This document shows, piece by piece, positions 1 to 56,779 of a DNA stretch of 56,779 bases (positions are counted from its first letter, which is position 1; each line of letters opens with the position of its first letter). The translations under genes were made by a program, and so were the position numbers. This stretch comes from Nanobdellota archaeon (GTDB lineage Archaea > Nanobdellota > Nanobdellia > JAAOXT01). The DNA lies in NCBI GenBank assembly GCA_018221045.1, contig JAAOXT010000015.1, positions 1 through 56,779 of the forward strand, in the 5' to 3' direction. The notes beneath the pieces are model-generated. The model was not told the DNA's origin. It saw nothing but the letters and a program-made list of their open reading frames with translations, and searched no databases.

Positions 1-40
1 ATAGGAGGCTGTTGCCCTATCCAGACTAGGCCACGGGCTC
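1..40 (-). tRNA. tRNA-Arg(CCU), 5' part only (cut by window edge; may carry a 37/38 intron)
   Basis: Reverse complement GAGCCCG-TG-GCCT-AGTCTGGATA-GGGC-A-ACAGC-CT-CCT-AT gives acceptor 5' strand, D arm and anticodon CCT. A TATA-like element lies upstream at ~64-72. Confidence 0.8.
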
Positions 41-156
41 GTAATAAATGATTTGAGAAATACTATTAATAAAAGTTTTGGAAGGGCAAAAGAATTTATT
101 TTTATGCAAAGTCACCATTCCCAACATTTATAAAATAAGTTTCTGAAGAATTTATT

Positions 157-780
157 ATGTCCGTAGATTTGGCTCTTCATAATCACATAGCAAAGATTCA
201 TGTGAAAATAAGTGATAATTTAAGCTATTCAGACTTGGATAGAAGAGTAGTTGAACTAGCTGCTCAAAAATTTGGAAATTTGGAGGATAGTGAAGTAGTA
301 AACCCACAAAATCTTTTGTTATTTCAAATAATTGGTGAAACTTGTGAAACAGAAGATTTTACCAGATACAGGGAAGGAGGTAATCTGTTTGAAGATTGGG
401 CATTATTTGATTGGGTTTCTGAAGCGTATGGAAAAGTAGAATCTCGTTGCCCAATCTCTGAATTTTTAACTTTGTGTCGAAGAACAAAAACTGATTCTGA
501 ATTGAAACGATTGGAATATCTGGCTGTAAACGTCAAATTAAGTTTGGCACATGGATACCTTTATAGAGACTCGGATGGAGATTATTCAATTCGGACTCAA
601 TTAGAGAGACCTTGGCCTCAGGAAAGATTAATCGGTTATGGATTCTATATGGACATATGGAATAATTGCATACCAGATTTCAGTAAAGAAACTGTGGGGA
701 ATATGATGAGTCGTATTACTGTCAGGATAAGGGATGGATACACCCAACTTGTCGAAATTCTACAGGAAGAAATCAGATAA
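157..780 (+). CDS. hypothetical protein
   Basis: 207-aa ORF with TTTATAAA ~25 nt upstream (leaderless). No recognisable motif. Confidence 0.6.
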   Translation: MSVDLALHNHIAKIHVKISDNLSYSDLDRRVVELAAQKFGNLEDSEVVNPQNLLLFQIIGETCETEDFTRYREGGNLFEDWALFDWVSEAYGKVESRCPISEFLTLCRRTKTDSELKRLEYLAVNVKLSLAHGYLYRDSDGDYSIRTQLERPWPQERLIGYGFYMDIWNNCIPDFSKETVGNMMSRITVRIRDGYTQLVEILQEEIR

Positions 781-840
781 TATGAGGTTACTGAGACTTG
801 AATTTTGCGCGGATTTAACTGTTTTTAAACTCTTGCGCGT

Positions 841-1752
841 TTAGAAAATTCTTGGGAAAACCCTGCCCTTTTTTTCGAGGCTGAGGAGGAATTTGTAGTG
901 CTCGTCACAATAATCTTGAATCTCTTCAACCTCTTTTTTGGCCAGTTTCTTGTACCTTCCCTGCATTCCTAAGTATTTGATGACAGGAAGCCTATTACCA
1001 ACTTTTTTAGTGAACTTTAGTTCTCCGTCAACTATCTCGTAGAGAGGAGCTAGTCCTGTTTGAACAGCTAGCTTGGATATTTCAATTGTTTTATCATAAG
1101 GGTATTTCCAGCCCAGCGTGCATGGGGCGTGAACTTTGATGAAGGCAGGACCTTTTACTGCCAGTCCTTTCTTAACTTTGTCATGCAAGTCATTGTAATA
1201 ACCAATGGCCGCAGTCGCGACGTATTTCGCTCCGTGCGCTGCCATGATGAATTCTATTGGTTTTCTGTTCTGAGTTTTTCCATGAACTTTTTTGCCGTAT
1301 GGCGTGGAAGTCGTGTCAGCGAATTTCGGGGTCGCACCGCTTCTCTGCACGCCCGTGTTTGCGTAAGCTTCATTGTCATAGCAAACGAAGAGGAGGTCAT
1401 GACCTCTTTCCACAGCCCCGCTCAGAGCTTGGAGCCCAATGTCGTAAGTCCCGCCATCGCCAGCGATCACTAGTACCTTGGTTTTTTTCTTCAACCTTTT
1501 TAGTGCGGTCTCGATTCCTGCTCCGACGGCCGCAGCGTTTTCGAAATTGGCGTGAATCCACGGGAGTTTCCACGCAGTGTTAGGGTATAGCGTGCTCACG
1601 ACTTCCATGCAACCAGTGGCGTGAGCGATTATGGTGTCCGGCCCGGCTGCTTTGGTTATGATTCGCATGATTATTGCTGGCCCGCACCCGTTGCAAGCGT
1701 TATGTCCTTTCATAAAGTACTCTTTTCTGTCCATGCCAAGAATTTTATTCAT
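841..1752 (-). CDS. porB: pyruvate/2-oxoacid:ferredoxin oxidoreductase beta subunit
   Basis: GHNACNGCG, ATGCMEV, TPP-binding GDGGTYDIG...YDNEAYANTG and PCTLGW. ATG at 1752 overlaps the porA stop (TAATG). Confidence 0.93.
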   Translation of the reverse strand: MNKILGMDRKEYFMKGHNACNGCGPAIIMRIITKAAGPDTIIAHATGCMEVVSTLYPNTAWKLPWIHANFENAAAVGAGIETALKRLKKKTKVLVIAGDGGTYDIGLQALSGAVERGHDLLFVCYDNEAYANTGVQRSGATPKFADTTSTPYGKKVHGKTQNRKPIEFIMAAHGAKYVATAAIGYYNDLHDKVKKGLAVKGPAFIKVHAPCTLGWKYPYDKTIEISKLAVQTGLAPLYEIVDGELKFTKKVGNRLPVIKYLGMQGRYKKLAKKEVEEIQDYCDEHYKFLLSLEKKGRVFPRIF

Positions 1753-2912
1753 TAGATTCCCACCCATTCAACAACTTTTTTACCAGCTTTTTTGATAGCG
1801 TAAGCAATATGTTCTTTTTTAACGTCCCGGCCACCCAACCCCATTATGAAACCGCTAACCTTTTTTTTAGGGAGCAATGCTTTAACCTCGTTGTAAACCG
1901 CTCCGCTAGCGCCTAAGGAAATGTTTCGGTCAATCACCGCAACGTTTTTCGCGTTAACACAAGCTTTTTCGAGCGAAGCGCTTGGGAAAGGCCTGTAACA
2001 CTTAATCCTGACCATTCCTGCTTTCAAACCTTTTTTTCTCAAATCATCAATGACTTCTCTGGCAGTGCTCGCAACGCCCCCAATACAAATGACTAAGGTT
2101 TCAGCATCTTTTGATTTGTAAGTTTCGATTAACCCGTCGCCATAACTCCTGCCAAACTTTTTGGCGAACTCATCGTTCACTTTTTTAATGATTTTAGCAG
2201 AGTTAAGCATTGCTTCATGCAAGTCTTTTCGCAGTTCCATGTAAGAGTCTGGCCCGCCCACGGGTCCCATCGTGACAGGCTTTTTCGGGTCGAGCTTAAA
2301 AAAAGGGTTGTATTTTGGTAGGAAAGAGTCGACAAGTTTTTGTGATGGGATGTTAACGGGCTCGTAAACGTGCGTTAATTGGAAGCCATCTAAGCAAATC
2401 ATTACTGGCAGCAGCACTTCGTGGTCTTCACCTATCTTGAACGCTTGGATTGCCGTATCAAGGGCTTCTTGACCGCTCTCCACGTATAACTGAATCCAGC
2501 CAGCATCCCTTTGGGAGATGGAGTCTTGGTGGTCGTTCCAAATGTTGATGGGAGCGCTGAGAGCCCTGTTTGCTACAGGCATGATTATTGGAAGTCTCAT
2601 CCCTGACACAGTGAAAAGGACTTCGTGCATGAGGGCGAGGCCTTGACTAGAAGTTGCTGATATCGTGCGAACGCCTGTTGCTTGCGAGCCGATTGCAGCG
2701 CTTATCGCTGAGTGCTCTCCTTCAACCCTTATCATTTCAGCGTCTAATTCTCCATTGTTCACGAACTGCGCTAAGCGCTCAGCTATGATGGTTTGGGGTG
2801 TTATTGGGTAAACGCTTAGAACTTCTGGTCTGGCTAATTTGATTCCTATTGCTATGGCGTCCGAGCCAGAGATAACATTTGTTTTCCCGTATTTGAATTT
2901 GACAAAAGCCAT
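1752..2912 (-). CDS. porA: pyruvate/2-oxoacid:ferredoxin oxidoreductase alpha subunit
   Basis: YPITPQT, EGEHSA, ATSSQGLALMHE, NRALSAPINIWNDH and YRPFP motifs. Confidence 0.93.
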   Translation of the reverse strand: MAFVKFKYGKTNVISGSDAIAIGIKLARPEVLSVYPITPQTIIAERLAQFVNNGELDAEMIRVEGEHSAISAAIGSQATGVRTISATSSQGLALMHEVLFTVSGMRLPIIMPVANRALSAPINIWNDHQDSISQRDAGWIQLYVESGQEALDTAIQAFKIGEDHEVLLPVMICLDGFQLTHVYEPVNIPSQKLVDSFLPKYNPFFKLDPKKPVTMGPVGGPDSYMELRKDLHEAMLNSAKIIKKVNDEFAKKFGRSYGDGLIETYKSKDAETLVICIGGVASTAREVIDDLRKKGLKAGMVRIKCYRPFPSASLEKACVNAKNVAVIDRNISLGASGAVYNEVKALLPKKKVSGFIMGLGGRDVKKEHIAYAIKKAGKKVVEWVGI

Positions 2913-2962
2913 TTATCACTTTATTCAGGGAGGATGCTTTTATTTAATTTACTGCTATCATG

Positions 2963-3124
2963 TTAGAATCCGAATGGGTTGAAAACGTGAAGCGAGATGA
3001 TGACTATGATAAGTATTAACGTGATGAAAAGAACTTTTCCAGGAGAGATTTCTACTTTGCTTTTGTATTCGTCAAAATATCTTATGATTCCGCCCGTGCT
3101 TGAAGGAGCACTGATTTTTACCAT
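2963..3124 (-). CDS. secG: preprotein translocase subunit Sec61beta (archaeal SecG), 53 aa, absent from ORF track
   Basis: Manual translation MVKISAPSSTGGIIRYFDEYKSKVEISPGKVLFITLILIIVIISLHVFNPFGF shows the G-G-I-I-R-Y-F-D-E...I-S-P motif followed by one TM helix. Confidence 0.88.
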   Translation of the reverse strand: MVKISAPSSTGGIIRYFDEYKSKVEISPGKVLFITLILIIVIISLHVFNPFGF

Positions 3125-3161
3125 GACAACCTCATCCTAATTATTTGTTTATAAAAGTTGT

Positions 3162-3509
3162 GGGCGGGCTGTAGCCCGCTTTTTGTTCAAGAGAGGCATT
3201 CTACTAAGCGACTACTTTATTGCACCTCAAAAAACTTCATTGTCAAGTTCTTGAGGGTTCGAGTCTTGCACCAGCCGGGTCGACCGTTTCACCAGCGATT
3301 ATTATTCGGGGATTTCTGCTTTTCAGCTTCATCACGTTTCCCGAGTGCTGTATCGTTTCTGCTTCGTTGCCACCTTTTTATAGGTTTTCGGCTTTTTTGT
3401 TGGTGCACAAAAAGTTCATTACTTTTTGGCACCCCAAAAATCCTTGGATTTTTGTTGGTGTGCGGAACTTCCTCAGTTCACAGGGAACCGTTAGCCTCTC
3501 AGCCCGCCC
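3162..3509 (-). ncRNA. rnpB: RNase P RNA
   Basis: Terminal P1 pairing GGGCGGGCUG/CAGCCCGCCC. Conserved GAGGAAGUUCCG (CR-I), UGAAACGG, GCAAG and AACAAAAAGCGGGCUA (CR-V). Confidence 0.92.
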
Positions 3510-3604
3510 GGACGCGTTGAGTTCAACGCGCCATAACGGAAATACCACTTAGTAGTGGTCAATTCACGTATGTTATAATTCAAGAAAAATAGGGTTTAAA
3601 AGCT

Positions 3605-3979
3605 TTACTCAACCACTAAACCTTCGACGTTTCTGAATCCCATCACGTCTTTTTCAGCGTCAACCGCGATTTTTATCAGTCTTCCCGTGAGGTCTTCTGC
3701 TTTAAAACCTTTAAGCTTAACACCTATATCTGTTAGGAATTGCCTGCATCTTTCTTTTCCAATAATGTCGCAGTCACTGAATTCAACCAGATTATCAGGG
3801 TTTTCCATTCTAACGCTTAACTCTTTCATCCCATAAGCATTTTTTCCGCAACTCACTCCTCTTACTTTCCATTCTTCTATGTGAGGGTGTAAAATTTGTC
3901 TGAAGTAATCAGCGTCGTTTCCGCTGTCTTCTACGTATTCTTTAGTTAGTGTTTCGTAAGGACGATAAACCTTCATCAC
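3605..3979 (-). CDS. hypothetical protein
   Basis: 124-aa ORF filling the gap between known genes. No motif recognised. Confidence 0.55.
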   Translation of the reverse strand: MMKVYRPYETLTKEYVEDSGNDADYFRQILHPHIEEWKVRGVSCGKNAYGMKELSVRMENPDNLVEFSDCDIIGKERCRQFLTDIGVKLKGFKAEDLTGRLIKIAVDAEKDVMGFRNVEGLVVE

Positions 3980-4019
3980 TTTACAGAAAAAAGGTCTTGT
4001 TTTTAACTTTTTTGTTTTC

Positions 4020-5525
4020 TTATTTGAACACGTAGACAGTCAAATTCTTTCCTTCAATTTTTGAATCGTGAGGGAGAACGATTTTTTCGATGAATTTTTT
4101 GACTTGCTCATCCTGTTCATAAAAACTAAGGTAAACTTTTTTGTAACCCATTGACGAGGCTTGTTTTATAGTGTTTTTTATTGCTTTACCTATTTGTTCT
4201 TCTCTTTGGTTTTCGGGAATGGTTGGCGTGTCGTATTGAGGGACTTTGAAATAAGGCATTTTGAACGGGTCACTAGTGGTTTTCATATTCATTTGCTCCA
4301 ACATAAACGCTTCAGGACTCGCCATGCCGTAATCTATTTGGTTGTTCAGCATGTAAATTATCAGGTCATCTTCTTGAGCTTCAATTAGTCTTGCTGTTTC
4401 CTCCAAGTCAGTTATCACAATCCCTTTTTGTTGTTCCACGACTCCCGTGTACATGGAGGTTAAGCCTATAAGTATGATGATTGGAACAAAAAACTTGTTT
4501 TTTTTGATTAGTGAGACGCTGCCTTGAGCAACCCAAACGCTCAGGGGGAGCAGGACTTGCAGTACATACCTGAATCTTTTGTGCGGCAGCAAGTCCCCGA
4601 ACACCATGGTTCCGAGAAAAAAAGCGAGCATTAGAATACTGGTTTTCCTGTCTTTTTTGTGGAGCGTGTAAGCGCCGTAAACAATTATCGGGGTGAATAA
4701 GCCTAGTTGGAGTAAGAGTTCTTTTTCGTAGAATGGGAATAGGTTTTCATTGGTGCTGGAGCCCAAGTCAACTAGTCTTTCAAGGAAGCCCGCGGTTATT
4801 AGCGACATGTGGTACCAGGGGGTCACGAGCATTAACGCAATGATTATTTGTGGCGTGAAGCGCTTCAATAACGTGAAATCAAACTTTTTTTGGGATAAAG
4901 CTTTCAGGATGAAATAAGTGATTACGATGGAAACGATTATGGGTAGCGCGAGGTTTCTGCTGAAAGTAATTCCTCCTAGCAGTAGTCCTTGGAAAAAGGT
5001 TTTCTTCCACGAGAATTTTTCGTCTTTGAAGAAGTAATACAGCCACGCGAACGTGAGCCCGAATTTGGCGTTGTCCTGAACTACTTCCGTTGACAGTTGA
5101 ATAAATATGGGCAGGGTTGAGATGAAAAGCATTGCAATGATTCCTTGTTTTTCACCGAGCTTGTCTCTGGTGAAAGCGTAAGCGAACCAGAGAGTAATTG
5201 CTCCGAACAGGATTGAAGGCAAGGTTGACGTCACCACATTCTGACCCCATAACATGTAGAACGGGATTGTAGTGAACTCGTATAATTGCGGGTATTTGAA
5301 CATTGAGTAAATGACTGGGAAGCGCGTGTGGTAGCGGGCAATGAATTCAAGATAATCCCAACTCCCTGTTTCCAAACCATAATGGATGTAGTCGATGTAG
5401 ACTACTCCAGGCATGGCGTGCACGGCTTCATCCCAGGCTAAAGTCTTGTCTGGGTTGATGAGGAAGATTAATGAAACAGAGACTAAGGTTATGAACGCGA
5501 GTGCAACCTTGTCGTAACGTTTCAT
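4020..5525 (-). CDS. GT-C fold membrane glycosyltransferase (PMT/ArnT, GT39/83-like)
   Basis: N-terminal TM followed by WDEAVH, many TM helices, late HKRFRYVL motif and a soluble C-terminus. Confidence 0.8.
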   Translation of the reverse strand: MKRYDKVALAFITLVSVSLIFLINPDKTLAWDEAVHAMPGVVYIDYIHYGLETGSWDYLEFIARYHTRFPVIYSMFKYPQLYEFTTIPFYMLWGQNVVTSTLPSILFGAITLWFAYAFTRDKLGEKQGIIAMLFISTLPIFIQLSTEVVQDNAKFGLTFAWLYYFFKDEKFSWKKTFFQGLLLGGITFSRNLALPIIVSIVITYFILKALSQKKFDFTLLKRFTPQIIIALMLVTPWYHMSLITAGFLERLVDLGSSTNENLFPFYEKELLLQLGLFTPIIVYGAYTLHKKDRKTSILMLAFFLGTMVFGDLLPHKRFRYVLQVLLPLSVWVAQGSVSLIKKNKFFVPIIILIGLTSMYTGVVEQQKGIVITDLEETARLIEAQEDDLIIYMLNNQIDYGMASPEAFMLEQMNMKTTSDPFKMPYFKVPQYDTPTIPENQREEQIGKAIKNTIKQASSMGYKKVYLSFYEQDEQVKKFIEKIVLPHDSKIEGKNLTVYVFK

Positions 5526-5622
5526 TCTTATTCATTTAGTTTTCAATGTTTTTTATTGCTATCGCTACCAGTTGTTTAAAAAAAAAATTTTTAACCCTTG
5601 TTTTAAATCCTGGGTTAAATTG

Positions 5623-5694
5623 GGATTATCAATGAAGACTAGCATGAAGTGGTAGTAAAACTTTGATTTAGAGCTGTGCCCTAAAAATGGTTCA
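5623..5694 (-). other. 3' arm of pre-23S processing stem
   Basis: Imperfect inverted repeat of 8832-8903, e.g. ATGAAG-CTAGCAT-AAGTGGTAGTAA vs TTACTACCACTT-ATGCTAG-CTTCAT. Confidence 0.8.
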
Positions 5695-5736
5695 TTCAAA
5701 AAAAAAATGTTTTTCTTGAAATGATTTCTTTTTTTT

Positions 5737-8700
5737 GTTGATTTTCGAGCGATTAGTGGTGGCGAGCTGAACACGTTACCGTGCTTACACTCCCACTCTA
5801 TCAAACCCGTCTTTTAACGGGTGCTCTCAAACATTGCTTCTTTTCGCGGAGGGTTTCGAGCTTAGATGCTTTCAGCTCTTATCCCGTAGCGCGTAGCTGC
5901 CCAGCTTAACGCCCTGTCGGACGACTGGTTGACCAGAGGCGTCGATTCTTCGTTCCTCTCGTACTAAAAGAACCTTCCACTCAAGCAATGAACACTTCCA
6001 GCAGTTAGAAACCGAACTGAGTCGCCCCGTTCTGAACCCAGCTCACGATCCCTTTTAATCGGTGGACACCCGCACCCTTGGCCGCTTACAGCCAAGCCTT
6101 TCTTGGGTTTGAGCTAGTGTAATCGGGTGAGGTTAAAAAATCAGCGGGTGACGCTGAATTTAGTCCTCTCTAGATATACGACTAGATTGTATAGTTTTTA
6201 GTCAAGTAAGACCCGTTTTCTGCACGGCCAGGATAGGAAGAGCCGACAGCGGGGTACCAAGCCTCGAGGTCGATAGGAGCTTTTGCCCGAGACAAGCCTG
6301 TTATCCCCAGGGTAGCTTTTCTGTCATTCCAAGCCCTCAATAATAAGAGTCTTGGAGTTCGCTATGTCCGGCTTTCGCCCCTGCAATCCTCTCTGAACGG
6401 AATGCAGTCAAGCCAGCTTTTGCCATTACACTCTACGTAGGATTTCTGACCCTACTGAGCTGACCTTTGAGCGCCGGTGATGTTTTATCGCCGGCGTGCC
6501 GCCCCAGCCAAACTGCCCACCAACCGCTGTTCCCTTTCGGGTTAGACGTGTAAGTTTTGAAGAGTGGTGTTGCATTGGTGACTTGGACAAAACCGAAATC
6601 TTGTCTTCGACGTCTCCCACTTACTCTACGCAACAAAACCCGCAAATCAACGACAGGCTGCAGTAAAGCTCCTGGGGTCTTTTTGACCCGCTGGAAGTCC
6701 CTGGCCTTTGCACCAGGATGGTGTGTTCGCAGGGTCTCGGTCGGGGACAGTGGGAACCTGGTTACGCCGTTCGCAAAGCCGCCAATTAAACGGCAAGGCA
6801 TTGCGCTTGCTTAAGAAGGTCATAGTTACCTCCGCCGTTTACTGGTCCTTGGATCCGTTGAAACAGATGTTCAGATACCAGCACTGGGCAGGCGTCGGCG
6901 ACTATTCAAGCTGTTTCCAGTTAGCAGTCACCTATGTTTTTGATAAACAGTCCGGCTCCCCTAGTCAGTGCCCCCAGTTACAGCCATCAAACGATGACCG
7001 TTGCTGGGACTCTTTCTACCGAAGATACAGAGCTAATTTGCCGATTTCCCTCGACTCGAGTTATTCCCTACACTCCTTCCCCTGCTCAGGGAGGGCACCA
7101 GTGTTGGTTCTGGGTACGGTCACACGAGATCCTTACCATGAATTTTTCACGGGATCCAAGACTTGATTAAACCCCTCATACAAGGGGCTGGGTTGATTTT
7201 ATCAGGTTCTCACCGTTACAATACTCCCCTGACGCATACAACCAAACAGGGCGACGACCCTGCAAAACCTATCTCAAACCGTTTCATGGTCTTGTGTTGC
7301 CACGCGTACTCGTGTGGTGCAAGAATATTAACTTGCTTCCCTTTTCGGTCTTTCCCGGTTAGGGTTGACCTTAGGACCGACTAACCCTTGGATGACGACC
7401 ATTGCCAAGGAAACCTTGCCCTTACGGAGGAAAGGATTCTCACCTTTCTAAGTTGCTACTACCGACAGGATTCTTACTTCTGAACGGTCCACAAGTCCTT
7501 ACGGCCTTGCTTCTGTCCGAACAGAACACCTCGCTACCTGACCGCGCTTACGCGCGACCACCATGGTCTCGGCGGTTTGCTTAGCCCCGTCCATTTTCAG
7601 GGCATCCAACCTCGGCGGGTGAGCTGTTACGCTTTCTTTAAAGGATGGCTGCTTCTAAGCCTACCTTCCCGCTGTTTTAGGATTAAAACCCTTTTGATGC
7701 ACTTAGCAAACACTTAGGGGCCTTAACCACGGTCTGTGTTGTTCCACTCTCGGGATCCCGGCTTACCCGGAACCCCCGACTCCCGCCATCTACGATTATC
7801 AAGGCTTCGGAGTTTGAAAGAATGCCGACACCGTTAGGAGCCTAAACATCCGATCAGTAGCTCTACACCTTGATACATCTCCAGCGAGGCTGGACTAGGG
7901 TCCACTTCGCGAGGAACTAGCTATTGCCGGGCACGATTGGTATTTCGCCCCTACACCCAAGTCAGAGGATCGCATGCACACAGAACCCCTTCAGACCTCC
8001 ATCCCCCGATAGGGGGACTTCATCTTGCTCAGGCGTAGTTCGTCCGGCTTCGAGTCGTGCACTAGTGACTTAGGCGCTATTAACACCACGCCCCTCACCC
8101 AATAAAGGGTTGCGGGCTTCTCGCTTTCGCTTCGACTTTCGTCTCGCCACTAACACACATTCCCTGTCTCGTTATCCAAAAGGAACTCTGCAACCATGAA
8201 ACTTACGTTTCTTTCTGGCCGCAGATTTACCATAACTACTCGGTTTCAGATTCTTTTCACTCCCTTATTTAGGGTTTTTTTCAACTTTCCCTCACGGTAC
8301 TTATTACTCTATCGGTCTCGAGAACTATTTAGGGTTAGAAGTTATTGACTCCTAAATTCACACGAGAATCCCAACTCGTGCTACTCAGGGTACAACTTTT
8401 GGCTTGTCAGTTTGCTCTTACAAGACTTTCACTTTCTTTGGTGGAACGTTCCAGTTCACTTCAGATTCATTGACAAGTCAGTATAGTTGCCCATAACACC
8501 ACATCTGGACTAAATCGCTTCAGCCCATTCAGTTTGCCCTGTTCCGCTTTCGCTCGCCGTTACTGACGGAATCTCTAATTGATTTCTTTTCCTGCGGGTA
8601 CTAAGATGTTTCAATTCCCCGCGTTACCCCTTAAAACCTCCGAAGAGGCTTAAGTAACCTCGAAAGGTTAAGATGCCTTATTCAGGAATCCCCGGATCAA

Positions 8701-8795
8701 AGAATGCATGCTTCTCCCCGGGGCTTATCGCAGCTTGCCACGCCCTTCCTCGAATCTCGAGCCTAGTCATCCACCGAATAGCGTAGTTAATCAAC
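5737..8795 (-). rRNA. rrl: 23S rRNA (contains one intron)
   Basis: Helix 1 GUUGAUU/AAUCAAC, P-loop GUUUGGCUGGGGCGG, GGGGAUAACAGGC and sarcin-ricin loop AGUACGAGAGGAAC. Confidence 0.98.
6086..6217 (-). other. 132-nt BHB-type intron in 23S rRNA helix 91 loop (after ~E. coli 2534)
   Basis: Interrupts conserved CCUGGCCGUGCAGAA|GCGGCCAAGGG. Central helix GCAG/CUGU with 3-nt bulges AA^A and AA^G. Confidence 0.85.
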
Positions 8796-8831
8796 TTATT
8801 TTTTTTTGTATTTCAAAAGATTTTTTTTTGT

Positions 8832-8903
8832 TAAACCTTTTGAGGAACACACTCTACTTCCATTGTTACTACCACTTATGCTAGCTTCATGATTATTAAA
8901 TCC
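8832..8903 (-). other. 5' arm of pre-23S processing stem
   Basis: Complementary to 5623-5694. Confidence 0.8.
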
Positions 8904-8987
8904 GCTTTCACTCAACCATCCGTTTGGGTGTCTGAGCATAGACATTGATTGATTAATCTCTCTAAATCTCGTAAATCAAATAAATAG

Positions 8988-9014
8988 AATCTCAGAGTTG
9001 CCTCATCACCGATT
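8988..9014 (-). other. box C/D-type kink-turn hairpin in 23S leader
   Basis: AAUC-GGU-GAUGAG-GCAA-CUCUGA-GAUU: C box UGAUGA, D box CUGA, 3-nt bulge and GNRA loop. Confidence 0.72.
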
Positions 9015-9070
9015 TTTTTGAACGATCTGTTTCCGTTCAACCAATGCCAACCAGAAATAATTTATTACTG

Positions 9071-9085
9071 TTTAAAAAGGTTTCG
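9071..9085 (-). promoter_or_regulatory. putative BRE-TATA promoter of 23S rRNA
   Basis: Minus strand CGAAACC-TTTTTAAA ~280 nt upstream of the mature 23S. Confidence 0.6.
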
Positions 9086-9180
9086 TTGGAAAATTTTTTG
9101 GAATAGGTTCAGCACACCCTTTTTTATGAACCAAACAACAGTAATATTTAAAAGTATGTCGTAATATAAAGTATGACACT

Positions 9181-9462
9181 ATGTTGGACAAATATCAAAG
9201 AAGGGTTCTTGAGGACAAAAAATACCTCGACGTTTTCAAACTGCTCCCTAAAAATGGAAGAATGACTTTAAAAGAATTAGCAGATAGAGGGAAAAAACCG
9301 TCTTTTTTTATAAAACAAGATATGGAACCTCTTGTTGGAGTGGGTTTGGTTTACCACGTCCCAGAGGATAGGATTTACTGGTTGTCTGAGAATGGAGAGA
9401 TTGCAAGGGAAAAAATTGAGGTCGGAGAGATTACAATAGGGGAACTTGAATTAATGGTTTGA
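9181..9462 (+). CDS. small winged-helix-like protein
   Basis: MTLKELADR...LVGVGLV...YWLSENG pattern typical of wHTH domains. Confidence 0.6.
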   Translation: MLDKYQRRVLEDKKYLDVFKLLPKNGRMTLKELADRGKKPSFFIKQDMEPLVGVGLVYHVPEDRIYWLSENGEIAREKIEVGEITIGELELMV

Positions 9463-9529
9463 TAAGTTTTTGAAAATTATGAAAGCATTACAATAATGTT
9501 TAAAAATATTATTAAGATTTGTTCAAGTT

Positions 9530-9919
9530 ATGGGAGAGGGCTATAAGCATAAAGGAGACAAAGCCAATTTGGGTGTAGACATTCCAAACGTTTTAGGCCA
9601 TGAAAATAAGGATTACAATCTTGGCGACATAACTATTGAAGATAATAGAGTTCTGAAAGGCACGATAGATCTCTCACCTACTTGTGGGAAGGAAAGCGAT
9701 TTGGAGAAAAAAGTTAAGAGGAATCATGGTAGAAGAGCTGTTTTGATTGGTTTGGGAATAACACTTATTACAGGACTTGCTGGGATGGGATTGTTCTCTC
9801 TTGCTCTTGGAGGAGTGACTGGAAGCTGTTATCTTTGTAGTTCCATAGAAGATTCTGAAGAAGAGGAGTACAAGCGTTCTGGAAAGATTCCATTAAGCGT
9901 TTATGAAGACTTTGATTAA
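9530..9919 (+). CDS. hypothetical membrane protein
   Basis: Gly-rich hydrophobic stretch AVLIGLGITLITGLAGMGLFSLALGGVTG. Upstream TTTAAAAA. Confidence 0.55.
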   Translation: MGEGYKHKGDKANLGVDIPNVLGHENKDYNLGDITIEDNRVLKGTIDLSPTCGKESDLEKKVKRNHGRRAVLIGLGITLITGLAGMGLFSLALGGVTGSCYLCSSIEDSEEEEYKRSGKIPLSVYEDFD

Positions 9920-9987
9920 CACCCAAAAAGCTTATTTTTGTTGTATTACAGTAATTATTATTAATAACAAACGCGTCGGTCAGTAAG

Positions 9988-10620
9988 ATGAGCAAACAAA
10001 GTTTTTTTTCTAGGTTTATATCAGCATTTAAGATATTTTTCAAGAGAAAAAAAAAGCTTGCTTTAGGCATTTATGGTCCTACAAACGCTGGAAAAACCAC
10101 TCTTGCGAACAAGATAAGTATGGATTGGACTGGAGAAGAAGTTGGAGCGGTTAGCAGGATTCCTCATGAAACCAGACGAGTTCAGAACAAAGAGAATGTG
10201 CTCGTAGAATGGGAAGGCAAGAAATTAGTCATAAACCTTATTGACACGCCGGGAATCGCTACTAGAGTGGATTACGAGGACTTCATCAAGTTCAAACTTA
10301 AAAAAAAGGAGTCTCAAGAAAGGGCGAGAGAAGCCACGCAAGGAATAATTGAAGCGATTAAGTGGTTGGACAATATGGAGTGCGTTCTGGCGGTTATGGA
10401 CGCGACCAAGAACCCGTTAACCCAAGTTAACTTAACCATTCTCGGAAACCTTGAGGCAAGAGGAATCCCGGTAATCATTGTTGCTAACAAAATCGATTTG
10501 AAAAAAGCCAATCTTAAAAGGATTGAGTCAGCTTTCCCGCAGTACACTGTTGTCGGCATTTCTGCAAAAGACGGGAAGAACATAGAAGGTTTGTATAAAG
10601 CAATATTTGATACAGCGTAA
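9988..10620 (+). CDS. oapA: Era-like GTP-binding protein (OapA-like)
   Basis: G1 GPTNAGKTT, G2 IPHETR, G3 DTPG, G4 NKID, G5 ISAK. ANKISMDWTG and AREATQGIIEAIKWLD match this archaeal family. Confidence 0.85.
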   Translation: MSKQSFFSRFISAFKIFFKRKKKLALGIYGPTNAGKTTLANKISMDWTGEEVGAVSRIPHETRRVQNKENVLVEWEGKKLVINLIDTPGIATRVDYEDFIKFKLKKKESQERAREATQGIIEAIKWLDNMECVLAVMDATKNPLTQVNLTILGNLEARGIPVIIVANKIDLKKANLKRIESAFPQYTVVGISAKDGKNIEGLYKAIFDTA

Positions 10621-10633
10621 AAAATTTGTGTGC

Positions 10634-11038
10634 ATGAAAAAAAAGAGGAAAAAAACTAAGAAAATGGATAAGCTAACACTACACTTCATTCCCTTCGAAA
10701 GGTTCATTAACTTGTCAAGCGATGACAAAACTAGCACGATTCTTGAGTACACTAAGAAAGGTAAAATCATAATCATTGAGTCCTATCTTGACCCTAAAGA
10801 GCAGGCCACACTCATAACAAATGTTATGGGCAATATTGATGGCAAGTACAGCGGGGTTGAAATGATATCTTTTACCAGAAAAGATTTTCAGAAAGATAAC
10901 TCGTTTTACGTTAGATTAAGGAACGCAGCCATAGACTTGCTTTCCGGAAAAAAAGCGGGGTTAACCATTGTAGGACCAGCAAATATTGTTAAAAAAATAG
11001 AGCGGAACCCTGAAATGATAATGCTCTCAATAAAGTGA
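10634..11038 (+). CDS. oapB: DUF2073 family protein (OapB-like)
   Basis: IIIIESYLDPKEQATLI...GVE...GLTIVGPAN...I.RNP, located between the GTPase and Zn-ribbon genes. Start could be 10664. Confidence 0.8.
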   Translation: MKKKRKKTKKMDKLTLHFIPFERFINLSSDDKTSTILEYTKKGKIIIIESYLDPKEQATLITNVMGNIDGKYSGVEMISFTRKDFQKDNSFYVRLRNAAIDLLSGKKAGLTIVGPANIVKKIERNPEMIMLSIK

Positions 11039-11045
11039 TTTTTCA

Positions 11046-11402
11046 ATGCCTCATAGATGTGTTCGTTGTGGAAAAATGTACCCGGATGGCGCGCCAGAAT
11101 TACTTACTGGTTGTGTTGACTGCAAGTCCAGGTTTTTCTTCTTCATTAAAAAAGAGAATTTAAAGAAAGTCAAGTTACCAGAATTGACTTCTAAGGAAGC
11201 GGATCAGGTTGAGAAGGATATTAGAAAGATTATTGGCGTGGAGGATGATGATAAGCCTATCGTGCTGGACCTAGAAACAGTTCAAGTCATCAAACCAGGG
11301 AAGTACGTTATTGATTTGGTGAAAGCGTTCAGCGAGTCAGGGCCAGTGATTTACAAGTTGAAAGAGGGTAAGTACATGATAGACCTCACGCCGAGCAAGT
11401 GA
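11046..11402 (+). CDS. oapC: Zn-ribbon protein DUF2072 (OapC-like)
   Basis: MPHRCVRCG...LLTGCVDCKSRFF and PGKYVIDL...EGKYMIDL. Confidence 0.85.
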   Translation: MPHRCVRCGKMYPDGAPELLTGCVDCKSRFFFFIKKENLKKVKLPELTSKEADQVEKDIRKIIGVEDDDKPIVLDLETVQVIKPGKYVIDLVKAFSESGPVIYKLKEGKYMIDLTPSK

Positions 11403-11449
11403 AAAAAAATCGAAACTCTTAAAAGAGAACGTGTGAAAACAGTTCTTTA

Positions 11450-11704
11450 ATGAAACTCGGAATTGACACTCTTGTTAAAGATTTTTTGGATAGTGTTTAC
11501 CCTAAGTACTGTAAACTGTCAGGTTTTGTCAAGCCGGATAGGTTAGTTTTGAAGATAAAGCAAAACTTGGGTCAGGGTTCGCTTGAAGAAATGCAAGAAA
11601 AAGGATTGAATGGTTCTTTAGACGAGTTCGTTGACATTTGTGGTGGTTGCGCTTATCTGCATAACGAGTGTTGGGGTGCAAGGTACACGCAAAAAACGGA
11701 ATAA
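11450..11704 (+). CDS. hypothetical protein (C-terminal CxxC...C)
   Basis: 84-aa ORF with BRE/TATA-like CGAAACTCTTAAAA upstream. Confidence 0.5.
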   Translation: MKLGIDTLVKDFLDSVYPKYCKLSGFVKPDRLVLKIKQNLGQGSLEEMQEKGLNGSLDEFVDICGGCAYLHNECWGARYTQKTE

Positions 11705-11736
11705 TTATAACATCTACAATGTTTTTTTGTTTAGTT

Positions 11737-12627
11737 ATGGGCTTTTTTGGCAGAAGAAAATTAAACAAGTTCAATCAAATGGGACTAATCCCTGCAGGAA
11801 ACGTTCCTGAGAAAGAATTCTTTGAACAAGCGGAAAAAAGATTGAGGATGACGAAAACGTTAAGAGAACTTTTAGAACTAACAAAAACGCACGATATTGA
11901 CTTGAATGATTTATTTAAACGTGTAGGATTTGATTATCTTCAAAAAAAAATTCCAGTTAAAAAAAGTGAAGATTTTGAGATAATCAAAAGAAAAGAACAA
12001 ATCCTCCCATTAGGTGTTAAAAGACCAGTTTTTAACGAATTCATACTCCGAGATAGAATAATAAACCGTCCCGAGCAACGCTGTTTTGGAAAGTTCTTTA
12101 CTGGTTTGGATTTGATAGCTTATGAAGAGACTGGCTGGCGAGAACACGGCGAAATTAAGAAAAATCGGATAGTTCTTCATGAGAACATTCACGCAATAAG
12201 AACAAATTTTATCGAGCCAGCAGAGTACATGCCAGACGTATTACAATTTCCAGAAATTGTTTGGGGTGGGGCGGAAGCCATAGATATATATGAAAAGAAC
12301 AGGTGGGATGAAGAAGAGAAGGGGGGTCAAAAGTTTTCTACCCCCAGTTTTTTTGACGTGGCGTGTTCTTACATGATTATTAGGGATTCCAGTCCTGATT
12401 TGAATGTTAGTGCCATGGCTGTCAGGATGACTGCTGAAGAAATTTGTTACGCGTCCAGAAAAGCGGTGAGCGACGACCATTATCACGCTGGGTTTTTCAT
12501 GGGTTTTGGAAAGCTGACTGGTAGAATTGAGCAAACTCTTGACCAAACAATTATTGAAATGCGTGACGAAGAATTAATGCCTGAGTACAGGGCGAGAATG
12601 ATTCTTGACGCAGGAAGAATGAAATAA
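11737..12627 (+). CDS. hypothetical protein with HExxH zincin-like motif
   Basis: IVLHENIHAI followed by a downstream GGAEA. Start chosen at the in-frame ATG 11737. Confidence 0.55.
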   Translation: MGFFGRRKLNKFNQMGLIPAGNVPEKEFFEQAEKRLRMTKTLRELLELTKTHDIDLNDLFKRVGFDYLQKKIPVKKSEDFEIIKRKEQILPLGVKRPVFNEFILRDRIINRPEQRCFGKFFTGLDLIAYEETGWREHGEIKKNRIVLHENIHAIRTNFIEPAEYMPDVLQFPEIVWGGAEAIDIYEKNRWDEEEKGGQKFSTPSFFDVACSYMIIRDSSPDLNVSAMAVRMTAEEICYASRKAVSDDHYHAGFFMGFGKLTGRIEQTLDQTIIEMRDEELMPEYRARMILDAGRMK

Positions 12628-12779
12628 ACCTTTTTTTTTTTCGTTAACGAATTGGGAAAAACCCTTGAAAATTAGAAGATTTTCAGGACGCCAAAAACAC
12701 TTGTTTTTGTGGGAAAGAATGTTCACCAAGATTTTTGGTTAAGCTTTTGCCGAGCGAGAGCGAGGGAAAAGGTTAGGAG

Positions 12780-12853
12780 TGGACCCGACGCGATTCGAAC
12801 GCGTAGCCTCCTCCGTGCAAGGGAGGCGATCTGCCAGATTGATCTACGGGCCC
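12780..12853 (-). tRNA. tRNA-Ala(UGC)
   Basis: Full cloverleaf with CCTCC-CT-TGC-AC-GGAGG, G3:U70 and A73. Confidence 0.97.
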
Positions 12854-13215
12854 AAAACTTCGAATCACTTTGGGAAGTGATTCAACTAATTGAGTAATCC
12901 TTTCTTGAGAAGGTTGGTTTTAAAAGTGTTTTGTTGAAAGAATGATTACTTTGATTTATGGCTCTCGCAGGTTAGCGATTAAATTGAGGGATTGCCAAAA
13001 CTCTTACGAGTCGTCTGGCAATCCATTAAATTTTTTTTTTCCCTCCGAGTTGTATTCTCGATTTGACTCATCTATTTCTGTTAATTCCTTTGCTAAGGAC
13101 AAGTCTAATATCTCTTTATTGCGCGCTTTACTTATATATTTTATCGTAAAAGAAGAGTATTTGAAGTTTTTTTTTCAAGAAATTTTTTATAGTACTAACG
13201 ATAATACCTGTTTTA

Positions 13216-13827
13216 ATGGAACGCTTATTAATCGGTTTAGGAGTAGTTGCAGGCGTAATAATTGTTGCGTTGCTCGTCGTGAACTATCTATTGACCCCGT
13301 ACGGGCTTACCGTTTTTGACGTGATAACAATTCTGTTCAACTCTTTTTCGAGTTCAGCATCTCTCCAATCATTTAATTCCATATCTTCTGAAGATTTGGG
13401 GGAAGAGGTTTACAACCAGTTGAGAGACGATAGAATAGATGCGATTAATACTGTTGAATCATGGAGGTCGGACGTGGAGGATGTTAATAATGACCCTGAA
13501 ATGGTTTCAGCAATTAAAGCAGAGTTTGGAGAAGAATTCACGCTTTACATGTTTTCTTATTATTATGCTGACCAATTTAGTTTTAAGGTTTTTGAGTGGA
13601 CCATGTCGCAAGAAAATGGTTTGATAACGGTTTTTGAGGAGGGCATGCCAGAGAGTTACGACGCGACTGTGGAATTGAACAACGAGTTGGTTATTCCTTT
13701 GCTTGATGGAGAGTTAGCGGAGGATGAATTGCTCAGTCAGGTAAAACAGGGAAACGTGAAAATTATTCCAGTAACAATGCTTTCAAAAACCGTCAGTCTT
13801 TTCCAGCGTTTTTCTTCAACAAATTAA
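13216..13827 (+). CDS. membrane-anchored protein, C-terminus SCP2-like
   Basis: N-terminal TM helix. EGMPESYDATVEL...LLDGEL...VKQGNVKI resembles the SCP2 lipid-binding fold pattern. Confidence 0.55.
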   Translation: MERLLIGLGVVAGVIIVALLVVNYLLTPYGLTVFDVITILFNSFSSSASLQSFNSISSEDLGEEVYNQLRDDRIDAINTVESWRSDVEDVNNDPEMVSAIKAEFGEEFTLYMFSYYYADQFSFKVFEWTMSQENGLITVFEEGMPESYDATVELNNELVIPLLDGELAEDELLSQVKQGNVKIIPVTMLSKTVSLFQRFSSTN

Positions 13828-14488
13828 TGATTTCAAGTAATTCTGGAAACTTGTTTATTGAAAAGTTGTGGAATTCGAATTCATGGCCGAAAACTTGGCC
13901 GTACTTGGCTAGCACGGTAGTCATGCCTAGCCTGTTGGCTCCTGCAATGTCTCTTTCAGGGTTGTCGCCGACGAAAATGACTTGTTCTGGCTTAACCTTC
14001 ATCGCTTTCAACGCCTTCTTAAATGGAAGCGGGTGGGGTTTGGACTTGCTGTTTCGGCTTCTGCCAATGACGACGTCAAAGTAGTCTTGCAATCTTAGAC
14101 CACAAATCCTGAGCCATGCCTGTATTATTGGAGCGTCGCTGACCACCCCTAATTTTAAACCCCTTTTTTTTAGTTCTTCAAAAATTGTTTTCACGTTAGG
14201 ATAAGGTTTTATGTATCCTTCTTTTATCCTGCGGTACGCCACGATGCCAGAGCACATTATTTTGTAATCTATTTTTCCAATAGCTTTTTTTAGGAATTTT
14301 TGAAATATTCGCTGGTACTCAATGCCATGGGTTTTGTAGAGTTCGAACATTAGTTCAATCGCTTTTTTTTTGTCCATGCTTAAACCGTTCACTATCATGG
14401 CGTCAACAGCTGCTTCCACGCTTTTGTTCTTCATCGTCGAATAATCGATTAGCGTGTTGTCAAGGTCGAAGAGAACTGCTTTAATCAT
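13793..14488 (-). CDS. HAD-superfamily hydrolase
   Basis: FDLDNTL, VVSD, KPHP and FVGDNPERDIAGA. Confidence 0.92.
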   Translation of the reverse strand: MIKAVLFDLDNTLIDYSTMKNKSVEAAVDAMIVNGLSMDKKKAIELMFELYKTHGIEYQRIFQKFLKKAIGKIDYKIMCSGIVAYRRIKEGYIKPYPNVKTIFEELKKRGLKLGVVSDAPIIQAWLRICGLRLQDYFDVVIGRSRNSKSKPHPLPFKKALKAMKVKPEQVIFVGDNPERDIAGANRLGMTTVLAKYGQVFGHEFEFHNFSINKFPELLEIINLLKKNAGKD

Positions 14489-14562
14489 GATAAAAAAATA
14501 GTTCACGAGTTTTTAATTATCTTGTGGTTAGGCAAGCCTAGTTATTGTTAGAATGAAAGAGT

Positions 14563-14590
14563 TGCATGAATCTTTGTGTAGCGTCCAACC
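14563..14590 (-). other. 3' arm of pre-16S BHB processing stem
   Basis: GGUUGGA-CGCU-ACA-C-AAAGAUUCAUGCA pairs with 16168-16195 to form a 4-bp helix with two 3-nt bulges. Confidence 0.85.
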
Positions 14591-14657
14591 CTCCTGTTGG
14601 AGTGATAATTTGTTTTCCCGTTTCTGCACACGGACCTCACTATCAAAAAATTTTTTT

Positions 14658-16127
<1,470 letters not shown>

Positions 16128-16167
16128 TATAACGGGTTTACTACTCTTTTTTTTTTCACAACAAATA

Positions 16168-16195
16168 GGTTGGATATCGCCTAAAGATTCATGCA
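16168..16195 (-). other. 5' arm of pre-16S BHB processing stem
   Basis: UGCAUGAAUCUUU-A-GGCG-AUA-UCCAACC, complementary to 14563-14590. Confidence 0.85.
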
Positions 16196-16412
16196 TCATA
16201 CCCACCGTTGGTGGGCACTCATCCTGACTTGAACAGAAGCCTTTTTTTTTGGCACGAAAAAAACAGGTTTTTATTGGGAAGAGTAATTTTTCATAGACAC
16301 TACAAGATGCAGTGATTCTCGAATTACCCGCCGGAAATATTCAATAATCCTTTTTTTTCGTGATCTTAAATTGCTACAGTTTCAGATCAATTCTATAGGA
16401 TGAGAGGTTTTC

Positions 16413-16426
16413 TTTATAAAGTTTTG
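16413..16426 (-). promoter_or_regulatory. putative 16S rRNA promoter (BRE-TATA)
   Basis: Minus strand CAAAAC-TTTATAAA ~290 nt upstream of the mature 16S. Confidence 0.55.
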
Positions 16427-16437
16427 TATTAAAAAAA

Positions 16438-16668
16438 ATGTTTTTAAGCTCGTTTTGTGTAAAGATTGACGTGAAAGAGGAAGACAAGAATCTTTTGGTG
16501 GCAGGAGTTTTAGGAGGCTTGGGTGGAGGCTTGGCTCTTTTCATAATCTTCAGTTTCTTTTTGCAAAACGAGTCAGCTTGGACTTATCTGATTTTCTTTC
16601 CAGTGTTTTATACGCTTACTTATTTTTTGTTCGGAAAATTTTTGAGTCACAGAAAGAAATCAAAGTAA
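16438..16668 (+). CDS. small two-TM membrane protein
   Basis: Two hydrophobic helices and a basic C-terminus. Start may be GTG 16471. Confidence 0.55.
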   Translation: MFLSSFCVKIDVKEEDKNLLVAGVLGGLGGGLALFIIFSFFLQNESAWTYLIFFPVFYTLTYFLFGKFLSHRKKSK

Positions 16669-17160
16669 GTCTTCGACGGTTAGCACGTTGTGTAAGAGAA
16701 ATTTTGGTTCTTGTAATCCTCGTTTGACAATCACGTGATATCCAAGGATTTCAGCACCCGTTTTTTTAATGATGTCTTCTATTTCTCTCAGACTTTGGCC
16801 TGTTGTGTAAACATCGTCAACCACAGACACTTTATCTTTTTCAGTTGGGACGTAACCATCAATAAACTCTTTTCTGCCATGGTTTTTTGGAGTGTTTCTT
16901 ACCATTGCTAGTTCAAACCCTTTCATAGAACAGAGCTTAACAGCTAATGGCAGTCCTCCGTAACCAGATGCAGCAATGCAAGTAGTTTTTTTGTCCATTT
17001 TACTCCACAATAGGCGACACATTAGTTTTAGAATGTTAGGGTTGCCGAACGCTTTCTTGATGTCAACATAGAAATCAGAGGCTTCAACGTTTTTTAATCT
17101 CACTGGCTCTTTGTAAATCACCTCCAGTTCTTTTAGTCTTTTAACAAGTTCGCTTTTCAT
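16660..17160 (-). CDS. pyrE: orotate phosphoribosyltransferase (type I PRTase)
   Basis: SDFYVDIK, GGLPLA, RNTPKNHG and PRPP loop VVDDVYTTGQS. Confidence 0.82.
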   Translation of the reverse strand: MKSELVKRLKELEVIYKEPVRLKNVEASDFYVDIKKAFGNPNILKLMCRLLWSKMDKKTTCIAASGYGGLPLAVKLCSMKGFELAMVRNTPKNHGRKEFIDGYVPTEKDKVSVVDDVYTTGQSLREIEDIIKKTGAEILGYHVIVKRGLQEPKFLLHNVLTVEDLL

Positions 17161-17171
17161 TAATTTTTGAG

Positions 17172-17317
17172 TGTAGGGGCTGGGATTCGAACCCAGGAAC
17201 CCACTAAGAGACAGGGTTTCTCACCAACAATCTTCTTTTCCGTCAACGCTTTTGGAGCGTTAGCGAGAAAAGGGTTGGTCCTAAGCCCTGCGCCGTTGGC
17301 CACTTGGCTACCCCTAC
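17172..17317 (-). tRNA. tRNA-Leu(UAG) with 62-nt canonical intron (17218-17279)
   Basis: CAGGG-CT-TAG-G^...^A-CCCTG. BHB helix CUUA/UGAG with bulges GGA and AAA. Long variable arm. Confidence 0.95.
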
Positions 17318-17376
17318 AATGATAAATTAATTCGTAAAAGAATGTTTAAAAGCGTTTTGGTGGAGAAAAGTTTAAT

Positions 17377-17862
17377 ATGTGGGTTAGTCCATTAAATCTT
17401 ATCATGCTTTATAGAGATGAGGTTAAGAAAGAATGGAGTGCTGTGCGCAAGAAGACGGGTTTACCAAGCATTAATGAGTTTGAAAGTTTTTTATGCATGG
17501 ATTTGAGGCTTCCAGTCGTTGAAAGCGCTTTACTACTTCTTAAAAACAAAGTGGCAAGTTTTGAAGGGTTAATATACAGCACTTTAACTAAGAGGAGTTA
17601 TTTCTTCGATGTTGAAGAGGGTTTTCTCACGCCATCTGAGAAAAAAGTTTTGAAGAAAAAGCTGAAAAAAATTGCATGTTTGATTAATAATGTATCGTCA
17701 GCGCTTTGCGGTTCTAAAAACAAAAAACTGGGGGTTCTGGAAAGCACTTATGAAACTGTTAAACAAGATTTGTACCCTTTTTTTAAAGAGCATTACAAAA
17801 AAATGAGTTCAAAGTGGAAAAGTAAAGAAGAAAAAAAGAAACCTGATTCATCCTTTGGTTAA
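17377..17862 (+). CDS. hypothetical protein
   Basis: 161-aa helical, Lys-rich ORF. Start may be ATG 17404. Confidence 0.6.
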   Translation: MWVSPLNLIMLYRDEVKKEWSAVRKKTGLPSINEFESFLCMDLRLPVVESALLLLKNKVASFEGLIYSTLTKRSYFFDVEEGFLTPSEKKVLKKKLKKIACLINNVSSALCGSKNKKLGVLESTYETVKQDLYPFFKEHYKKMSSKWKSKEEKKKPDSSFG

Positions 17863-17915
17863 CACCAACCATTTTTTTTTAAAAACCTTGATTAAAAACT
17901 CGAGAACTTCAATGA

Positions 17916-18050
17916 TTACTTAGCTCTTTCTCTTTGCTTTCTTCTCTTGCGCTTTCTTTCCCTGATCTTTTTCTTACGAGTCTTCCACCTACACCTATGG
18001 CTTCCTCGTCTTCCAATCGTTTTCTTCCAGTTCCTTGAGCTTCTCTTCAT
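17916..18050 (-). CDS. rpl41e: ribosomal protein eL41 (L41e)-like, 44 aa, absent from ORF track
   Basis: MKRSSRNWKKTIGRRGSHRCRWKTRKKKIRERKRKRRKQRERAK matches the archaeal MKR.SR.WKK...RWK..KK.IR...R pattern. Confidence 0.75.
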   Translation of the reverse strand: MKRSSRNWKKTIGRRGSHRCRWKTRKKKIRERKRKRRKQRERAK

Positions 18051-18067
18051 TTGTGCGTTAAGAAGTA

Positions 18068-18730
18068 TTAACCTTCTTTTTTAAACCTTTTCCTTAGAAA
18101 CCTGTTGTAAGCTTTTAGGAACCCGCCTTTGACGTGTTGTAGAATGGGGGGACTGTACTTACCGAAAGATTGGGTTTTTCCTCTTTTTACTGCTTCTAGT
18201 ACAGCGTTCACAGTTTTTTTTGAATCCACAAGCGTGAAAGCATTGCCTAATTCTTTGTAGAAGTGAGCGTCACTGCCTCCAACTTTTGGAAGCCCGTGTT
18301 TTTCAGCGAAAACGTCCGCGTTACTTGAAGCTAAAGGCCAGAGTGTTCGAGCATTCCGGGTCTCCACCGCGTGAATGAACTTTGGGTTGAGCCTTCCCCT
18401 GTTAATAGCTATTCTCATATAATCATAAGGATGAGGAACTATTACCACGCCTCCTTGTTTGATGATTTCTTTGGCAGTTATTTCAGCGCTCATCAAAGGT
18501 TTTATTGAAGTCTTGATGTTCAATCCTAACAAGTGGCCTTGTTTAGTGCTGATTTCTTCTCCATAAATCGTTAAGAAATCTTTAACATTGATTCTTTCAG
18601 GAATGGCGTCGTGGTCCACGAACGCTGCCCCGTCAAAGCCTTTGCTTTTCAGGATTTGAACAGCTTTTTTGACCTCGATCCGCGAGTGGTCTCCTTGAAG
18701 CGTGTGAACGTGGAAATCAAATTTTAGCAT
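18068..18730 (-). CDS. PHP-domain metal-dependent phosphoesterase
   Basis: DFHVHT, VDHD, GEEIST..GHL, PHP and GGSDAH. Confidence 0.9.
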   Translation of the reverse strand: MLKFDFHVHTLQGDHSRIEVKKAVQILKSKGFDGAAFVDHDAIPERINVKDFLTIYGEEISTKQGHLLGLNIKTSIKPLMSAEITAKEIIKQGGVVIVPHPYDYMRIAINRGRLNPKFIHAVETRNARTLWPLASSNADVFAEKHGLPKVGGSDAHFYKELGNAFTLVDSKKTVNAVLEAVKRGKTQSFGKYSPPILQHVKGGFLKAYNRFLRKRFKKEG

Positions 18731-18737
18731 GGTGTCA

Positions 18738-19028
18738 TCAAGTCTTCTTATTCTTTTTATTGTTTTGCTTAGAGCCTCGTTTCCTTTTTCTGCGGAATTC
18801 TTTTTTGAGGGCTTTGAAAACCTCTTTTCCCATTAGTATCACGCCGATGTTTCCAGTAATCCAAGGCAGGAAGAAAAGAAATGTTCCAATCCATACAACA
18901 CCCATGCCGAGGAGTATTATGCCCGTAAAACCTACAGGGTATCCTGTGAGCCAGAGGATAAAACCGATTTTTCCGAGTCGGGGCAGTTCTTTGATTATTT
19001 TCCAGACGCGTTTCAGTTTTTCTTTCAC
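18738..19028 (-). CDS. small membrane protein
   Basis: Two TM helices flanked by basic segments. Confidence 0.6.
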   Translation of the reverse strand: MKEKLKRVWKIIKELPRLGKIGFILWLTGYPVGFTGIILLGMGVVWIGTFLFFLPWITGNIGVILMGKEVFKALKKEFRRKRKRGSKQNNKKNKKT

Positions 19029-19104
19029 GGGTTAAACTATCTGGAGGTTAAGAGTAATAAATGTTTTTAAAGACAAGAGGTACTTTTAGGTTAATTGATA
19101 CAAA

Positions 19105-19836
19105 ATGAAAGATGAAAAGAAAAAAAATATAGTTAAGAATGCTTATGGAAAAATAGCGAGAGGAAGTGGCTGTTGTAGTGAATGCAATTCTGAACAAGTT
19201 GCTAAAAATATTGGTTACTCTGACGAAGAAATTCGGGTTGTTCCAGGAGCAAATCAAGGTTTGGGGTGTGGGAACCCAATAGCAATAGGAAAAATACGCG
19301 AAGGTGAAGTTGTTCTTGACCTTGGCTCGGGAACAGGTTTTGACTGTTTTTTAGCCGCTAAAAAAGTGGGTTCATCTGGTAAAGTTATTGGCGTTGACAT
19401 GACTGAAGATATGATAAAAAAGGCAAGAGGTTTCGCTGAAAAACACAATTTTAGTAATGTAGAATTTAGATTAGGGGACATCGAAAATTTGCCCGTTGAA
19501 AGGAATTCAATTGATGTTATAATCAGTAATTGCGTGATTAACCTTGCCCCTGACAAAAGAAAAGTTTTCAAGGAAACGCATCGCGTTTTGAAGTCTGGAG
19601 GAAGAATGTACGTTTCAGACATTGTTTTATTGGAGGAACTTTCAGATGAGAAGAAAAATGATGAGAGTTTACTCGCGGGATGTGTTAGTGGAGCATTATT
19701 GAAAGAATATTATGTTAAAATGATTGAGGATTCTGGGTTTAATGTTAAAATAATATCCGAAAACAAAGAAATAAGTAAGACACAGTACGACGGGATTTTG
19801 CTTGAAAGCTTGAGCATTGAAGCAATTAAAGTTTAA
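19105..19836 (+). CDS. arsM: arsenite S-adenosylmethionine methyltransferase
   Basis: GCC near the N-terminus, GLGCGNP, VLDLGSGTGFDC, SNCVINL and AGCVSGA. Confidence 0.88.
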   Translation: MKDEKKKNIVKNAYGKIARGSGCCSECNSEQVAKNIGYSDEEIRVVPGANQGLGCGNPIAIGKIREGEVVLDLGSGTGFDCFLAAKKVGSSGKVIGVDMTEDMIKKARGFAEKHNFSNVEFRLGDIENLPVERNSIDVIISNCVINLAPDKRKVFKETHRVLKSGGRMYVSDIVLLEELSDEKKNDESLLAGCVSGALLKEYYVKMIEDSGFNVKIISENKEISKTQYDGILLESLSIEAIKV

Positions 19837-20011
19837 AAGAAAATTATTTTGCCAATCACCATTTTTATCTACATGGAGAAATTATAGGAATATTTGAAAG
19901 ATGTTTAGGTCGTGGTCTTTTGCTTTTTTTGGGGGTTAATAATAATTGATTAAAATCCATTTTTTCTAAAAAAGAAAAGTCTTAAAACGAACATTTTCTG
20001 AAGTTTTTCTT

Positions 20012-21133
20012 ATGAGTTTAATGATTGATGATTCAGGAGATTTTTATTTATCTCCTGGCAAGGAGGTTTCGTATGTACTATCCAGTTTTTCGAGCGAGGA
20101 TAGAATGAGTTTTGATACTGAATCATTTTTTTCAGGGCGTGAGGGTTTTGTTGTTAAAGAAATGGTTAGAAAAAATGTTCGGAAAAATGGTTACTTTTAC
20201 ACAGATTATGAGGGCGGCGAAGGAGGGAAGGTTCTTTTCAAAATAATTCCAAATGTTTATAGAGGTCCAATTGAAATAGAAGAAGCTGTTTTGGATACAA
20301 AAGGTCTTGAGAGTTTTTTGAAACCGACTACGAATTTTGATTTTGAAACAGAGTCCGTTGCAAAAGCATCTAAGAAAATATGTTCAAGTCTCAGCGGGTC
20401 AGAAAAACTGAATCCTCTTATTGTCAGTGACAGAATTGTTGACTGGATTCAGGATAATATAGAATATTGTTCAGTTCCTAAAAGTAGTGTTGAGCACGTT
20501 GCAGGGTGGATTGAAACGCTTTCTTCTAAGCAGAAAAGAGATCCTTTCACGATTCTTAATACAAGTTATAATATTAGAAGTGATATACTGAAAAAGGTTG
20601 CGAGACATATTCGTTTACCAAACAATGTCACAGATGATTTTGAGATTGCTAAATTCGTTATGAATAAAGCAGGAAATATTGGAGGAGTATTCAAGTTTTT
20701 CTGGCTTGGCGAAGAAATGACTGCTAGCAGAACTTTAGAGAGTGGTATGGGAAAATGTACTGGGCAGGCACGTCTTTTCGTGGCTTTAGCGAGAAGTCTT
20801 GGGATTCCATGTCAAAACGCGGGGGGTTATCTAGGGGGTTTTGACGGAGGGAATCATGCTTGGGCGAACATTTTTGCACAGCCTTATGGTTGGGTTGAGT
20901 TTGATCCGACAAATGGAGAAATAAAAGAATGTGACAGAAAATATTATGGATACAAATTTTTTAAAGAAAGAGAAAGCTATCCAAAGTTAAGTTTAATTGA
21001 GCGTGAGAATTCATCAAATCAAGATCTTGAAGAAATTATTGAACTTTTAGAGAATAATCAAGGCATCCTGTATAAAATTTTAGGAAGAAAAAAGCACGCG
21101 AAAGAAATTGAATTCCTGCAAGGTTTAAAATAA
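20012..21133 (+). CDS. transglutaminase-like (papain fold) protein
   Basis: GKCTGQARLFVALARSLGIP, NHAWA and GWVEFDPT give a Cys-His-Asp triad. Confidence 0.85.
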   Translation: MSLMIDDSGDFYLSPGKEVSYVLSSFSSEDRMSFDTESFFSGREGFVVKEMVRKNVRKNGYFYTDYEGGEGGKVLFKIIPNVYRGPIEIEEAVLDTKGLESFLKPTTNFDFETESVAKASKKICSSLSGSEKLNPLIVSDRIVDWIQDNIEYCSVPKSSVEHVAGWIETLSSKQKRDPFTILNTSYNIRSDILKKVARHIRLPNNVTDDFEIAKFVMNKAGNIGGVFKFFWLGEEMTASRTLESGMGKCTGQARLFVALARSLGIPCQNAGGYLGGFDGGNHAWANIFAQPYGWVEFDPTNGEIKECDRKYYGYKFFKERESYPKLSLIERENSSNQDLEEIIELLENNQGILYKILGRKKHAKEIEFLQGLK

Positions 21134-21151
21134 AAAAAAAGAAACGAAAGA

Positions 21152-21526
21152 TTAGACACCGCAAATTGTTTTGATAATCGCTCCTTTTTCGTAAACAGTG
21201 ATTTCGTCATATTTGTTGTAATCATCAATTATTGTAACAAAATAGAACGAATCGGTTAAGGTGGTTACGGATTGAACACTTTGGTTTAAACCCTGTTCTT
21301 TTAGGTAATCATTCACAAACCTTTCAGCTTCAAGTTTGTTGTTAATCATCATTTCTTTTTTGTATAGGATTGGAGAAGTCGGACCCGAATCATCGCACCA
21401 ACAATTCGGGACATCATCTTCAAATACATCACACACGTCGTTGGAGACATTATTATTCTCTTGTGCAGTGCAACCACTAAGCAGGATTATTACAACCATA
21501 CTGAGGAAAAGTTTTTTCACAAACAA
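21152..21526 (-). CDS. putative lipoprotein
   Basis: KKLFLSMVVIILLSGC lipobox-like signal followed by several Cys. Confidence 0.6.
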   Translation of the reverse strand: MFVKKLFLSMVVIILLSGCTAQENNNVSNDVCDVFEDDVPNCWCDDSGPTSPILYKKEMMINNKLEAERFVNDYLKEQGLNQSVQSVTTLTDSFYFVTIIDDYNKYDEITVYEKGAIIKTICGV

Positions 21527-21585
21527 TTATGTGGGGTGAGTGATTAATAAAGCTATTTTCAAGAAAAAAAAGGTTAAAGAAATTT

Positions 21586-21759
21586 TTATTTTTTATGGTA
21601 ATGAGGTTTCATGAGTAAACCCATTGCAACTACTATCAGTAGTATCGGCCACCAAGGGAGATTTAAAGCTATTACTTTTAAATCGCTCAGCAACCAAAGT
21701 ACACCAATGAGCAGAAGCGTCATTGAAAAACCTTTCTTACCTTTGGGACATTCTTTCAT
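21586..21759 (-). CDS. small membrane protein, 57 aa (LiaF/DUF5668-like), absent from ORF track
   Basis: MKECPKGKKGFSMTLLLIGVLWLLSDLKVIALNLPWWPILLIVVAMGLLMKPHYHKK has the LLLIG.LWLL...WWPILLI pattern. Confidence 0.7.
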   Translation of the reverse strand: MKECPKGKKGFSMTLLLIGVLWLLSDLKVIALNLPWWPILLIVVAMGLLMKPHYHKK

Positions 21760-21819
21760 TGGTGATTACTATGCTAAGAAGTCATTAATAAAATCTTCCA
21801 AGCGGAAAAAAAAGAGAAA

Positions 21820-21894
21820 TGCCCCCACCGGGATTTGAACCCGGGTCACAAGCTTGAAAGGCTCGCATGCTTGACCGTACTACACTATGAGGGC
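21820..21894 (-). tRNA. tRNA-Glu(UUC)
   Basis: Cloverleaf with CGAGC-CT-TTC-AA-GCTTG and T arm CCGGG-TTCAAAT-CCCGG. Confidence 0.96.
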
Positions 21895-21897
21895 GGA

Positions 21898-22012
21898 TGG
21901 GCCTGTCGTGATTCGAACACGAGACCCCCGGCTCTCTTAGAGCGAGGGAACCCTCCTATGGGGATTCACTGTCATATAAGACCGGTGCTCCACCAGGCTA
22001 AGCTACAGGCCC
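21898..22012 (-). tRNA. tRNA-Ile(UAU) with 41-nt canonical intron (21934-21974)
   Basis: Acceptor GGGCCTG/CAGGCCC-A and CCGGT-CT-TAT-A^...^A-GCCGG. BHB helix CUUA/UAAG with bulges UAU and AGA. Confidence 0.92.
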
Positions 22013-22043
22013 GTAAACCAATAACCTTTTCTCTCTTCTTTAA

Positions 22044-22328
22044 TCACACAGTTTTTAAATCTTTTTCTCCCGAAACCCGATACAATTTCTGGAAGTAAGC
22101 AAGAGATAACAGTATAGACCTAGCTAAATCCCCCTTGATTTCGTCAAAACCTTCTACTTGATCATCAACGGATTTTTTCAAATGACAACCAGCGATTTGC
22201 AGTGATTCCCTAACGTACGGCAAATCTCTTGGAAGCGAGTTAGCAAGTTTTTCCAACCTGTTCAAATCCTTCTTTTTAATCATCCCCAAAATATCTTCAA
22301 CACCGAATTCATCGTCAATCGAAACCAT
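22044..22328 (-). CDS. hypothetical protein
   Basis: 94-aa ORF, no motif recognised. Confidence 0.5.
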   Translation of the reverse strand: MVSIDDEFGVEDILGMIKKKDLNRLEKLANSLPRDLPYVRESLQIAGCHLKKSVDDQVEGFDEIKGDLARSILLSLAYFQKLYRVSGEKDLKTV

Positions 22329-22428
22329 AACAAAGGATTAAAGAGCGTGTTAGATTAATAATTTTATTGTAGTGTTCGCCGTAAGTTTTTTAAAACCGAA
22401 AAAGCGTTTTTTATGAGAAACAATATTT

Positions 22429-22500
22429 GCCCGGGTAGCTTAATGGTGGAGCGACGGACTGTTAATCCGTAGGTCGCAGGTTCGACCCCTGTCCCGGGCG
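22429..22500 (+). tRNA. tRNA-Asn(GUU)
   Basis: GCCCGGG acceptor, ACGGA-CT-GTT-AA-TCCGT and G73. Confidence 0.97.
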
Positions 22501-22553
22501 CTTAAAACCAAACAAAACATTAAAAAGAAATGGCTCACAATTAATTCTAATAA

Positions 22554-25031
22554 ATGCTATCCGACAAAGAACTGAAAAAAAAGTATGGTAAAGAATACTC
22601 GCTTAACCCGGACAAGTACTACCCAACCAAGTTCATCAAAAGCCAAAAGTTCGTAAGAGGAAAATGCGAGAAATGCGGCAAACACTTCTGGAACCTCAAC
22701 CCCGAAAGAAAAGTTTGCGGGGACACGGCTTGCACAGAAGGATATGGCTTCATAAACGACTCACCAGCAAAAGTTAAGCTGACTTACCCCGAAGTGTGGA
22801 AATCATTCTCCAAAACCCTCCAAAAAAAAGGTTACACCCCAATCAAAAGATACCCTGTGGTTGCTCGCTGGAGGGACGACATACCCTTCGTTGAAGCAAG
22901 CATTGACGACTTCATACCCCACGTGATAAACGGCGTAGTCAAACCCCCCGCGAACCAGCTCACAGTCCCGCAATTCTGTTTACGGTTCAACGATATATCA
23001 AACGTTGGAATAACTGGGGCGCACTACACGGGATTCATCATGATTGGCCAACACAGGTTCGAGAAACCTGGAAACTTCGACCCTGACGAGTACTTAGAAC
23101 ACCTTTACGCGTGGTTCAACCAAACGCTCGGCATCCCCGCTGAAGAATTCATTTTTCACGAGGACATCTGGTCGGGTTCAGGCAACTTCGGGCCCTGCGT
23201 AGAAATCTTTTCAAGAGGGGTTGAGCTAGCGAATCAGGTTTACATGCAGTTCAAACAAACCAAGAGCGGGTTCAAAGACCTGAACCTCAAAGTTCTGGAC
23301 ATGGGAATGGGGCACGAAAGAATTTCATGGTTCACCAACGGGACACCCCAATCATACGAGACAACGTTCCCGCACGTAATCAAAAAACTAAAAAAGAAAA
23401 CGGGAATAACGGTTGACGAGAAGATACTAGAAGCATTCATGCCCTATTCAGGATTCCTCAACTCCGACGAAGTCGAAGACGTTGAAAAAGTGTGGAAAAC
23501 CATATCCGAAAAAATAAGTGTCAGCGTTGAAAAAATCAAAGGAACAATTATCCCTCTTCAAGCAATTTACTCAATAGCAGACCACACGAGAAGCCTATTA
23601 ATAGCGATAAGCGACGGGGCGCTGCCCTCAAACACAGGAGGAGGCTATAACCTAAGAGTCATTTTCAGGAGAAGCATGGATTTCCTATCCAAACACGGCT
23701 GGAACGTAGACCTTGCAGAAGTGTGCGAATGGCACGTAAAAGACCTTGAAAAACTCTTCCCAAAAATCGGAGAAAACATTGAGGAAGTTAAAGAAATTAT
23801 TGGCGTGGAAGTCAAGAAGTACGAAAAAACCAAGAAGAGAATGAAAAGCATAATCAAAACCATCAAAGGAATAGTTTCAACAGAAAAAATGGTAGAGCTT
23901 TACGACTCTCACGGCATCAACCCGGAAACACTCGTTAAGGAAGGAGTTCAAGCCAAAATCCCTAAACGCTTCTTCGAAATGGTTGCGGAAAGACACGGAA
24001 AAGTCAAGAAGAAAAAAGAAGAAAAAAGGTTCGATGTCCAAGGCATTCCGAAAACAAAGAAAATTTACTACGATGATTACAGCAAAATCGAGTTCAAAGC
24101 CAAAGTCCTAAAAACTTCAGGGGACAAAGTAATCCTGGATAAAACAGGTTTCTACCCAACTTCAGGTGGACAAATTCATGATAAAGGATTCATCGCTGGA
24201 AGAGAAGTAGTAGAAGTTTTCGACGAGGAAGGAGTCGTAATCCACGTCATCAAAGGGAAACCACTCAAAAAAGGTGAAGAAGTCGCTTGCAAAATCGATT
24301 GGGAGCGCAGAAAACAACTAGCCCAACACCACACAGCAGTCCACGTCATCAACGGAGCGTCAAGAAAAATTCTGGGAAACCACGTGTGGCAAGCAGGCGC
24401 TGACAAAAATACTCAGCGAGCAAGAATAGACATAACGCACTACGAAAACCCGTCGCCAGAACAATTAAAAAAAATCGAAGTGTTAGCGAATCAAATCATA
24501 AAAAAATCTATTCCGGTCCAAAGCTTTTTCTTGGATAAAGATTTAGCTGAAAAAAAATACGGTTTCCGCGTCTACCAGGGAGGAGCCATACCAGGAAGCA
24601 AGCTAAGAATAATAAAGATTGGAAACTTCGACGTCGAGGCGTGCGGGGGCACGCACGTGAAAAACACAAGACAAGTCGGCGAGGTCAAAATAGTTGAAGT
24701 CAAAAGAATACAAGACGGAGTAATCAGGCTAGTGCTAAAAGCAGGCGAAGCTCTTGAAAAACGCTCAAAAGAGCTTAAAGAATTAGCTGACGAAATCACT
24801 GAATTATTGGGTTGTAATTACTCCAAAATACCTGAAAAAACAGGGGAACTGTTCAAGGCTTGGAAGAAAAAACGTAAAGGAAAACCATTTGAGTTCAAAA
24901 AAGGAAAACCCGGCAAAGGAAGCGCGACAAACATTAAAGAAAATTTGGACGAAGCCGCGAGCTTCTTAAAAGTCAGGAAAGAGCACCTGCCCAGCACAAT
25001 AAAAAGATTTCTCAAAGACCTAAAAAAATAA
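22554..25031 (+). CDS. alaS: alanine--tRNA ligase (archaeal type, short C-terminus)
   Basis: RYPVVARWRDD, QFCLRFND, IADHTR, editing domain QHHTAVH and VEACGGTH, RIQDGVIRL. Confidence 0.97.
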   Translation: MLSDKELKKKYGKEYSLNPDKYYPTKFIKSQKFVRGKCEKCGKHFWNLNPERKVCGDTACTEGYGFINDSPAKVKLTYPEVWKSFSKTLQKKGYTPIKRYPVVARWRDDIPFVEASIDDFIPHVINGVVKPPANQLTVPQFCLRFNDISNVGITGAHYTGFIMIGQHRFEKPGNFDPDEYLEHLYAWFNQTLGIPAEEFIFHEDIWSGSGNFGPCVEIFSRGVELANQVYMQFKQTKSGFKDLNLKVLDMGMGHERISWFTNGTPQSYETTFPHVIKKLKKKTGITVDEKILEAFMPYSGFLNSDEVEDVEKVWKTISEKISVSVEKIKGTIIPLQAIYSIADHTRSLLIAISDGALPSNTGGGYNLRVIFRRSMDFLSKHGWNVDLAEVCEWHVKDLEKLFPKIGENIEEVKEIIGVEVKKYEKTKKRMKSIIKTIKGIVSTEKMVELYDSHGINPETLVKEGVQAKIPKRFFEMVAERHGKVKKKKEEKRFDVQGIPKTKKIYYDDYSKIEFKAKVLKTSGDKVILDKTGFYPTSGGQIHDKGFIAGREVVEVFDEEGVVIHVIKGKPLKKGEEVACKIDWERRKQLAQHHTAVHVINGASRKILGNHVWQAGADKNTQRARIDITHYENPSPEQLKKIEVLANQIIKKSIPVQSFFLDKDLAEKKYGFRVYQGGAIPGSKLRIIKIGNFDVEACGGTHVKNTRQVGEVKIVEVKRIQDGVIRLVLKAGEALEKRSKELKELADEITELLGCNYSKIPEKTGELFKAWKKKRKGKPFEFKKGKPGKGSATNIKENLDEAASFLKVRKEHLPSTIKRFLKDLKK

Positions 25032-25915
25032 TGAAACCTGCCTTAAAAAAACTATGCCAGGAACTCGGATGCCCCGACCTAATCAACTCTTTAAAACAAG
25101 AACTGCCCAGATACATCCGGGCCAACCAACTAATAATCAAACCAGAAAAATTAAAAAAAGTTCTCGAAAAAAAAGGGTGGACACTAAAAAAAATTGCTTG
25201 GAACGATTACGGATTCAAAGTCGTGAAAGCACCGTGCAAGCTGGGAAACACTTTGGAGCACGCCATGGGAATGTACTACGTGCAAAACGCTTCAAGCATG
25301 ATACCACCCCAAGTCCTAAACCCCTTGCCAGGGGAAAGAGTTCTGGACCTTTGCGCGTCACCCGGCTCAAAAACCACGCAGATAAGCATGCTCATGAAAA
25401 ACAAAGGAGTGGTGGTGGCGAACGACTACCTGCCAAAAAAAATAGTTTCCCTCCTGAGAAACGTTCAAAAATGCAGGGCGACGAACGTGATAGGAAACCT
25501 TTCAAGAGGAGAAAAAACTTCTTTTATAGAAGAGTTTGACAAAGTCCTGGTCGACGCTCCCTGCACAGGGCTAGGAGCAGTTCATAAAGACCCGAAAATA
25601 TTGAAGACGTGGAGTCCCTCAAGCATCAAAAAATTGTGCGCTAAACAAAAAAAGTTGGTGGAAGCAGGGTTCAAAGCCCTCAAAAAAGGAGGAGTAATGG
25701 TTTACTCGACCTGCACGCTAAGCGTGGAAGAAAACGAAGGAATAGTCAACCACTTAATAAAACTCGGAGCAAAAGTTGAAAGCATAAAAATCAAAGGCTT
25801 GAAAACCCGGCCAGGAATCATCAGAAATTATAATCCTCAAGTCAAAAAAACGGTTAGGGTTTACCCAATGGACAATCAAAGTGAAGCATTCTTCATAGCG
25901 AGGATAAAAAAATGA
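25031..25915 (+). CDS. RsmB/NOL1/NOP2/Sun family RNA m5C methyltransferase
   Basis: YYVQNASSM, DLCASPGSKT, DAPCTG and YSTCT. Confidence 0.93.
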   Translation: MKPALKKLCQELGCPDLINSLKQELPRYIRANQLIIKPEKLKKVLEKKGWTLKKIAWNDYGFKVVKAPCKLGNTLEHAMGMYYVQNASSMIPPQVLNPLPGERVLDLCASPGSKTTQISMLMKNKGVVVANDYLPKKIVSLLRNVQKCRATNVIGNLSRGEKTSFIEEFDKVLVDAPCTGLGAVHKDPKILKTWSPSSIKKLCAKQKKLVEAGFKALKKGGVMVYSTCTLSVEENEGIVNHLIKLGAKVESIKIKGLKTRPGIIRNYNPQVKKTVRVYPMDNQSEAFFIARIKK

Positions 25916-26346
25916 AGTTTGAATACATGAACACTAACGAAGTCAAAAAAATCAACGATTTCCTCGAGCAAAGGTTCGGCACAAGACTTGAACAATACTA
26001 CTATCTTAAACAAAGAGACAGGATCTGGGTTTTTTCAGGCGAGCACGAAAAATTGGAAAAACTCAGGCCAGGATTCACCGGGTTCCGATTAGGAATAATT
26101 GACAAGCGAAGAAGTTTCAAACCATCACAGGAATCATCAACCCTCATCAAAGCAAGGAAAAACGTTCTCGAAGTAAGTGAAAAAGAAGCGCGAAACTGGC
26201 TGGCAGGAAAAGATTTGAAAAAACAAGGAGTTGACGGATGGTTCCTGCTAAGAACTAAAACAGGTTTCTTCGGGGTCGGAAAAAGAGTTCAAGGATTTTT
26301 CAGGAACATAGTTCCAAAAAGGTCCAGGGTCATAGGTTTCTTTTAG
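25912..26346 (+). CDS. PUA-like partner of m5C methyltransferase (RsmF C-terminal/NIP7-like)
   Basis: ATGA overlap with the upstream gene. GFRLG...FKPS...KNVLEVSEKEARNWLAGKDL...GVGK...RNIVPK. Confidence 0.75.
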   Translation: MKFEYMNTNEVKKINDFLEQRFGTRLEQYYYLKQRDRIWVFSGEHEKLEKLRPGFTGFRLGIIDKRRSFKPSQESSTLIKARKNVLEVSEKEARNWLAGKDLKKQGVDGWFLLRTKTGFFGVGKRVQGFFRNIVPKRSRVIGFF

Positions 26347-28219
26347 ATTTCAACACGCCAATAATTTTTTTGGCCGCGGTTTCAGGAGTGCTTCCAAAGA
26401 TGACCCGGCTCCCAACCAGTTTTTCCAAATCCTTAGTGAGAACGCGAGTAGCGATTTTCGAACCCTTAATCGATAAAGCCGGGTTAACGTGAGTCGTGAC
26501 ACCCAAATCAAGAAAGTACACGCCTATTGCCAACGATTTTTCGGCCATGTACTCCGGAGCACTGCAAGCAATTGGCAAGTCTGGCAGAGAAGTATTCGAG
26601 GCCTCTGAGAGCTGGGTGAACAAGGCACCGATTCTTGAACAGTCAACGCACGAACCCATGTGCCAAGCAGGAGGCAGGGCTTCCAAACCATTTGCTTCAC
26701 CCACTTTTTCCAAAAAATGTTTGAGACCGTCGCCCGCAAGCTTCACGGCCCTCGGGTTCATCAAGTCCGCCTGAGCCGCGGCGTGAGCCCAGCAACCAGT
26801 GCCCACCACTAACACGTTATTTTTTATCAGGATTCTTGTAAGCTCTTCTTGAAAAGCTTGTCCTCTGAGCTTAGCGTTCCTGCAACCCACTACAGCCACT
26901 ATTCCGAGAACGTTTCCGGATTTCATCTCGTTTATGAGAGGTTTGAAAGGATTTTTTTTATCAAGCTTCGATAGCAAGGTTTTTATGGCTTCAACCGAAA
27001 AACCTCCATAAAGCTCTGAAACTTTTTCAGGGATTAAAACGTTTTTACCCTTTCTTTTTTGGAAAGCTTTCACAGCTTCTTTAATGATTTTTTTAGCAGA
27101 ACGGTCAGCGTTCTCAACTTCAAAGGGCAAGTGCAAGGCACCAGGAATCTTAACAAAATCTATCGTGGTTATCAAACGAGTATTGTAACAAGACGCGATG
27201 TCCTGAAGAGAAGGGTAAATGCATTGAAGGTCGACGACAGTGGCGTCAACAGCTCCAGTGACCAAAGCCATTTCTTGTTGCATGACGTGACCAGCCATGG
27301 GCACTCCCTGGCGCATTAGCAGTTCGTTTCCAGTGCAGCACATGCCGACAACGTTTATGCCTTTCGCCCCAACTTTTTTGGCGTGTAAACCCATTTTTCG
27401 CGACCACTCCAAAACTTTTTCAGAAAGCAAGGGGAGGTGGCCGTGAACAATGATGTTAACCCAATCCTTTTTCAAAACCCCCAAATTGGCAGTGGACTTG
27501 GTGAGGTAAGGCGTGCCGAAGATGATGTCCTGCACGTCGGTTGCGAGAGACATGCCAGCAAACCCGTCCACCAAGCCGAGTTTGAGCACGGATAATAGCA
27601 CGTTCACTGGGTCGGCGTCGTTGCCCATAGTTGTTTGGTGTAGGGCGTGCGAGATTTCAGCGTCAGCGTTCACTGGAAGAATGTCGAGTTTTGACCAGGC
27701 CTTCATTCTTTCCTTGTTCGCCCTGACTTTGAACCAGTTGAGCGTCAACCCTTCTCTTTGTTTGAGCAGTCCTTCCTGCCTCCTGAACTCTTCCAGCGCT
27801 TCCAAGACAACGCTTTTAGCGACTTGTTTGACGCTTTTCCCGAAAGTTTTTAAACCCAGTTTGCGCGCCACAAAAAAGAGTTTTTCCTTATCTTTTATGG
27901 GATAGGACTTGGTTTTTCCTTCACTGATTTTTAATAACGCTAGTAAGACTTCTTTCGCGTGGTCCGTGTGGCACGCGGTTCCCGCGGCAACGTGCCTTAA
28001 CAAGTTTCTGGTAACGATTAAGTCCGCGTTAGCCCCGCAAACCCCTTCTTCCTGTTTTCCAGGGATGATGCGGCAAGGACCTTGAAAACAGTTCTTGCAG
28101 CACACGTCTCCCAAGCCGAACACGCATTGAGGTTGTTGTTCTTCAAAACGGTCAAACACGAGTTTTGCCTTGTCCCTACGGGCTTTTGAAACAATTTTTG
28201 GGTCAACCCAAGAATTCAT
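26330..28219 (-). CDS. cooS: anaerobic Ni,Fe carbon monoxide dehydrogenase catalytic subunit
   Basis: D/B cluster QCVFG...CCKNCFQGPC...GVCGA and HTDH. C-cluster ligands HGH, GMCCTG, DLQC, VGC, TGC, GSCVD and catalytic Lys in MAEK. Confidence 0.93.
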   Translation of the reverse strand: MNSWVDPKIVSKARRDKAKLVFDRFEEQQPQCVFGLGDVCCKNCFQGPCRIIPGKQEEGVCGANADLIVTRNLLRHVAAGTACHTDHAKEVLLALLKISEGKTKSYPIKDKEKLFFVARKLGLKTFGKSVKQVAKSVVLEALEEFRRQEGLLKQREGLTLNWFKVRANKERMKAWSKLDILPVNADAEISHALHQTTMGNDADPVNVLLSVLKLGLVDGFAGMSLATDVQDIIFGTPYLTKSTANLGVLKKDWVNIIVHGHLPLLSEKVLEWSRKMGLHAKKVGAKGINVVGMCCTGNELLMRQGVPMAGHVMQQEMALVTGAVDATVVDLQCIYPSLQDIASCYNTRLITTIDFVKIPGALHLPFEVENADRSAKKIIKEAVKAFQKRKGKNVLIPEKVSELYGGFSVEAIKTLLSKLDKKNPFKPLINEMKSGNVLGIVAVVGCRNAKLRGQAFQEELTRILIKNNVLVVGTGCWAHAAAQADLMNPRAVKLAGDGLKHFLEKVGEANGLEALPPAWHMGSCVDCSRIGALFTQLSEASNTSLPDLPIACSAPEYMAEKSLAIGVYFLDLGVTTHVNPALSIKGSKIATRVLTKDLEKLVGSRVIFGSTPETAAKKIIGVLKSKRNL

Positions 28220-28255
28220 GTGATAGTAATAAGGAGAAAGGTTTTATTTATTCCT

Positions 28256-29359
28256 TTAGTCTAGCCAGTCCTTGTTTTCAATCTTGGTTGGCACGTAATT
28301 CTTGACCGCGAAGTCAACACCTTTTGTAACCATTGAATCCAACTCTATCTTGTAACCAAAGTTTTTGAGGTCCTTTAACTCTTTCTGCCACTCCTTGGTC
28401 TTGAACCAGTCGTACTTTTTTATTTCATCTAATCTTTTCATGTCTGATTTGGTTGCTTTGATTAACGCGGTTTTAGGTACACTGAAATTCTCGTAATCAC
28501 TGACTTTTAAGCCGAGGAACTTGGCGTCAGGAACAGCGCACTTCTCGCTGAAGTAAGCGAGGTTAATGCTTCCCTGCTTGTAAACGCTGTAAATGTAATA
28601 ACCGTAAGCATCCATGTCCATCATCACGTAAACCGGGAGTTTGAGCTCATCATGAATCCTTTGAAGCAAACGTCTTTCAGCGCGAGCGGGCTGGCCTTTA
28701 CCAGTTATTATGATGCAATTATTCTTATCCCAAAATTTTAGTCGGTTGAAAATGTTCCACATAGCGTATTTTTCGATGACGAGCACGTAGTCCGCACTGC
28801 AATGTTTGAAGTCAATAGTGTTTTTCTCAACGATTGCGGGCACGCTGTAACCCGCGCTTCCCATCTTCGCTAAATTAATGTCGTCCCCGCTGGTCTTATC
28901 CCTTATAGTTAAAGGCCCTGCAATGACCCCTTTTGGCGTGGCAATGAGGTTTAACTCTTCTCTTAGAGCGTCAATGATGACTTCAATATCCTCGATCAAC
29001 GGGTCTGTTTCCTTCTGAGCGTCAAAAGTGTTTTCATTCGAGTTTGGCAGAGTTCTTTTCAACGCGTAATAAATCTGCCTTATGCTTAGAGGAGGCTTAT
29101 CTTGCTCTAATAGTTCTTTGCAAAGAGATGCTATGAGCATGGTTTGCATGAACTTCTTGGACTGGTTGAGGTTGAAAAAACTTCTTTTCTGAACCTTGTT
29201 ACCCAATCTTATCAAACGGTCTTTTTCGTCGAAGTAAACGTTGTTAAGTGAGCGCAGCCTAACATCTATCTCAGGGTTTTTCTTTTTTTCAAGTTGTTCA
29301 AGAACTTCTTCTCCAAGTTTTGCAAGCTTTTTAATAGTGCTAGAATGATCTATTTTCAT
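28256..29359 (-). CDS. top6A: DNA topoisomerase VI subunit A
   Basis: SIRQIYY catalytic Tyr, IEK, TGKGQP and DMDAYG. Confidence 0.95.
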
Positions 29360-30933
29360 TGTTCCCCCTCCTTCACTTTTATCATAGCTTTAGTGTTTTT
29401 CACCAAGGATTCTTCAATCAGTTCAGCGATTTTTTCTTTATTCCCTCTCGTCAGGTCAGCGATAGCTCCTGCCAACTCTTTGGAGTACCGGGTGAAAGCG
29501 TCAATTCTTGCCTGATCCCTTTGACGCCTGTACTGTCTTTTCAAGTAATTCCTAAGGTGCCTGGCGCATTCCTGCAAAGCCAGTTTTATCTCTTTGACTA
29601 TAATAGGGTAGGAAGCGATGGCGGCTTTCGACTCTGAAGTGAAGGGAACCCAGACGCTGGCCATGTGGACAGCAACAGTTAGTGGGCCGTAAGGCACGCC
29701 CCTGCCACCGGTTTGGCTTAAACCGTAACGCCTCCAATCAATTTCTCCAATGGAACGGGTTATGGCGCAAGCACTTTTCTCGTACAAGAGAGGCACGCGG
29801 TTGGCGAACCTCATGATTTCCGCCTGCCCTTCTGACTTTAGGTTTCCGCCAAAAGCGATTCCTGCTTCTATCTGGAAAGGCATTCCCCTGTAAACGCTGG
29901 CGGGGCGGGTGACTGTCACGACCAGTTCTGCGGACAATTCTGTTTTCATGCTTGCTTCCAAAGAATTAGCTCCAATAGGTGACAGGCAGTCCAGTGGGGG
30001 CACCATGAGTTTTTCGGTTTGAAGCGTTTTTATGAGTTTTTCAGCCTGTTCACGCGTTAAAGTGTAAGGTCTGGTGGCGTTGTGCAATTCCACTTTTTTC
30101 AAAACTCTTTTAGCAGTGGTGGAACCAACTCTGCTGAACTCGCCTGTGAGAAAGCTCTGAATCGTTTTTTTGCTGGTTGTTTTGAGCATTCTCATGAAGA
30201 TTCCGAGTTCGATTCCGTAAGGGTGTGGTTTGATTTCTTTAGGCATTTTTGGCAGTTTGTTCGTGGTTCTATTAAAAATGAATTTGGATGGGGTCGGGTC
30301 GTTAAAAATTATTTGAGCGCTAGGGTTGACAATGCTCGTCCTCCTCAAGTACTCGTAAATCGAGGAGCTTCCTTTGGATACGAATTGAGCTTCCATCTCC
30401 ATTTCTACTTTGGTGCCGTGAGGTAGGCGGAAGTCAAGGTCTATTTCTTCTTTTATTATCTGAGGCTCGTTTTTGAGAATGTCAAGCTTGAGCTCTACGC
30501 GGTGAGCTGGCCTGTTAGGCCCCGTCTTGGTGGTCACGACAGTGGGCTTGCCAGTGGTTAGTTGTGAGTAAAGGCCTGCAGCTGTTATCCCTATTCCTTG
30601 CTGGCCTCTCGACTGGATTAGCGCGTGGAATTTTGACCCGTACAAGAGTTTTGCGAAAATCTTAGGAATCTGTTTTTTCATTATTCCTGGACCGTTATCC
30701 TGGATTATCACTCGGTAACGGTCTGTGCCGGCTTGTTTTATCGTAACAGTTATTTCAGCGGGAATCCTTGCTTCTTCGCAAGCGTCCAGGCCGTTGTCAA
30801 CCCCTTCTTTAACAGCGGTTAGTATTGATTTCCTTTTGGAGTCAAATCCTAGCAAGTGCCTGTTCTTTTCAAAGAATTCAGCTATACTTATGTCTCTTTG
30901 TTTTTTTGCTAATTCCTCTGCAATCGATGCCAT
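29356..30933 (-). CDS. top6B: DNA topoisomerase VI subunit B
   Basis: [42 protein letters not shown] and VPFTSESK. Confidence 0.97.
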
Positions 30934-30939
30934 TTTTTT

Positions 30940-31446
30940 TTAAAACCTGACTTTTTTTAACATTTGTTTGCGTTTGATTATTTTGTAAGCCGTTCCGTGC
31001 TTGGACCCGGAAAGCAGTGAGTTAATCACTTCTCTGGCGTCCAGAACGTTTTCCATTCTGCCCATTATCCCAATGGTTTTGCCGAAAACACTGATTTTCG
31101 TGTTTGTCAGTTTTTCAACGTTTCTTTTCGCTTTTCCTTTCTCGCCGATAACCCTGCCGCGCAGTCGGATCATATCGTTTTTCGACTTTCCTGCAAAATC
31201 TTTTATTTCAATTATTTCTAAGGTCGTGTCATCCCCGGTTAAGAGCAGTGCTTCGTGCGGCTTGAATCCCCGGGCAACTGCTTTAACAACTTTTTGAGCG
31301 TTGTAAGCTTGTATTGATTCTCCTTCAATCTTTACTTCACCTTCAGGAGTTATTGTGATGTGAGTATCAGTTTTTTCCTCAATTTTTTTTTTGATTCTTT
31401 CCAAATTCTTTAAGTTCTCTTTTGGAATTATCATGATTTCTATCAT
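30940..31446 (-). CDS. KH-domain RNA-processing protein (Dim2/Pno1)
   Basis: KAVARGF, RGRVIGEKGK and GSKHGTAY, in its usual position between rio1 and top6B. Confidence 0.9.
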   Translation of the reverse strand: MIEIMIIPKENLKNLERIKKKIEEKTDTHITITPEGEVKIEGESIQAYNAQKVVKAVARGFKPHEALLLTGDDTTLEIIEIKDFAGKSKNDMIRLRGRVIGEKGKAKRNVEKLTNTKISVFGKTIGIMGRMENVLDAREVINSLLSGSKHGTAYKIIKRKQMLKKVRF

Positions 31447-32132
31447 TTGAGTTTGTCAATTATCCTCTTTTCATTCTTGGTTTTCACGCCGAGTTTTGAA
31501 AACCAGGCGTTCACGTTTTTTATGTCCCGCTCCAAAAGTTTTTGGAATAACGGGTGTTCCTTAAGGATTCCTTGCGAAAAATCAATTATGACTGGTTTCT
31601 CTTCGTTGTTTAAAACGTTGTATTCGCTTAAGTCACCATGAACAAGACATTCCTTTTTATAAAGCTTTTTTATGCTGGAGAGCATGCTTTTATACCATGC
31701 TCCAGGATCGCGTGGAGGGGCGTCTTTGGCTCTCTGGGAGGGGTTTTCGTTCTTTCCAATGAACTCCATTATCAGCACGTTTTTATTGAATTTTATTGGT
31801 TCTGGACAAGCAACTCCAGCTCTTCTTGCTTTGGCCAGGTTGGAGAATTCTTTTTCAGCCCACGCGTAAATAATGTTTGGGAAGCTTTTCTTGACGTGGA
31901 AGAATCTTGGGTCCCCGTACAAGTAATCCCACATTTTATCAAACTTTAATTTTTCAATCATGTAGATCTTGATGGCTAATGGTTTGCCGTCTTTTTCGGC
32001 TAGAAAAACTGTTGATTCTTTGCCTGACGAGACCACGCCTTTTATGGAGTCATAATATTTTTTGCGTCTTAACAAGCTTAGACTTCTAACTGTTCTTCTG
32101 TCAAAAACGTCTCCGAAAACTTTTCCAGCCAT
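31443..32132 (-). CDS. rio1: Rio1 serine kinase
   Basis: SSGKES, AIKIY, WAEKEFSNL, VHGDLSEYN and IIDFSQ. Confidence 0.93.
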   Translation of the reverse strand: MAGKVFGDVFDRRTVRSLSLLRRKKYYDSIKGVVSSGKESTVFLAEKDGKPLAIKIYMIEKLKFDKMWDYLYGDPRFFHVKKSFPNIIYAWAEKEFSNLAKARRAGVACPEPIKFNKNVLIMEFIGKNENPSQRAKDAPPRDPGAWYKSMLSSIKKLYKKECLVHGDLSEYNVLNNEEKPVIIDFSQGILKEHPLFQKLLERDIKNVNAWFSKLGVKTKNEKRIIDKLK

Positions 32133-32169
32133 TGCTTAATTATGTATTGATTCCTTAATAAAAAGTCTT

Positions 32170-32511
32170 TTAGAACTCTTCAAGCTCTTTTAAGAAACCT
32201 TTATTTCTGAGCCAAGCAATCTGTGATTTAGAATACTTGTAAATAACGTCTCCTCTTTTGTCGCCTTCAAGGTCCCATGGCTTCACTAGAACGACGTGGT
32301 GGGGTCTAACCCACATTCTTCTCAGAAACCTTCCGGGAATCCGGCAGTTCCTCACTTTTTCGTCAGCGCAGCGAACATACATTTTCGCGTGGCTTAAAAG
32401 CTGTTCGACAATGCCGATAACTTCATTGTCTCTGGGAGTCCTGACCCTGACTATCTCGCCAGAACCAATGACTTCTCTGTGTTTTTCCCCTGATTTTTGT
32501 TTAATAACCAT
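32170..32511 (-). CDS. eif1a: translation initiation factor aIF-1A
   Basis: VRCADEKVRNCRIPGR...W...VLVKPW...RGDVIYKY. Confidence 0.94.
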   Translation of the reverse strand: MVIKQKSGEKHREVIGSGEIVRVRTPRDNEVIGIVEQLLSHAKMYVRCADEKVRNCRIPGRFLRRMWVRPHHVVLVKPWDLEGDKRGDVIYKYSKSQIAWLRNKGFLKELEEF

Positions 32512-32538
32512 TTCTTTTTAGGATTAGAGCCTTAAGTT

Positions 32539-32847
32539 TTATATAATCTTGGCGGTTTGCGCGTGCGGAACTCCTTGAAAGAATATGACGTTATTCTTTT
32601 CGATTAAGCCTGCCTTGACGCCGATTCGAACCGCTTCTTCTCCGAAAAAGTTTGTTGTAGTGGCGTGCTCCAACTCTTTTAGAATCTTTTCTTCCCCTGC
32701 TTTTTCTCCTTTATAGAATCTAGGGTTGATGAAAACTTTTGCGCCTTCGCTTTCCAAAGTTTTTCCAAGTATATTGGCGTCACAGACAGCAACGATTTTT
32801 TCGTAAATCCCTCCTTGAAAAACTTCGTGAACTTTAACGTACATCAT
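32539..32847 (-). CDS. DUF424 family protein
   Basis: VAVCD..ILGK...FYKGE...NFFGEEAV...GVPHAQ. Confidence 0.85.
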   Translation of the reverse strand: MMYVKVHEVFQGGIYEKIVAVCDANILGKTLESEGAKVFINPRFYKGEKAGEEKILKELEHATTTNFFGEEAVRIGVKAGLIEKNNVIFFQGVPHAQTAKII

Positions 32848-33251
32848 TTTAGTGATTTAACTGATTGTTTTGCGCCGCAGACACCGCATTTCATGAAAGT
32901 AATCCTGTCCTCACGGATTAGTTTGGTTTCTGGTTTTTTACATTCATTGCAGTAAACATATTCTTTTAAGAACTTGTCAAACAAGTCTTGCAATCTTTTT
33001 CTGCCAAATCTTCCTATGAATATAGCTGAATGGTCCTTTAACTCTCCAGCAGTTGCAAGCCCTCTTAGAAAGAATTTAAAAACCTGTTCTTTTTTTCTGT
33101 TAATCGTGTTGCATATTTGCGAAAAGTTTGTTAGTACCGTCTTGTTTCCTTGCTGAATTGATTGGATTAAAGGAATGTTGAATCTGGATGTTTCGGAGCT
33201 AACGCTGGGAAGAGATTCGTAAGCTTTTTTCAACATTTTTTCGTAATCCAT
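32844..33251 (-). CDS. eif2b: translation initiation factor aIF-2 beta
   Basis: YEKMLKKAYESLP...RF.IP and Zn ribbon YVYCNECKKPET...CGVCGA. Confidence 0.95.
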   Translation of the reverse strand: MDYEKMLKKAYESLPSVSSETSRFNIPLIQSIQQGNKTVLTNFSQICNTINRKKEQVFKFFLRGLATAGELKDHSAIFIGRFGRKRLQDLFDKFLKEYVYCNECKKPETKLIREDRITFMKCGVCGAKQSVKSLK

Positions 33252-33260
33252 CTTTTTTTT

Positions 33261-33842
33261 TTATTCCAACATTTTTAGCGTGTTAGGTTTTGGCTCGAAA
33301 ACCACTCCTTTCTCTAATAGTTCGCTAACAATGTTTTCAACGTCTTCTTTAGCGAGTCCAGATTCCTCAACAATTTCATCAAAACTAGTGCCCTTATCCG
33401 AAAATTTTTTGAGCACTTTTAAAACTTGGTTTTTTGATGTTTCAGGCACTTCCTCTTTTTTGCTGAGCTCAATCTTCCTTAACAGCCAGGAATTAGGGTT
33501 TAAGACCTTTTTTATGCTTATCGGTGATAAATAAACATTTTTTTCGAATTCGCGCACCCCTGCTATCACGTTAACCATATCCCCAACAAGAACTCCTTCC
33601 ATTTTTTTGGTGTTTTCTTTAAAAAATCTTAGGCTTATGACTCCTGTCCCGTCATCAATGTTTGAGAACACGAACATTCTTTCTTTGTTTTCGAATTTGT
33701 GCATGACTGTTCCGATAACGTTGATTCTTCCAATTTTTTTGCCGTCAATTAAAACCAGTTCTTTGCCGTTTTCCTTTATTGGAACGCCTGATTTGATTGT
33801 TTTGATGTCGCATTTTAGCGCGGTTGGTTGTTTGGTATGCAT
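33261..33842 (-). CDS. RPA32/Rpa2-like ssDNA-binding protein (OB fold + C-terminal wHTH)
   Basis: RINVIGTV, IDDGTGVI.LRFF and C-terminal LLEKGVVFEPKP. Confidence 0.82.
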   Translation of the reverse strand: MHTKQPTALKCDIKTIKSGVPIKENGKELVLIDGKKIGRINVIGTVMHKFENKERMFVFSNIDDGTGVISLRFFKENTKKMEGVLVGDMVNVIAGVREFEKNVYLSPISIKKVLNPNSWLLRKIELSKKEEVPETSKNQVLKVLKKFSDKGTSFDEIVEESGLAKEDVENIVSELLEKGVVFEPKPNTLKMLE

Positions 33843-33844
33843 TT

Positions 33845-35875
33845 TTAGATTACTCTCCTGATGAAACCAGGTCTTGGCTCAAATATTTCTCCTTGTTGCC
33901 TCATCTTTTTCAAAATCTCTTCTGTTTTAGCAGGGTCCACTCCTTTTTCAGCGGATTCCCTGGTAATTTCTTCTATTGGAATTCCTTCTTTGTATTGGCT
34001 TTCGAGAATTTTTATCACGTCTTGAATTGTCATTATCCTGTTGCGCTGCAGAGAAGTTATTCCTGATACGAGGCGGTCAATGTCCAGTTCGCCTGTTTCA
34101 GGGTCTGTGCCCACTTGTTTCAAACAGAAAGTAAGAAGTCTTATGGCTCGTTCAGAATCTTTCTTATCGCACACTTTGTTAAGCTTCACGCGAGCACTGG
34201 CTTCAGTCATTCTTATCAGTCCTTCAAGTTGTCTGGCGTTTATGGGGATAGCTCGGGTCCTGGCCTCGGTGTCGGTTACAGCTTTGTTTCTGATGTTAAC
34301 GTAAAAATCAATGATGGTTTTTGACGCTGCATCGCTGAGGACGGGTTTTGAATTTTTTTTGGCGTAAGTTAAATACTTTCTTAAAAAAGCTGAGTCAATA
34401 GTGCTTCTTTCAAGTTCAGGGTTCTTATGGGATTCAATAATGTGCGTGGCAATCCTGGTGTCCTCCTCCTTAGCTGGAACGTCTCTTATAGGGAATATGA
34501 GGTCAAAACGGTTTAGTAGAGTGGTCGGCAAATCTATCTGGTCAGGGATGGGGGTGTAAGGATCAAATCGTCCTAGTTTAGGGTTGGCTGCAGCGAGCAC
34601 AGTGGTTTGAGCCATTAGGGTTGCGTGAATATTGGCCTTGTTAATAGTAACGGTCTGTTGCTCGAGTGCTTCGTGCATGGCAACCCTGTCGTCCTTGTTC
34701 ATCTTGTCCAGTTCGTCAATGCAGGCAATGCCTTTGTTGGCTAGGACTAGCGCGCCAGCTTCAAGACTCCATCCTTTGAGAAATTCGTCTTTCACCACGC
34801 TCGCAGTCAAGCCCGCGGAAGTCGTTCCTTTACCGCTAACGTAAACTGCTTTGGGAGTCATTCCTGAAACATATTTAAGTATTTGCGATTTCCCGGTTCC
34901 AGGGTCTCCTACGAGAAGAATGTGCATGTCCCCCCTAATTTTGGTTCCATCAACCATTTTTTTTTGCACGCCCCCAAACATTTGAAGAACAATGGCTTCT
35001 TTGACTTCTTTATGACCGAAAATTGTTGGGGCAATGGATTTTATGAAAGTGTCATAGACTTTTTTGGACTTTGACAATTCTTTAATTCTCTTCAAATCAT
35101 CTTCATCAACCACAGTTAATTGATCGTAGTCTTCTTCCATGGCCACGACGTTGTTAGCTTCTACAATGATGTCGTACCGGGTCGATTTTTTTCCTGATGA
35201 ATCGGTTATGGGAATTTCTTTAACTATTCCTATAATAGAGACTCTTGAGCCTGGAGTGACTGTTTTCTCTATTTTTGGGTCTACAAGGTCTGCTTGCAAG
35301 AAAACGCTTATCCTTTTTGGTTGTTCTCCGCCTATCATGAGTTCAGGAGCTTCTTCAACCACAATCCTTTGAGTGTCCACGAGTTCTTGGGAGTGGACTT
35401 TGAACCTGCCTTTTCTACCGCAAGTGCACCTGCTCGGCTCCTTGATGCTTAAACCTGTTTGCTCGACTAAGATGTGTGTTCCGCAACTAGGACACTCGTA
35501 AGTTATCATGGACGCGACTGGTCGGACGTCGCTGGCCTGCCTTATCATCCCGTCAAAAAAAAGAAGTTTTTTCAAGTGCTTGCTCCTGATATCCCTTATC
35601 CTTACTTTTTGACTGTCAGGAATGTTCAAGAAACGAGGTATGGGTTTGAAACTCTCAACGGATGGCAGGTCGATTTCTTCTATAGCTTTATGAAACTTTT
35701 TGATTATGTCCAAAGGTTTTTCGATAAGTTTATCCGCTAATTCAGGCTCTTCTTCCTCAAGTTTTTTGTAATCTATTATGATGAGGTTGTCCTGGTTTTT
35801 CAACGCTAAGAGTAAGTCTTTGTAGTAACATCTTCTTATGAAATCTTCCAGGACGCTTACATCATTTTCTTTCAT
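33845..35875 (-). CDS. mcm: MCM replicative helicase (intein-free)
   Basis: Zn finger CPSCG/CTCG, GDPGTGKSQ, IDELDKM, AAANPKLGRF and NRFDL. Confidence 0.98.
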   Translation of the reverse strand: MKENDVSVLEDFIRRCYYKDLLLALKNQDNLIIIDYKKLEEEEPELADKLIEKPLDIIKKFHKAIEEIDLPSVESFKPIPRFLNIPDSQKVRIRDIRSKHLKKLLFFDGMIRQASDVRPVASMITYECPSCGTHILVEQTGLSIKEPSRCTCGRKGRFKVHSQELVDTQRIVVEEAPELMIGGEQPKRISVFLQADLVDPKIEKTVTPGSRVSIIGIVKEIPITDSSGKKSTRYDIIVEANNVVAMEEDYDQLTVVDEDDLKRIKELSKSKKVYDTFIKSIAPTIFGHKEVKEAIVLQMFGGVQKKMVDGTKIRGDMHILLVGDPGTGKSQILKYVSGMTPKAVYVSGKGTTSAGLTASVVKDEFLKGWSLEAGALVLANKGIACIDELDKMNKDDRVAMHEALEQQTVTINKANIHATLMAQTTVLAAANPKLGRFDPYTPIPDQIDLPTTLLNRFDLIFPIRDVPAKEEDTRIATHIIESHKNPELERSTIDSAFLRKYLTYAKKNSKPVLSDAASKTIIDFYVNIRNKAVTDTEARTRAIPINARQLEGLIRMTEASARVKLNKVCDKKDSERAIRLLTFCLKQVGTDPETGELDIDRLVSGITSLQRNRIMTIQDVIKILESQYKEGIPIEEITRESAEKGVDPAKTEEILKKMRQQGEIFEPRPGFIRRVI

Positions 35876-36414
35876 TTCTTTTTGAGATCAATTAGAGTTT
35901 TGTATAATTCCTTGACAGTTTTTTTGATTTCTCGCTCGTTTTTCGCTCCAGTGCAAACTATTTTTCCAGTTCCGAATAATAGAATAGTTACTCTAGAGTT
36001 AGGTACTTTATAAACCAGTCCTGGAAATTGTTCAGGCTCGTACTCTGAAGATTCTAACTGGAATGCCAATTCGTTTAAGTTAAGTTTTAATCCGAGGTCT
36101 CCTGAGGCGACCATGTTCTGAATTTCTATGTCAGGTTCTTTAGTTACTTTAACTCCTATAGTTGAGATTTCTTTAATTATTTTTTGAACTGCTTCATGAA
36201 CAATTGGAATTGTTCTAGCGCCAGTGCAGACAATCTTTCCCGAGCTGAAAAGCAGGGCAGAAACCTTCGGGTCTTTTAGTCTCAGGACCAGTCCTGGAAA
36301 TTGTTCAGGCTGGTATTCAGTGTTTATTAGTTCTGCGGAAGCTTTTTCCAAAGGTATTTTTGAGTGTATGTTGACGCTTGCAACGATGTTCACAACAGTT
36401 GTTGTTATAGCCAT
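35872..36414 (-). CDS. tbp: TATA-box binding protein
   Basis: Two repeats of N.VAS...Y.PEQFPGLV...LLF..GKIVCTGA. Confidence 0.98.
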   Translation of the reverse strand: MAITTTVVNIVASVNIHSKIPLEKASAELINTEYQPEQFPGLVLRLKDPKVSALLFSSGKIVCTGARTIPIVHEAVQKIIKEISTIGVKVTKEPDIEIQNMVASGDLGLKLNLNELAFQLESSEYEPEQFPGLVYKVPNSRVTILLFGTGKIVCTGAKNEREIKKTVKELYKTLIDLKKK

Positions 36415-36601
36415 ATTTTTTTTTCACCATTCAAATTTTTTTTTTTGCTCCGTAATAGGTGAGCAAAATTTATAAACCCTTTATAAAGGAAAGTGAAAAG
36501 TCTTTTCTTTAAAACATTGTGGTATTTGTTGACATAGTTTTATTAACAAGAAAGAATACTATATTACCTCAAGAAAAAAAATATGTTTTTCGGGTGACCT
36601 A

Positions 36602-36811
36602 ATGGAATTTGATAAGTTCATCCCCGTGCGAGTTGGGGACAAGCATGAAGTGAAAATAATGAGTCAAGGCGAAAAAGGCGATGGCATTGTTAAAATTAAC
36701 GGTTACATTGTTTTCGTTCCTGAAGCAGAGGCAAGCAAGAAGTACAATATAGAGATTACGAAAACGTTTCCGAGATTTGGTTTCGGAAAAGTGCTTAATG
36801 AAGTAGATTAA
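36602..36811 (+). CDS. single TRAM-domain RNA-binding protein
   Basis: PVRVGD...GEKGDGIVKINGYIVFVP...FGFG, with GGTGA RBS upstream. Confidence 0.9.
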   Translation: MEFDKFIPVRVGDKHEVKIMSQGEKGDGIVKINGYIVFVPEAEASKKYNIEITKTFPRFGFGKVLNEVD

Positions 36812-36889
36812 AAATTATTTTTTTCTTTTCTTTTTTTTACCTTGTATAAGATAAATATTAATAAACTCCTTCATTTTTTCATTAATCTT

Positions 36890-37855
36890 ATGGAGATATG
36901 GACTGAGAAGTACCGGCCGAAAAAACTTGATGAAATAATCGGGCAAAAAAACGTTGTTAAAAGACTTAAACAATTTGTTAAGAACAAGAACCTTCCCCAC
37001 GTGCTTTTCGCGGGCCCAGCAGGGATTGGGAAAACCTCTTGCGCTCTCGCCATAGCCCAGCAACTTTACGGGGATGACTGGTCTCTTAATTTCTTCGAAC
37101 TTAACGCGAGCGATGAGAGAGGAATAGATGTTATTCGCGGAAAAATCAAGGATTTCGCTCGAACCATGCCTTTAGGAGGAGCACCTTTCAAAATAATAAT
37201 GCTCGACGAGTCAGATGCTTTGACGCGCGAAGCCCAGCAAGCCTTGAGAAGAATGATGGAAAAATACACCAGAACTTGCAGGTTCATTCTTTCGTGCAAT
37301 TACTCTTCAAAAATTATTGACCCAATACAATCCAGGTGCGCTGTTTTCAGGTTCAAGCCTATTGACAAAGAAGACATATTGATGCATTTAAGCGAAATTG
37401 CTAAGAAGGAGAAACTCAAGATATCTTCAGACGTAAAAATTAATGAGAATCCGGTTTTTCTAGCCATCCATGACGCTTCAGAAGGAGACATGCGTAAAGC
37501 AATAAACCTTCTGCAGTCGTGCTCGGTGGTGGAGGGAAAGATAACCTCAGACACGGTTTTTGAAGTAGCTTCTTACGCTAGACCCTCTGAAATCAAGAGG
37601 GTGGTGGAGCAAGCAGTTTCAGGCAAACTCGTCGAAGCAAGAAATCTTTTGTTCGACACCATGCTCAAGTATGGTTTAAGCGGGATAGACGCGGTCAAGC
37701 AACTGCAAAAAATGGTGATGCAATTGGACATGCCCGCTCAAAAAACGGCTTTGGCTGTTCAAAAAGTGGCTGAGTGCGAGTTCCGGTTAGTGGAAGGAGC
37801 TGACCCTTACATACAATTGGAAGCCCTGCTCGCAGGTTTTATGCTATTAAAATGA
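36890..37855 (+). CDS. rfcS: replication factor C small subunit
   Basis: WTEKYRP, GPAGIGKT, ELNASDERG, LDESD and QSRC. Confidence 0.97.
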   Translation: MEIWTEKYRPKKLDEIIGQKNVVKRLKQFVKNKNLPHVLFAGPAGIGKTSCALAIAQQLYGDDWSLNFFELNASDERGIDVIRGKIKDFARTMPLGGAPFKIIMLDESDALTREAQQALRRMMEKYTRTCRFILSCNYSSKIIDPIQSRCAVFRFKPIDKEDILMHLSEIAKKEKLKISSDVKINENPVFLAIHDASEGDMRKAINLLQSCSVVEGKITSDTVFEVASYARPSEIKRVVEQAVSGKLVEARNLLFDTMLKYGLSGIDAVKQLQKMVMQLDMPAQKTALAVQKVAECEFRLVEGADPYIQLEALLAGFMLLK

Positions 37856-39063
37856 GTTCTGAACCTTGGGTTAGGAAATACTTTCCTAACAACTCAAAAG
37901 GAATTGTTGGAAACAAAAAAGTAGTGCAAAGACTCTTAGAATTCGTGCAAGACTACAAGAAACAGAAGAAAAAAGCGGTGCTCTTGGTTGGAGGCACGGG
38001 AGTTGGCAAAACCGCGAGTGTTTACGCCGTCGCGGCAGAGTTGAACTACGAACTCTTGGAAATCAATTCTTCTCAAGTGATGAATGCGGACTCAGTGAAA
38101 AACGTGATTGGCAACGCGGCTAACACCATGAGTTTAACTGGCAGGGGAAAAATTATTCTAATTGATGACGTGGACGCTTTTTCAGGAAGAAAAGATAGAG
38201 GAGGAATAAGCGAAATAATTGATGTCATAAAGAAAAGCGGAAACCCGATAATATTGACTGCGCTCAACCAATGGAACCAGAAATTAAGAACTCTTAAGAA
38301 TCACGCGGAAGTCCTTCAATTCAGGAAACTCATGAAATCCCAAATAAAAGTCTTGCTGAAGCTAATAGCTGACAGTGAAGAACTATGTTTAGAGCAAGGA
38401 GTTATAGAATTAGTGGCAGAAAAATCCAGGGGAGACATGAGAGCAGCCATAACTGACTTGGAAGTCCTGGCAACAGGAGGAAAAGTGTTGCAACAAGACG
38501 TTGAAACCCTTGGTTACAGGGAGAAAACGCTGGGCGTGTTCGAGGTCTTGGATAAAATGTTTCATTCGCAGGATTATCATGAGATTGTTAAAGCTGTGAG
38601 GAACTCTGACGTCAATCTTGATGAACTGTTGTTATGGGTTGCGGAAAACCTTCCTCGCCGCGTCAAAGACAGGGATTCGTTGATAAAAGCTTATGAAACC
38701 TTGGCTGAAGCAGACCTCTTTCGCGCCAGGATTAGGAAGCGTCAGCACTGGAGGTTCCTGGTTTACGTTCAAGACTTGTTAGTGCTCGCAGTCATGCTTG
38801 CTGAGAAGAACAGGGGTTGGTTTAAGACTGAGCGGCCTTCCAAGATAGCAAAGCTTTGGAAAACCAAGTCCGAGCGAAACGTTCGCGCAAGCATTAGCGC
38901 AGCCTTTGCCGAGAACTGTCACACGAGCGCGAGGCAGGCAGAAAAAGTTTACCTTCCTTTCTTAAAAACTTTAAGTCTTGTGAACTGGAAAAAAGCGAGT
39001 GAGCTCTGCGCCAGCTTGAAACTAGGCGAGAAAGAAGTTGAATGGCTGAAAAATTCTATTTGA
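37852..39063 (+). CDS. rfcL: replication factor C large subunit
   Basis: PWVRKYFP, GGTGVGKT, IDDVD, GDMRAAITDL, WVAEN and ADLF...QHWRF. Confidence 0.93.
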   Translation: MSSEPWVRKYFPNNSKGIVGNKKVVQRLLEFVQDYKKQKKKAVLLVGGTGVGKTASVYAVAAELNYELLEINSSQVMNADSVKNVIGNAANTMSLTGRGKIILIDDVDAFSGRKDRGGISEIIDVIKKSGNPIILTALNQWNQKLRTLKNHAEVLQFRKLMKSQIKVLLKLIADSEELCLEQGVIELVAEKSRGDMRAAITDLEVLATGGKVLQQDVETLGYREKTLGVFEVLDKMFHSQDYHEIVKAVRNSDVNLDELLLWVAENLPRRVKDRDSLIKAYETLAEADLFRARIRKRQHWRFLVYVQDLLVLAVMLAEKNRGWFKTERPSKIAKLWKTKSERNVRASISAAFAENCHTSARQAEKVYLPFLKTLSLVNWKKASELCASLKLGEKEVEWLKNSI

Positions 39064-39131
39064 CGGCTTTTCTTATGGCAATGCCTTTTAAGGTTCCAAG
39101 AAAAATATGTGAGAAGTTCTATAAAAAACTA

Positions 39132-42100
39132 TCACTGATATCTTTCTTCAGAATATTCGAAGTTATCAAAGTGATAAGTGGTTTTGGTCATGGTTTTCGA
39201 CGGTGTCGCGTACTCGCTGCCCAGAAAACGCACAAAATCTTCCACGCGACTCCACGAACCAGTTTTTTCGGCGTACAAGTAAAAAACGTTCTCCCTAACC
39301 GCAGGGTATAATTTGAGCTTCAAGTAAGATTCCGTGGCGTCATCCTTAAAACTTGCTGTAGAGTTATGCGCAATCAATAAATCGCAAGGCACTATTACCG
39401 CGAAAACGTAAGAGTTATCTCTTCTGCCAGCAAAAGTCCAGCCATTACTGCATTTGAAAGAAGATTTGGAAACTTTAGCCACGGTATCGTTAAGCACTCC
39501 TTCAACTCTTCCAAAAACCTTCCAAAAATGATCCGCTGAACCGTTAAGCCTGACGCGGGGACTGAACTCCACGATTCTTGAAGCGTTCACAGGAATCTGG
39601 GCATCCACTTTTATGAAAGGTGAATAAGAATTAATGCTGAAAGAATAATTTAGTTGAGGAGTGGTTCCCGAGCCAGCGTTAACCGTTGCGAACAACTTGC
39701 CAAAACGAGTGAGTACAGGGCTTGAAAGAGCAGAGCTATAACTCGCGGACACGTCGCTCATGTCAGTTATCCTTGTTTCAATGTCAAAGGTTCCGGAATC
39801 ATAAAACCAGTTAGCTCCTTCTGACTGAAAATCCTTGCTGGAGAAATCCCATGACCATAAAGGGTTTGAAACGTTCGTTCCGCTAACACTCAGGTTAGAC
39901 GACTGGTCATCCGAACAATCCTTATCAGAATAATAAGCGAAAAAACTGGTTTCACCATCCTCAAAATCGTTCAGGAAAGTTATGTTCAAGCGAGGATTGG
40001 AAGGGTTAAACCAATAATCCTTAGACTCGCTTACACTCCAGCCGTCACCGAGAAGAACTTCCAGTTCAGCCCCTGCCGAGAGTGAAGTCGGGTCAAGCCA
40101 ATAAAACCTTCCAAAAGGTTCTTTAAAACCCGTGAAGTTAAGCTCACCCCAGGATTGACTAATTGATTGGGAGTTGAGAGTGTTACCTTCATAATCCAGT
40201 ATTCGAATAGTGGTGGCCGAGCCAGCGGATATCAATCGCAAAGACATGTTGATGAACGAATCGTTCTCGCCTGCGCGGAACAACAATTTAGGGGCGGGTC
40301 CTTTGACCACAAAGTTTTTCTCGTCCAAAACCAGTTTTGGCAGGCTCGAAGTAATGTTAAACCATTCGGCCCCAGCAACGCTCACGTTATACTCTCCTGA
40401 AACGCCTTTCGAATCAATCGTGTAAGCGGTTCCGTTCCCCTCAAGGTTTGAAGGAGTGGTCGTGGACCCGTCAGGATAAGACACGTTAAAACTTATTACT
40501 TCATTATTTGATTGATTGGTCACTGTCACGGTAAAATTGGTTCCGTTAACGTTGTAAACAGTGAAGTTAGGTCTTAGCGAGCCGTTAAAATAAGTGGTTA
40601 GGACGCTGGACCCAGTATGGTAAAAGCTTGGCTGAGTCAACTTTGTTTTGAAATACTCGTCGACCACGCGAATGCAGGTGGGCCTGGTTTGAGCCTCAAA
40701 ACCCAGTTCTACACTAATCGTCGCGTTATCAACTGGTTCTGAATCAACTGTAAAACCAATCCTTCCAGTAAACAGGGTTTCACTGACTTGATTGAGTTTT
40801 GAGGTCGAGTTAGTCATGGTGGCTGAAGAACTGAAATCTTTGGTGGGAAAACTTATTTTAGCACTGTTATCAGCGTTGTAATAAATTAGGAACGTGTTGT
40901 TAGCGTTTGCTGAAAGGTTAACGAGTAATGAAATGTTTCCTAACGAAGCGCTCTCATCCTCCCAAGATAATTGCCAAGGAATCATGACATGATTCTGGTC
41001 GAACACCGCAAAATTAATGGTTCCTGAAGGGATTTGAAAGTCTTTTGAACTGGAAGTGGAGAACGAAAAGTTGTAAACCCCGTTTTCCACTGCGGAACCA
41101 GTGTTAGTGAGATTTATGCTAGTCCTGTTCCACTGTTGTTTGTTCCAGTCATCTTTGTCAACCTGTTTTTCTATTTTTTCATTAAAAGTGGAATAACTCG
41201 TTTCCAAGGAATAACCCTCATTAATCCCGGAAACTTTCAGGTAATTCAGTGCCGAAGAAATTTTGGAGTTAACGCTTTCCTCATCATTGACGTGTATGTT
41301 GAACTGGTGGCCTAACAAGAAATTGCTGGTTTTTGAGCCGTTAAGGGATTCTCCAAGCATCAAGTAAACAATGGCGTTCACCTGATCGGAAGAAGAGCCT
41401 CGACCAGTGATGTTAGTGAAGTCATTGACGTCCGAGGCCTCCAGTAGTCCTTGGGAGGGTTGAGAGGAGTCGAAACTCCAGTCAGAAATGTTGGTTAAAA
41501 AAACTTTCGCCTCGGTCGGAGTCGTCTTAGCGAATAAACCCCAAAGCCTTCCCGTTCCAGACGCTGAGCTGGTTGAAGCTCCACTGCAGAAATCGCTTAT
41601 TGTCCCCCCATCAACGTCATCGTAATCCCAGTTGTGCTCGCAAGCATGGTTGAAAAGTATTGAGAGGTCGCCTAAACCGGAAGTCGAAGTAGAATTTTTT
41701 ATAGTGATGTTTGCCATGACGTAATCATTGAAGAAAAAGTATTCAATCTTTGAAAACACTGGAGTGCTAGCAGGATTGTTGAAATTATAGGCATAGATTT
41801 TTGCGTAACCGAAAACGGGTCCGCTGGAGTAATCGCTAAGAGTGGTTGTCCCGGATTCCTGCTCGTTCCAAGCGTTGAAAAAACCTTGGCTTCCCGCCCA
41901 CTCATGACTGTTTTGTTTGGATTTGAAACTCGAAATCACTCCTCCTTGATTGAGATCCACTTCCGCTAAGTAAGAAGGAGTGTTGATTATTAGTTTGGTG
42001 CCGTCTTTTTCAACGCTTGTCGTGTTAACAGTTTCTTCTGATGGTATGACGTAGTCTTGAGAGGATAAGGAATTATAGTAGACGTTGATGGTTTGGTTCG

Positions 42101-42503
42101 CGAGCCTGGTGTAGTTCAGCGTGGCGTAAAGAACTCCTTGTTTCGCGGTCAGGTTCTCCCAATGCACTTGAAAAACTTTTTGCTCTGGGGCAAAAACCAT
42201 TAATGAGTTCGTGTCAGTATCGTTTCTCAAGTCAAAACCAATTTTTATTAATCGGTTGGCTGACTCGTTCAGAACTTCTTGAACCTCTATTTTCAAACGA
42301 TAACTTCTTTTGATTTCGTTCCAGTTAAAGGTTTCCGAAACTTTATTCAAGAAACCTTTTAGGTTGTATGCTTTGTTCAAGCTTATCCGCTGAAACTCCA
42401 GTGTCGAGACCTTCAACCCTGGAGGCAGGACTAAATAACTAATTATCGCAGACATAGTTATTATCACGATTATTCCTGTTATCACGAAGAACTGGCCTTT
42501 CAC
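39132..42503 (-). CDS. large secreted pilin-like adhesin with class III signal peptide and repeated DUF2341-like modules
   Basis: GTG start overlaps the upstream TGA and gives MKG|QFFVITGIIVII. S/T/N-rich with many N-x-S/T sequons. Confidence 0.75.
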   Translation of the reverse strand: MKGQFFVITGIIVIITMSAIISYLVLPPGLKVSTLEFQRISLNKAYNLKGFLNKVSETFNWNEIKRSYRLKIEVQEVLNESANRLIKIGFDLRNDTDTNSLMVFAPEQKVFQVHWENLTAKQGVLYATLNYTRLANQTINVYYNSLSSQDYVIPSEETVNTTSVEKDGTKLIINTPSYLAEVDLNQGGVISSFKSKQNSHEWAGSQGFFNAWNEQESGTTTLSDYSSGPVFGYAKIYAYNFNNPASTPVFSKIEYFFFNDYVMANITIKNSTSTSGLGDLSILFNHACEHNWDYDDVDGGTISDFCSGASTSSASGTGRLWGLFAKTTPTEAKVFLTNISDWSFDSSQPSQGLLEASDVNDFTNITGRGSSSDQVNAIVYLMLGESLNGSKTSNFLLGHQFNIHVNDEESVNSKISSALNYLKVSGINEGYSLETSYSTFNEKIEKQVDKDDWNKQQWNRTSINLTNTGSAVENGVYNFSFSTSSSKDFQIPSGTINFAVFDQNHVMIPWQLSWEDESASLGNISLLVNLSANANNTFLIYYNADNSAKISFPTKDFSSSATMTNSTSKLNQVSETLFTGRIGFTVDSEPVDNATISVELGFEAQTRPTCIRVVDEYFKTKLTQPSFYHTGSSVLTTYFNGSLRPNFTVYNVNGTNFTVTVTNQSNNEVISFNVSYPDGSTTTPSNLEGNGTAYTIDSKGVSGEYNVSVAGAEWFNITSSLPKLVLDEKNFVVKGPAPKLLFRAGENDSFINMSLRLISAGSATTIRILDYEGNTLNSQSISQSWGELNFTGFKEPFGRFYWLDPTSLSAGAELEVLLGDGWSVSESKDYWFNPSNPRLNITFLNDFEDGETSFFAYYSDKDCSDDQSSNLSVSGTNVSNPLWSWDFSSKDFQSEGANWFYDSGTFDIETRITDMSDVSASYSSALSSPVLTRFGKLFATVNAGSGTTPQLNYSFSINSYSPFIKVDAQIPVNASRIVEFSPRVRLNGSADHFWKVFGRVEGVLNDTVAKVSKSSFKCSNGWTFAGRRDNSYVFAVIVPCDLLIAHNSTASFKDDATESYLKLKLYPAVRENVFYLYAEKTGSWSRVEDFVRFLGSEYATPSKTMTKTTYHFDNFEYSEERYQ

Positions 42504-43591
42504 CACAAGTACCACATCCTAAGAAGGACTTTAGAATAATCTTTTTCAAGATTTACCAGCCTGCTGATAGAGTGAACATTTGATTTAGGAGAATCCTTTA
42601 GTATTGGAGGGGTTCCACCCCTATTATCCTTTTCAAAATTGATTGTTACGTTGGTGTTGTCATAACTTGTGTTGAGCGTCGAATTATAATCATCAGTGTC
42701 AGAAGTCCCTATTGAGTACGAGAGGTAAAACTCTTTATTGCTGTGATTCATTAATGGAATGAAGAATTGCGTGTCCGCTCTCGTGGAGTTCTGAGGTTCC
42801 CCAACAGATGTTGCAACGCTGGAGTTAACGAGTAAGGAGTTCACGTAAAGTCCTGCGTTGTTAGAATTGTAAGAAGTGGATCCCCCAGCGTAATAAAAGT
42901 AAGCCAAGGTTTTAGTGTTAGCTGGAAGCAAAGATAAGCTGACGTTGACCGTGACGTTCATATCGCTCCCGAAAACAGTTTGATTGGTCACGTTAAGCCT
43001 GTATAATGTATCATCAACCTGGAAAACGAACGCTGACTTGTTAACTGTTTCACCGTTAGTTTTTAAAGATAAATTTGTTATTCCAATGACGCCGTTCTCG
43101 ACTCGCGTGTTGTTAGTTATCAAGTATATGGGAACGCTGTACCAGTTCCAGTCAACATTCCTGTCAAAAGAATACCCGTCAGAGAATACGTGCACAGAGT
43201 TTTTATCCACGTACGAAGGAAAATTGAAGGTTAAGGCAACCGCCTGATCAAAATGATTAATCGTTTTGTTGGTCCCGGCGTCCCACGTCCCGCCAGTGGA
43301 GTTCAAAGTAATTTTTGAGAAATATTCTGCCCGCACTTGATACCCGAACCGTTCAGGCATTATGTAGTATAACTTGTTTTCAAGTGAGCGCAAGTCATAT
43401 TTTTCTAAATCCTGGCTGAGAAGACCTGTTTCATCCAAAGAGTTTAATAGCACTCTGCCAAGCCTTGAAGGGTTTCTTTGAAAACTTTCGGTAGGCGTGT
43501 AAACTCTTTGAGTGAAGTAAACGTAAGAACCCATAAAAAAAAGGATGGTTAGGATGGCCTCCATTGATTTCATAAAACCTTTATTATTCAT
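42500..43591 (-). CDS. minor pilin-like protein (class III signal peptide)
   Basis: MNNKG|FMKSMEAILTILFF, ATGA overlap and a sequon-rich beta region. Confidence 0.75.
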   Translation of the reverse strand: MNNKGFMKSMEAILTILFFMGSYVYFTQRVYTPTESFQRNPSRLGRVLLNSLDETGLLSQDLEKYDLRSLENKLYYIMPERFGYQVRAEYFSKITLNSTGGTWDAGTNKTINHFDQAVALTFNFPSYVDKNSVHVFSDGYSFDRNVDWNWYSVPIYLITNNTRVENGVIGITNLSLKTNGETVNKSAFVFQVDDTLYRLNVTNQTVFGSDMNVTVNVSLSLLPANTKTLAYFYYAGGSTSYNSNNAGLYVNSLLVNSSVATSVGEPQNSTRADTQFFIPLMNHSNKEFYLSYSIGTSDTDDYNSTLNTSYDNTNVTINFEKDNRGGTPPILKDSPKSNVHSISRLVNLEKDYSKVLLRMWYLW

Positions 43592-44382
43592 ATTATCCAC
43601 GCGTTAACCTTAACTTTTGATAAGTATTTATTGTTGTTTTCAACAACGTTCGTGAAAAACTCTTGGTAAACATAATCCTGATAACCCGTGCCAGTTGTTC
43701 CGCAGGAATCGTTCATTTTTAGGTCGCCAACATAAAATTTTGATAAATCCATTCCTTGATTTGTATTAGTGTTCGTGAGAACAACCAAATATTTTTGGGA
43801 ATGCGAGGTAACAAAAATGATGGTGTCCTCATCCCCAGCGGATAAGGAAAGGTTGAAGGAAAAAACTTGGTTGTTAAAAAAATCGGTTGAGTTGGAAATG
43901 TCATCTTCGGATTCAATTCCTGAATTGGTGGATGACACGTAAACGTTTTTAGGGAAAACCAAGTCAAACGAGGCGTTGCCGCTTCCAGTTGTTCTGCCCG
44001 CGCTAATGTTAAAATCGTAGCCGTTAATTATGAACCTGACCTGACCTTCACCGAAATCGCTTCCAAGAGTGTAGTTAGCGTTTTGAGGTAGGGTGAAGCC
44101 TAACAAGTTGTATTCTAAGGAAAGGTTTGAGACAAAATCAAATTCTTTAGTGCATAGGGATTGGAATTCTTCCGAAGTCATAGAATACTTTTCAAGAAAG
44201 GATACGATACTGGTTATTTTTTTTTCGCGGAGCTCGAATTCGCTGGAGTCAGAGAAGGGGGTGACAAGTCTTAGCAAAAAGTTGATTAGGAAAATTATGA
44301 AAAACAGGAATATCAGGTAAGCGACTATGGCGTCAACGTCAACCTGCCCCCGTGACCGCGAGCTGTATTTTTCGTGATTCAT
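43588..44382 (-). CDS. minor pilin-like protein (class III signal peptide)
   Basis: SRG|QVDVDAIVAYLIFLFFII. Confidence 0.72.
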   Translation of the reverse strand: MNHEKYSSRSRGQVDVDAIVAYLIFLFFIIFLINFLLRLVTPFSDSSEFELREKKITSIVSFLEKYSMTSEEFQSLCTKEFDFVSNLSLEYNLLGFTLPQNANYTLGSDFGEGQVRFIINGYDFNISAGRTTGSGNASFDLVFPKNVYVSSTNSGIESEDDISNSTDFFNNQVFSFNLSLSAGDEDTIIFVTSHSQKYLVVLTNTNTNQGMDLSKFYVGDLKMNDSCGTTGTGYQDYVYQEFFTNVVENNNKYLSKVKVNAWII

Positions 44383-45460
44383 CCTTTTCTCCTTCCATTT
44401 TTGCGATTACAAGTACTTCATAAACCCCTACTTCTTGCGGAGCTATCAACGAGTAAGAGAACTCTCCTTGTTCGTCAGTTTTTATTACTTCGGTCAGGTT
44501 CTCTAAGATTATGAATATTTGAGTGTTTGAAACAGGGCTTCCTTCAAGCACTATGCTCCCAGTCAGCTCCGTTTTTTCTCCAGAGGAGAGCACGTTATCA
44601 CTTAGCTCAGCGTTGAAGTCAATGATTTTCGGGTAGATGAGCACTGAGAAAGCCACTAACGCTATAACCAGCATTATGAAGGAATGCTTTACTCCCGCGA
44701 CCACGCTTCCATCCTTGGCCTCTCCTGCCACTAAGCCATTCATGAAAGATTGTATGGTCATTGTTAGGAAAAAAAGTATTTTGAAATAACCTACAGAAGG
44801 CGCGCTCCCTCCGCTGATGAATAACGCTCCTCCAGCACCTCCACCCACAGATAATAATGGGATGAGGATTCTGTAAAGAGCTACGATTATGCCAATGAAC
44901 AAGAGATTGATGATGTAAATAATGGTTATTTGCTCTTTGAGAATAGATTGTCTTTCATTGGCTATTTTTTTGAGCAGGCGAGTGGCTTCAGATACCGAGC
45001 CCATAGCTTCTGAAATAGCGCCTCCAGCGTAGTAGGCTTGAATGACTATTCCTATGGCTCTTCGTATGAAAATACTTTTTTTATTTCTCTTCGCGAAGTT
45101 CTTGATAACGTTTGGCAGAGGGATTCCCCACGACAATTGGTTCGCCATTTTTTTCACGTCTTCATTTAAAGCCCCGTAATCAGTTTTTGTAGCGTTGAGA
45201 ATGGCTATTGGCAGAGTCATGCCTGCTTCATGAGCATCCGAAAGGTTTCTGAGAAATTTGGGCAGGTTATCCTCTTTTTCGGACATTTTTTGCTGATAAG
45301 TGAATTTTAGTATTGACCATGGAACCAAGAATATTGATATTCCTATAACTATGCCATAACCCACTATGAGGATGTCTCCTTGAGATATTATCACCGCGCC
45401 TAGGCATACTAATATGGCGATTGTTCCGAAAACAAGTGTTATTATGTCCTCTTGATCCAT
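44339..45460 (-). CDS. type IV pilus platform protein (T2SSF/TadC-like) with C-terminal Ig-like extension
   Basis: LPKFLRNL...GMTL...YGAL...QLSWG and GLVAG...G....GVKH, plus ~95 extra beta-rich residues containing TDEQGEF. Confidence 0.88.
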   Translation of the reverse strand: MDQEDIITLVFGTIAILVCLGAVIISQGDILIVGYGIVIGISIFLVPWSILKFTYQQKMSEKEDNLPKFLRNLSDAHEAGMTLPIAILNATKTDYGALNEDVKKMANQLSWGIPLPNVIKNFAKRNKKSIFIRRAIGIVIQAYYAGGAISEAMGSVSEATRLLKKIANERQSILKEQITIIYIINLLFIGIIVALYRILIPLLSVGGGAGGALFISGGSAPSVGYFKILFFLTMTIQSFMNGLVAGEAKDGSVVAGVKHSFIMLVIALVAFSVLIYPKIIDFNAELSDNVLSSGEKTELTGSIVLEGSPVSNTQIFIILENLTEVIKTDEQGEFSYSLIAPQEVGVYEVLVIAKMEGEKDESRKIQLAVTGAG

Positions 45461-45467
45461 TTTTTTT

Positions 45468-46343
45468 TTATGTCTCCGTTGGTGAAATCATTTTTAGCAT
45501 TAGTATGAACGCTGCGCTAAGGAAGGGCAGTCCAATAGTCACGAGTATTATTTGCACTGTTTGGAGTTGTTGCGCGTACCCGCCGAGCAAGCTCATAATA
45601 GTTGTTAGCACGAGGATGAATACTGAACCCACTATGACAGCGGTTATGTACATTTCCATGAATATGCTCAGCGTCTTCACGTATTCTTGGAGTTTTCTCC
45701 TGTAATCTATGACGAAGTCGTCGCCTTTTTGAATTAGGAATCTTTTCAGGTCGGCTCCAGTGGACATTGTTGTTTTCATACCCCACAAAAGTTCTTTTAA
45801 CCCTTCGCTCGGCGATGCTTCAGCGGCTCTTGCCAGAGCTTCTGAAATGTCCATTCCGTAGCGGTCAATAGCGTACCAAATTTTTTGGAAAATTCTGGCG
45901 ATTTCTCCGAACTCTTCGAAATCACCTATTATCTTGAAAATCTTGTAAGTTGGCAGTCCTGTTCCCGCGAGCGTGGCCATGTAGATGGCTGCGAAGTGGA
46001 TTCCGTTATCAATCTTCTTTTTTTTCGAAGCAGATACTTGTGAAGGGTAAAAATAGAACAGGCTGAAAATTAGTATGGTTAGAAAGCTTCCAACGAAGAA
46101 TGAGAACAGCGCGCTGACCAAAACGTCCCCTGTTAGAATTGAGAAAACGATTGTTAAGGTTATGAAGGATATAATGAAACCTAATAATGAGAAGAAAGCG
46201 GCGAGTGAGAAGTACTCTTCAACAGTCAAGTGTATTTCTGCTTTTTGCAGGTCGCTGGCAATGTCTTTTATTAGATGCCTGTACTTTTTGACGTGCCTGC
46301 CGAACCACCTATAGGACTGGAATATTAGTTGTCTGCCTTTCAT
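45468..46343 (-). CDS. type IV pilus platform protein (T2SSF/TadB-FlaJ-like)
   Basis: IDNGIHFAAIYMATLAGTG, GMDISEAL...SPS and LSIFMEMYIT. Confidence 0.9.
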   Translation of the reverse strand: MKGRQLIFQSYRWFGRHVKKYRHLIKDIASDLQKAEIHLTVEEYFSLAAFFSLLGFIISFITLTIVFSILTGDVLVSALFSFFVGSFLTILIFSLFYFYPSQVSASKKKKIDNGIHFAAIYMATLAGTGLPTYKIFKIIGDFEEFGEIARIFQKIWYAIDRYGMDISEALARAAEASPSEGLKELLWGMKTTMSTGADLKRFLIQKGDDFVIDYRRKLQEYVKTLSIFMEMYITAVIVGSVFILVLTTIMSLLGGYAQQLQTVQIILVTIGLPFLSAAFILMLKMISPTET

Positions 46344-46389
46344 GTGTTGATTAATATCTTTAGAATTATATTCTTTTATAATTACTCTT

Positions 46390-48267
46390 TCAAGTTCGCG
46401 CTGACTGTTTTGAAGGATATTTTTTCATCAGTTGCGTTAAGTATTTTGGGTTGGAGTAGAACATGGCTATGATGTTCGCAACTTCTTTGTAACCTTTTAT
46501 TCCTTGTAATTGCATCCATTTCAGGACTTTTATTCGAAAAGCGAGGTCGGAGCGTAAAACTTCTATTGAGTAACCCATTTTTTCCTTTATTTTATCAAGA
46601 ATGGTTGACTTGTAGGATTTGAACGTGTCTGTTGAAGGATCCCATTTGAAAGGAGTGTTGGTGGTTAGTTGTTGGGTGGAAAACTCGTATTGTAGGATTT
46701 CAACAACGGATTTAACCTTTCTCACGTACACTCCTTCTCTTCGGGTTAGGGCTAAGAACACGACGACGTCCAGCGCTTCTAGCATTACTTTAGGAAGGTT
46801 TATTGGTTTGTTAGTGAGGCGGCCGATAACGGATTGTATGCTGTCAGCGTGAAGGGTTCCCATTGAAGGGTGCCCCGTGCTCATTCCTTGGAACATGACG
46901 TAAGCTTCCTCTCCACGAACCTCTCCTACTATGATGTAGTCAGGTCTTTGACGCAGTGAAGATTTTAGCAAGTCGAACATTGTCACTTCACCGTAGCTTT
47001 TGGTTCCGAAGCCAGCTCTCGCGACTTGTGGAATCCAGTTCGGGTGGGGCAGCATGAGTTCTGGCGTGTCTTCTATGCTGACTATTTTCAGCGCTGGCTT
47101 TATGAATAAGGATAAAGAGTTCAGAAAAGACGTTTTTCCTGTGGCGGTGGCTCCGGCGATGAGCACGGATAACTTGTTTTCTATGACTAGCCACAAATAA
47201 GCAAGGATTTCCGCGTTAACCGTTTTGAAATCCATTTGGTTGATAGGGGTTAATGGTTCTTTGGTGAATTTACGGATAGTGAAGTTTGAGCCTTTCATCG
47301 CTATGTCTGTGCCGTAGGTTGCTTGCACACGACTGCCGTCCGGCAGGGATCCGTCGAGAAGTGGTGACGCGATGGATAAGGACCTGCCAGTTTTTTGAGC
47401 CAGTCTTAGCACGAAACCGTCTAATTTCTCTTTTTCTTCAAATATGACGTTGGTTTGGAGTTCCCCGTATAAAGAGTTGCGATGATAAATGAAGATAGGG
47501 ATGCCTGACCCGTCGCAACTGATGTCTTCTATGTTCTTGTCATGCATCATGGCTTCGATTTTGCCAAGCCCGATGAAATCCCTGTAAATATAGTATTCGA
47601 ACTTTAGTTTTTGCGCTTCAGTGATTTTAAGCCCTTCTTCCTTGATTATTTCTTCAAAAGTGTCTATGAGGTATTGGATCGCTTTTTCGGATCGGACTTC
47701 CGCGAAGTTTATGTTAAGTTTTTCTTCAATTGTTTGTTTCAAATCCTCCAATTTGGCTTTCTCTTTCGGAGTTATTGGGGGTTCTGAAATGAAGTATGAA
47801 AGGGCTTGTAATTCTTCATTCCATTTGATTATGCCGTAAGCGAACGTGGAGGTCTTGCCACCCAAGTTGAGGGTTATCAGCGGGAAAACGTCGTAGACTT
47901 TTCTTTTTTTGGCAAGAACTTCTTCGGGGACGATGCGAGCTTTTCCTGGGAGGTTGCTGAATAATTCGAGTTTTTGATAAACTTTTTTTTTCTCTTCTTC
48001 AACTTCTTTTTCTTTTGTCTTCACTTCTTCTTTTTGAAGCTCTTCTTTTTTTGGTGGTTCTTCTTTGATTTCAACTTTTTCTTCTGTTTTGATTTCTTCA
48101 TCGATTTTGGTTGTTTCTTCAACTGATTCTTCTTTCAAAGGTTTTGTTTCTGGCGCTGGAAGAACTTTTTCATTTTCAGGAAGCTTTTCTTTTTCAATCT
48201 TTTTTTTGGAGGCTTCTCTAGCTTTTCTTAATTTTTTACCTATCTTGGATAATTTTAGTCCAGCCAT
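46390..48267 (-). CDS. type II/IV secretion ATPase (FlaI/PilB/TadA family)
   Basis: IEDISCDG, FTIRKF, GATATGKT, SIEDTPE, LRQRPDYIIVGEVRG and TGH...TLHA. K/E-rich N-terminus. Confidence 0.96.
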   Translation of the reverse strand: MAGLKLSKIGKKLRKAREASKKKIEKEKLPENEKVLPAPETKPLKEESVEETTKIDEEIKTEEKVEIKEEPPKKEELQKEEVKTKEKEVEEEKKKVYQKLELFSNLPGKARIVPEEVLAKKRKVYDVFPLITLNLGGKTSTFAYGIIKWNEELQALSYFISEPPITPKEKAKLEDLKQTIEEKLNINFAEVRSEKAIQYLIDTFEEIIKEEGLKITEAQKLKFEYYIYRDFIGLGKIEAMMHDKNIEDISCDGSGIPIFIYHRNSLYGELQTNVIFEEKEKLDGFVLRLAQKTGRSLSIASPLLDGSLPDGSRVQATYGTDIAMKGSNFTIRKFTKEPLTPINQMDFKTVNAEILAYLWLVIENKLSVLIAGATATGKTSFLNSLSLFIKPALKIVSIEDTPELMLPHPNWIPQVARAGFGTKSYGEVTMFDLLKSSLRQRPDYIIVGEVRGEEAYVMFQGMSTGHPSMGTLHADSIQSVIGRLTNKPINLPKVMLEALDVVVFLALTRREGVYVRKVKSVVEILQYEFSTQQLTTNTPFKWDPSTDTFKSYKSTILDKIKEKMGYSIEVLRSDLAFRIKVLKWMQLQGIKGYKEVANIIAMFYSNPKYLTQLMKKYPSKQSART

Positions 48268-48298
48268 TTTTTTTTTGTTGGGGGGGGAGTAATTGTTT

Positions 48299-49201
48299 TT
48301 AGTCTATGCTTAGTTTTAAGATGATTTCTGTTGAGCCCGCGTCACTGGTTTTTTTGGTGTCTATGCTGTTGAATCTTATGTTTAAGGTGTGGTCTCCCTG
48401 ACCCGTCTCGCAGTTTGAATCGCATTGTAGCACGTAGCTTATTTCTTTGCCAAAACTGTCTTTTAGCGCGCGGTATTTCAGTTTTATCAGGACTTTTTGG
48501 AAATCTCCTGAGGGAATGCTTTTCCCTATAACCACTCCTGCCGGGTCCCTGCCAACCACTCCAGTGTTTTCAATGTCTTTTCCCAGTATGACCGCGCTTG
48601 TCCCGTCCGTTTGGATGGAGCCGATAATGTATTCTACGCTTGCTTTGGTTATGGTGTTGAATTGGGTTGCGCAATCCGAGTCCACGATCATGTCCGTGCT
48701 GTTCATGCATAGTGATGTGTAGGTTCCTTGAGCAGTGCTGTTGTAAACGCTTATCTGGTATTCCACTCCTTCGAACACTGCTGTCCCGTTTTTAGGGTTT
48801 TGAAACCCTGTTCGTGTAGGGCAGGTCGTGCAATCGCTTGAAGTGTTGACGCTGGTCAAGTTTTTTTTGGTGGGCATTTGCGTGCCTGATAATGGAACCC
48901 AGTAGTTCACGGCTATTACGGGAACTCTTGTGCTGGTATCCCATTGGACCGTTCCGTTGTAGATTCGCAGGTTTTCTCCTGCGTTTAGCCCTATTTTTAT
49001 GGTCATAGAGCTTTTGGAGTTGCCAACGTATCGGATAGCGCTGTCAATTTCAGTCATTTTTGCGATTACGTTGTCTATGTGTGCTTTGTCAGTGCTTTTT
49101 TCGATTAGGGGTTTGCCCCAAATGATTGTTGCAGCGACTATAGCTATTATTATGCCAGTGATTAGTCCTATTTCAACAATTGTGGCTTGCGCTTTTCGCA
49201 T
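48299..49201 (-). CDS. minor pilin-like protein (class III signal peptide)
   Basis: MRKA|QATIVEIGLITGIIIAIVAATIIWGKP, starting from the in-frame ATG 49201. Confidence 0.8.
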   Translation of the reverse strand: MRKAQATIVEIGLITGIIIAIVAATIIWGKPLIEKSTDKAHIDNVIAKMTEIDSAIRYVGNSKSSMTIKIGLNAGENLRIYNGTVQWDTSTRVPVIAVNYWVPLSGTQMPTKKNLTSVNTSSDCTTCPTRTGFQNPKNGTAVFEGVEYQISVYNSTAQGTYTSLCMNSTDMIVDSDCATQFNTITKASVEYIIGSIQTDGTSAVILGKDIENTGVVGRDPAGVVIGKSIPSGDFQKVLIKLKYRALKDSFGKEISYVLQCDSNCETGQGDHTLNIRFNSIDTKKTSDAGSTEIILKLSID

Positions 49202-49238
49202 TATTGATAATTTAGAAGTTTTAGGATTATTAATGTTT

Positions 49239-49751
49239 TTAGGATGCGTGCCCTTCTTGTACTGTGCAGGTTGCTGTTCCACTTGAGCCTACAGGACTGG
49301 TAAATTTTAGTGAGTAATCAGTGGTGGAATCTATCCCGTTTTTCATTTCGTCGAAACCTACGTTTAGTGTTGTGAAACCGTTTGAGTCAACTGATGCAAG
49401 ACTGGTGGTATTGGTTTCCAAGTCGTTTCCTTCCGAGTTCCTTAGTATGGCGTACCAGGTTCCAGCCTTGATTTTTTCGACTCCATTGTTCTGTATTATC
49501 ACGGTTATGTTTCCTTGCGTTGCGGATCCCGCTGTTTGGTTTCTGCAGATGAGGCTTATAACGCTTAGGCTTGACCCACCGCTTCCTAGGGTTTGACTGA
49601 CTTGCGCGCTGGTAGAAGTTTCTATTTGGGTGCTGAGACTGCTCATCCAGAAGTAAGCTCCTGCCGCGGCGGCTACTGTCATCATGAGCAATAAGACTGT
49701 GGCGATTACGGGGGTTATACCTTTTTTGTTGATTCTAATCACTGGTCTCAT
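49239..49751 (-). CDS. archaeal type IV major pilin
   Basis: NKKG|ITPVIATVLLLMMTVAAAAGAYFW. Confidence 0.92.
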   Translation of the reverse strand: MRPVIRINKKGITPVIATVLLLMMTVAAAAGAYFWMSSLSTQIETSTSAQVSQTLGSGGSSLSVISLICRNQTAGSATQGNITVIIQNNGVEKIKAGTWYAILRNSEGNDLETNTTSLASVDSNGFTTLNVGFDEMKNGIDSTTDYSLKFTSPVGSSGTATCTVQEGHAS

Positions 49752-49754
49752 TTG

Positions 49755-50240
49755 TCATCCTATATTAGGAGGTTTTGGGTATTTAGTTGTTTCTGGAGTG
49801 GGAAGAGGTTGCTTTAAGGAAGGTTCTATCGAAACAGGTTCTTCTAATGGAGTGGATTGCTCAAATGATGAGCTGGCTTGTTCGTTGAGGGTTTTGAGCT
49901 GGGATATTATTTCATCCAATTTTTTCGGAAATTCTTCGCCACTTTTTTCTTCTTCATCTTCTTCTTCGCTGGCCATCTTGAGTAGGTCGACCATTTCAGT
50001 TATTTGCTCGACCATGTCACTGATTTTTATCATTAATTCAACCATTTTTGATTGTAGGGAAATGTTCATTCCTGCTAGTTTGCTTATTTGCACGCTTAAT
50101 TCGCTTATCCCGATGCGAAGGTCCATCATGTTTATGTCAGGGACTGTTTCTTCATTTTCTTCTTTTTCCATTTTAGCGAGTTCTTCTTGTATGGATTTTA
50201 AGGGAGATAAACTTAAATCAGAGTATTTTTTTTTAGCCAT
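49755..50240 (-). CDS. coiled-coil protein heading the pilus operon
   Basis: Heptad-like central helix, acidic linker and Pro-rich tail. 3-nt gap to the pilin gene. Confidence 0.65.
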   Translation of the reverse strand: MAKKKYSDLSLSPLKSIQEELAKMEKEENEETVPDINMMDLRIGISELSVQISKLAGMNISLQSKMVELMIKISDMVEQITEMVDLLKMASEEEDEEEKSGEEFPKKLDEIISQLKTLNEQASSSFEQSTPLEEPVSIEPSLKQPLPTPETTKYPKPPNIG

Positions 50241-50336
50241 GATTACTGCTTTATTAGAATGAAAATGGTTCTTAATAAAGTTTTGTTGTGAGCTTTTTCG
50301 TAACTCTTAAATAATGCTAGAGTGGTTTTGGAATTA

Positions 50337-51035
50337 ATGAAAATTGACACTCATGTTCACACTGTTTACGGCTCGTTCAGCGAAAAATATTGTTCTCATA
50401 GAACTGGAGGGCTTGAAGTACTGGACAGCGCTGTTGAAAAAGGTTTGGATGCGGTAGTTCTTATGGATAAATTTTTACCTTTAGAATCTTATGATTATGT
50501 GAGTTCTCAGAATGATTCTGGATTGAAAGTTTTTCTGGGTCAGGAAGTTATGTGCCCTGAATGCCATGTAGGAGTTATCCCGAGGTCTTTGGATTTTATT
50601 CCTTTTGAACCAACATCTTCTGTTGATGAAGTCCTATCGAGTGATCAAGAATTAGTTTTTATCCTTTTTCATCCATTGTTTGTTTGGGATTTTGCGGAGG
50701 AAAGAGCTGACCCGATAGGTTTTGATGGGGTGGAATTGTACAACGCTCAAGTTCCAGCAGTGTTTTCTTCAAGGAACATTATGAGGACTTACGAGACGTT
50801 TAAAGGGTTTCGCGGTTTTTCAAACCCGTTTTTTGGTTTAACAGCTGGTTCTGATAATCATGACAGCAAATTGAGTGGATTGCACACTGTTTTTCCGGAA
50901 ATTAGTTCTCAGCAAGAGTTGTTCGAGGCGGTTAAGCAAGGTAAATTTTATCCTGTGTCTAAAACCATTCCTTTTTATAGGACTCAGCAGAATGTTAGCA
51001 TGATTGCTGATTACTTTTCCGTTAAATTTAAATGA
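50337..51035 (+). CDS. PHP-domain protein
   Basis: IDTHVHT, GQEV...H, FHP, VELYN and AGSDNH. Confidence 0.82.
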   Translation: MKIDTHVHTVYGSFSEKYCSHRTGGLEVLDSAVEKGLDAVVLMDKFLPLESYDYVSSQNDSGLKVFLGQEVMCPECHVGVIPRSLDFIPFEPTSSVDEVLSSDQELVFILFHPLFVWDFAEERADPIGFDGVELYNAQVPAVFSSRNIMRTYETFKGFRGFSNPFFGLTAGSDNHDSKLSGLHTVFPEISSQQELFEAVKQGKFYPVSKTIPFYRTQQNVSMIADYFSVKFK

Positions 51036-51061
51036 ATTTTTTTTTAAAATAAAAAGCTTTT

Positions 51062-52696
51062 TTACATCATTCCGCCCATGCCTCCCATGCCTTGTGGGGG
51101 CATTGGTGGCATGCTCGTCTTGCTGGCAGCTATGACGTCGTCGATGCGCAAAATCATTATTGAGACTTCGCTTGCGGACTGTACTGCTTGAGTTTTGACC
51201 TTTAAAGGCTCTATGACCCCTTTTTCCCACATGTCCACTGATTTGTTCATGAAAACGTCGACTCCTGCCCATAAATTGTTTTTTTCGTGTTCTGCTTTGA
51301 GTTGTACTAGCGTGTCGATTGGGTCGAATCCTGCGTTTTCGGCGAGAGTTCTTGGAATGACTTCTAAAGCTTCTGCAAAGGCTTTTACCGCGAGTTGTTC
51401 CCTGCCTTGGAGGGTTTGAGAGTATTTGATTAGTTCTTTGGATACTTCCATTTCTGGCGCGCCGCCGCCTGCAACCACTCTTTTGTCTTTTACCACGCTT
51501 GCCAGGTCGCCCAGCGCGTCTTTCACGGCTCTTTCGACTTCGTCTATTACGTGGTTGGTTCCTCCTCTTACTAAAATGGTGACTGCTTTCGGGTTCTTGC
51601 ATCTGCGTACGAAAGTCATCTCGTCTCCAGCAATTTTTTGCTGTTCTATTAATCCTGCGAAGCCTAGGTCGGTTGTCGTGATTTCTTCCAGGTTGTTCAA
51701 CACTTTTCCGCTAATTGCTTTGGCCAGTTTTTCCATGTCGCTTTTTTTAACCCGTCTTATCGCAAGGATTCCTGCTTTGGACAAGTGGTATTGGGCTATG
51801 TCGTCGATTCCTTTTTGGCAGAAAACCACGTTCGCCCCGCTTTTCTTGACTTTTTCAACCATTTCTTTGAGCATTTTTTCTTCTTGCTCCACGAATTCTT
51901 GTAGTTGTGTGGGGCTTGTAATGTTTATTTTAGCGTCGGTTTCTGGTTCTTTGACTTCCAGTGCCGTGTCGAGTAATAGTATTTTGGCTTTCTCAACTTT
52001 TTTGGGCATGTCTGAGTGAACGCCTTCTTTGTCTATTAATAACCCGTTGATGAGTTCTGAGTCGTCAATGCCGCCGCCCGTTTTTTTCTCGACTTTTATG
52101 TTGTCAAGGTCGAGCGTGTAGCCGTCCCCGTCTTTTTCGGTTACTTGTTTTATCGCTGTCACGAGTATTTTTGAGAGTTTGTCTTTGCTCATTTCAGCGT
52201 TTTTTCCGGTCATCGCGGTGATAGCAATTTTTTCGAGAATGTCTGTGTCGTTGACGTCAATGATTTTTCCTATTTTGTTGAGTATTTCTATGGCTTTTTC
52301 GCTGGCCATCCTGTATCCTTTGGAAATGACGCTGGAGTGAATGTTTTGGTCTAGCAAGTCTTCTGCTTTTTTGAGCAGTTCCCCGGCTATGACTACTGAC
52401 GTTGTCGTGCCGTCACCAACTTCTTCTTCTTGGGTTTTTGCTATTTCGACCATCATTTTAGCTGCTGGGTGTTCGATTTCCATTTCTTCTAGGATTGTTA
52501 CCCCGTCATTGGTTACTACGACGTCTCCTAATGAGTCTACGAGCATTTTGTCCATGCCTTTTGGCCCGAGAGTTGTTCGAACAGTGTCAGCAATAACTCT
52601 TGCTGCTAGGATGTTTGTTCTTTGAGCGTTCCTTCCCATATTTCTTTGAAACCCTTCTGGTAGGACGATGATTGGTTGGTTTGTTCCGTTTGTCAT
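51062..52696 (-). CDS. ths: thermosome subunit (group II chaperonin)
   Basis: [30 protein letters not shown] and a GGM tail. Confidence 0.98.
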
Positions 52697-52822
52697 TTTT
52701 AATTATTCACCTTTTTTTTATTATTGAGCATTAAAGATTTTTTATTTTTGTTTTGGAATTGGAATGAAGCAGGGTTTTTAAAGGTTTTTGGTTTTTACGT
52801 GTGGTTAAGTAGCCTTTTTTTT

Positions 52823-53494
52823 TTATTCGTTTTTGACCAGGAATAATGAGTGGTCTTTTTCAAATGGTTCTAAGCGTTTTTTGTCAATTATTTTAAAGTG
52901 CTTTCTTAACTCTTTTTCGACTTCATCGAACACGGTTTGCGGTTTTTTGGTCACGTCAATGCTCCTGGCTTTTACAGCTATCATTGCGTAACCCCCTTTT
53001 TTGAGGAAGCGCTTGTTTTTGATGAAAATTCTTGCCTGATCTTTTTGAGCGATGTCTTGGAAGATGAAGTCTGCTTGCACCACTAAGTTCTCGTAGTTCT
53101 TTGTTAACGCGGCGCTTTCAAGAATTGGAGCCAAGTTCTTTCTTTCTTCGGCGAGGAACACGAGGTCTCTCATAACTCTTGGCGCGATTTCAACGCAGTA
53201 CACTAATCCCGATGACCCCACTATGTCTGATACGTGGCTCACAGTGGTTCCGCTAGCGCTTCCCAAGTAAAGCACGATGTTTCCCTGGTTTATAGGTATT
53301 TTTTTGATTCCTTTGTGTATGGCTGCGCCCAGCTTGCTTCGATTCGGATTCCAAACCCGGTACTCCTTGTTTTTTACTTTCAGAACGGGTTCTCCATAAA
53401 CCGTTTTTCCAGGAGTCAAGTTTTTCGTTGCAAGAACTTTTCTTTTCTTGTTTAGAATCCATAAACAGTTGTCAACCACGCGGGAAACTTTCAT
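52823..53494 (-). CDS. flpA: fibrillarin rRNA/tRNA 2'-O-methyltransferase
   Basis: EYRVWNPNRSKLGA, LYLGSASGTTVSHVSD, DIAQ and KARSID. Confidence 0.97.
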   Translation of the reverse strand: MKVSRVVDNCLWILNKKRKVLATKNLTPGKTVYGEPVLKVKNKEYRVWNPNRSKLGAAIHKGIKKIPINQGNIVLYLGSASGTTVSHVSDIVGSSGLVYCVEIAPRVMRDLVFLAEERKNLAPILESAALTKNYENLVVQADFIFQDIAQKDQARIFIKNKRFLKKGGYAMIAVKARSIDVTKKPQTVFDEVEKELRKHFKIIDKKRLEPFEKDHSLFLVKNE

Positions 53495-54453
53495 TTCAGT
53501 TTTTCCTCTAATTCTTTAATGAGTTTTTTACTAATATCCTTTTTATCAGGGCTGAAGTAATCAACTTTTGTCGCCGTCACTATTTTGCTGGCAAGCGCTC
53601 GCGCCATGCGACCCCTGTCTTTTCTGCTTGCTTTTTGCATTAGGGGGTGTTGCAGGATTACTCCATGCTTCGGAGGTTTTGCGCCGGTTCTTAAATGTCT
53701 GAACAATGCTTTTTCGGCTCCGAGCACTTGCACTGTGCTTGAGCTCATAAAAGCCAGTTTTTTCAGGCTTCCAGCAATGCTTAAGAGTTTGGATCCGAGT
53801 GAAGGGGTGGCGACTTTTGACAGGTTTGGAACAATTTTTTCCATGCTTGTTTCCATGTCAGCGCGCATTTCTTCCCGAGTTTTTATCAATTGATTGCAGG
53901 ATTCAGCAAATTTTTGGATTATTTTCGTGTTCATGTCATCAGCACCCATACCTGTTTTAGGGCTTCCAGTTTTCTTGGATACATGGATTCTTTCAGGGTT
54001 TTCCGAAAGTATTTTGAACATTTTGTCCATGTTGCCTATTTTTTTTAAGCTTTCAGGATAGTGGAGCCCGTACCATTCAGTTATTCGCTCGTACAGCTTG
54101 TTGATGGTGTTGTTGATGTCTTCAATAGCATTGGCTAATTGGATTATTTCTAAGTCTTTGGAATAACTGTTTTTTATCCTGATTTTGGTTAACTCCAAGC
54201 AGAACTTGTTCATGTATTCCGAGAATTCATGGGAAGTTTGAAATTTTTGTTTTACAACACTTTTATCTGGTTCTTCAGGAATTATTTCAAATTTTTCGAG
54301 GGTTTTCTTAAACTCTTCTTTTAAATCCTTATCTTTACCTTCAGAGTACTCTTTAGGGGTTATACTGACATCTTTTTTTTTAAGAACCTTTCCTTGAGGA
54401 GTTATGGCGTAAAGTCCGAAAGGAAAGGTTTTAATCATTGCACGCTGGGTCAT
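53491..54453 (-). CDS. nop5: Nop5 (Nop56/58) box C/D RNP protein
   Basis: EWYGLHYPE, PNL, STVQVLGAEKALF and PKHG. Confidence 0.95.
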   Translation of the reverse strand: MTQRAMIKTFPFGLYAITPQGKVLKKKDVSITPKEYSEGKDKDLKEEFKKTLEKFEIIPEEPDKSVVKQKFQTSHEFSEYMNKFCLELTKIRIKNSYSKDLEIIQLANAIEDINNTINKLYERITEWYGLHYPESLKKIGNMDKMFKILSENPERIHVSKKTGSPKTGMGADDMNTKIIQKFAESCNQLIKTREEMRADMETSMEKIVPNLSKVATPSLGSKLLSIAGSLKKLAFMSSSTVQVLGAEKALFRHLRTGAKPPKHGVILQHPLMQKASRKDRGRMARALASKIVTATKVDYFSPDKKDISKKLIKELEEKLK

Positions 54454-54500
54454 TGAAATAACTAAAAATTTATATTAGCTTAAATACTTATTGAGTTACT

Positions 54501-55190
54501 ATGACGGTTAGGATTTCAACAGGCATTTCTGGAATGGATAAACTCATTGAAGGAGGTTTCAATGTTGGCGACATAATTCTTATTTCAGGGGGCACGGGTA
54601 CAGGTAAAACAATTTTTGGACTTCAGTTCCTTTATAACAATAAGGATTTTAATGGTCTTTACATATCTTTTGAGGAGAGCAAGGAAGATTTGTTCAGGGA
54701 TGGAAAACAGTTCGGCTGGGATTTAGAGGGGATGGAGAAGGCAGGTAAACTGAAAGTCGTTTATTATCCTCCTTTCGAGTTTGATAAACTATTAGACCAA
54801 TTAGAAGACATCATTGTTAAGACAAAAGCTAAACGAATCGTGATTGATTCAGCAAGCATTTTCGGCCTTTACGTTAAGGACTTGTACGAGCTTAGAAGGA
54901 AAATATACAAGCTGTCCAAAGTGATAAAGAAAACGGGTTGTACTTGTCTTGTCATCAGCGAGATTGTTGGCGAATCCTCTTCTGAATCAATTGCTGGTAA
55001 GTACTCGCGTTTCGGCGTCGAGGAGTTCGTCGCTGATGGAGTGATAATCTTTCATTACACAGGTTTGGGGGGGGACTTTGACAGGACGGTTCAAGTCCTC
55101 AAAATGAGGAGAACAAATCAGAAGAGGGGACTGTTTCCCATGAAAATTGGTAAGAAAGGTATTGTGGTGAAGCCGAACGTTTCTGGATGA
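54501..55190 (+). CDS. single-domain KaiC-like/RecA-superfamily ATPase
   Basis: STGISGMDKLIEGG, GGTGTGKT, SFEES, RIVIDS, ADGVI and KMRRT. Confidence 0.9.
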   Translation: MTVRISTGISGMDKLIEGGFNVGDIILISGGTGTGKTIFGLQFLYNNKDFNGLYISFEESKEDLFRDGKQFGWDLEGMEKAGKLKVVYYPPFEFDKLLDQLEDIIVKTKAKRIVIDSASIFGLYVKDLYELRRKIYKLSKVIKKTGCTCLVISEIVGESSSESIAGKYSRFGVEEFVADGVIIFHYTGLGGDFDRTVQVLKMRRTNQKRGLFPMKIGKKGIVVKPNVSG

Positions 55191-55194
55191 TTAA

Positions 55195-55593
55195 ATGAGG
55201 TCGGACAATCAGAGCGCGAGAATAAGGAATTACGCTATTGCTGGTTTTTGTATTGTCCTCGCGGTTCTGGCAGTGACGTCATTTTTGAAAATATTGTCGT
55301 TGGGTCTTGAAGCACCGCAGATTAATACTCGGTCGGAGTGCAGTAACGATTCTGCCAACGTTTTTATTGGCGCGAACGAAGACCTTAAAAACGTGAAATG
55401 TGTTGCTCTTGATAAGGAATTCTTTGACATATCGGAAATCGTTATAGGGGATTTATCGAAGAACGATGAAGATGTTTGCAGGTTCAAGTTGTCAAAAAAT
55501 ACGACGGAGCCGTTAAGATTTGAAGTGCAGTATAATGGTAAAGTCAAGAGAGAGGTTTGCGAATGGCAACATTACCCTAGGTATGCGGATTAA
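55195..55593 (+). CDS. membrane-anchored hypothetical protein
   Basis: N-terminal TM followed by a Cys-containing beta-rich domain. Begins 4 nt after the ATPase stop. Confidence 0.6.
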   Translation: MRSDNQSARIRNYAIAGFCIVLAVLAVTSFLKILSLGLEAPQINTRSECSNDSANVFIGANEDLKNVKCVALDKEFFDISEIVIGDLSKNDEDVCRFKLSKNTTEPLRFEVQYNGKVKREVCEWQHYPRYAD

Positions 55594-55656
55594 CTCTTAA
55601 ATACGGGCAGAACCATTAGTTTTATAAATTAACGAATATGTAGGTTGCAAGAAAAA

Positions 55657-55935
55657 ATGAAGGTTGAAGTCATAACTGATAAGAAAAACGAGCTTAAGTT
55701 TAAGATAAGCGGTGCTGACCCTCATTCTTTCTGCAATCTTTTGAGAGTGGAGTTATTGGAAGACTTGGACGTGATCACCGCGGGTTATATGAAAGAACAC
55801 CCTTTGTATGATTACGCGATTTTTACTCTTAAAACAAAAAATAAGAAGCCGATAACAGTTCTGAAAGCAGGTATTAAAAAAATAGTTAAGGATTTAGACG
55901 TTTTTGAGAAAAAAGTTAAGGCAGTCGTGAAATAA
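55657..55935 (+). CDS. rpoL: RNA polymerase subunit L (Rpo11)
   Basis: HSFCNLLR.EL...AGY..EHPL...I..LK. Confidence 0.92.
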   Translation: MKVEVITDKKNELKFKISGADPHSFCNLLRVELLEDLDVITAGYMKEHPLYDYAIFTLKTKNKKPITVLKAGIKKIVKDLDVFEKKVKAVVK

Positions 55936-56029
55936 AAAGAGTTTTTTTCAGCGTTTGACTATCAAATGATTTAATTGAAAGCGAGGAAAAGCTTTAATTA
56001 CTGCTGATTTTTATTAGTTTGATTTTAGG

Positions 56030-56614
56030 ATGAAATTGAAAAAATCTTTAAAGAAATTTTGGGATTTCTTATGGCATGGGGAGAGCGTTTGGTCTTACCT
56101 CGCGTTCATAATATTTAGTTTCATAACCTTGTCAATTCTTTACCAATTATTCTTGTTCTTTCTCGGTTTTTTCGGGGTTGAAGACTTGTTCGTCGTAATC
56201 ACTGGCAGCATGCTCCATTCAGGGGACATTGAGAGTCCTTATTATGAATGGATGGAACTGCACGGTTTTAATCGTTCTCAGCTTGACTCCTGGATTTTTT
56301 CTGACGGCTTGAACTTGGGTGATTTGATGGTAATAATGAAAGTCGACCCCGAGGAATTAGAGGTTGGAGACGTGATTGTTTATAACCCGGAGGGGGCGGA
56401 ATACAAAATTATTCACAGAGTAATATTTATAAACGAGAGTGATGGTAACTTGTCTTTCACCACAAAAGGAGACGCTAATTTCGGCGTGCTAAGCTTTGAG
56501 CGAGAACTTTCTTGTAACGAAGTTGTTGGGCGCGCGGAACACCGCGTTCCTTTTGTAGGAATCCCAAAAATGATTGTTACGCGTGTTTGGATGATTATTA
56601 AAGGCGGTGTTTGA
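56030..56614 (+). CDS. signal peptidase I (Sec11 type)
   Basis: VITGSM, GDL, GDVIVY, IIHRV and TKGDAN. Confidence 0.92.
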   Translation: MKLKKSLKKFWDFLWHGESVWSYLAFIIFSFITLSILYQLFLFFLGFFGVEDLFVVITGSMLHSGDIESPYYEWMELHGFNRSQLDSWIFSDGLNLGDLMVIMKVDPEELEVGDVIVYNPEGAEYKIIHRVIFINESDGNLSFTTKGDANFGVLSFERELSCNEVVGRAEHRVPFVGIPKMIVTRVWMIIKGGV

Positions 56615-56621
56615 ACTAAAG

Positions 56622-56779
56622 ATGGAGTTTTGTAAGAAGTGCGAAGGATTGTTAATAAGTTCTGATGGGAAAGTTTTTTGTATGCGTTGCGGGACGAGCA
56701 CTAAGACCAAGTTAAACGTTTTGAAAGAGAAGGGAGTGAGTTCTAAAATCATATTGGTTGTGGACGAAGATTTGGATAA
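56622..56779 (+). CDS. tfs: transcription factor S/RpoM-like, truncated by window end
   Basis: MEFCKKCEGLL...VFCMRCG N-terminal Zn ribbon, near rpoL. Confidence 0.8.
   Translation, partial: MEFCKKCEGLLISSDGKVFCMRCGTSTKTKLNVLKEKGVSSKIILVVDEDLD

Follow-up and report, generated by a model that had tools for sequence, protein, structure and literature searches.

The window, by which we mean the whole 56,779-nt stretch of DNA that was analysed, contains a 23S rRNA gene on the minus strand, which matches the Rfam archaeal LSU model RF02540 at 5734..8798 with 2546 bits, over model positions 1-2987. In the alignment to this model, the apical loop of helix 91 (H91) runs from GGCCGUGCAG to GCGGCC through 134 nt where the model has 2, which amounts to a net insert of 132 nt. 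Numbered after the annotated rrlH gene of E. coli K-12, whose landmarks A2660 and G2553 fall in the expected places, the insert separates E. coli positions 2534 and 2535, with the A-loop base G2553 at a distance of 18 nt. It is the sole break of collinearity with rrlH across the whole gene (146 nt versus 14 in a blastn comparison). From the alignment alone the boundary of the insert is ambiguous by at most 2 nt, owing to an AA repeat present at both junctions. Excision of 6086..6217 brings back both the spacing of the Rfam archaeal consensus (GCAG + 2 nt + gcggCC) and the collinearity with rrlH: a conserved RNA gene is interrupted and its consensus is regained upon removal of the insert, as for an archaeal BHB intron. 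The initial annotation had placed a 132-nt insert in this loop at 6086..6217, near E. coli 2534, and both the Rfam alignment and the rrlH numbering agree with it. The features of the locus are listed below.

5734..8798, minus strand: 23S rRNA gene, including the putative intron (RF02540 match)
6218..8798, minus strand: exon 1, 3′ end ...GGCCGUGCAGAA, final base equivalent to E. coli 2534 (model alignment, sequence, rrlH numbering)
6086..6217, minus strand: putative ORF-less BHB intron of 132 nt, 5′ end at 6217 and 3′ end at 6086 (splice sites fixed by the BHB rule and by the first two loop bases, which are conserved among loci)
5734..6085, minus strand: exon 2, which begins GCGGCCAAGGGU, initial base equivalent to E. 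coli 2535, with the A loop 12 nt downstream (model alignment, sequence, rrlH numbering)
6224..6229, minus strand: exon helix h (H91 stem), 5′ strand GGCCGU, pairing with 6080..6085 with a probability of 0.81-1.0; the Rfam structure line concurs
6080..6085, minus strand: exon helix h, 3′ strand GCGGCC; opening of the U.G pair would make G6085 the third base of the 3′ bulge as well
6220..6223, minus strand: central helix H, 5′ strand GCAG (H91 loop bases), pair probabilities of 0.86-0.90 with 6088..6091
6088..6091, minus strand: central helix H, 3′ strand CUGU (last paired bases of the intron), at an offset conserved in 48 of 50 unique inserts
6217..6219, minus strand: 5′ bulge AAA (from the sequence), predicted 5′ splice site between 6218 and 6217
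6085..6087, minus strand: 3′ bulge AAG (from the sequence), predicted 3′ splice site between 6086 and 6085
6208..6215, minus strand: inner helix h′, 5′ strand CGGGUCUU, with the unpaired A6216 before it (centroid; pair probabilities 0.49-0.57)
6093..6100, minus strand: inner helix h′, 3′ strand AAGGCUUG, with the unpaired G6092 after it (centroid; pair probabilities 0.49-0.57)
6114..6185, minus strand: long imperfect hairpin within the intron (MFE and centroid)

The predicted folding of the junction places the last paired bases of the insert opposite the loop bases of exon 1, in a central helix of 4 bp (GCAG/CUGU). This helix and the H91 stem are present in the minimum free energy (MFE) and centroid structures alike, and the inner stem is also present in the centroid. 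In the predicted ensemble the BHB pairs are dominant, and the fold in which the BHB is enforced is about as stable as the MFE (-53.0 vs -53.2 kcal/mol, a gap of 0.2). The fold has a z-score of -3.54, and none of 200 shuffled sequences folds equally well. Within the hairpin at 6114..6185, a GC-rich stem of 6 bp (6141..6157) precedes a run of six U (6135..6140).

The motif is not a strict hBHBh′, with two exact 3-nt bulges and flanking helices. We call it relaxed because an extra A (A6216) opposes an extra G (G6092) at the base of the inner stem, which gives an A/G mismatch, and because U6224 faces the 3′ bulge, which can be drawn either as a 2-nt bulge beside a U6224.G6085 pair or as a 1x3 internal loop. 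Three other inserts found at the same site (L015, L020 and L025) have the same mismatch at the first position, with a helix of 8 or 9 pairs beyond it. Some types of the splicing endonuclease EndA accept relaxed BHB forms as substrates (PMC5829648). Cutting each bulge after its second base (AA/A and AA/G) would leave GCAGAA/GCGGCC, the consensus loop. The relaxed BHB that had been described at first, with GCAG/CUGU, the bulges AAA and AAG and an inner stem, is therefore recovered in the coordinates, pair probabilities and folds, and the rule of cutting after the second bulge nucleotide is upheld by the regenerated loop and by the dinucleotides found at other loci (see below).

The insert itself contains little that can be recognised. 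Its best Rfam matches have E-values of 2.4-9.7 and at most 13 bits, to be compared with gathering scores of 39-70, and we reject the presence of a known RNA family inside the intron on the basis of these scores; no C/D-box pattern was seen by eye. Regarding group I introns, no match in the window passes the Rfam gathering score, and none is found up to E = 10 in the insert. The initial remark that the insert is too short for a group I intron or a homing endonuclease agrees with its length of 132 nt, its lack of an ORF and the absence of a match to any Rfam intron family.

It had also been suggested that the 3′ end of the intron mimics the strand of exon 1 and can pair with exon 2, as a result of a local duplication or as a folding switch. 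This proposal is not supported. The 3′ 9-mer of the window intron is identical to the exon-1 9-mer at 7 of 9 positions, a value reached by 2.8% of swapped pairs, and over 50 unique inserts the mean identity is 3.76/9 with their own exon and 3.75 with swapped ones. The alternative hairpin has an ensemble pair probability of about 0, and a fold forced to contain it is less stable by 6.5 kcal/mol. The lack of a cross-locus signal and the disfavoured hairpin lead us to reject mimicry, duplication and switch alike.

To survey inserts at the same site, 185,579 species genomes were scanned with a pattern that matches only genes disrupted directly after GCAG; by design, it misses about one quarter of random inserts, and empty sites are invisible to it. 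The scan returned 54 loci, and in 52 of them an archaeal 23S gene is interrupted at 2534/2535 by an insert of 22-725 nt. According to their record labels, these 52 further genomes belong to DPANN, Altiarchaeota and Thermoproteota, and there is no named cultured species among the 52 matches. Several of the labels look unreliable: contigs labelled 'Methanosarcinales' have Woesearchaeota-like exons, and identical inserts were found under two different labels. In DPANN, Altiarchaeota and Thermoproteota, introns recur at E. coli 2534/2535.

The inserts are mostly unrelated in sequence, only a few of them sharing sequence in blastn-short comparisons, and their junctions are alike. Of the 50 unique inserts, 48 have a 4-mer able to pair with all four bases of GCAG and placed exactly 2 nt ahead of exon 2, while the background frequency of such a 4-mer inside the inserts is 1.0% (37/3598). 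When the inner helix is counted over the first 6 positions in a strict 3-nt-bulge register, at least 5 pairs form in 28 of 50 inserts (56%) with their own partner and in 5.4% with swapped partners; in this register at least 4 contiguous pairs are found in only 22 of 48 rows, and of the 48 unique inserts that are no longer than 200 nt, only 29 show all four pairs of the central helix under plain MFE folding. GCAG is directly followed by AA or CA in 47 of 48 rows, and the two bases before exon 2 are free to vary, with eight different dinucleotides across the loci. A conserved 5′ dinucleotide together with a variable 3′ dinucleotide would be expected if each bulge is cut after its second base. 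The same-site introns thus keep a structure while their sequence changes. This logic of sequence and structure, and its conservation across 52 genomes, strongly supports the central claim of the initial annotation, namely that the H91 loop contains a BHB intron devoid of an ORF, with these splice sites.

The smallest insert (L002, 22 nt) consists of little more than the BHB and a 5-bp hairpin. Homing endonucleases are encoded in only two inserts, L011 (662 nt) and L031 (725 nt), both from genomes labelled Desulfurococcales; they are LAGLIDADG_3 (PF14528) proteins of 220 aa (E 3e-20) and 211 aa (E 3e-18), respectively. No relative of solved structure was found by sequence for the L011 endonuclease at E = 0.001 or better. 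Because these two genomes have a LAGLIDADG gene in an intron at the very same site, the ORF-less copies, including that of the window, are most simply seen as relatives of mobile introns without their endonuclease, or as remnants of such introns.

Among the other inserts, only that of L054 matches the window intron in blastn-short comparisons, and global alignments with nine other inserts (79-177 nt) give z-scores of at most 2.5, which is not convincing evidence of kinship. L054 is a close relative, an independent assembly of a distinct genome, and its insert is identical (0 changes in 132 nt), while the exons differ at 8 of 2386 positions and a neighbouring gene by about 6-8%. The 23S gene of the window has unusual changes at three normally invariant positions (U2500C, A2503C and U2555C), and L054 has them too. 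The record is labelled 'Candidatus Parvarchaeota archaeon', with which the initial guess of a DPANN host is consistent.

The window gives some indications about the splicing context. It contains two tRNA genes that are interrupted at position 37/38 by BHB introns of the textbook 3-4-3 form, both genes being overlooked by ARAGORN and detected with Rfam. Since these two introns have to be removed, the organism must have a splicing machinery; a Pfam scan of the 54 ORFs of the 56.8-kb window found neither EndA nor RtcB. The leader and trailer of the 23S gene form a long duplex (-81.5 kcal/mol) in which the bulges seen on cursory inspection are small (1 nt) and a clear 3-4-3 motif is not apparent.

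We conclude, with a probability of nearly 0.9, that the insert is an ORF-less archaeal BHB intron in the apical loop of H91, at E. coli 2534/2535, which would be removed by EndA, with ligation of the exons. By analogy with established archaeal BHB introns, its removal could proceed as follows. In the pre-rRNA, the H91 stem would remain paired, the loop bases GCAG would form the 4-bp central helix with CUGU at the 3′ end of the intron, and the two ends of the intron would pair in the inner helix, leaving one bulge on each strand, AAA and AAG. EndA, the endonuclease of tRNA splicing, would then cut both of them after the second base. A ligase of the RtcB type would join the exons, giving a mature GCAGAA loop closed by U.G, and would probably also circularise the intron. 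This mechanism is the familiar archaeal one, and a single intron of this kind is no surprise.

Other explanations have to be considered. In a first one, the segment is excised at the BHB and the exons are left unligated, so that the 23S rRNA is fragmented. The evidence from the BHB would be identical, and some bacterial 23S rRNAs tolerate unligated fragmentation at loops. On the contrary, RtcB joins the products of EndA in the archaea that have been characterised, as stated for tRNA introns and pre-rRNA circles (PMC3326292; bioRxiv 10.64898/2026.03.23.713588), and the organism needs a ligase of this type for its own tRNA introns, which makes fragmentation very unlikely.

A second one is that of an expansion segment, with the insert remaining part of the mature 23S rRNA. 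The ends of the insert pair, so that H91 would be extended coaxially, and the insert is perfectly conserved between the window and L054; expansion segments do exist in archaeal rRNAs. However, the geometry of the junction is conserved in 48 of 50 otherwise unrelated inserts, their lengths span 22 to 725 nt, some carry homing endonuclease genes, and the bases of the mature loop are kept on the 5′ side only. Moreover, the surroundings of the H91 loop are the packed functional core of the ribosome, with the A loop and sarcin-ricin loop as neighbours, and they are unlikely to accommodate another 132 nucleotides. We consider that a retained segment has hardly any chance of being the right answer.

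Two last explanations can be dismissed. A degenerate self-splicing intron of group I or group II could be imagined in the light of the group I introns of DPANN LSU genes at 1923, 1931, 2500 and 2593 (PMC6125680, Table 1), but 132 nt is below the size of either core, no intron family passes the Rfam gathering score in the window or is found up to E = 10 in the insert, and the junctions fit a BHB instead, so its probability is negligible. An error of assembly or a dead 23S copy, which the changes U2500C, A2503C and U2555C might suggest, is extremely unlikely in view of the identical insert and the same three changes in the independent L054 assembly, of the inserts that 51 other genomes have at this site, and of a score of 2546 bits across the full LSU model.

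The BHB intron of H91 can be compared to known systems. The classical 23S introns of Thermoproteota occupy sites in domain IV and near the A loop, and differ from the present one, whose site is another, whose host is labelled DPANN and whose motif is relaxed. Examples are the intron of Desulfurococcus mobilis, which encodes I-DmoI, and a pair of short introns in Staphylothermus marinus. Like the H91 introns, the classical ones interrupt a conserved region of the 23S gene with a BHB at the junction, with or without a LAGLIDADG ORF, and it is the tRNA-splicing endonuclease that excises them (PMC3608112, PMC4496867). The canonical tRNA introns at 37/38, including the two of the window, have the same exon helix, 4-bp helix, bulges on opposite strands and inner helix, and cutting after the second bulge base is common to them and to what is predicted for the rRNA intron; theirs is a strict 3-4-3 motif whereas the rRNA intron is relaxed, and the host RNA and the site are different.

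EndA also acts on pre-rRNA, the products being circularised by a ligase (PMC7714728, PMC8339473, bioRxiv 10.64898/2026.03.23.713588). The BHBs of the pre-16S and pre-23S processing stems free whole rRNAs, whereas that of H91 would remove an internal segment, after which the rRNA must be rejoined.

In DPANN, Nawrocki, Jones and Eddy (2018) reported BHB introns alongside group I introns in the LSU genes of Woesearchaeota, Pacearchaeota and Micrarchaeota (PMC6125680, Figure 1). These are likewise BHB introns of DPANN LSU genes, and that paper gives positions for the group I introns only; the available part of the supplement contains nothing relevant on BHB, 2534, 2535 or 2552. The inserts in the rRNAs of CPR bacteria are also frequent and position-specific, occur in lineages with small genomes and include some with LAGLIDADG genes, but unlike the H91 intron they are group I-like, group II-like or of unknown splicing (PMC11270868); that article does not mention BHB, H91, 2534 or 2535. 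In the literature searched, outside which the classic archaeal 23S intron papers lie, we found no archaeal intron in H91 or at 2534, which is absence of evidence only.

The value of the observation lies in the site: an intron is present in the H91 loop of at least 52 species-level genomes, drawn from widely differing archaea, and its size goes from 22 nt (a bare BHB) to 725 nt (an endonuclease-bearing element). This matters for annotation, as intron-bearing 23S genes appear over-long or broken to rRNA finders, and for the primers, probes and phylogenies that are based on the LSU genes of uncultured archaea. It is also relevant to the spread and decay of BHB introns, and it provides a natural series of relaxed BHB substrates with which the splicing endonucleases of DPANN could be tested.

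It may be that 2534/2535 is an undescribed BHB site shared by DPANN, Altiarchaeota and Thermoproteota, with forms going from 22-nt mini-introns to mobile endonuclease-bearing introns, and that the 132-nt intron is, in addition, under a sequence constraint that would fit an RNA role of its own; we regard this combined proposal as rather unlikely. The possibility of a constraint is raised by the comparison of the window with L054, in which the intron has not changed at all while the neighbouring gene has diverged by several per cent. If it were true, the intron RNA might, for instance, persist as a stable circle or work in cis to delay the folding of the H91/A-loop region until late in 50S assembly, and its perfect conservation would be among the few hints that an ORF-less rRNA intron has a function.

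The insert sits in the apical loop of helix 91 (H91) of the 23S rRNA. The features of the window that matter here, and those noted in passing, are:

3162..3509, minus strand: archaeal RNase P RNA (124.7 bits), with two larger-than-model inserts (48 nt vs 8, 40 nt vs 29)
5734..8798, minus strand: 23S rRNA gene, full-length match to the Rfam archaeal LSU model (2546 bits)
6218..8798 and 5734..6085, minus strand: exon 1 and exon 2
6086..6217, minus strand: the 132-nt insert
5574..5733 and 8799..8958, minus strand: 23S trailer and leader, forming a long duplex (-81.5 kcal/mol) that on a quick reading has only 1-nt bulges and no clear 3-4-3 bulge-helix-bulge (BHB) motif
14658..16127, minus strand: 16S rRNA gene, about 5.8 kb from the 23S gene and unlinked to it (5734..16127), with GTPase, OapB/OapC-like and HAD hydrolase genes and a tRNA-Ala in between
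17172..17317, minus strand: tRNA-Leu (UAG) gene with a textbook BHB intron at 37/38
21898..22012, minus strand: tRNA gene (anticodon UAU) with a textbook BHB intron at 37/38
39132..45460, minus strand: three ORFs (1127, 366 and 264 aa) without a Pfam match at E <= 1e-5, among T2SS-F/E-like (type IV pilus-type) genes

When the 3' portion of the gene is scanned alone, the H91 hairpin consists of GGCCGUGCAG and GCGGCC separated by 134 nt, where the model has 2 bases, hence a net insert of 132 nt. With the annotated E. coli K-12 rrlH as reference, the last base of exon 1 corresponds to 2534 and the first base of exon 2 to 2535; the landmarks A2660 and G2553 are at their expected places, and the insert (146 nt vs 14) is the sole break in collinearity across the whole gene. 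The initial annotation is therefore right on the coordinates and the length, on the helix and on the approximate position in E. coli.

We argue, with a probability of about 0.88, that the insert is a BHB intron, excised by the tRNA-splicing endonuclease EndA, the exons being joined by the ligase RtcB. The minus-strand RNA, which runs from 6217 down to 6086 across the insert, reads ...GGCCGU GCAG AAA A CGGGUCUU ... AAGGCUUG G CUGU AAG CGGCC.... The minimum free energy (MFE) of 6070..6240 is -53.2 kcal/mol, compared to a mean of -38.2 for shuffled sequences (z-score -3.54; none of 200 shuffles folds as well). The H91 stem and the GCAG/CUGU helix are present in the MFE structure and in the centroid, which also contains the inner stem; the ensemble pair probabilities are 0.81-1.0, 0.86-0.90 and 0.49-0.57, respectively, and the structure with the whole BHB enforced lies 0.2 kcal/mol above the MFE. 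The relaxed BHB of the initial annotation is recovered in the predicted centroid, as a motif that is not strictly 3-4-3: the inner helix has A6216 opposite G6092 at its base, and U6224, opposite the 3' bulge, may pair with G6085, leaving a 2-nt bulge. Three loci of the genome survey described below (L015, L020 and L025) share this form, in which the first position is mismatched and an 8-bp helix follows.

By analogy with established archaeal BHB introns, H91, the GCAG/CUGU helix and the inner helix would stack in the pre-23S and present the two bulges, EndA would cut after A6218 and after A6086, RtcB would join the exons, so that a U.G pair closes the hexaloop GCAGAA, and the intron would be released, probably as a circle. 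The host can splice, since the window contains two tRNA genes with BHB introns, both with 3-nt bulges and with CUUA pairing to UAAG or UGAG as the 4-bp helix; these genes were missed by ARAGORN and found by Rfam. Neither EndA nor RtcB is among the 54 ORFs scanned in the window. According to PMC5829648, DPANN lineages have several EndA architectures, and relaxed motifs are cut by those enzymes that have certain inserted loops. Excision that is not followed by ligation, which would leave a fragmented 23S, is improbable.

The junction follows the structural logic of a BHB, and this logic is conserved. We searched 185,579 species genomes with a pattern in which the conserved upstream exon and GCAG were fixed and a base other than C was required where the conserved exon-2 C normally stands; the pattern therefore finds only genes broken directly after GCAG, does not count empty sites, and by design misses any gene whose upstream exon differs from it, as well as about one quarter of random inserts. 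It returned 54 loci, two of which (L027 and L041) are bacterial chance matches devoid of rRNA context. The other 52 are archaeal 23S genes in which an insert of 22-725 nt (at most 60 nt in 39 of them) occupies the same site and is followed by exon 2. All 52 come from metagenome bins or single-cell assemblies, and none belongs to a named cultured species.

Table. Taxon labels, as deposited, of the 52 archaeal loci.
Woesearchaeota: 17
Nanoarchaeota / Nanoarchaeia: 11
Thermoproteota (Pyrodictiaceae, Sulfolobales, Desulfurococcales, Pyrobaculum): 11
'Methanosarcinales': 7
Altiarchaeota: 2
Unclassified archaeon: 2
Iainarchaeum: 1
Parvarchaeota: 1

Some of these labels may be wrong: the exons of the 'Methanosarcinales' contigs (L003, L006, L008, L009, L036, L043, L053) resemble those of Woesearchaeota loci, and L014 and L029 have identical inserts, one under the label 'Pyrobaculum', the other under 'Desulfurococcaceae'.

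Once the window and the duplicates L029 (of L014) and L053 (of L006) are removed, 48 of 50 unique inserts have, at exactly -6 to -3 before exon 2, a 4-mer able to pair with GCAG at every base, while the background of such 4-mers within the inserts is 1.0% (37/3598). At least five of the first six positions of the inner helix pair in 28 of the 50 in the strict 3-nt-bulge register (5.4% with swapped partners), and in 32 of 50 if four registers are allowed (15.2%). The insert sequences are otherwise mostly unrelated, so that the conservation is structural. In a table of 48 rows, from which a stricter exon-2 filter leaves out five loci, 47 rows have AA or CA directly 3' of GCAG (the five other rows also start with AA), whereas the dinucleotide before exon 2 takes eight different forms. 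Such an asymmetry is expected if the cut falls after the second bulge base, as the initial annotation had it, and it settles a 2-nt ambiguity of the boundaries in favor of 6086..6217. The weaker points are that only 22 of the 48 rows have at least four contiguous inner-helix pairs in the strict register, and that, among the 48 unique inserts of at most 200 nt, the plain MFE structure contains the four central pairs in full in 29. That the insert is instead an expansion segment, retained in the mature rRNA, is slightly less probable still than a fragmented 23S.

The same 132-nt insert is present in a different genome, 'Candidatus Parvarchaeota archaeon' (L054, contig JAFCDO010000007.1), which rules out a one-off misassembly; an assembly artefact or a dead gene is thus hardly credible. 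A degenerate self-splicing intron is just as implausible, no Rfam intron family being found at gathering score in the window or up to E = 10 in the insert. Between the two genomes, 8 of the 2386 exon positions aligned in the 23S differ and none of the 132 insert positions does, while the adjacent gene diverges by about 6-8%, the divergence beginning within 50 nt of the 3' end of the 23S. At the ORF rate (about 6.9%), the probability of no change in 132 nt is about 1e-4. The insert is therefore not drifting like the neighboring DNA, owing to constraint, a recent sweep or gene conversion, which one genome pair cannot separate.

It had also been proposed that the 3' end of the intron mimics exon 1 and can pair with exon 2. 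The resemblance exists in the window, where CUUGGCUGU is identical to CCUGGCCGU of exon 1 at 7 of 9 positions, but it is not a general feature: over 50 inserts the mean identity is 3.76 with the own exon and 3.75 with swapped ones, 7 being reached by 2.8% of swapped pairs. The alternative pairing with exon 2 carries a penalty of 6.5 kcal/mol when enforced, and its probability in the ensemble is about 0. We reject both as general features.

Other observations concern these rRNA genes. Within the intron, 6135..6157 (minus strand) is a 6-bp GC-rich hairpin followed by U6; neither rRNA gene has another run of at least five T on its sense strand. Oligo-T serves as a termination signal in archaea; such runs also occur in 10 of the 50 unique inserts, a count that is not remarkable given their composition. 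Compared to E. coli, the 23S has U2500C, A2503C and U2555C (6252, 6249 and 6065, minus strand), at usually invariant bases of the peptidyl-transferase center and A loop. Among 53 rows, A2503C is common to nine (the window, L054, L016, L020, L025, L028, L035, L044 and L051), U2500C and U2555C to the window and L054 only. Many of the fetched 23S genes, the window's not among them, are interrupted by additional inserts a few bases 3' of the H91 site (L001, L005, L014/L029, L019, L021; L009, L024, L045; L007): one group diverges past GGGGCU, within the hairpin of the A loop (about 2550-2552), a second past AUUAAAAG(G) (about 2568/2569), by our own count from the rrlH numbering, and L007 after ...GUUGUGA. 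Last, a 2.9-kb circular record filed as an E. coli plasmid (L055, NZ_AP027616.1) with an annotated 23S rRNA has none of the motifs that are standard in E. coli at the 23S end, the sarcin-ricin loop and the A loop, and may be a foreign 23S.

BHB introns have been known in archaeal 23S genes since Desulfurococcus mobilis, and Staphylothermus marinus has short ORF-less ones (PMC3608112 and PMC4496867). In DPANN LSU genes they occur beside group I introns (Nawrocki et al. 2018, PMC6125680), but the accessible text gives positions for the group I introns only, and neither BHB nor 2534 was found in the accessible part of its supplement. No intron in helix 91 or at 2534 is named in the full-text literature searched, a scope outside which key older papers lie; as far as we have seen, the site is apparently not discussed in print, and we do not claim that it is undescribed. 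The site also houses introns that encode an endonuclease: the inserts of L011 (662 nt, ORF of 220 aa) and L031 (725 nt, ORF of 211 aa) match LAGLIDADG_3 (E-values 3e-20 and 3e-18), and the ends of the short inserts of L019 and L001 match those of these long inserts over 17-18 nt. These endonuclease-bearing introns are presumably mobile. The 2534/2535 site is a recurrent one, and the mechanism is ordinary.
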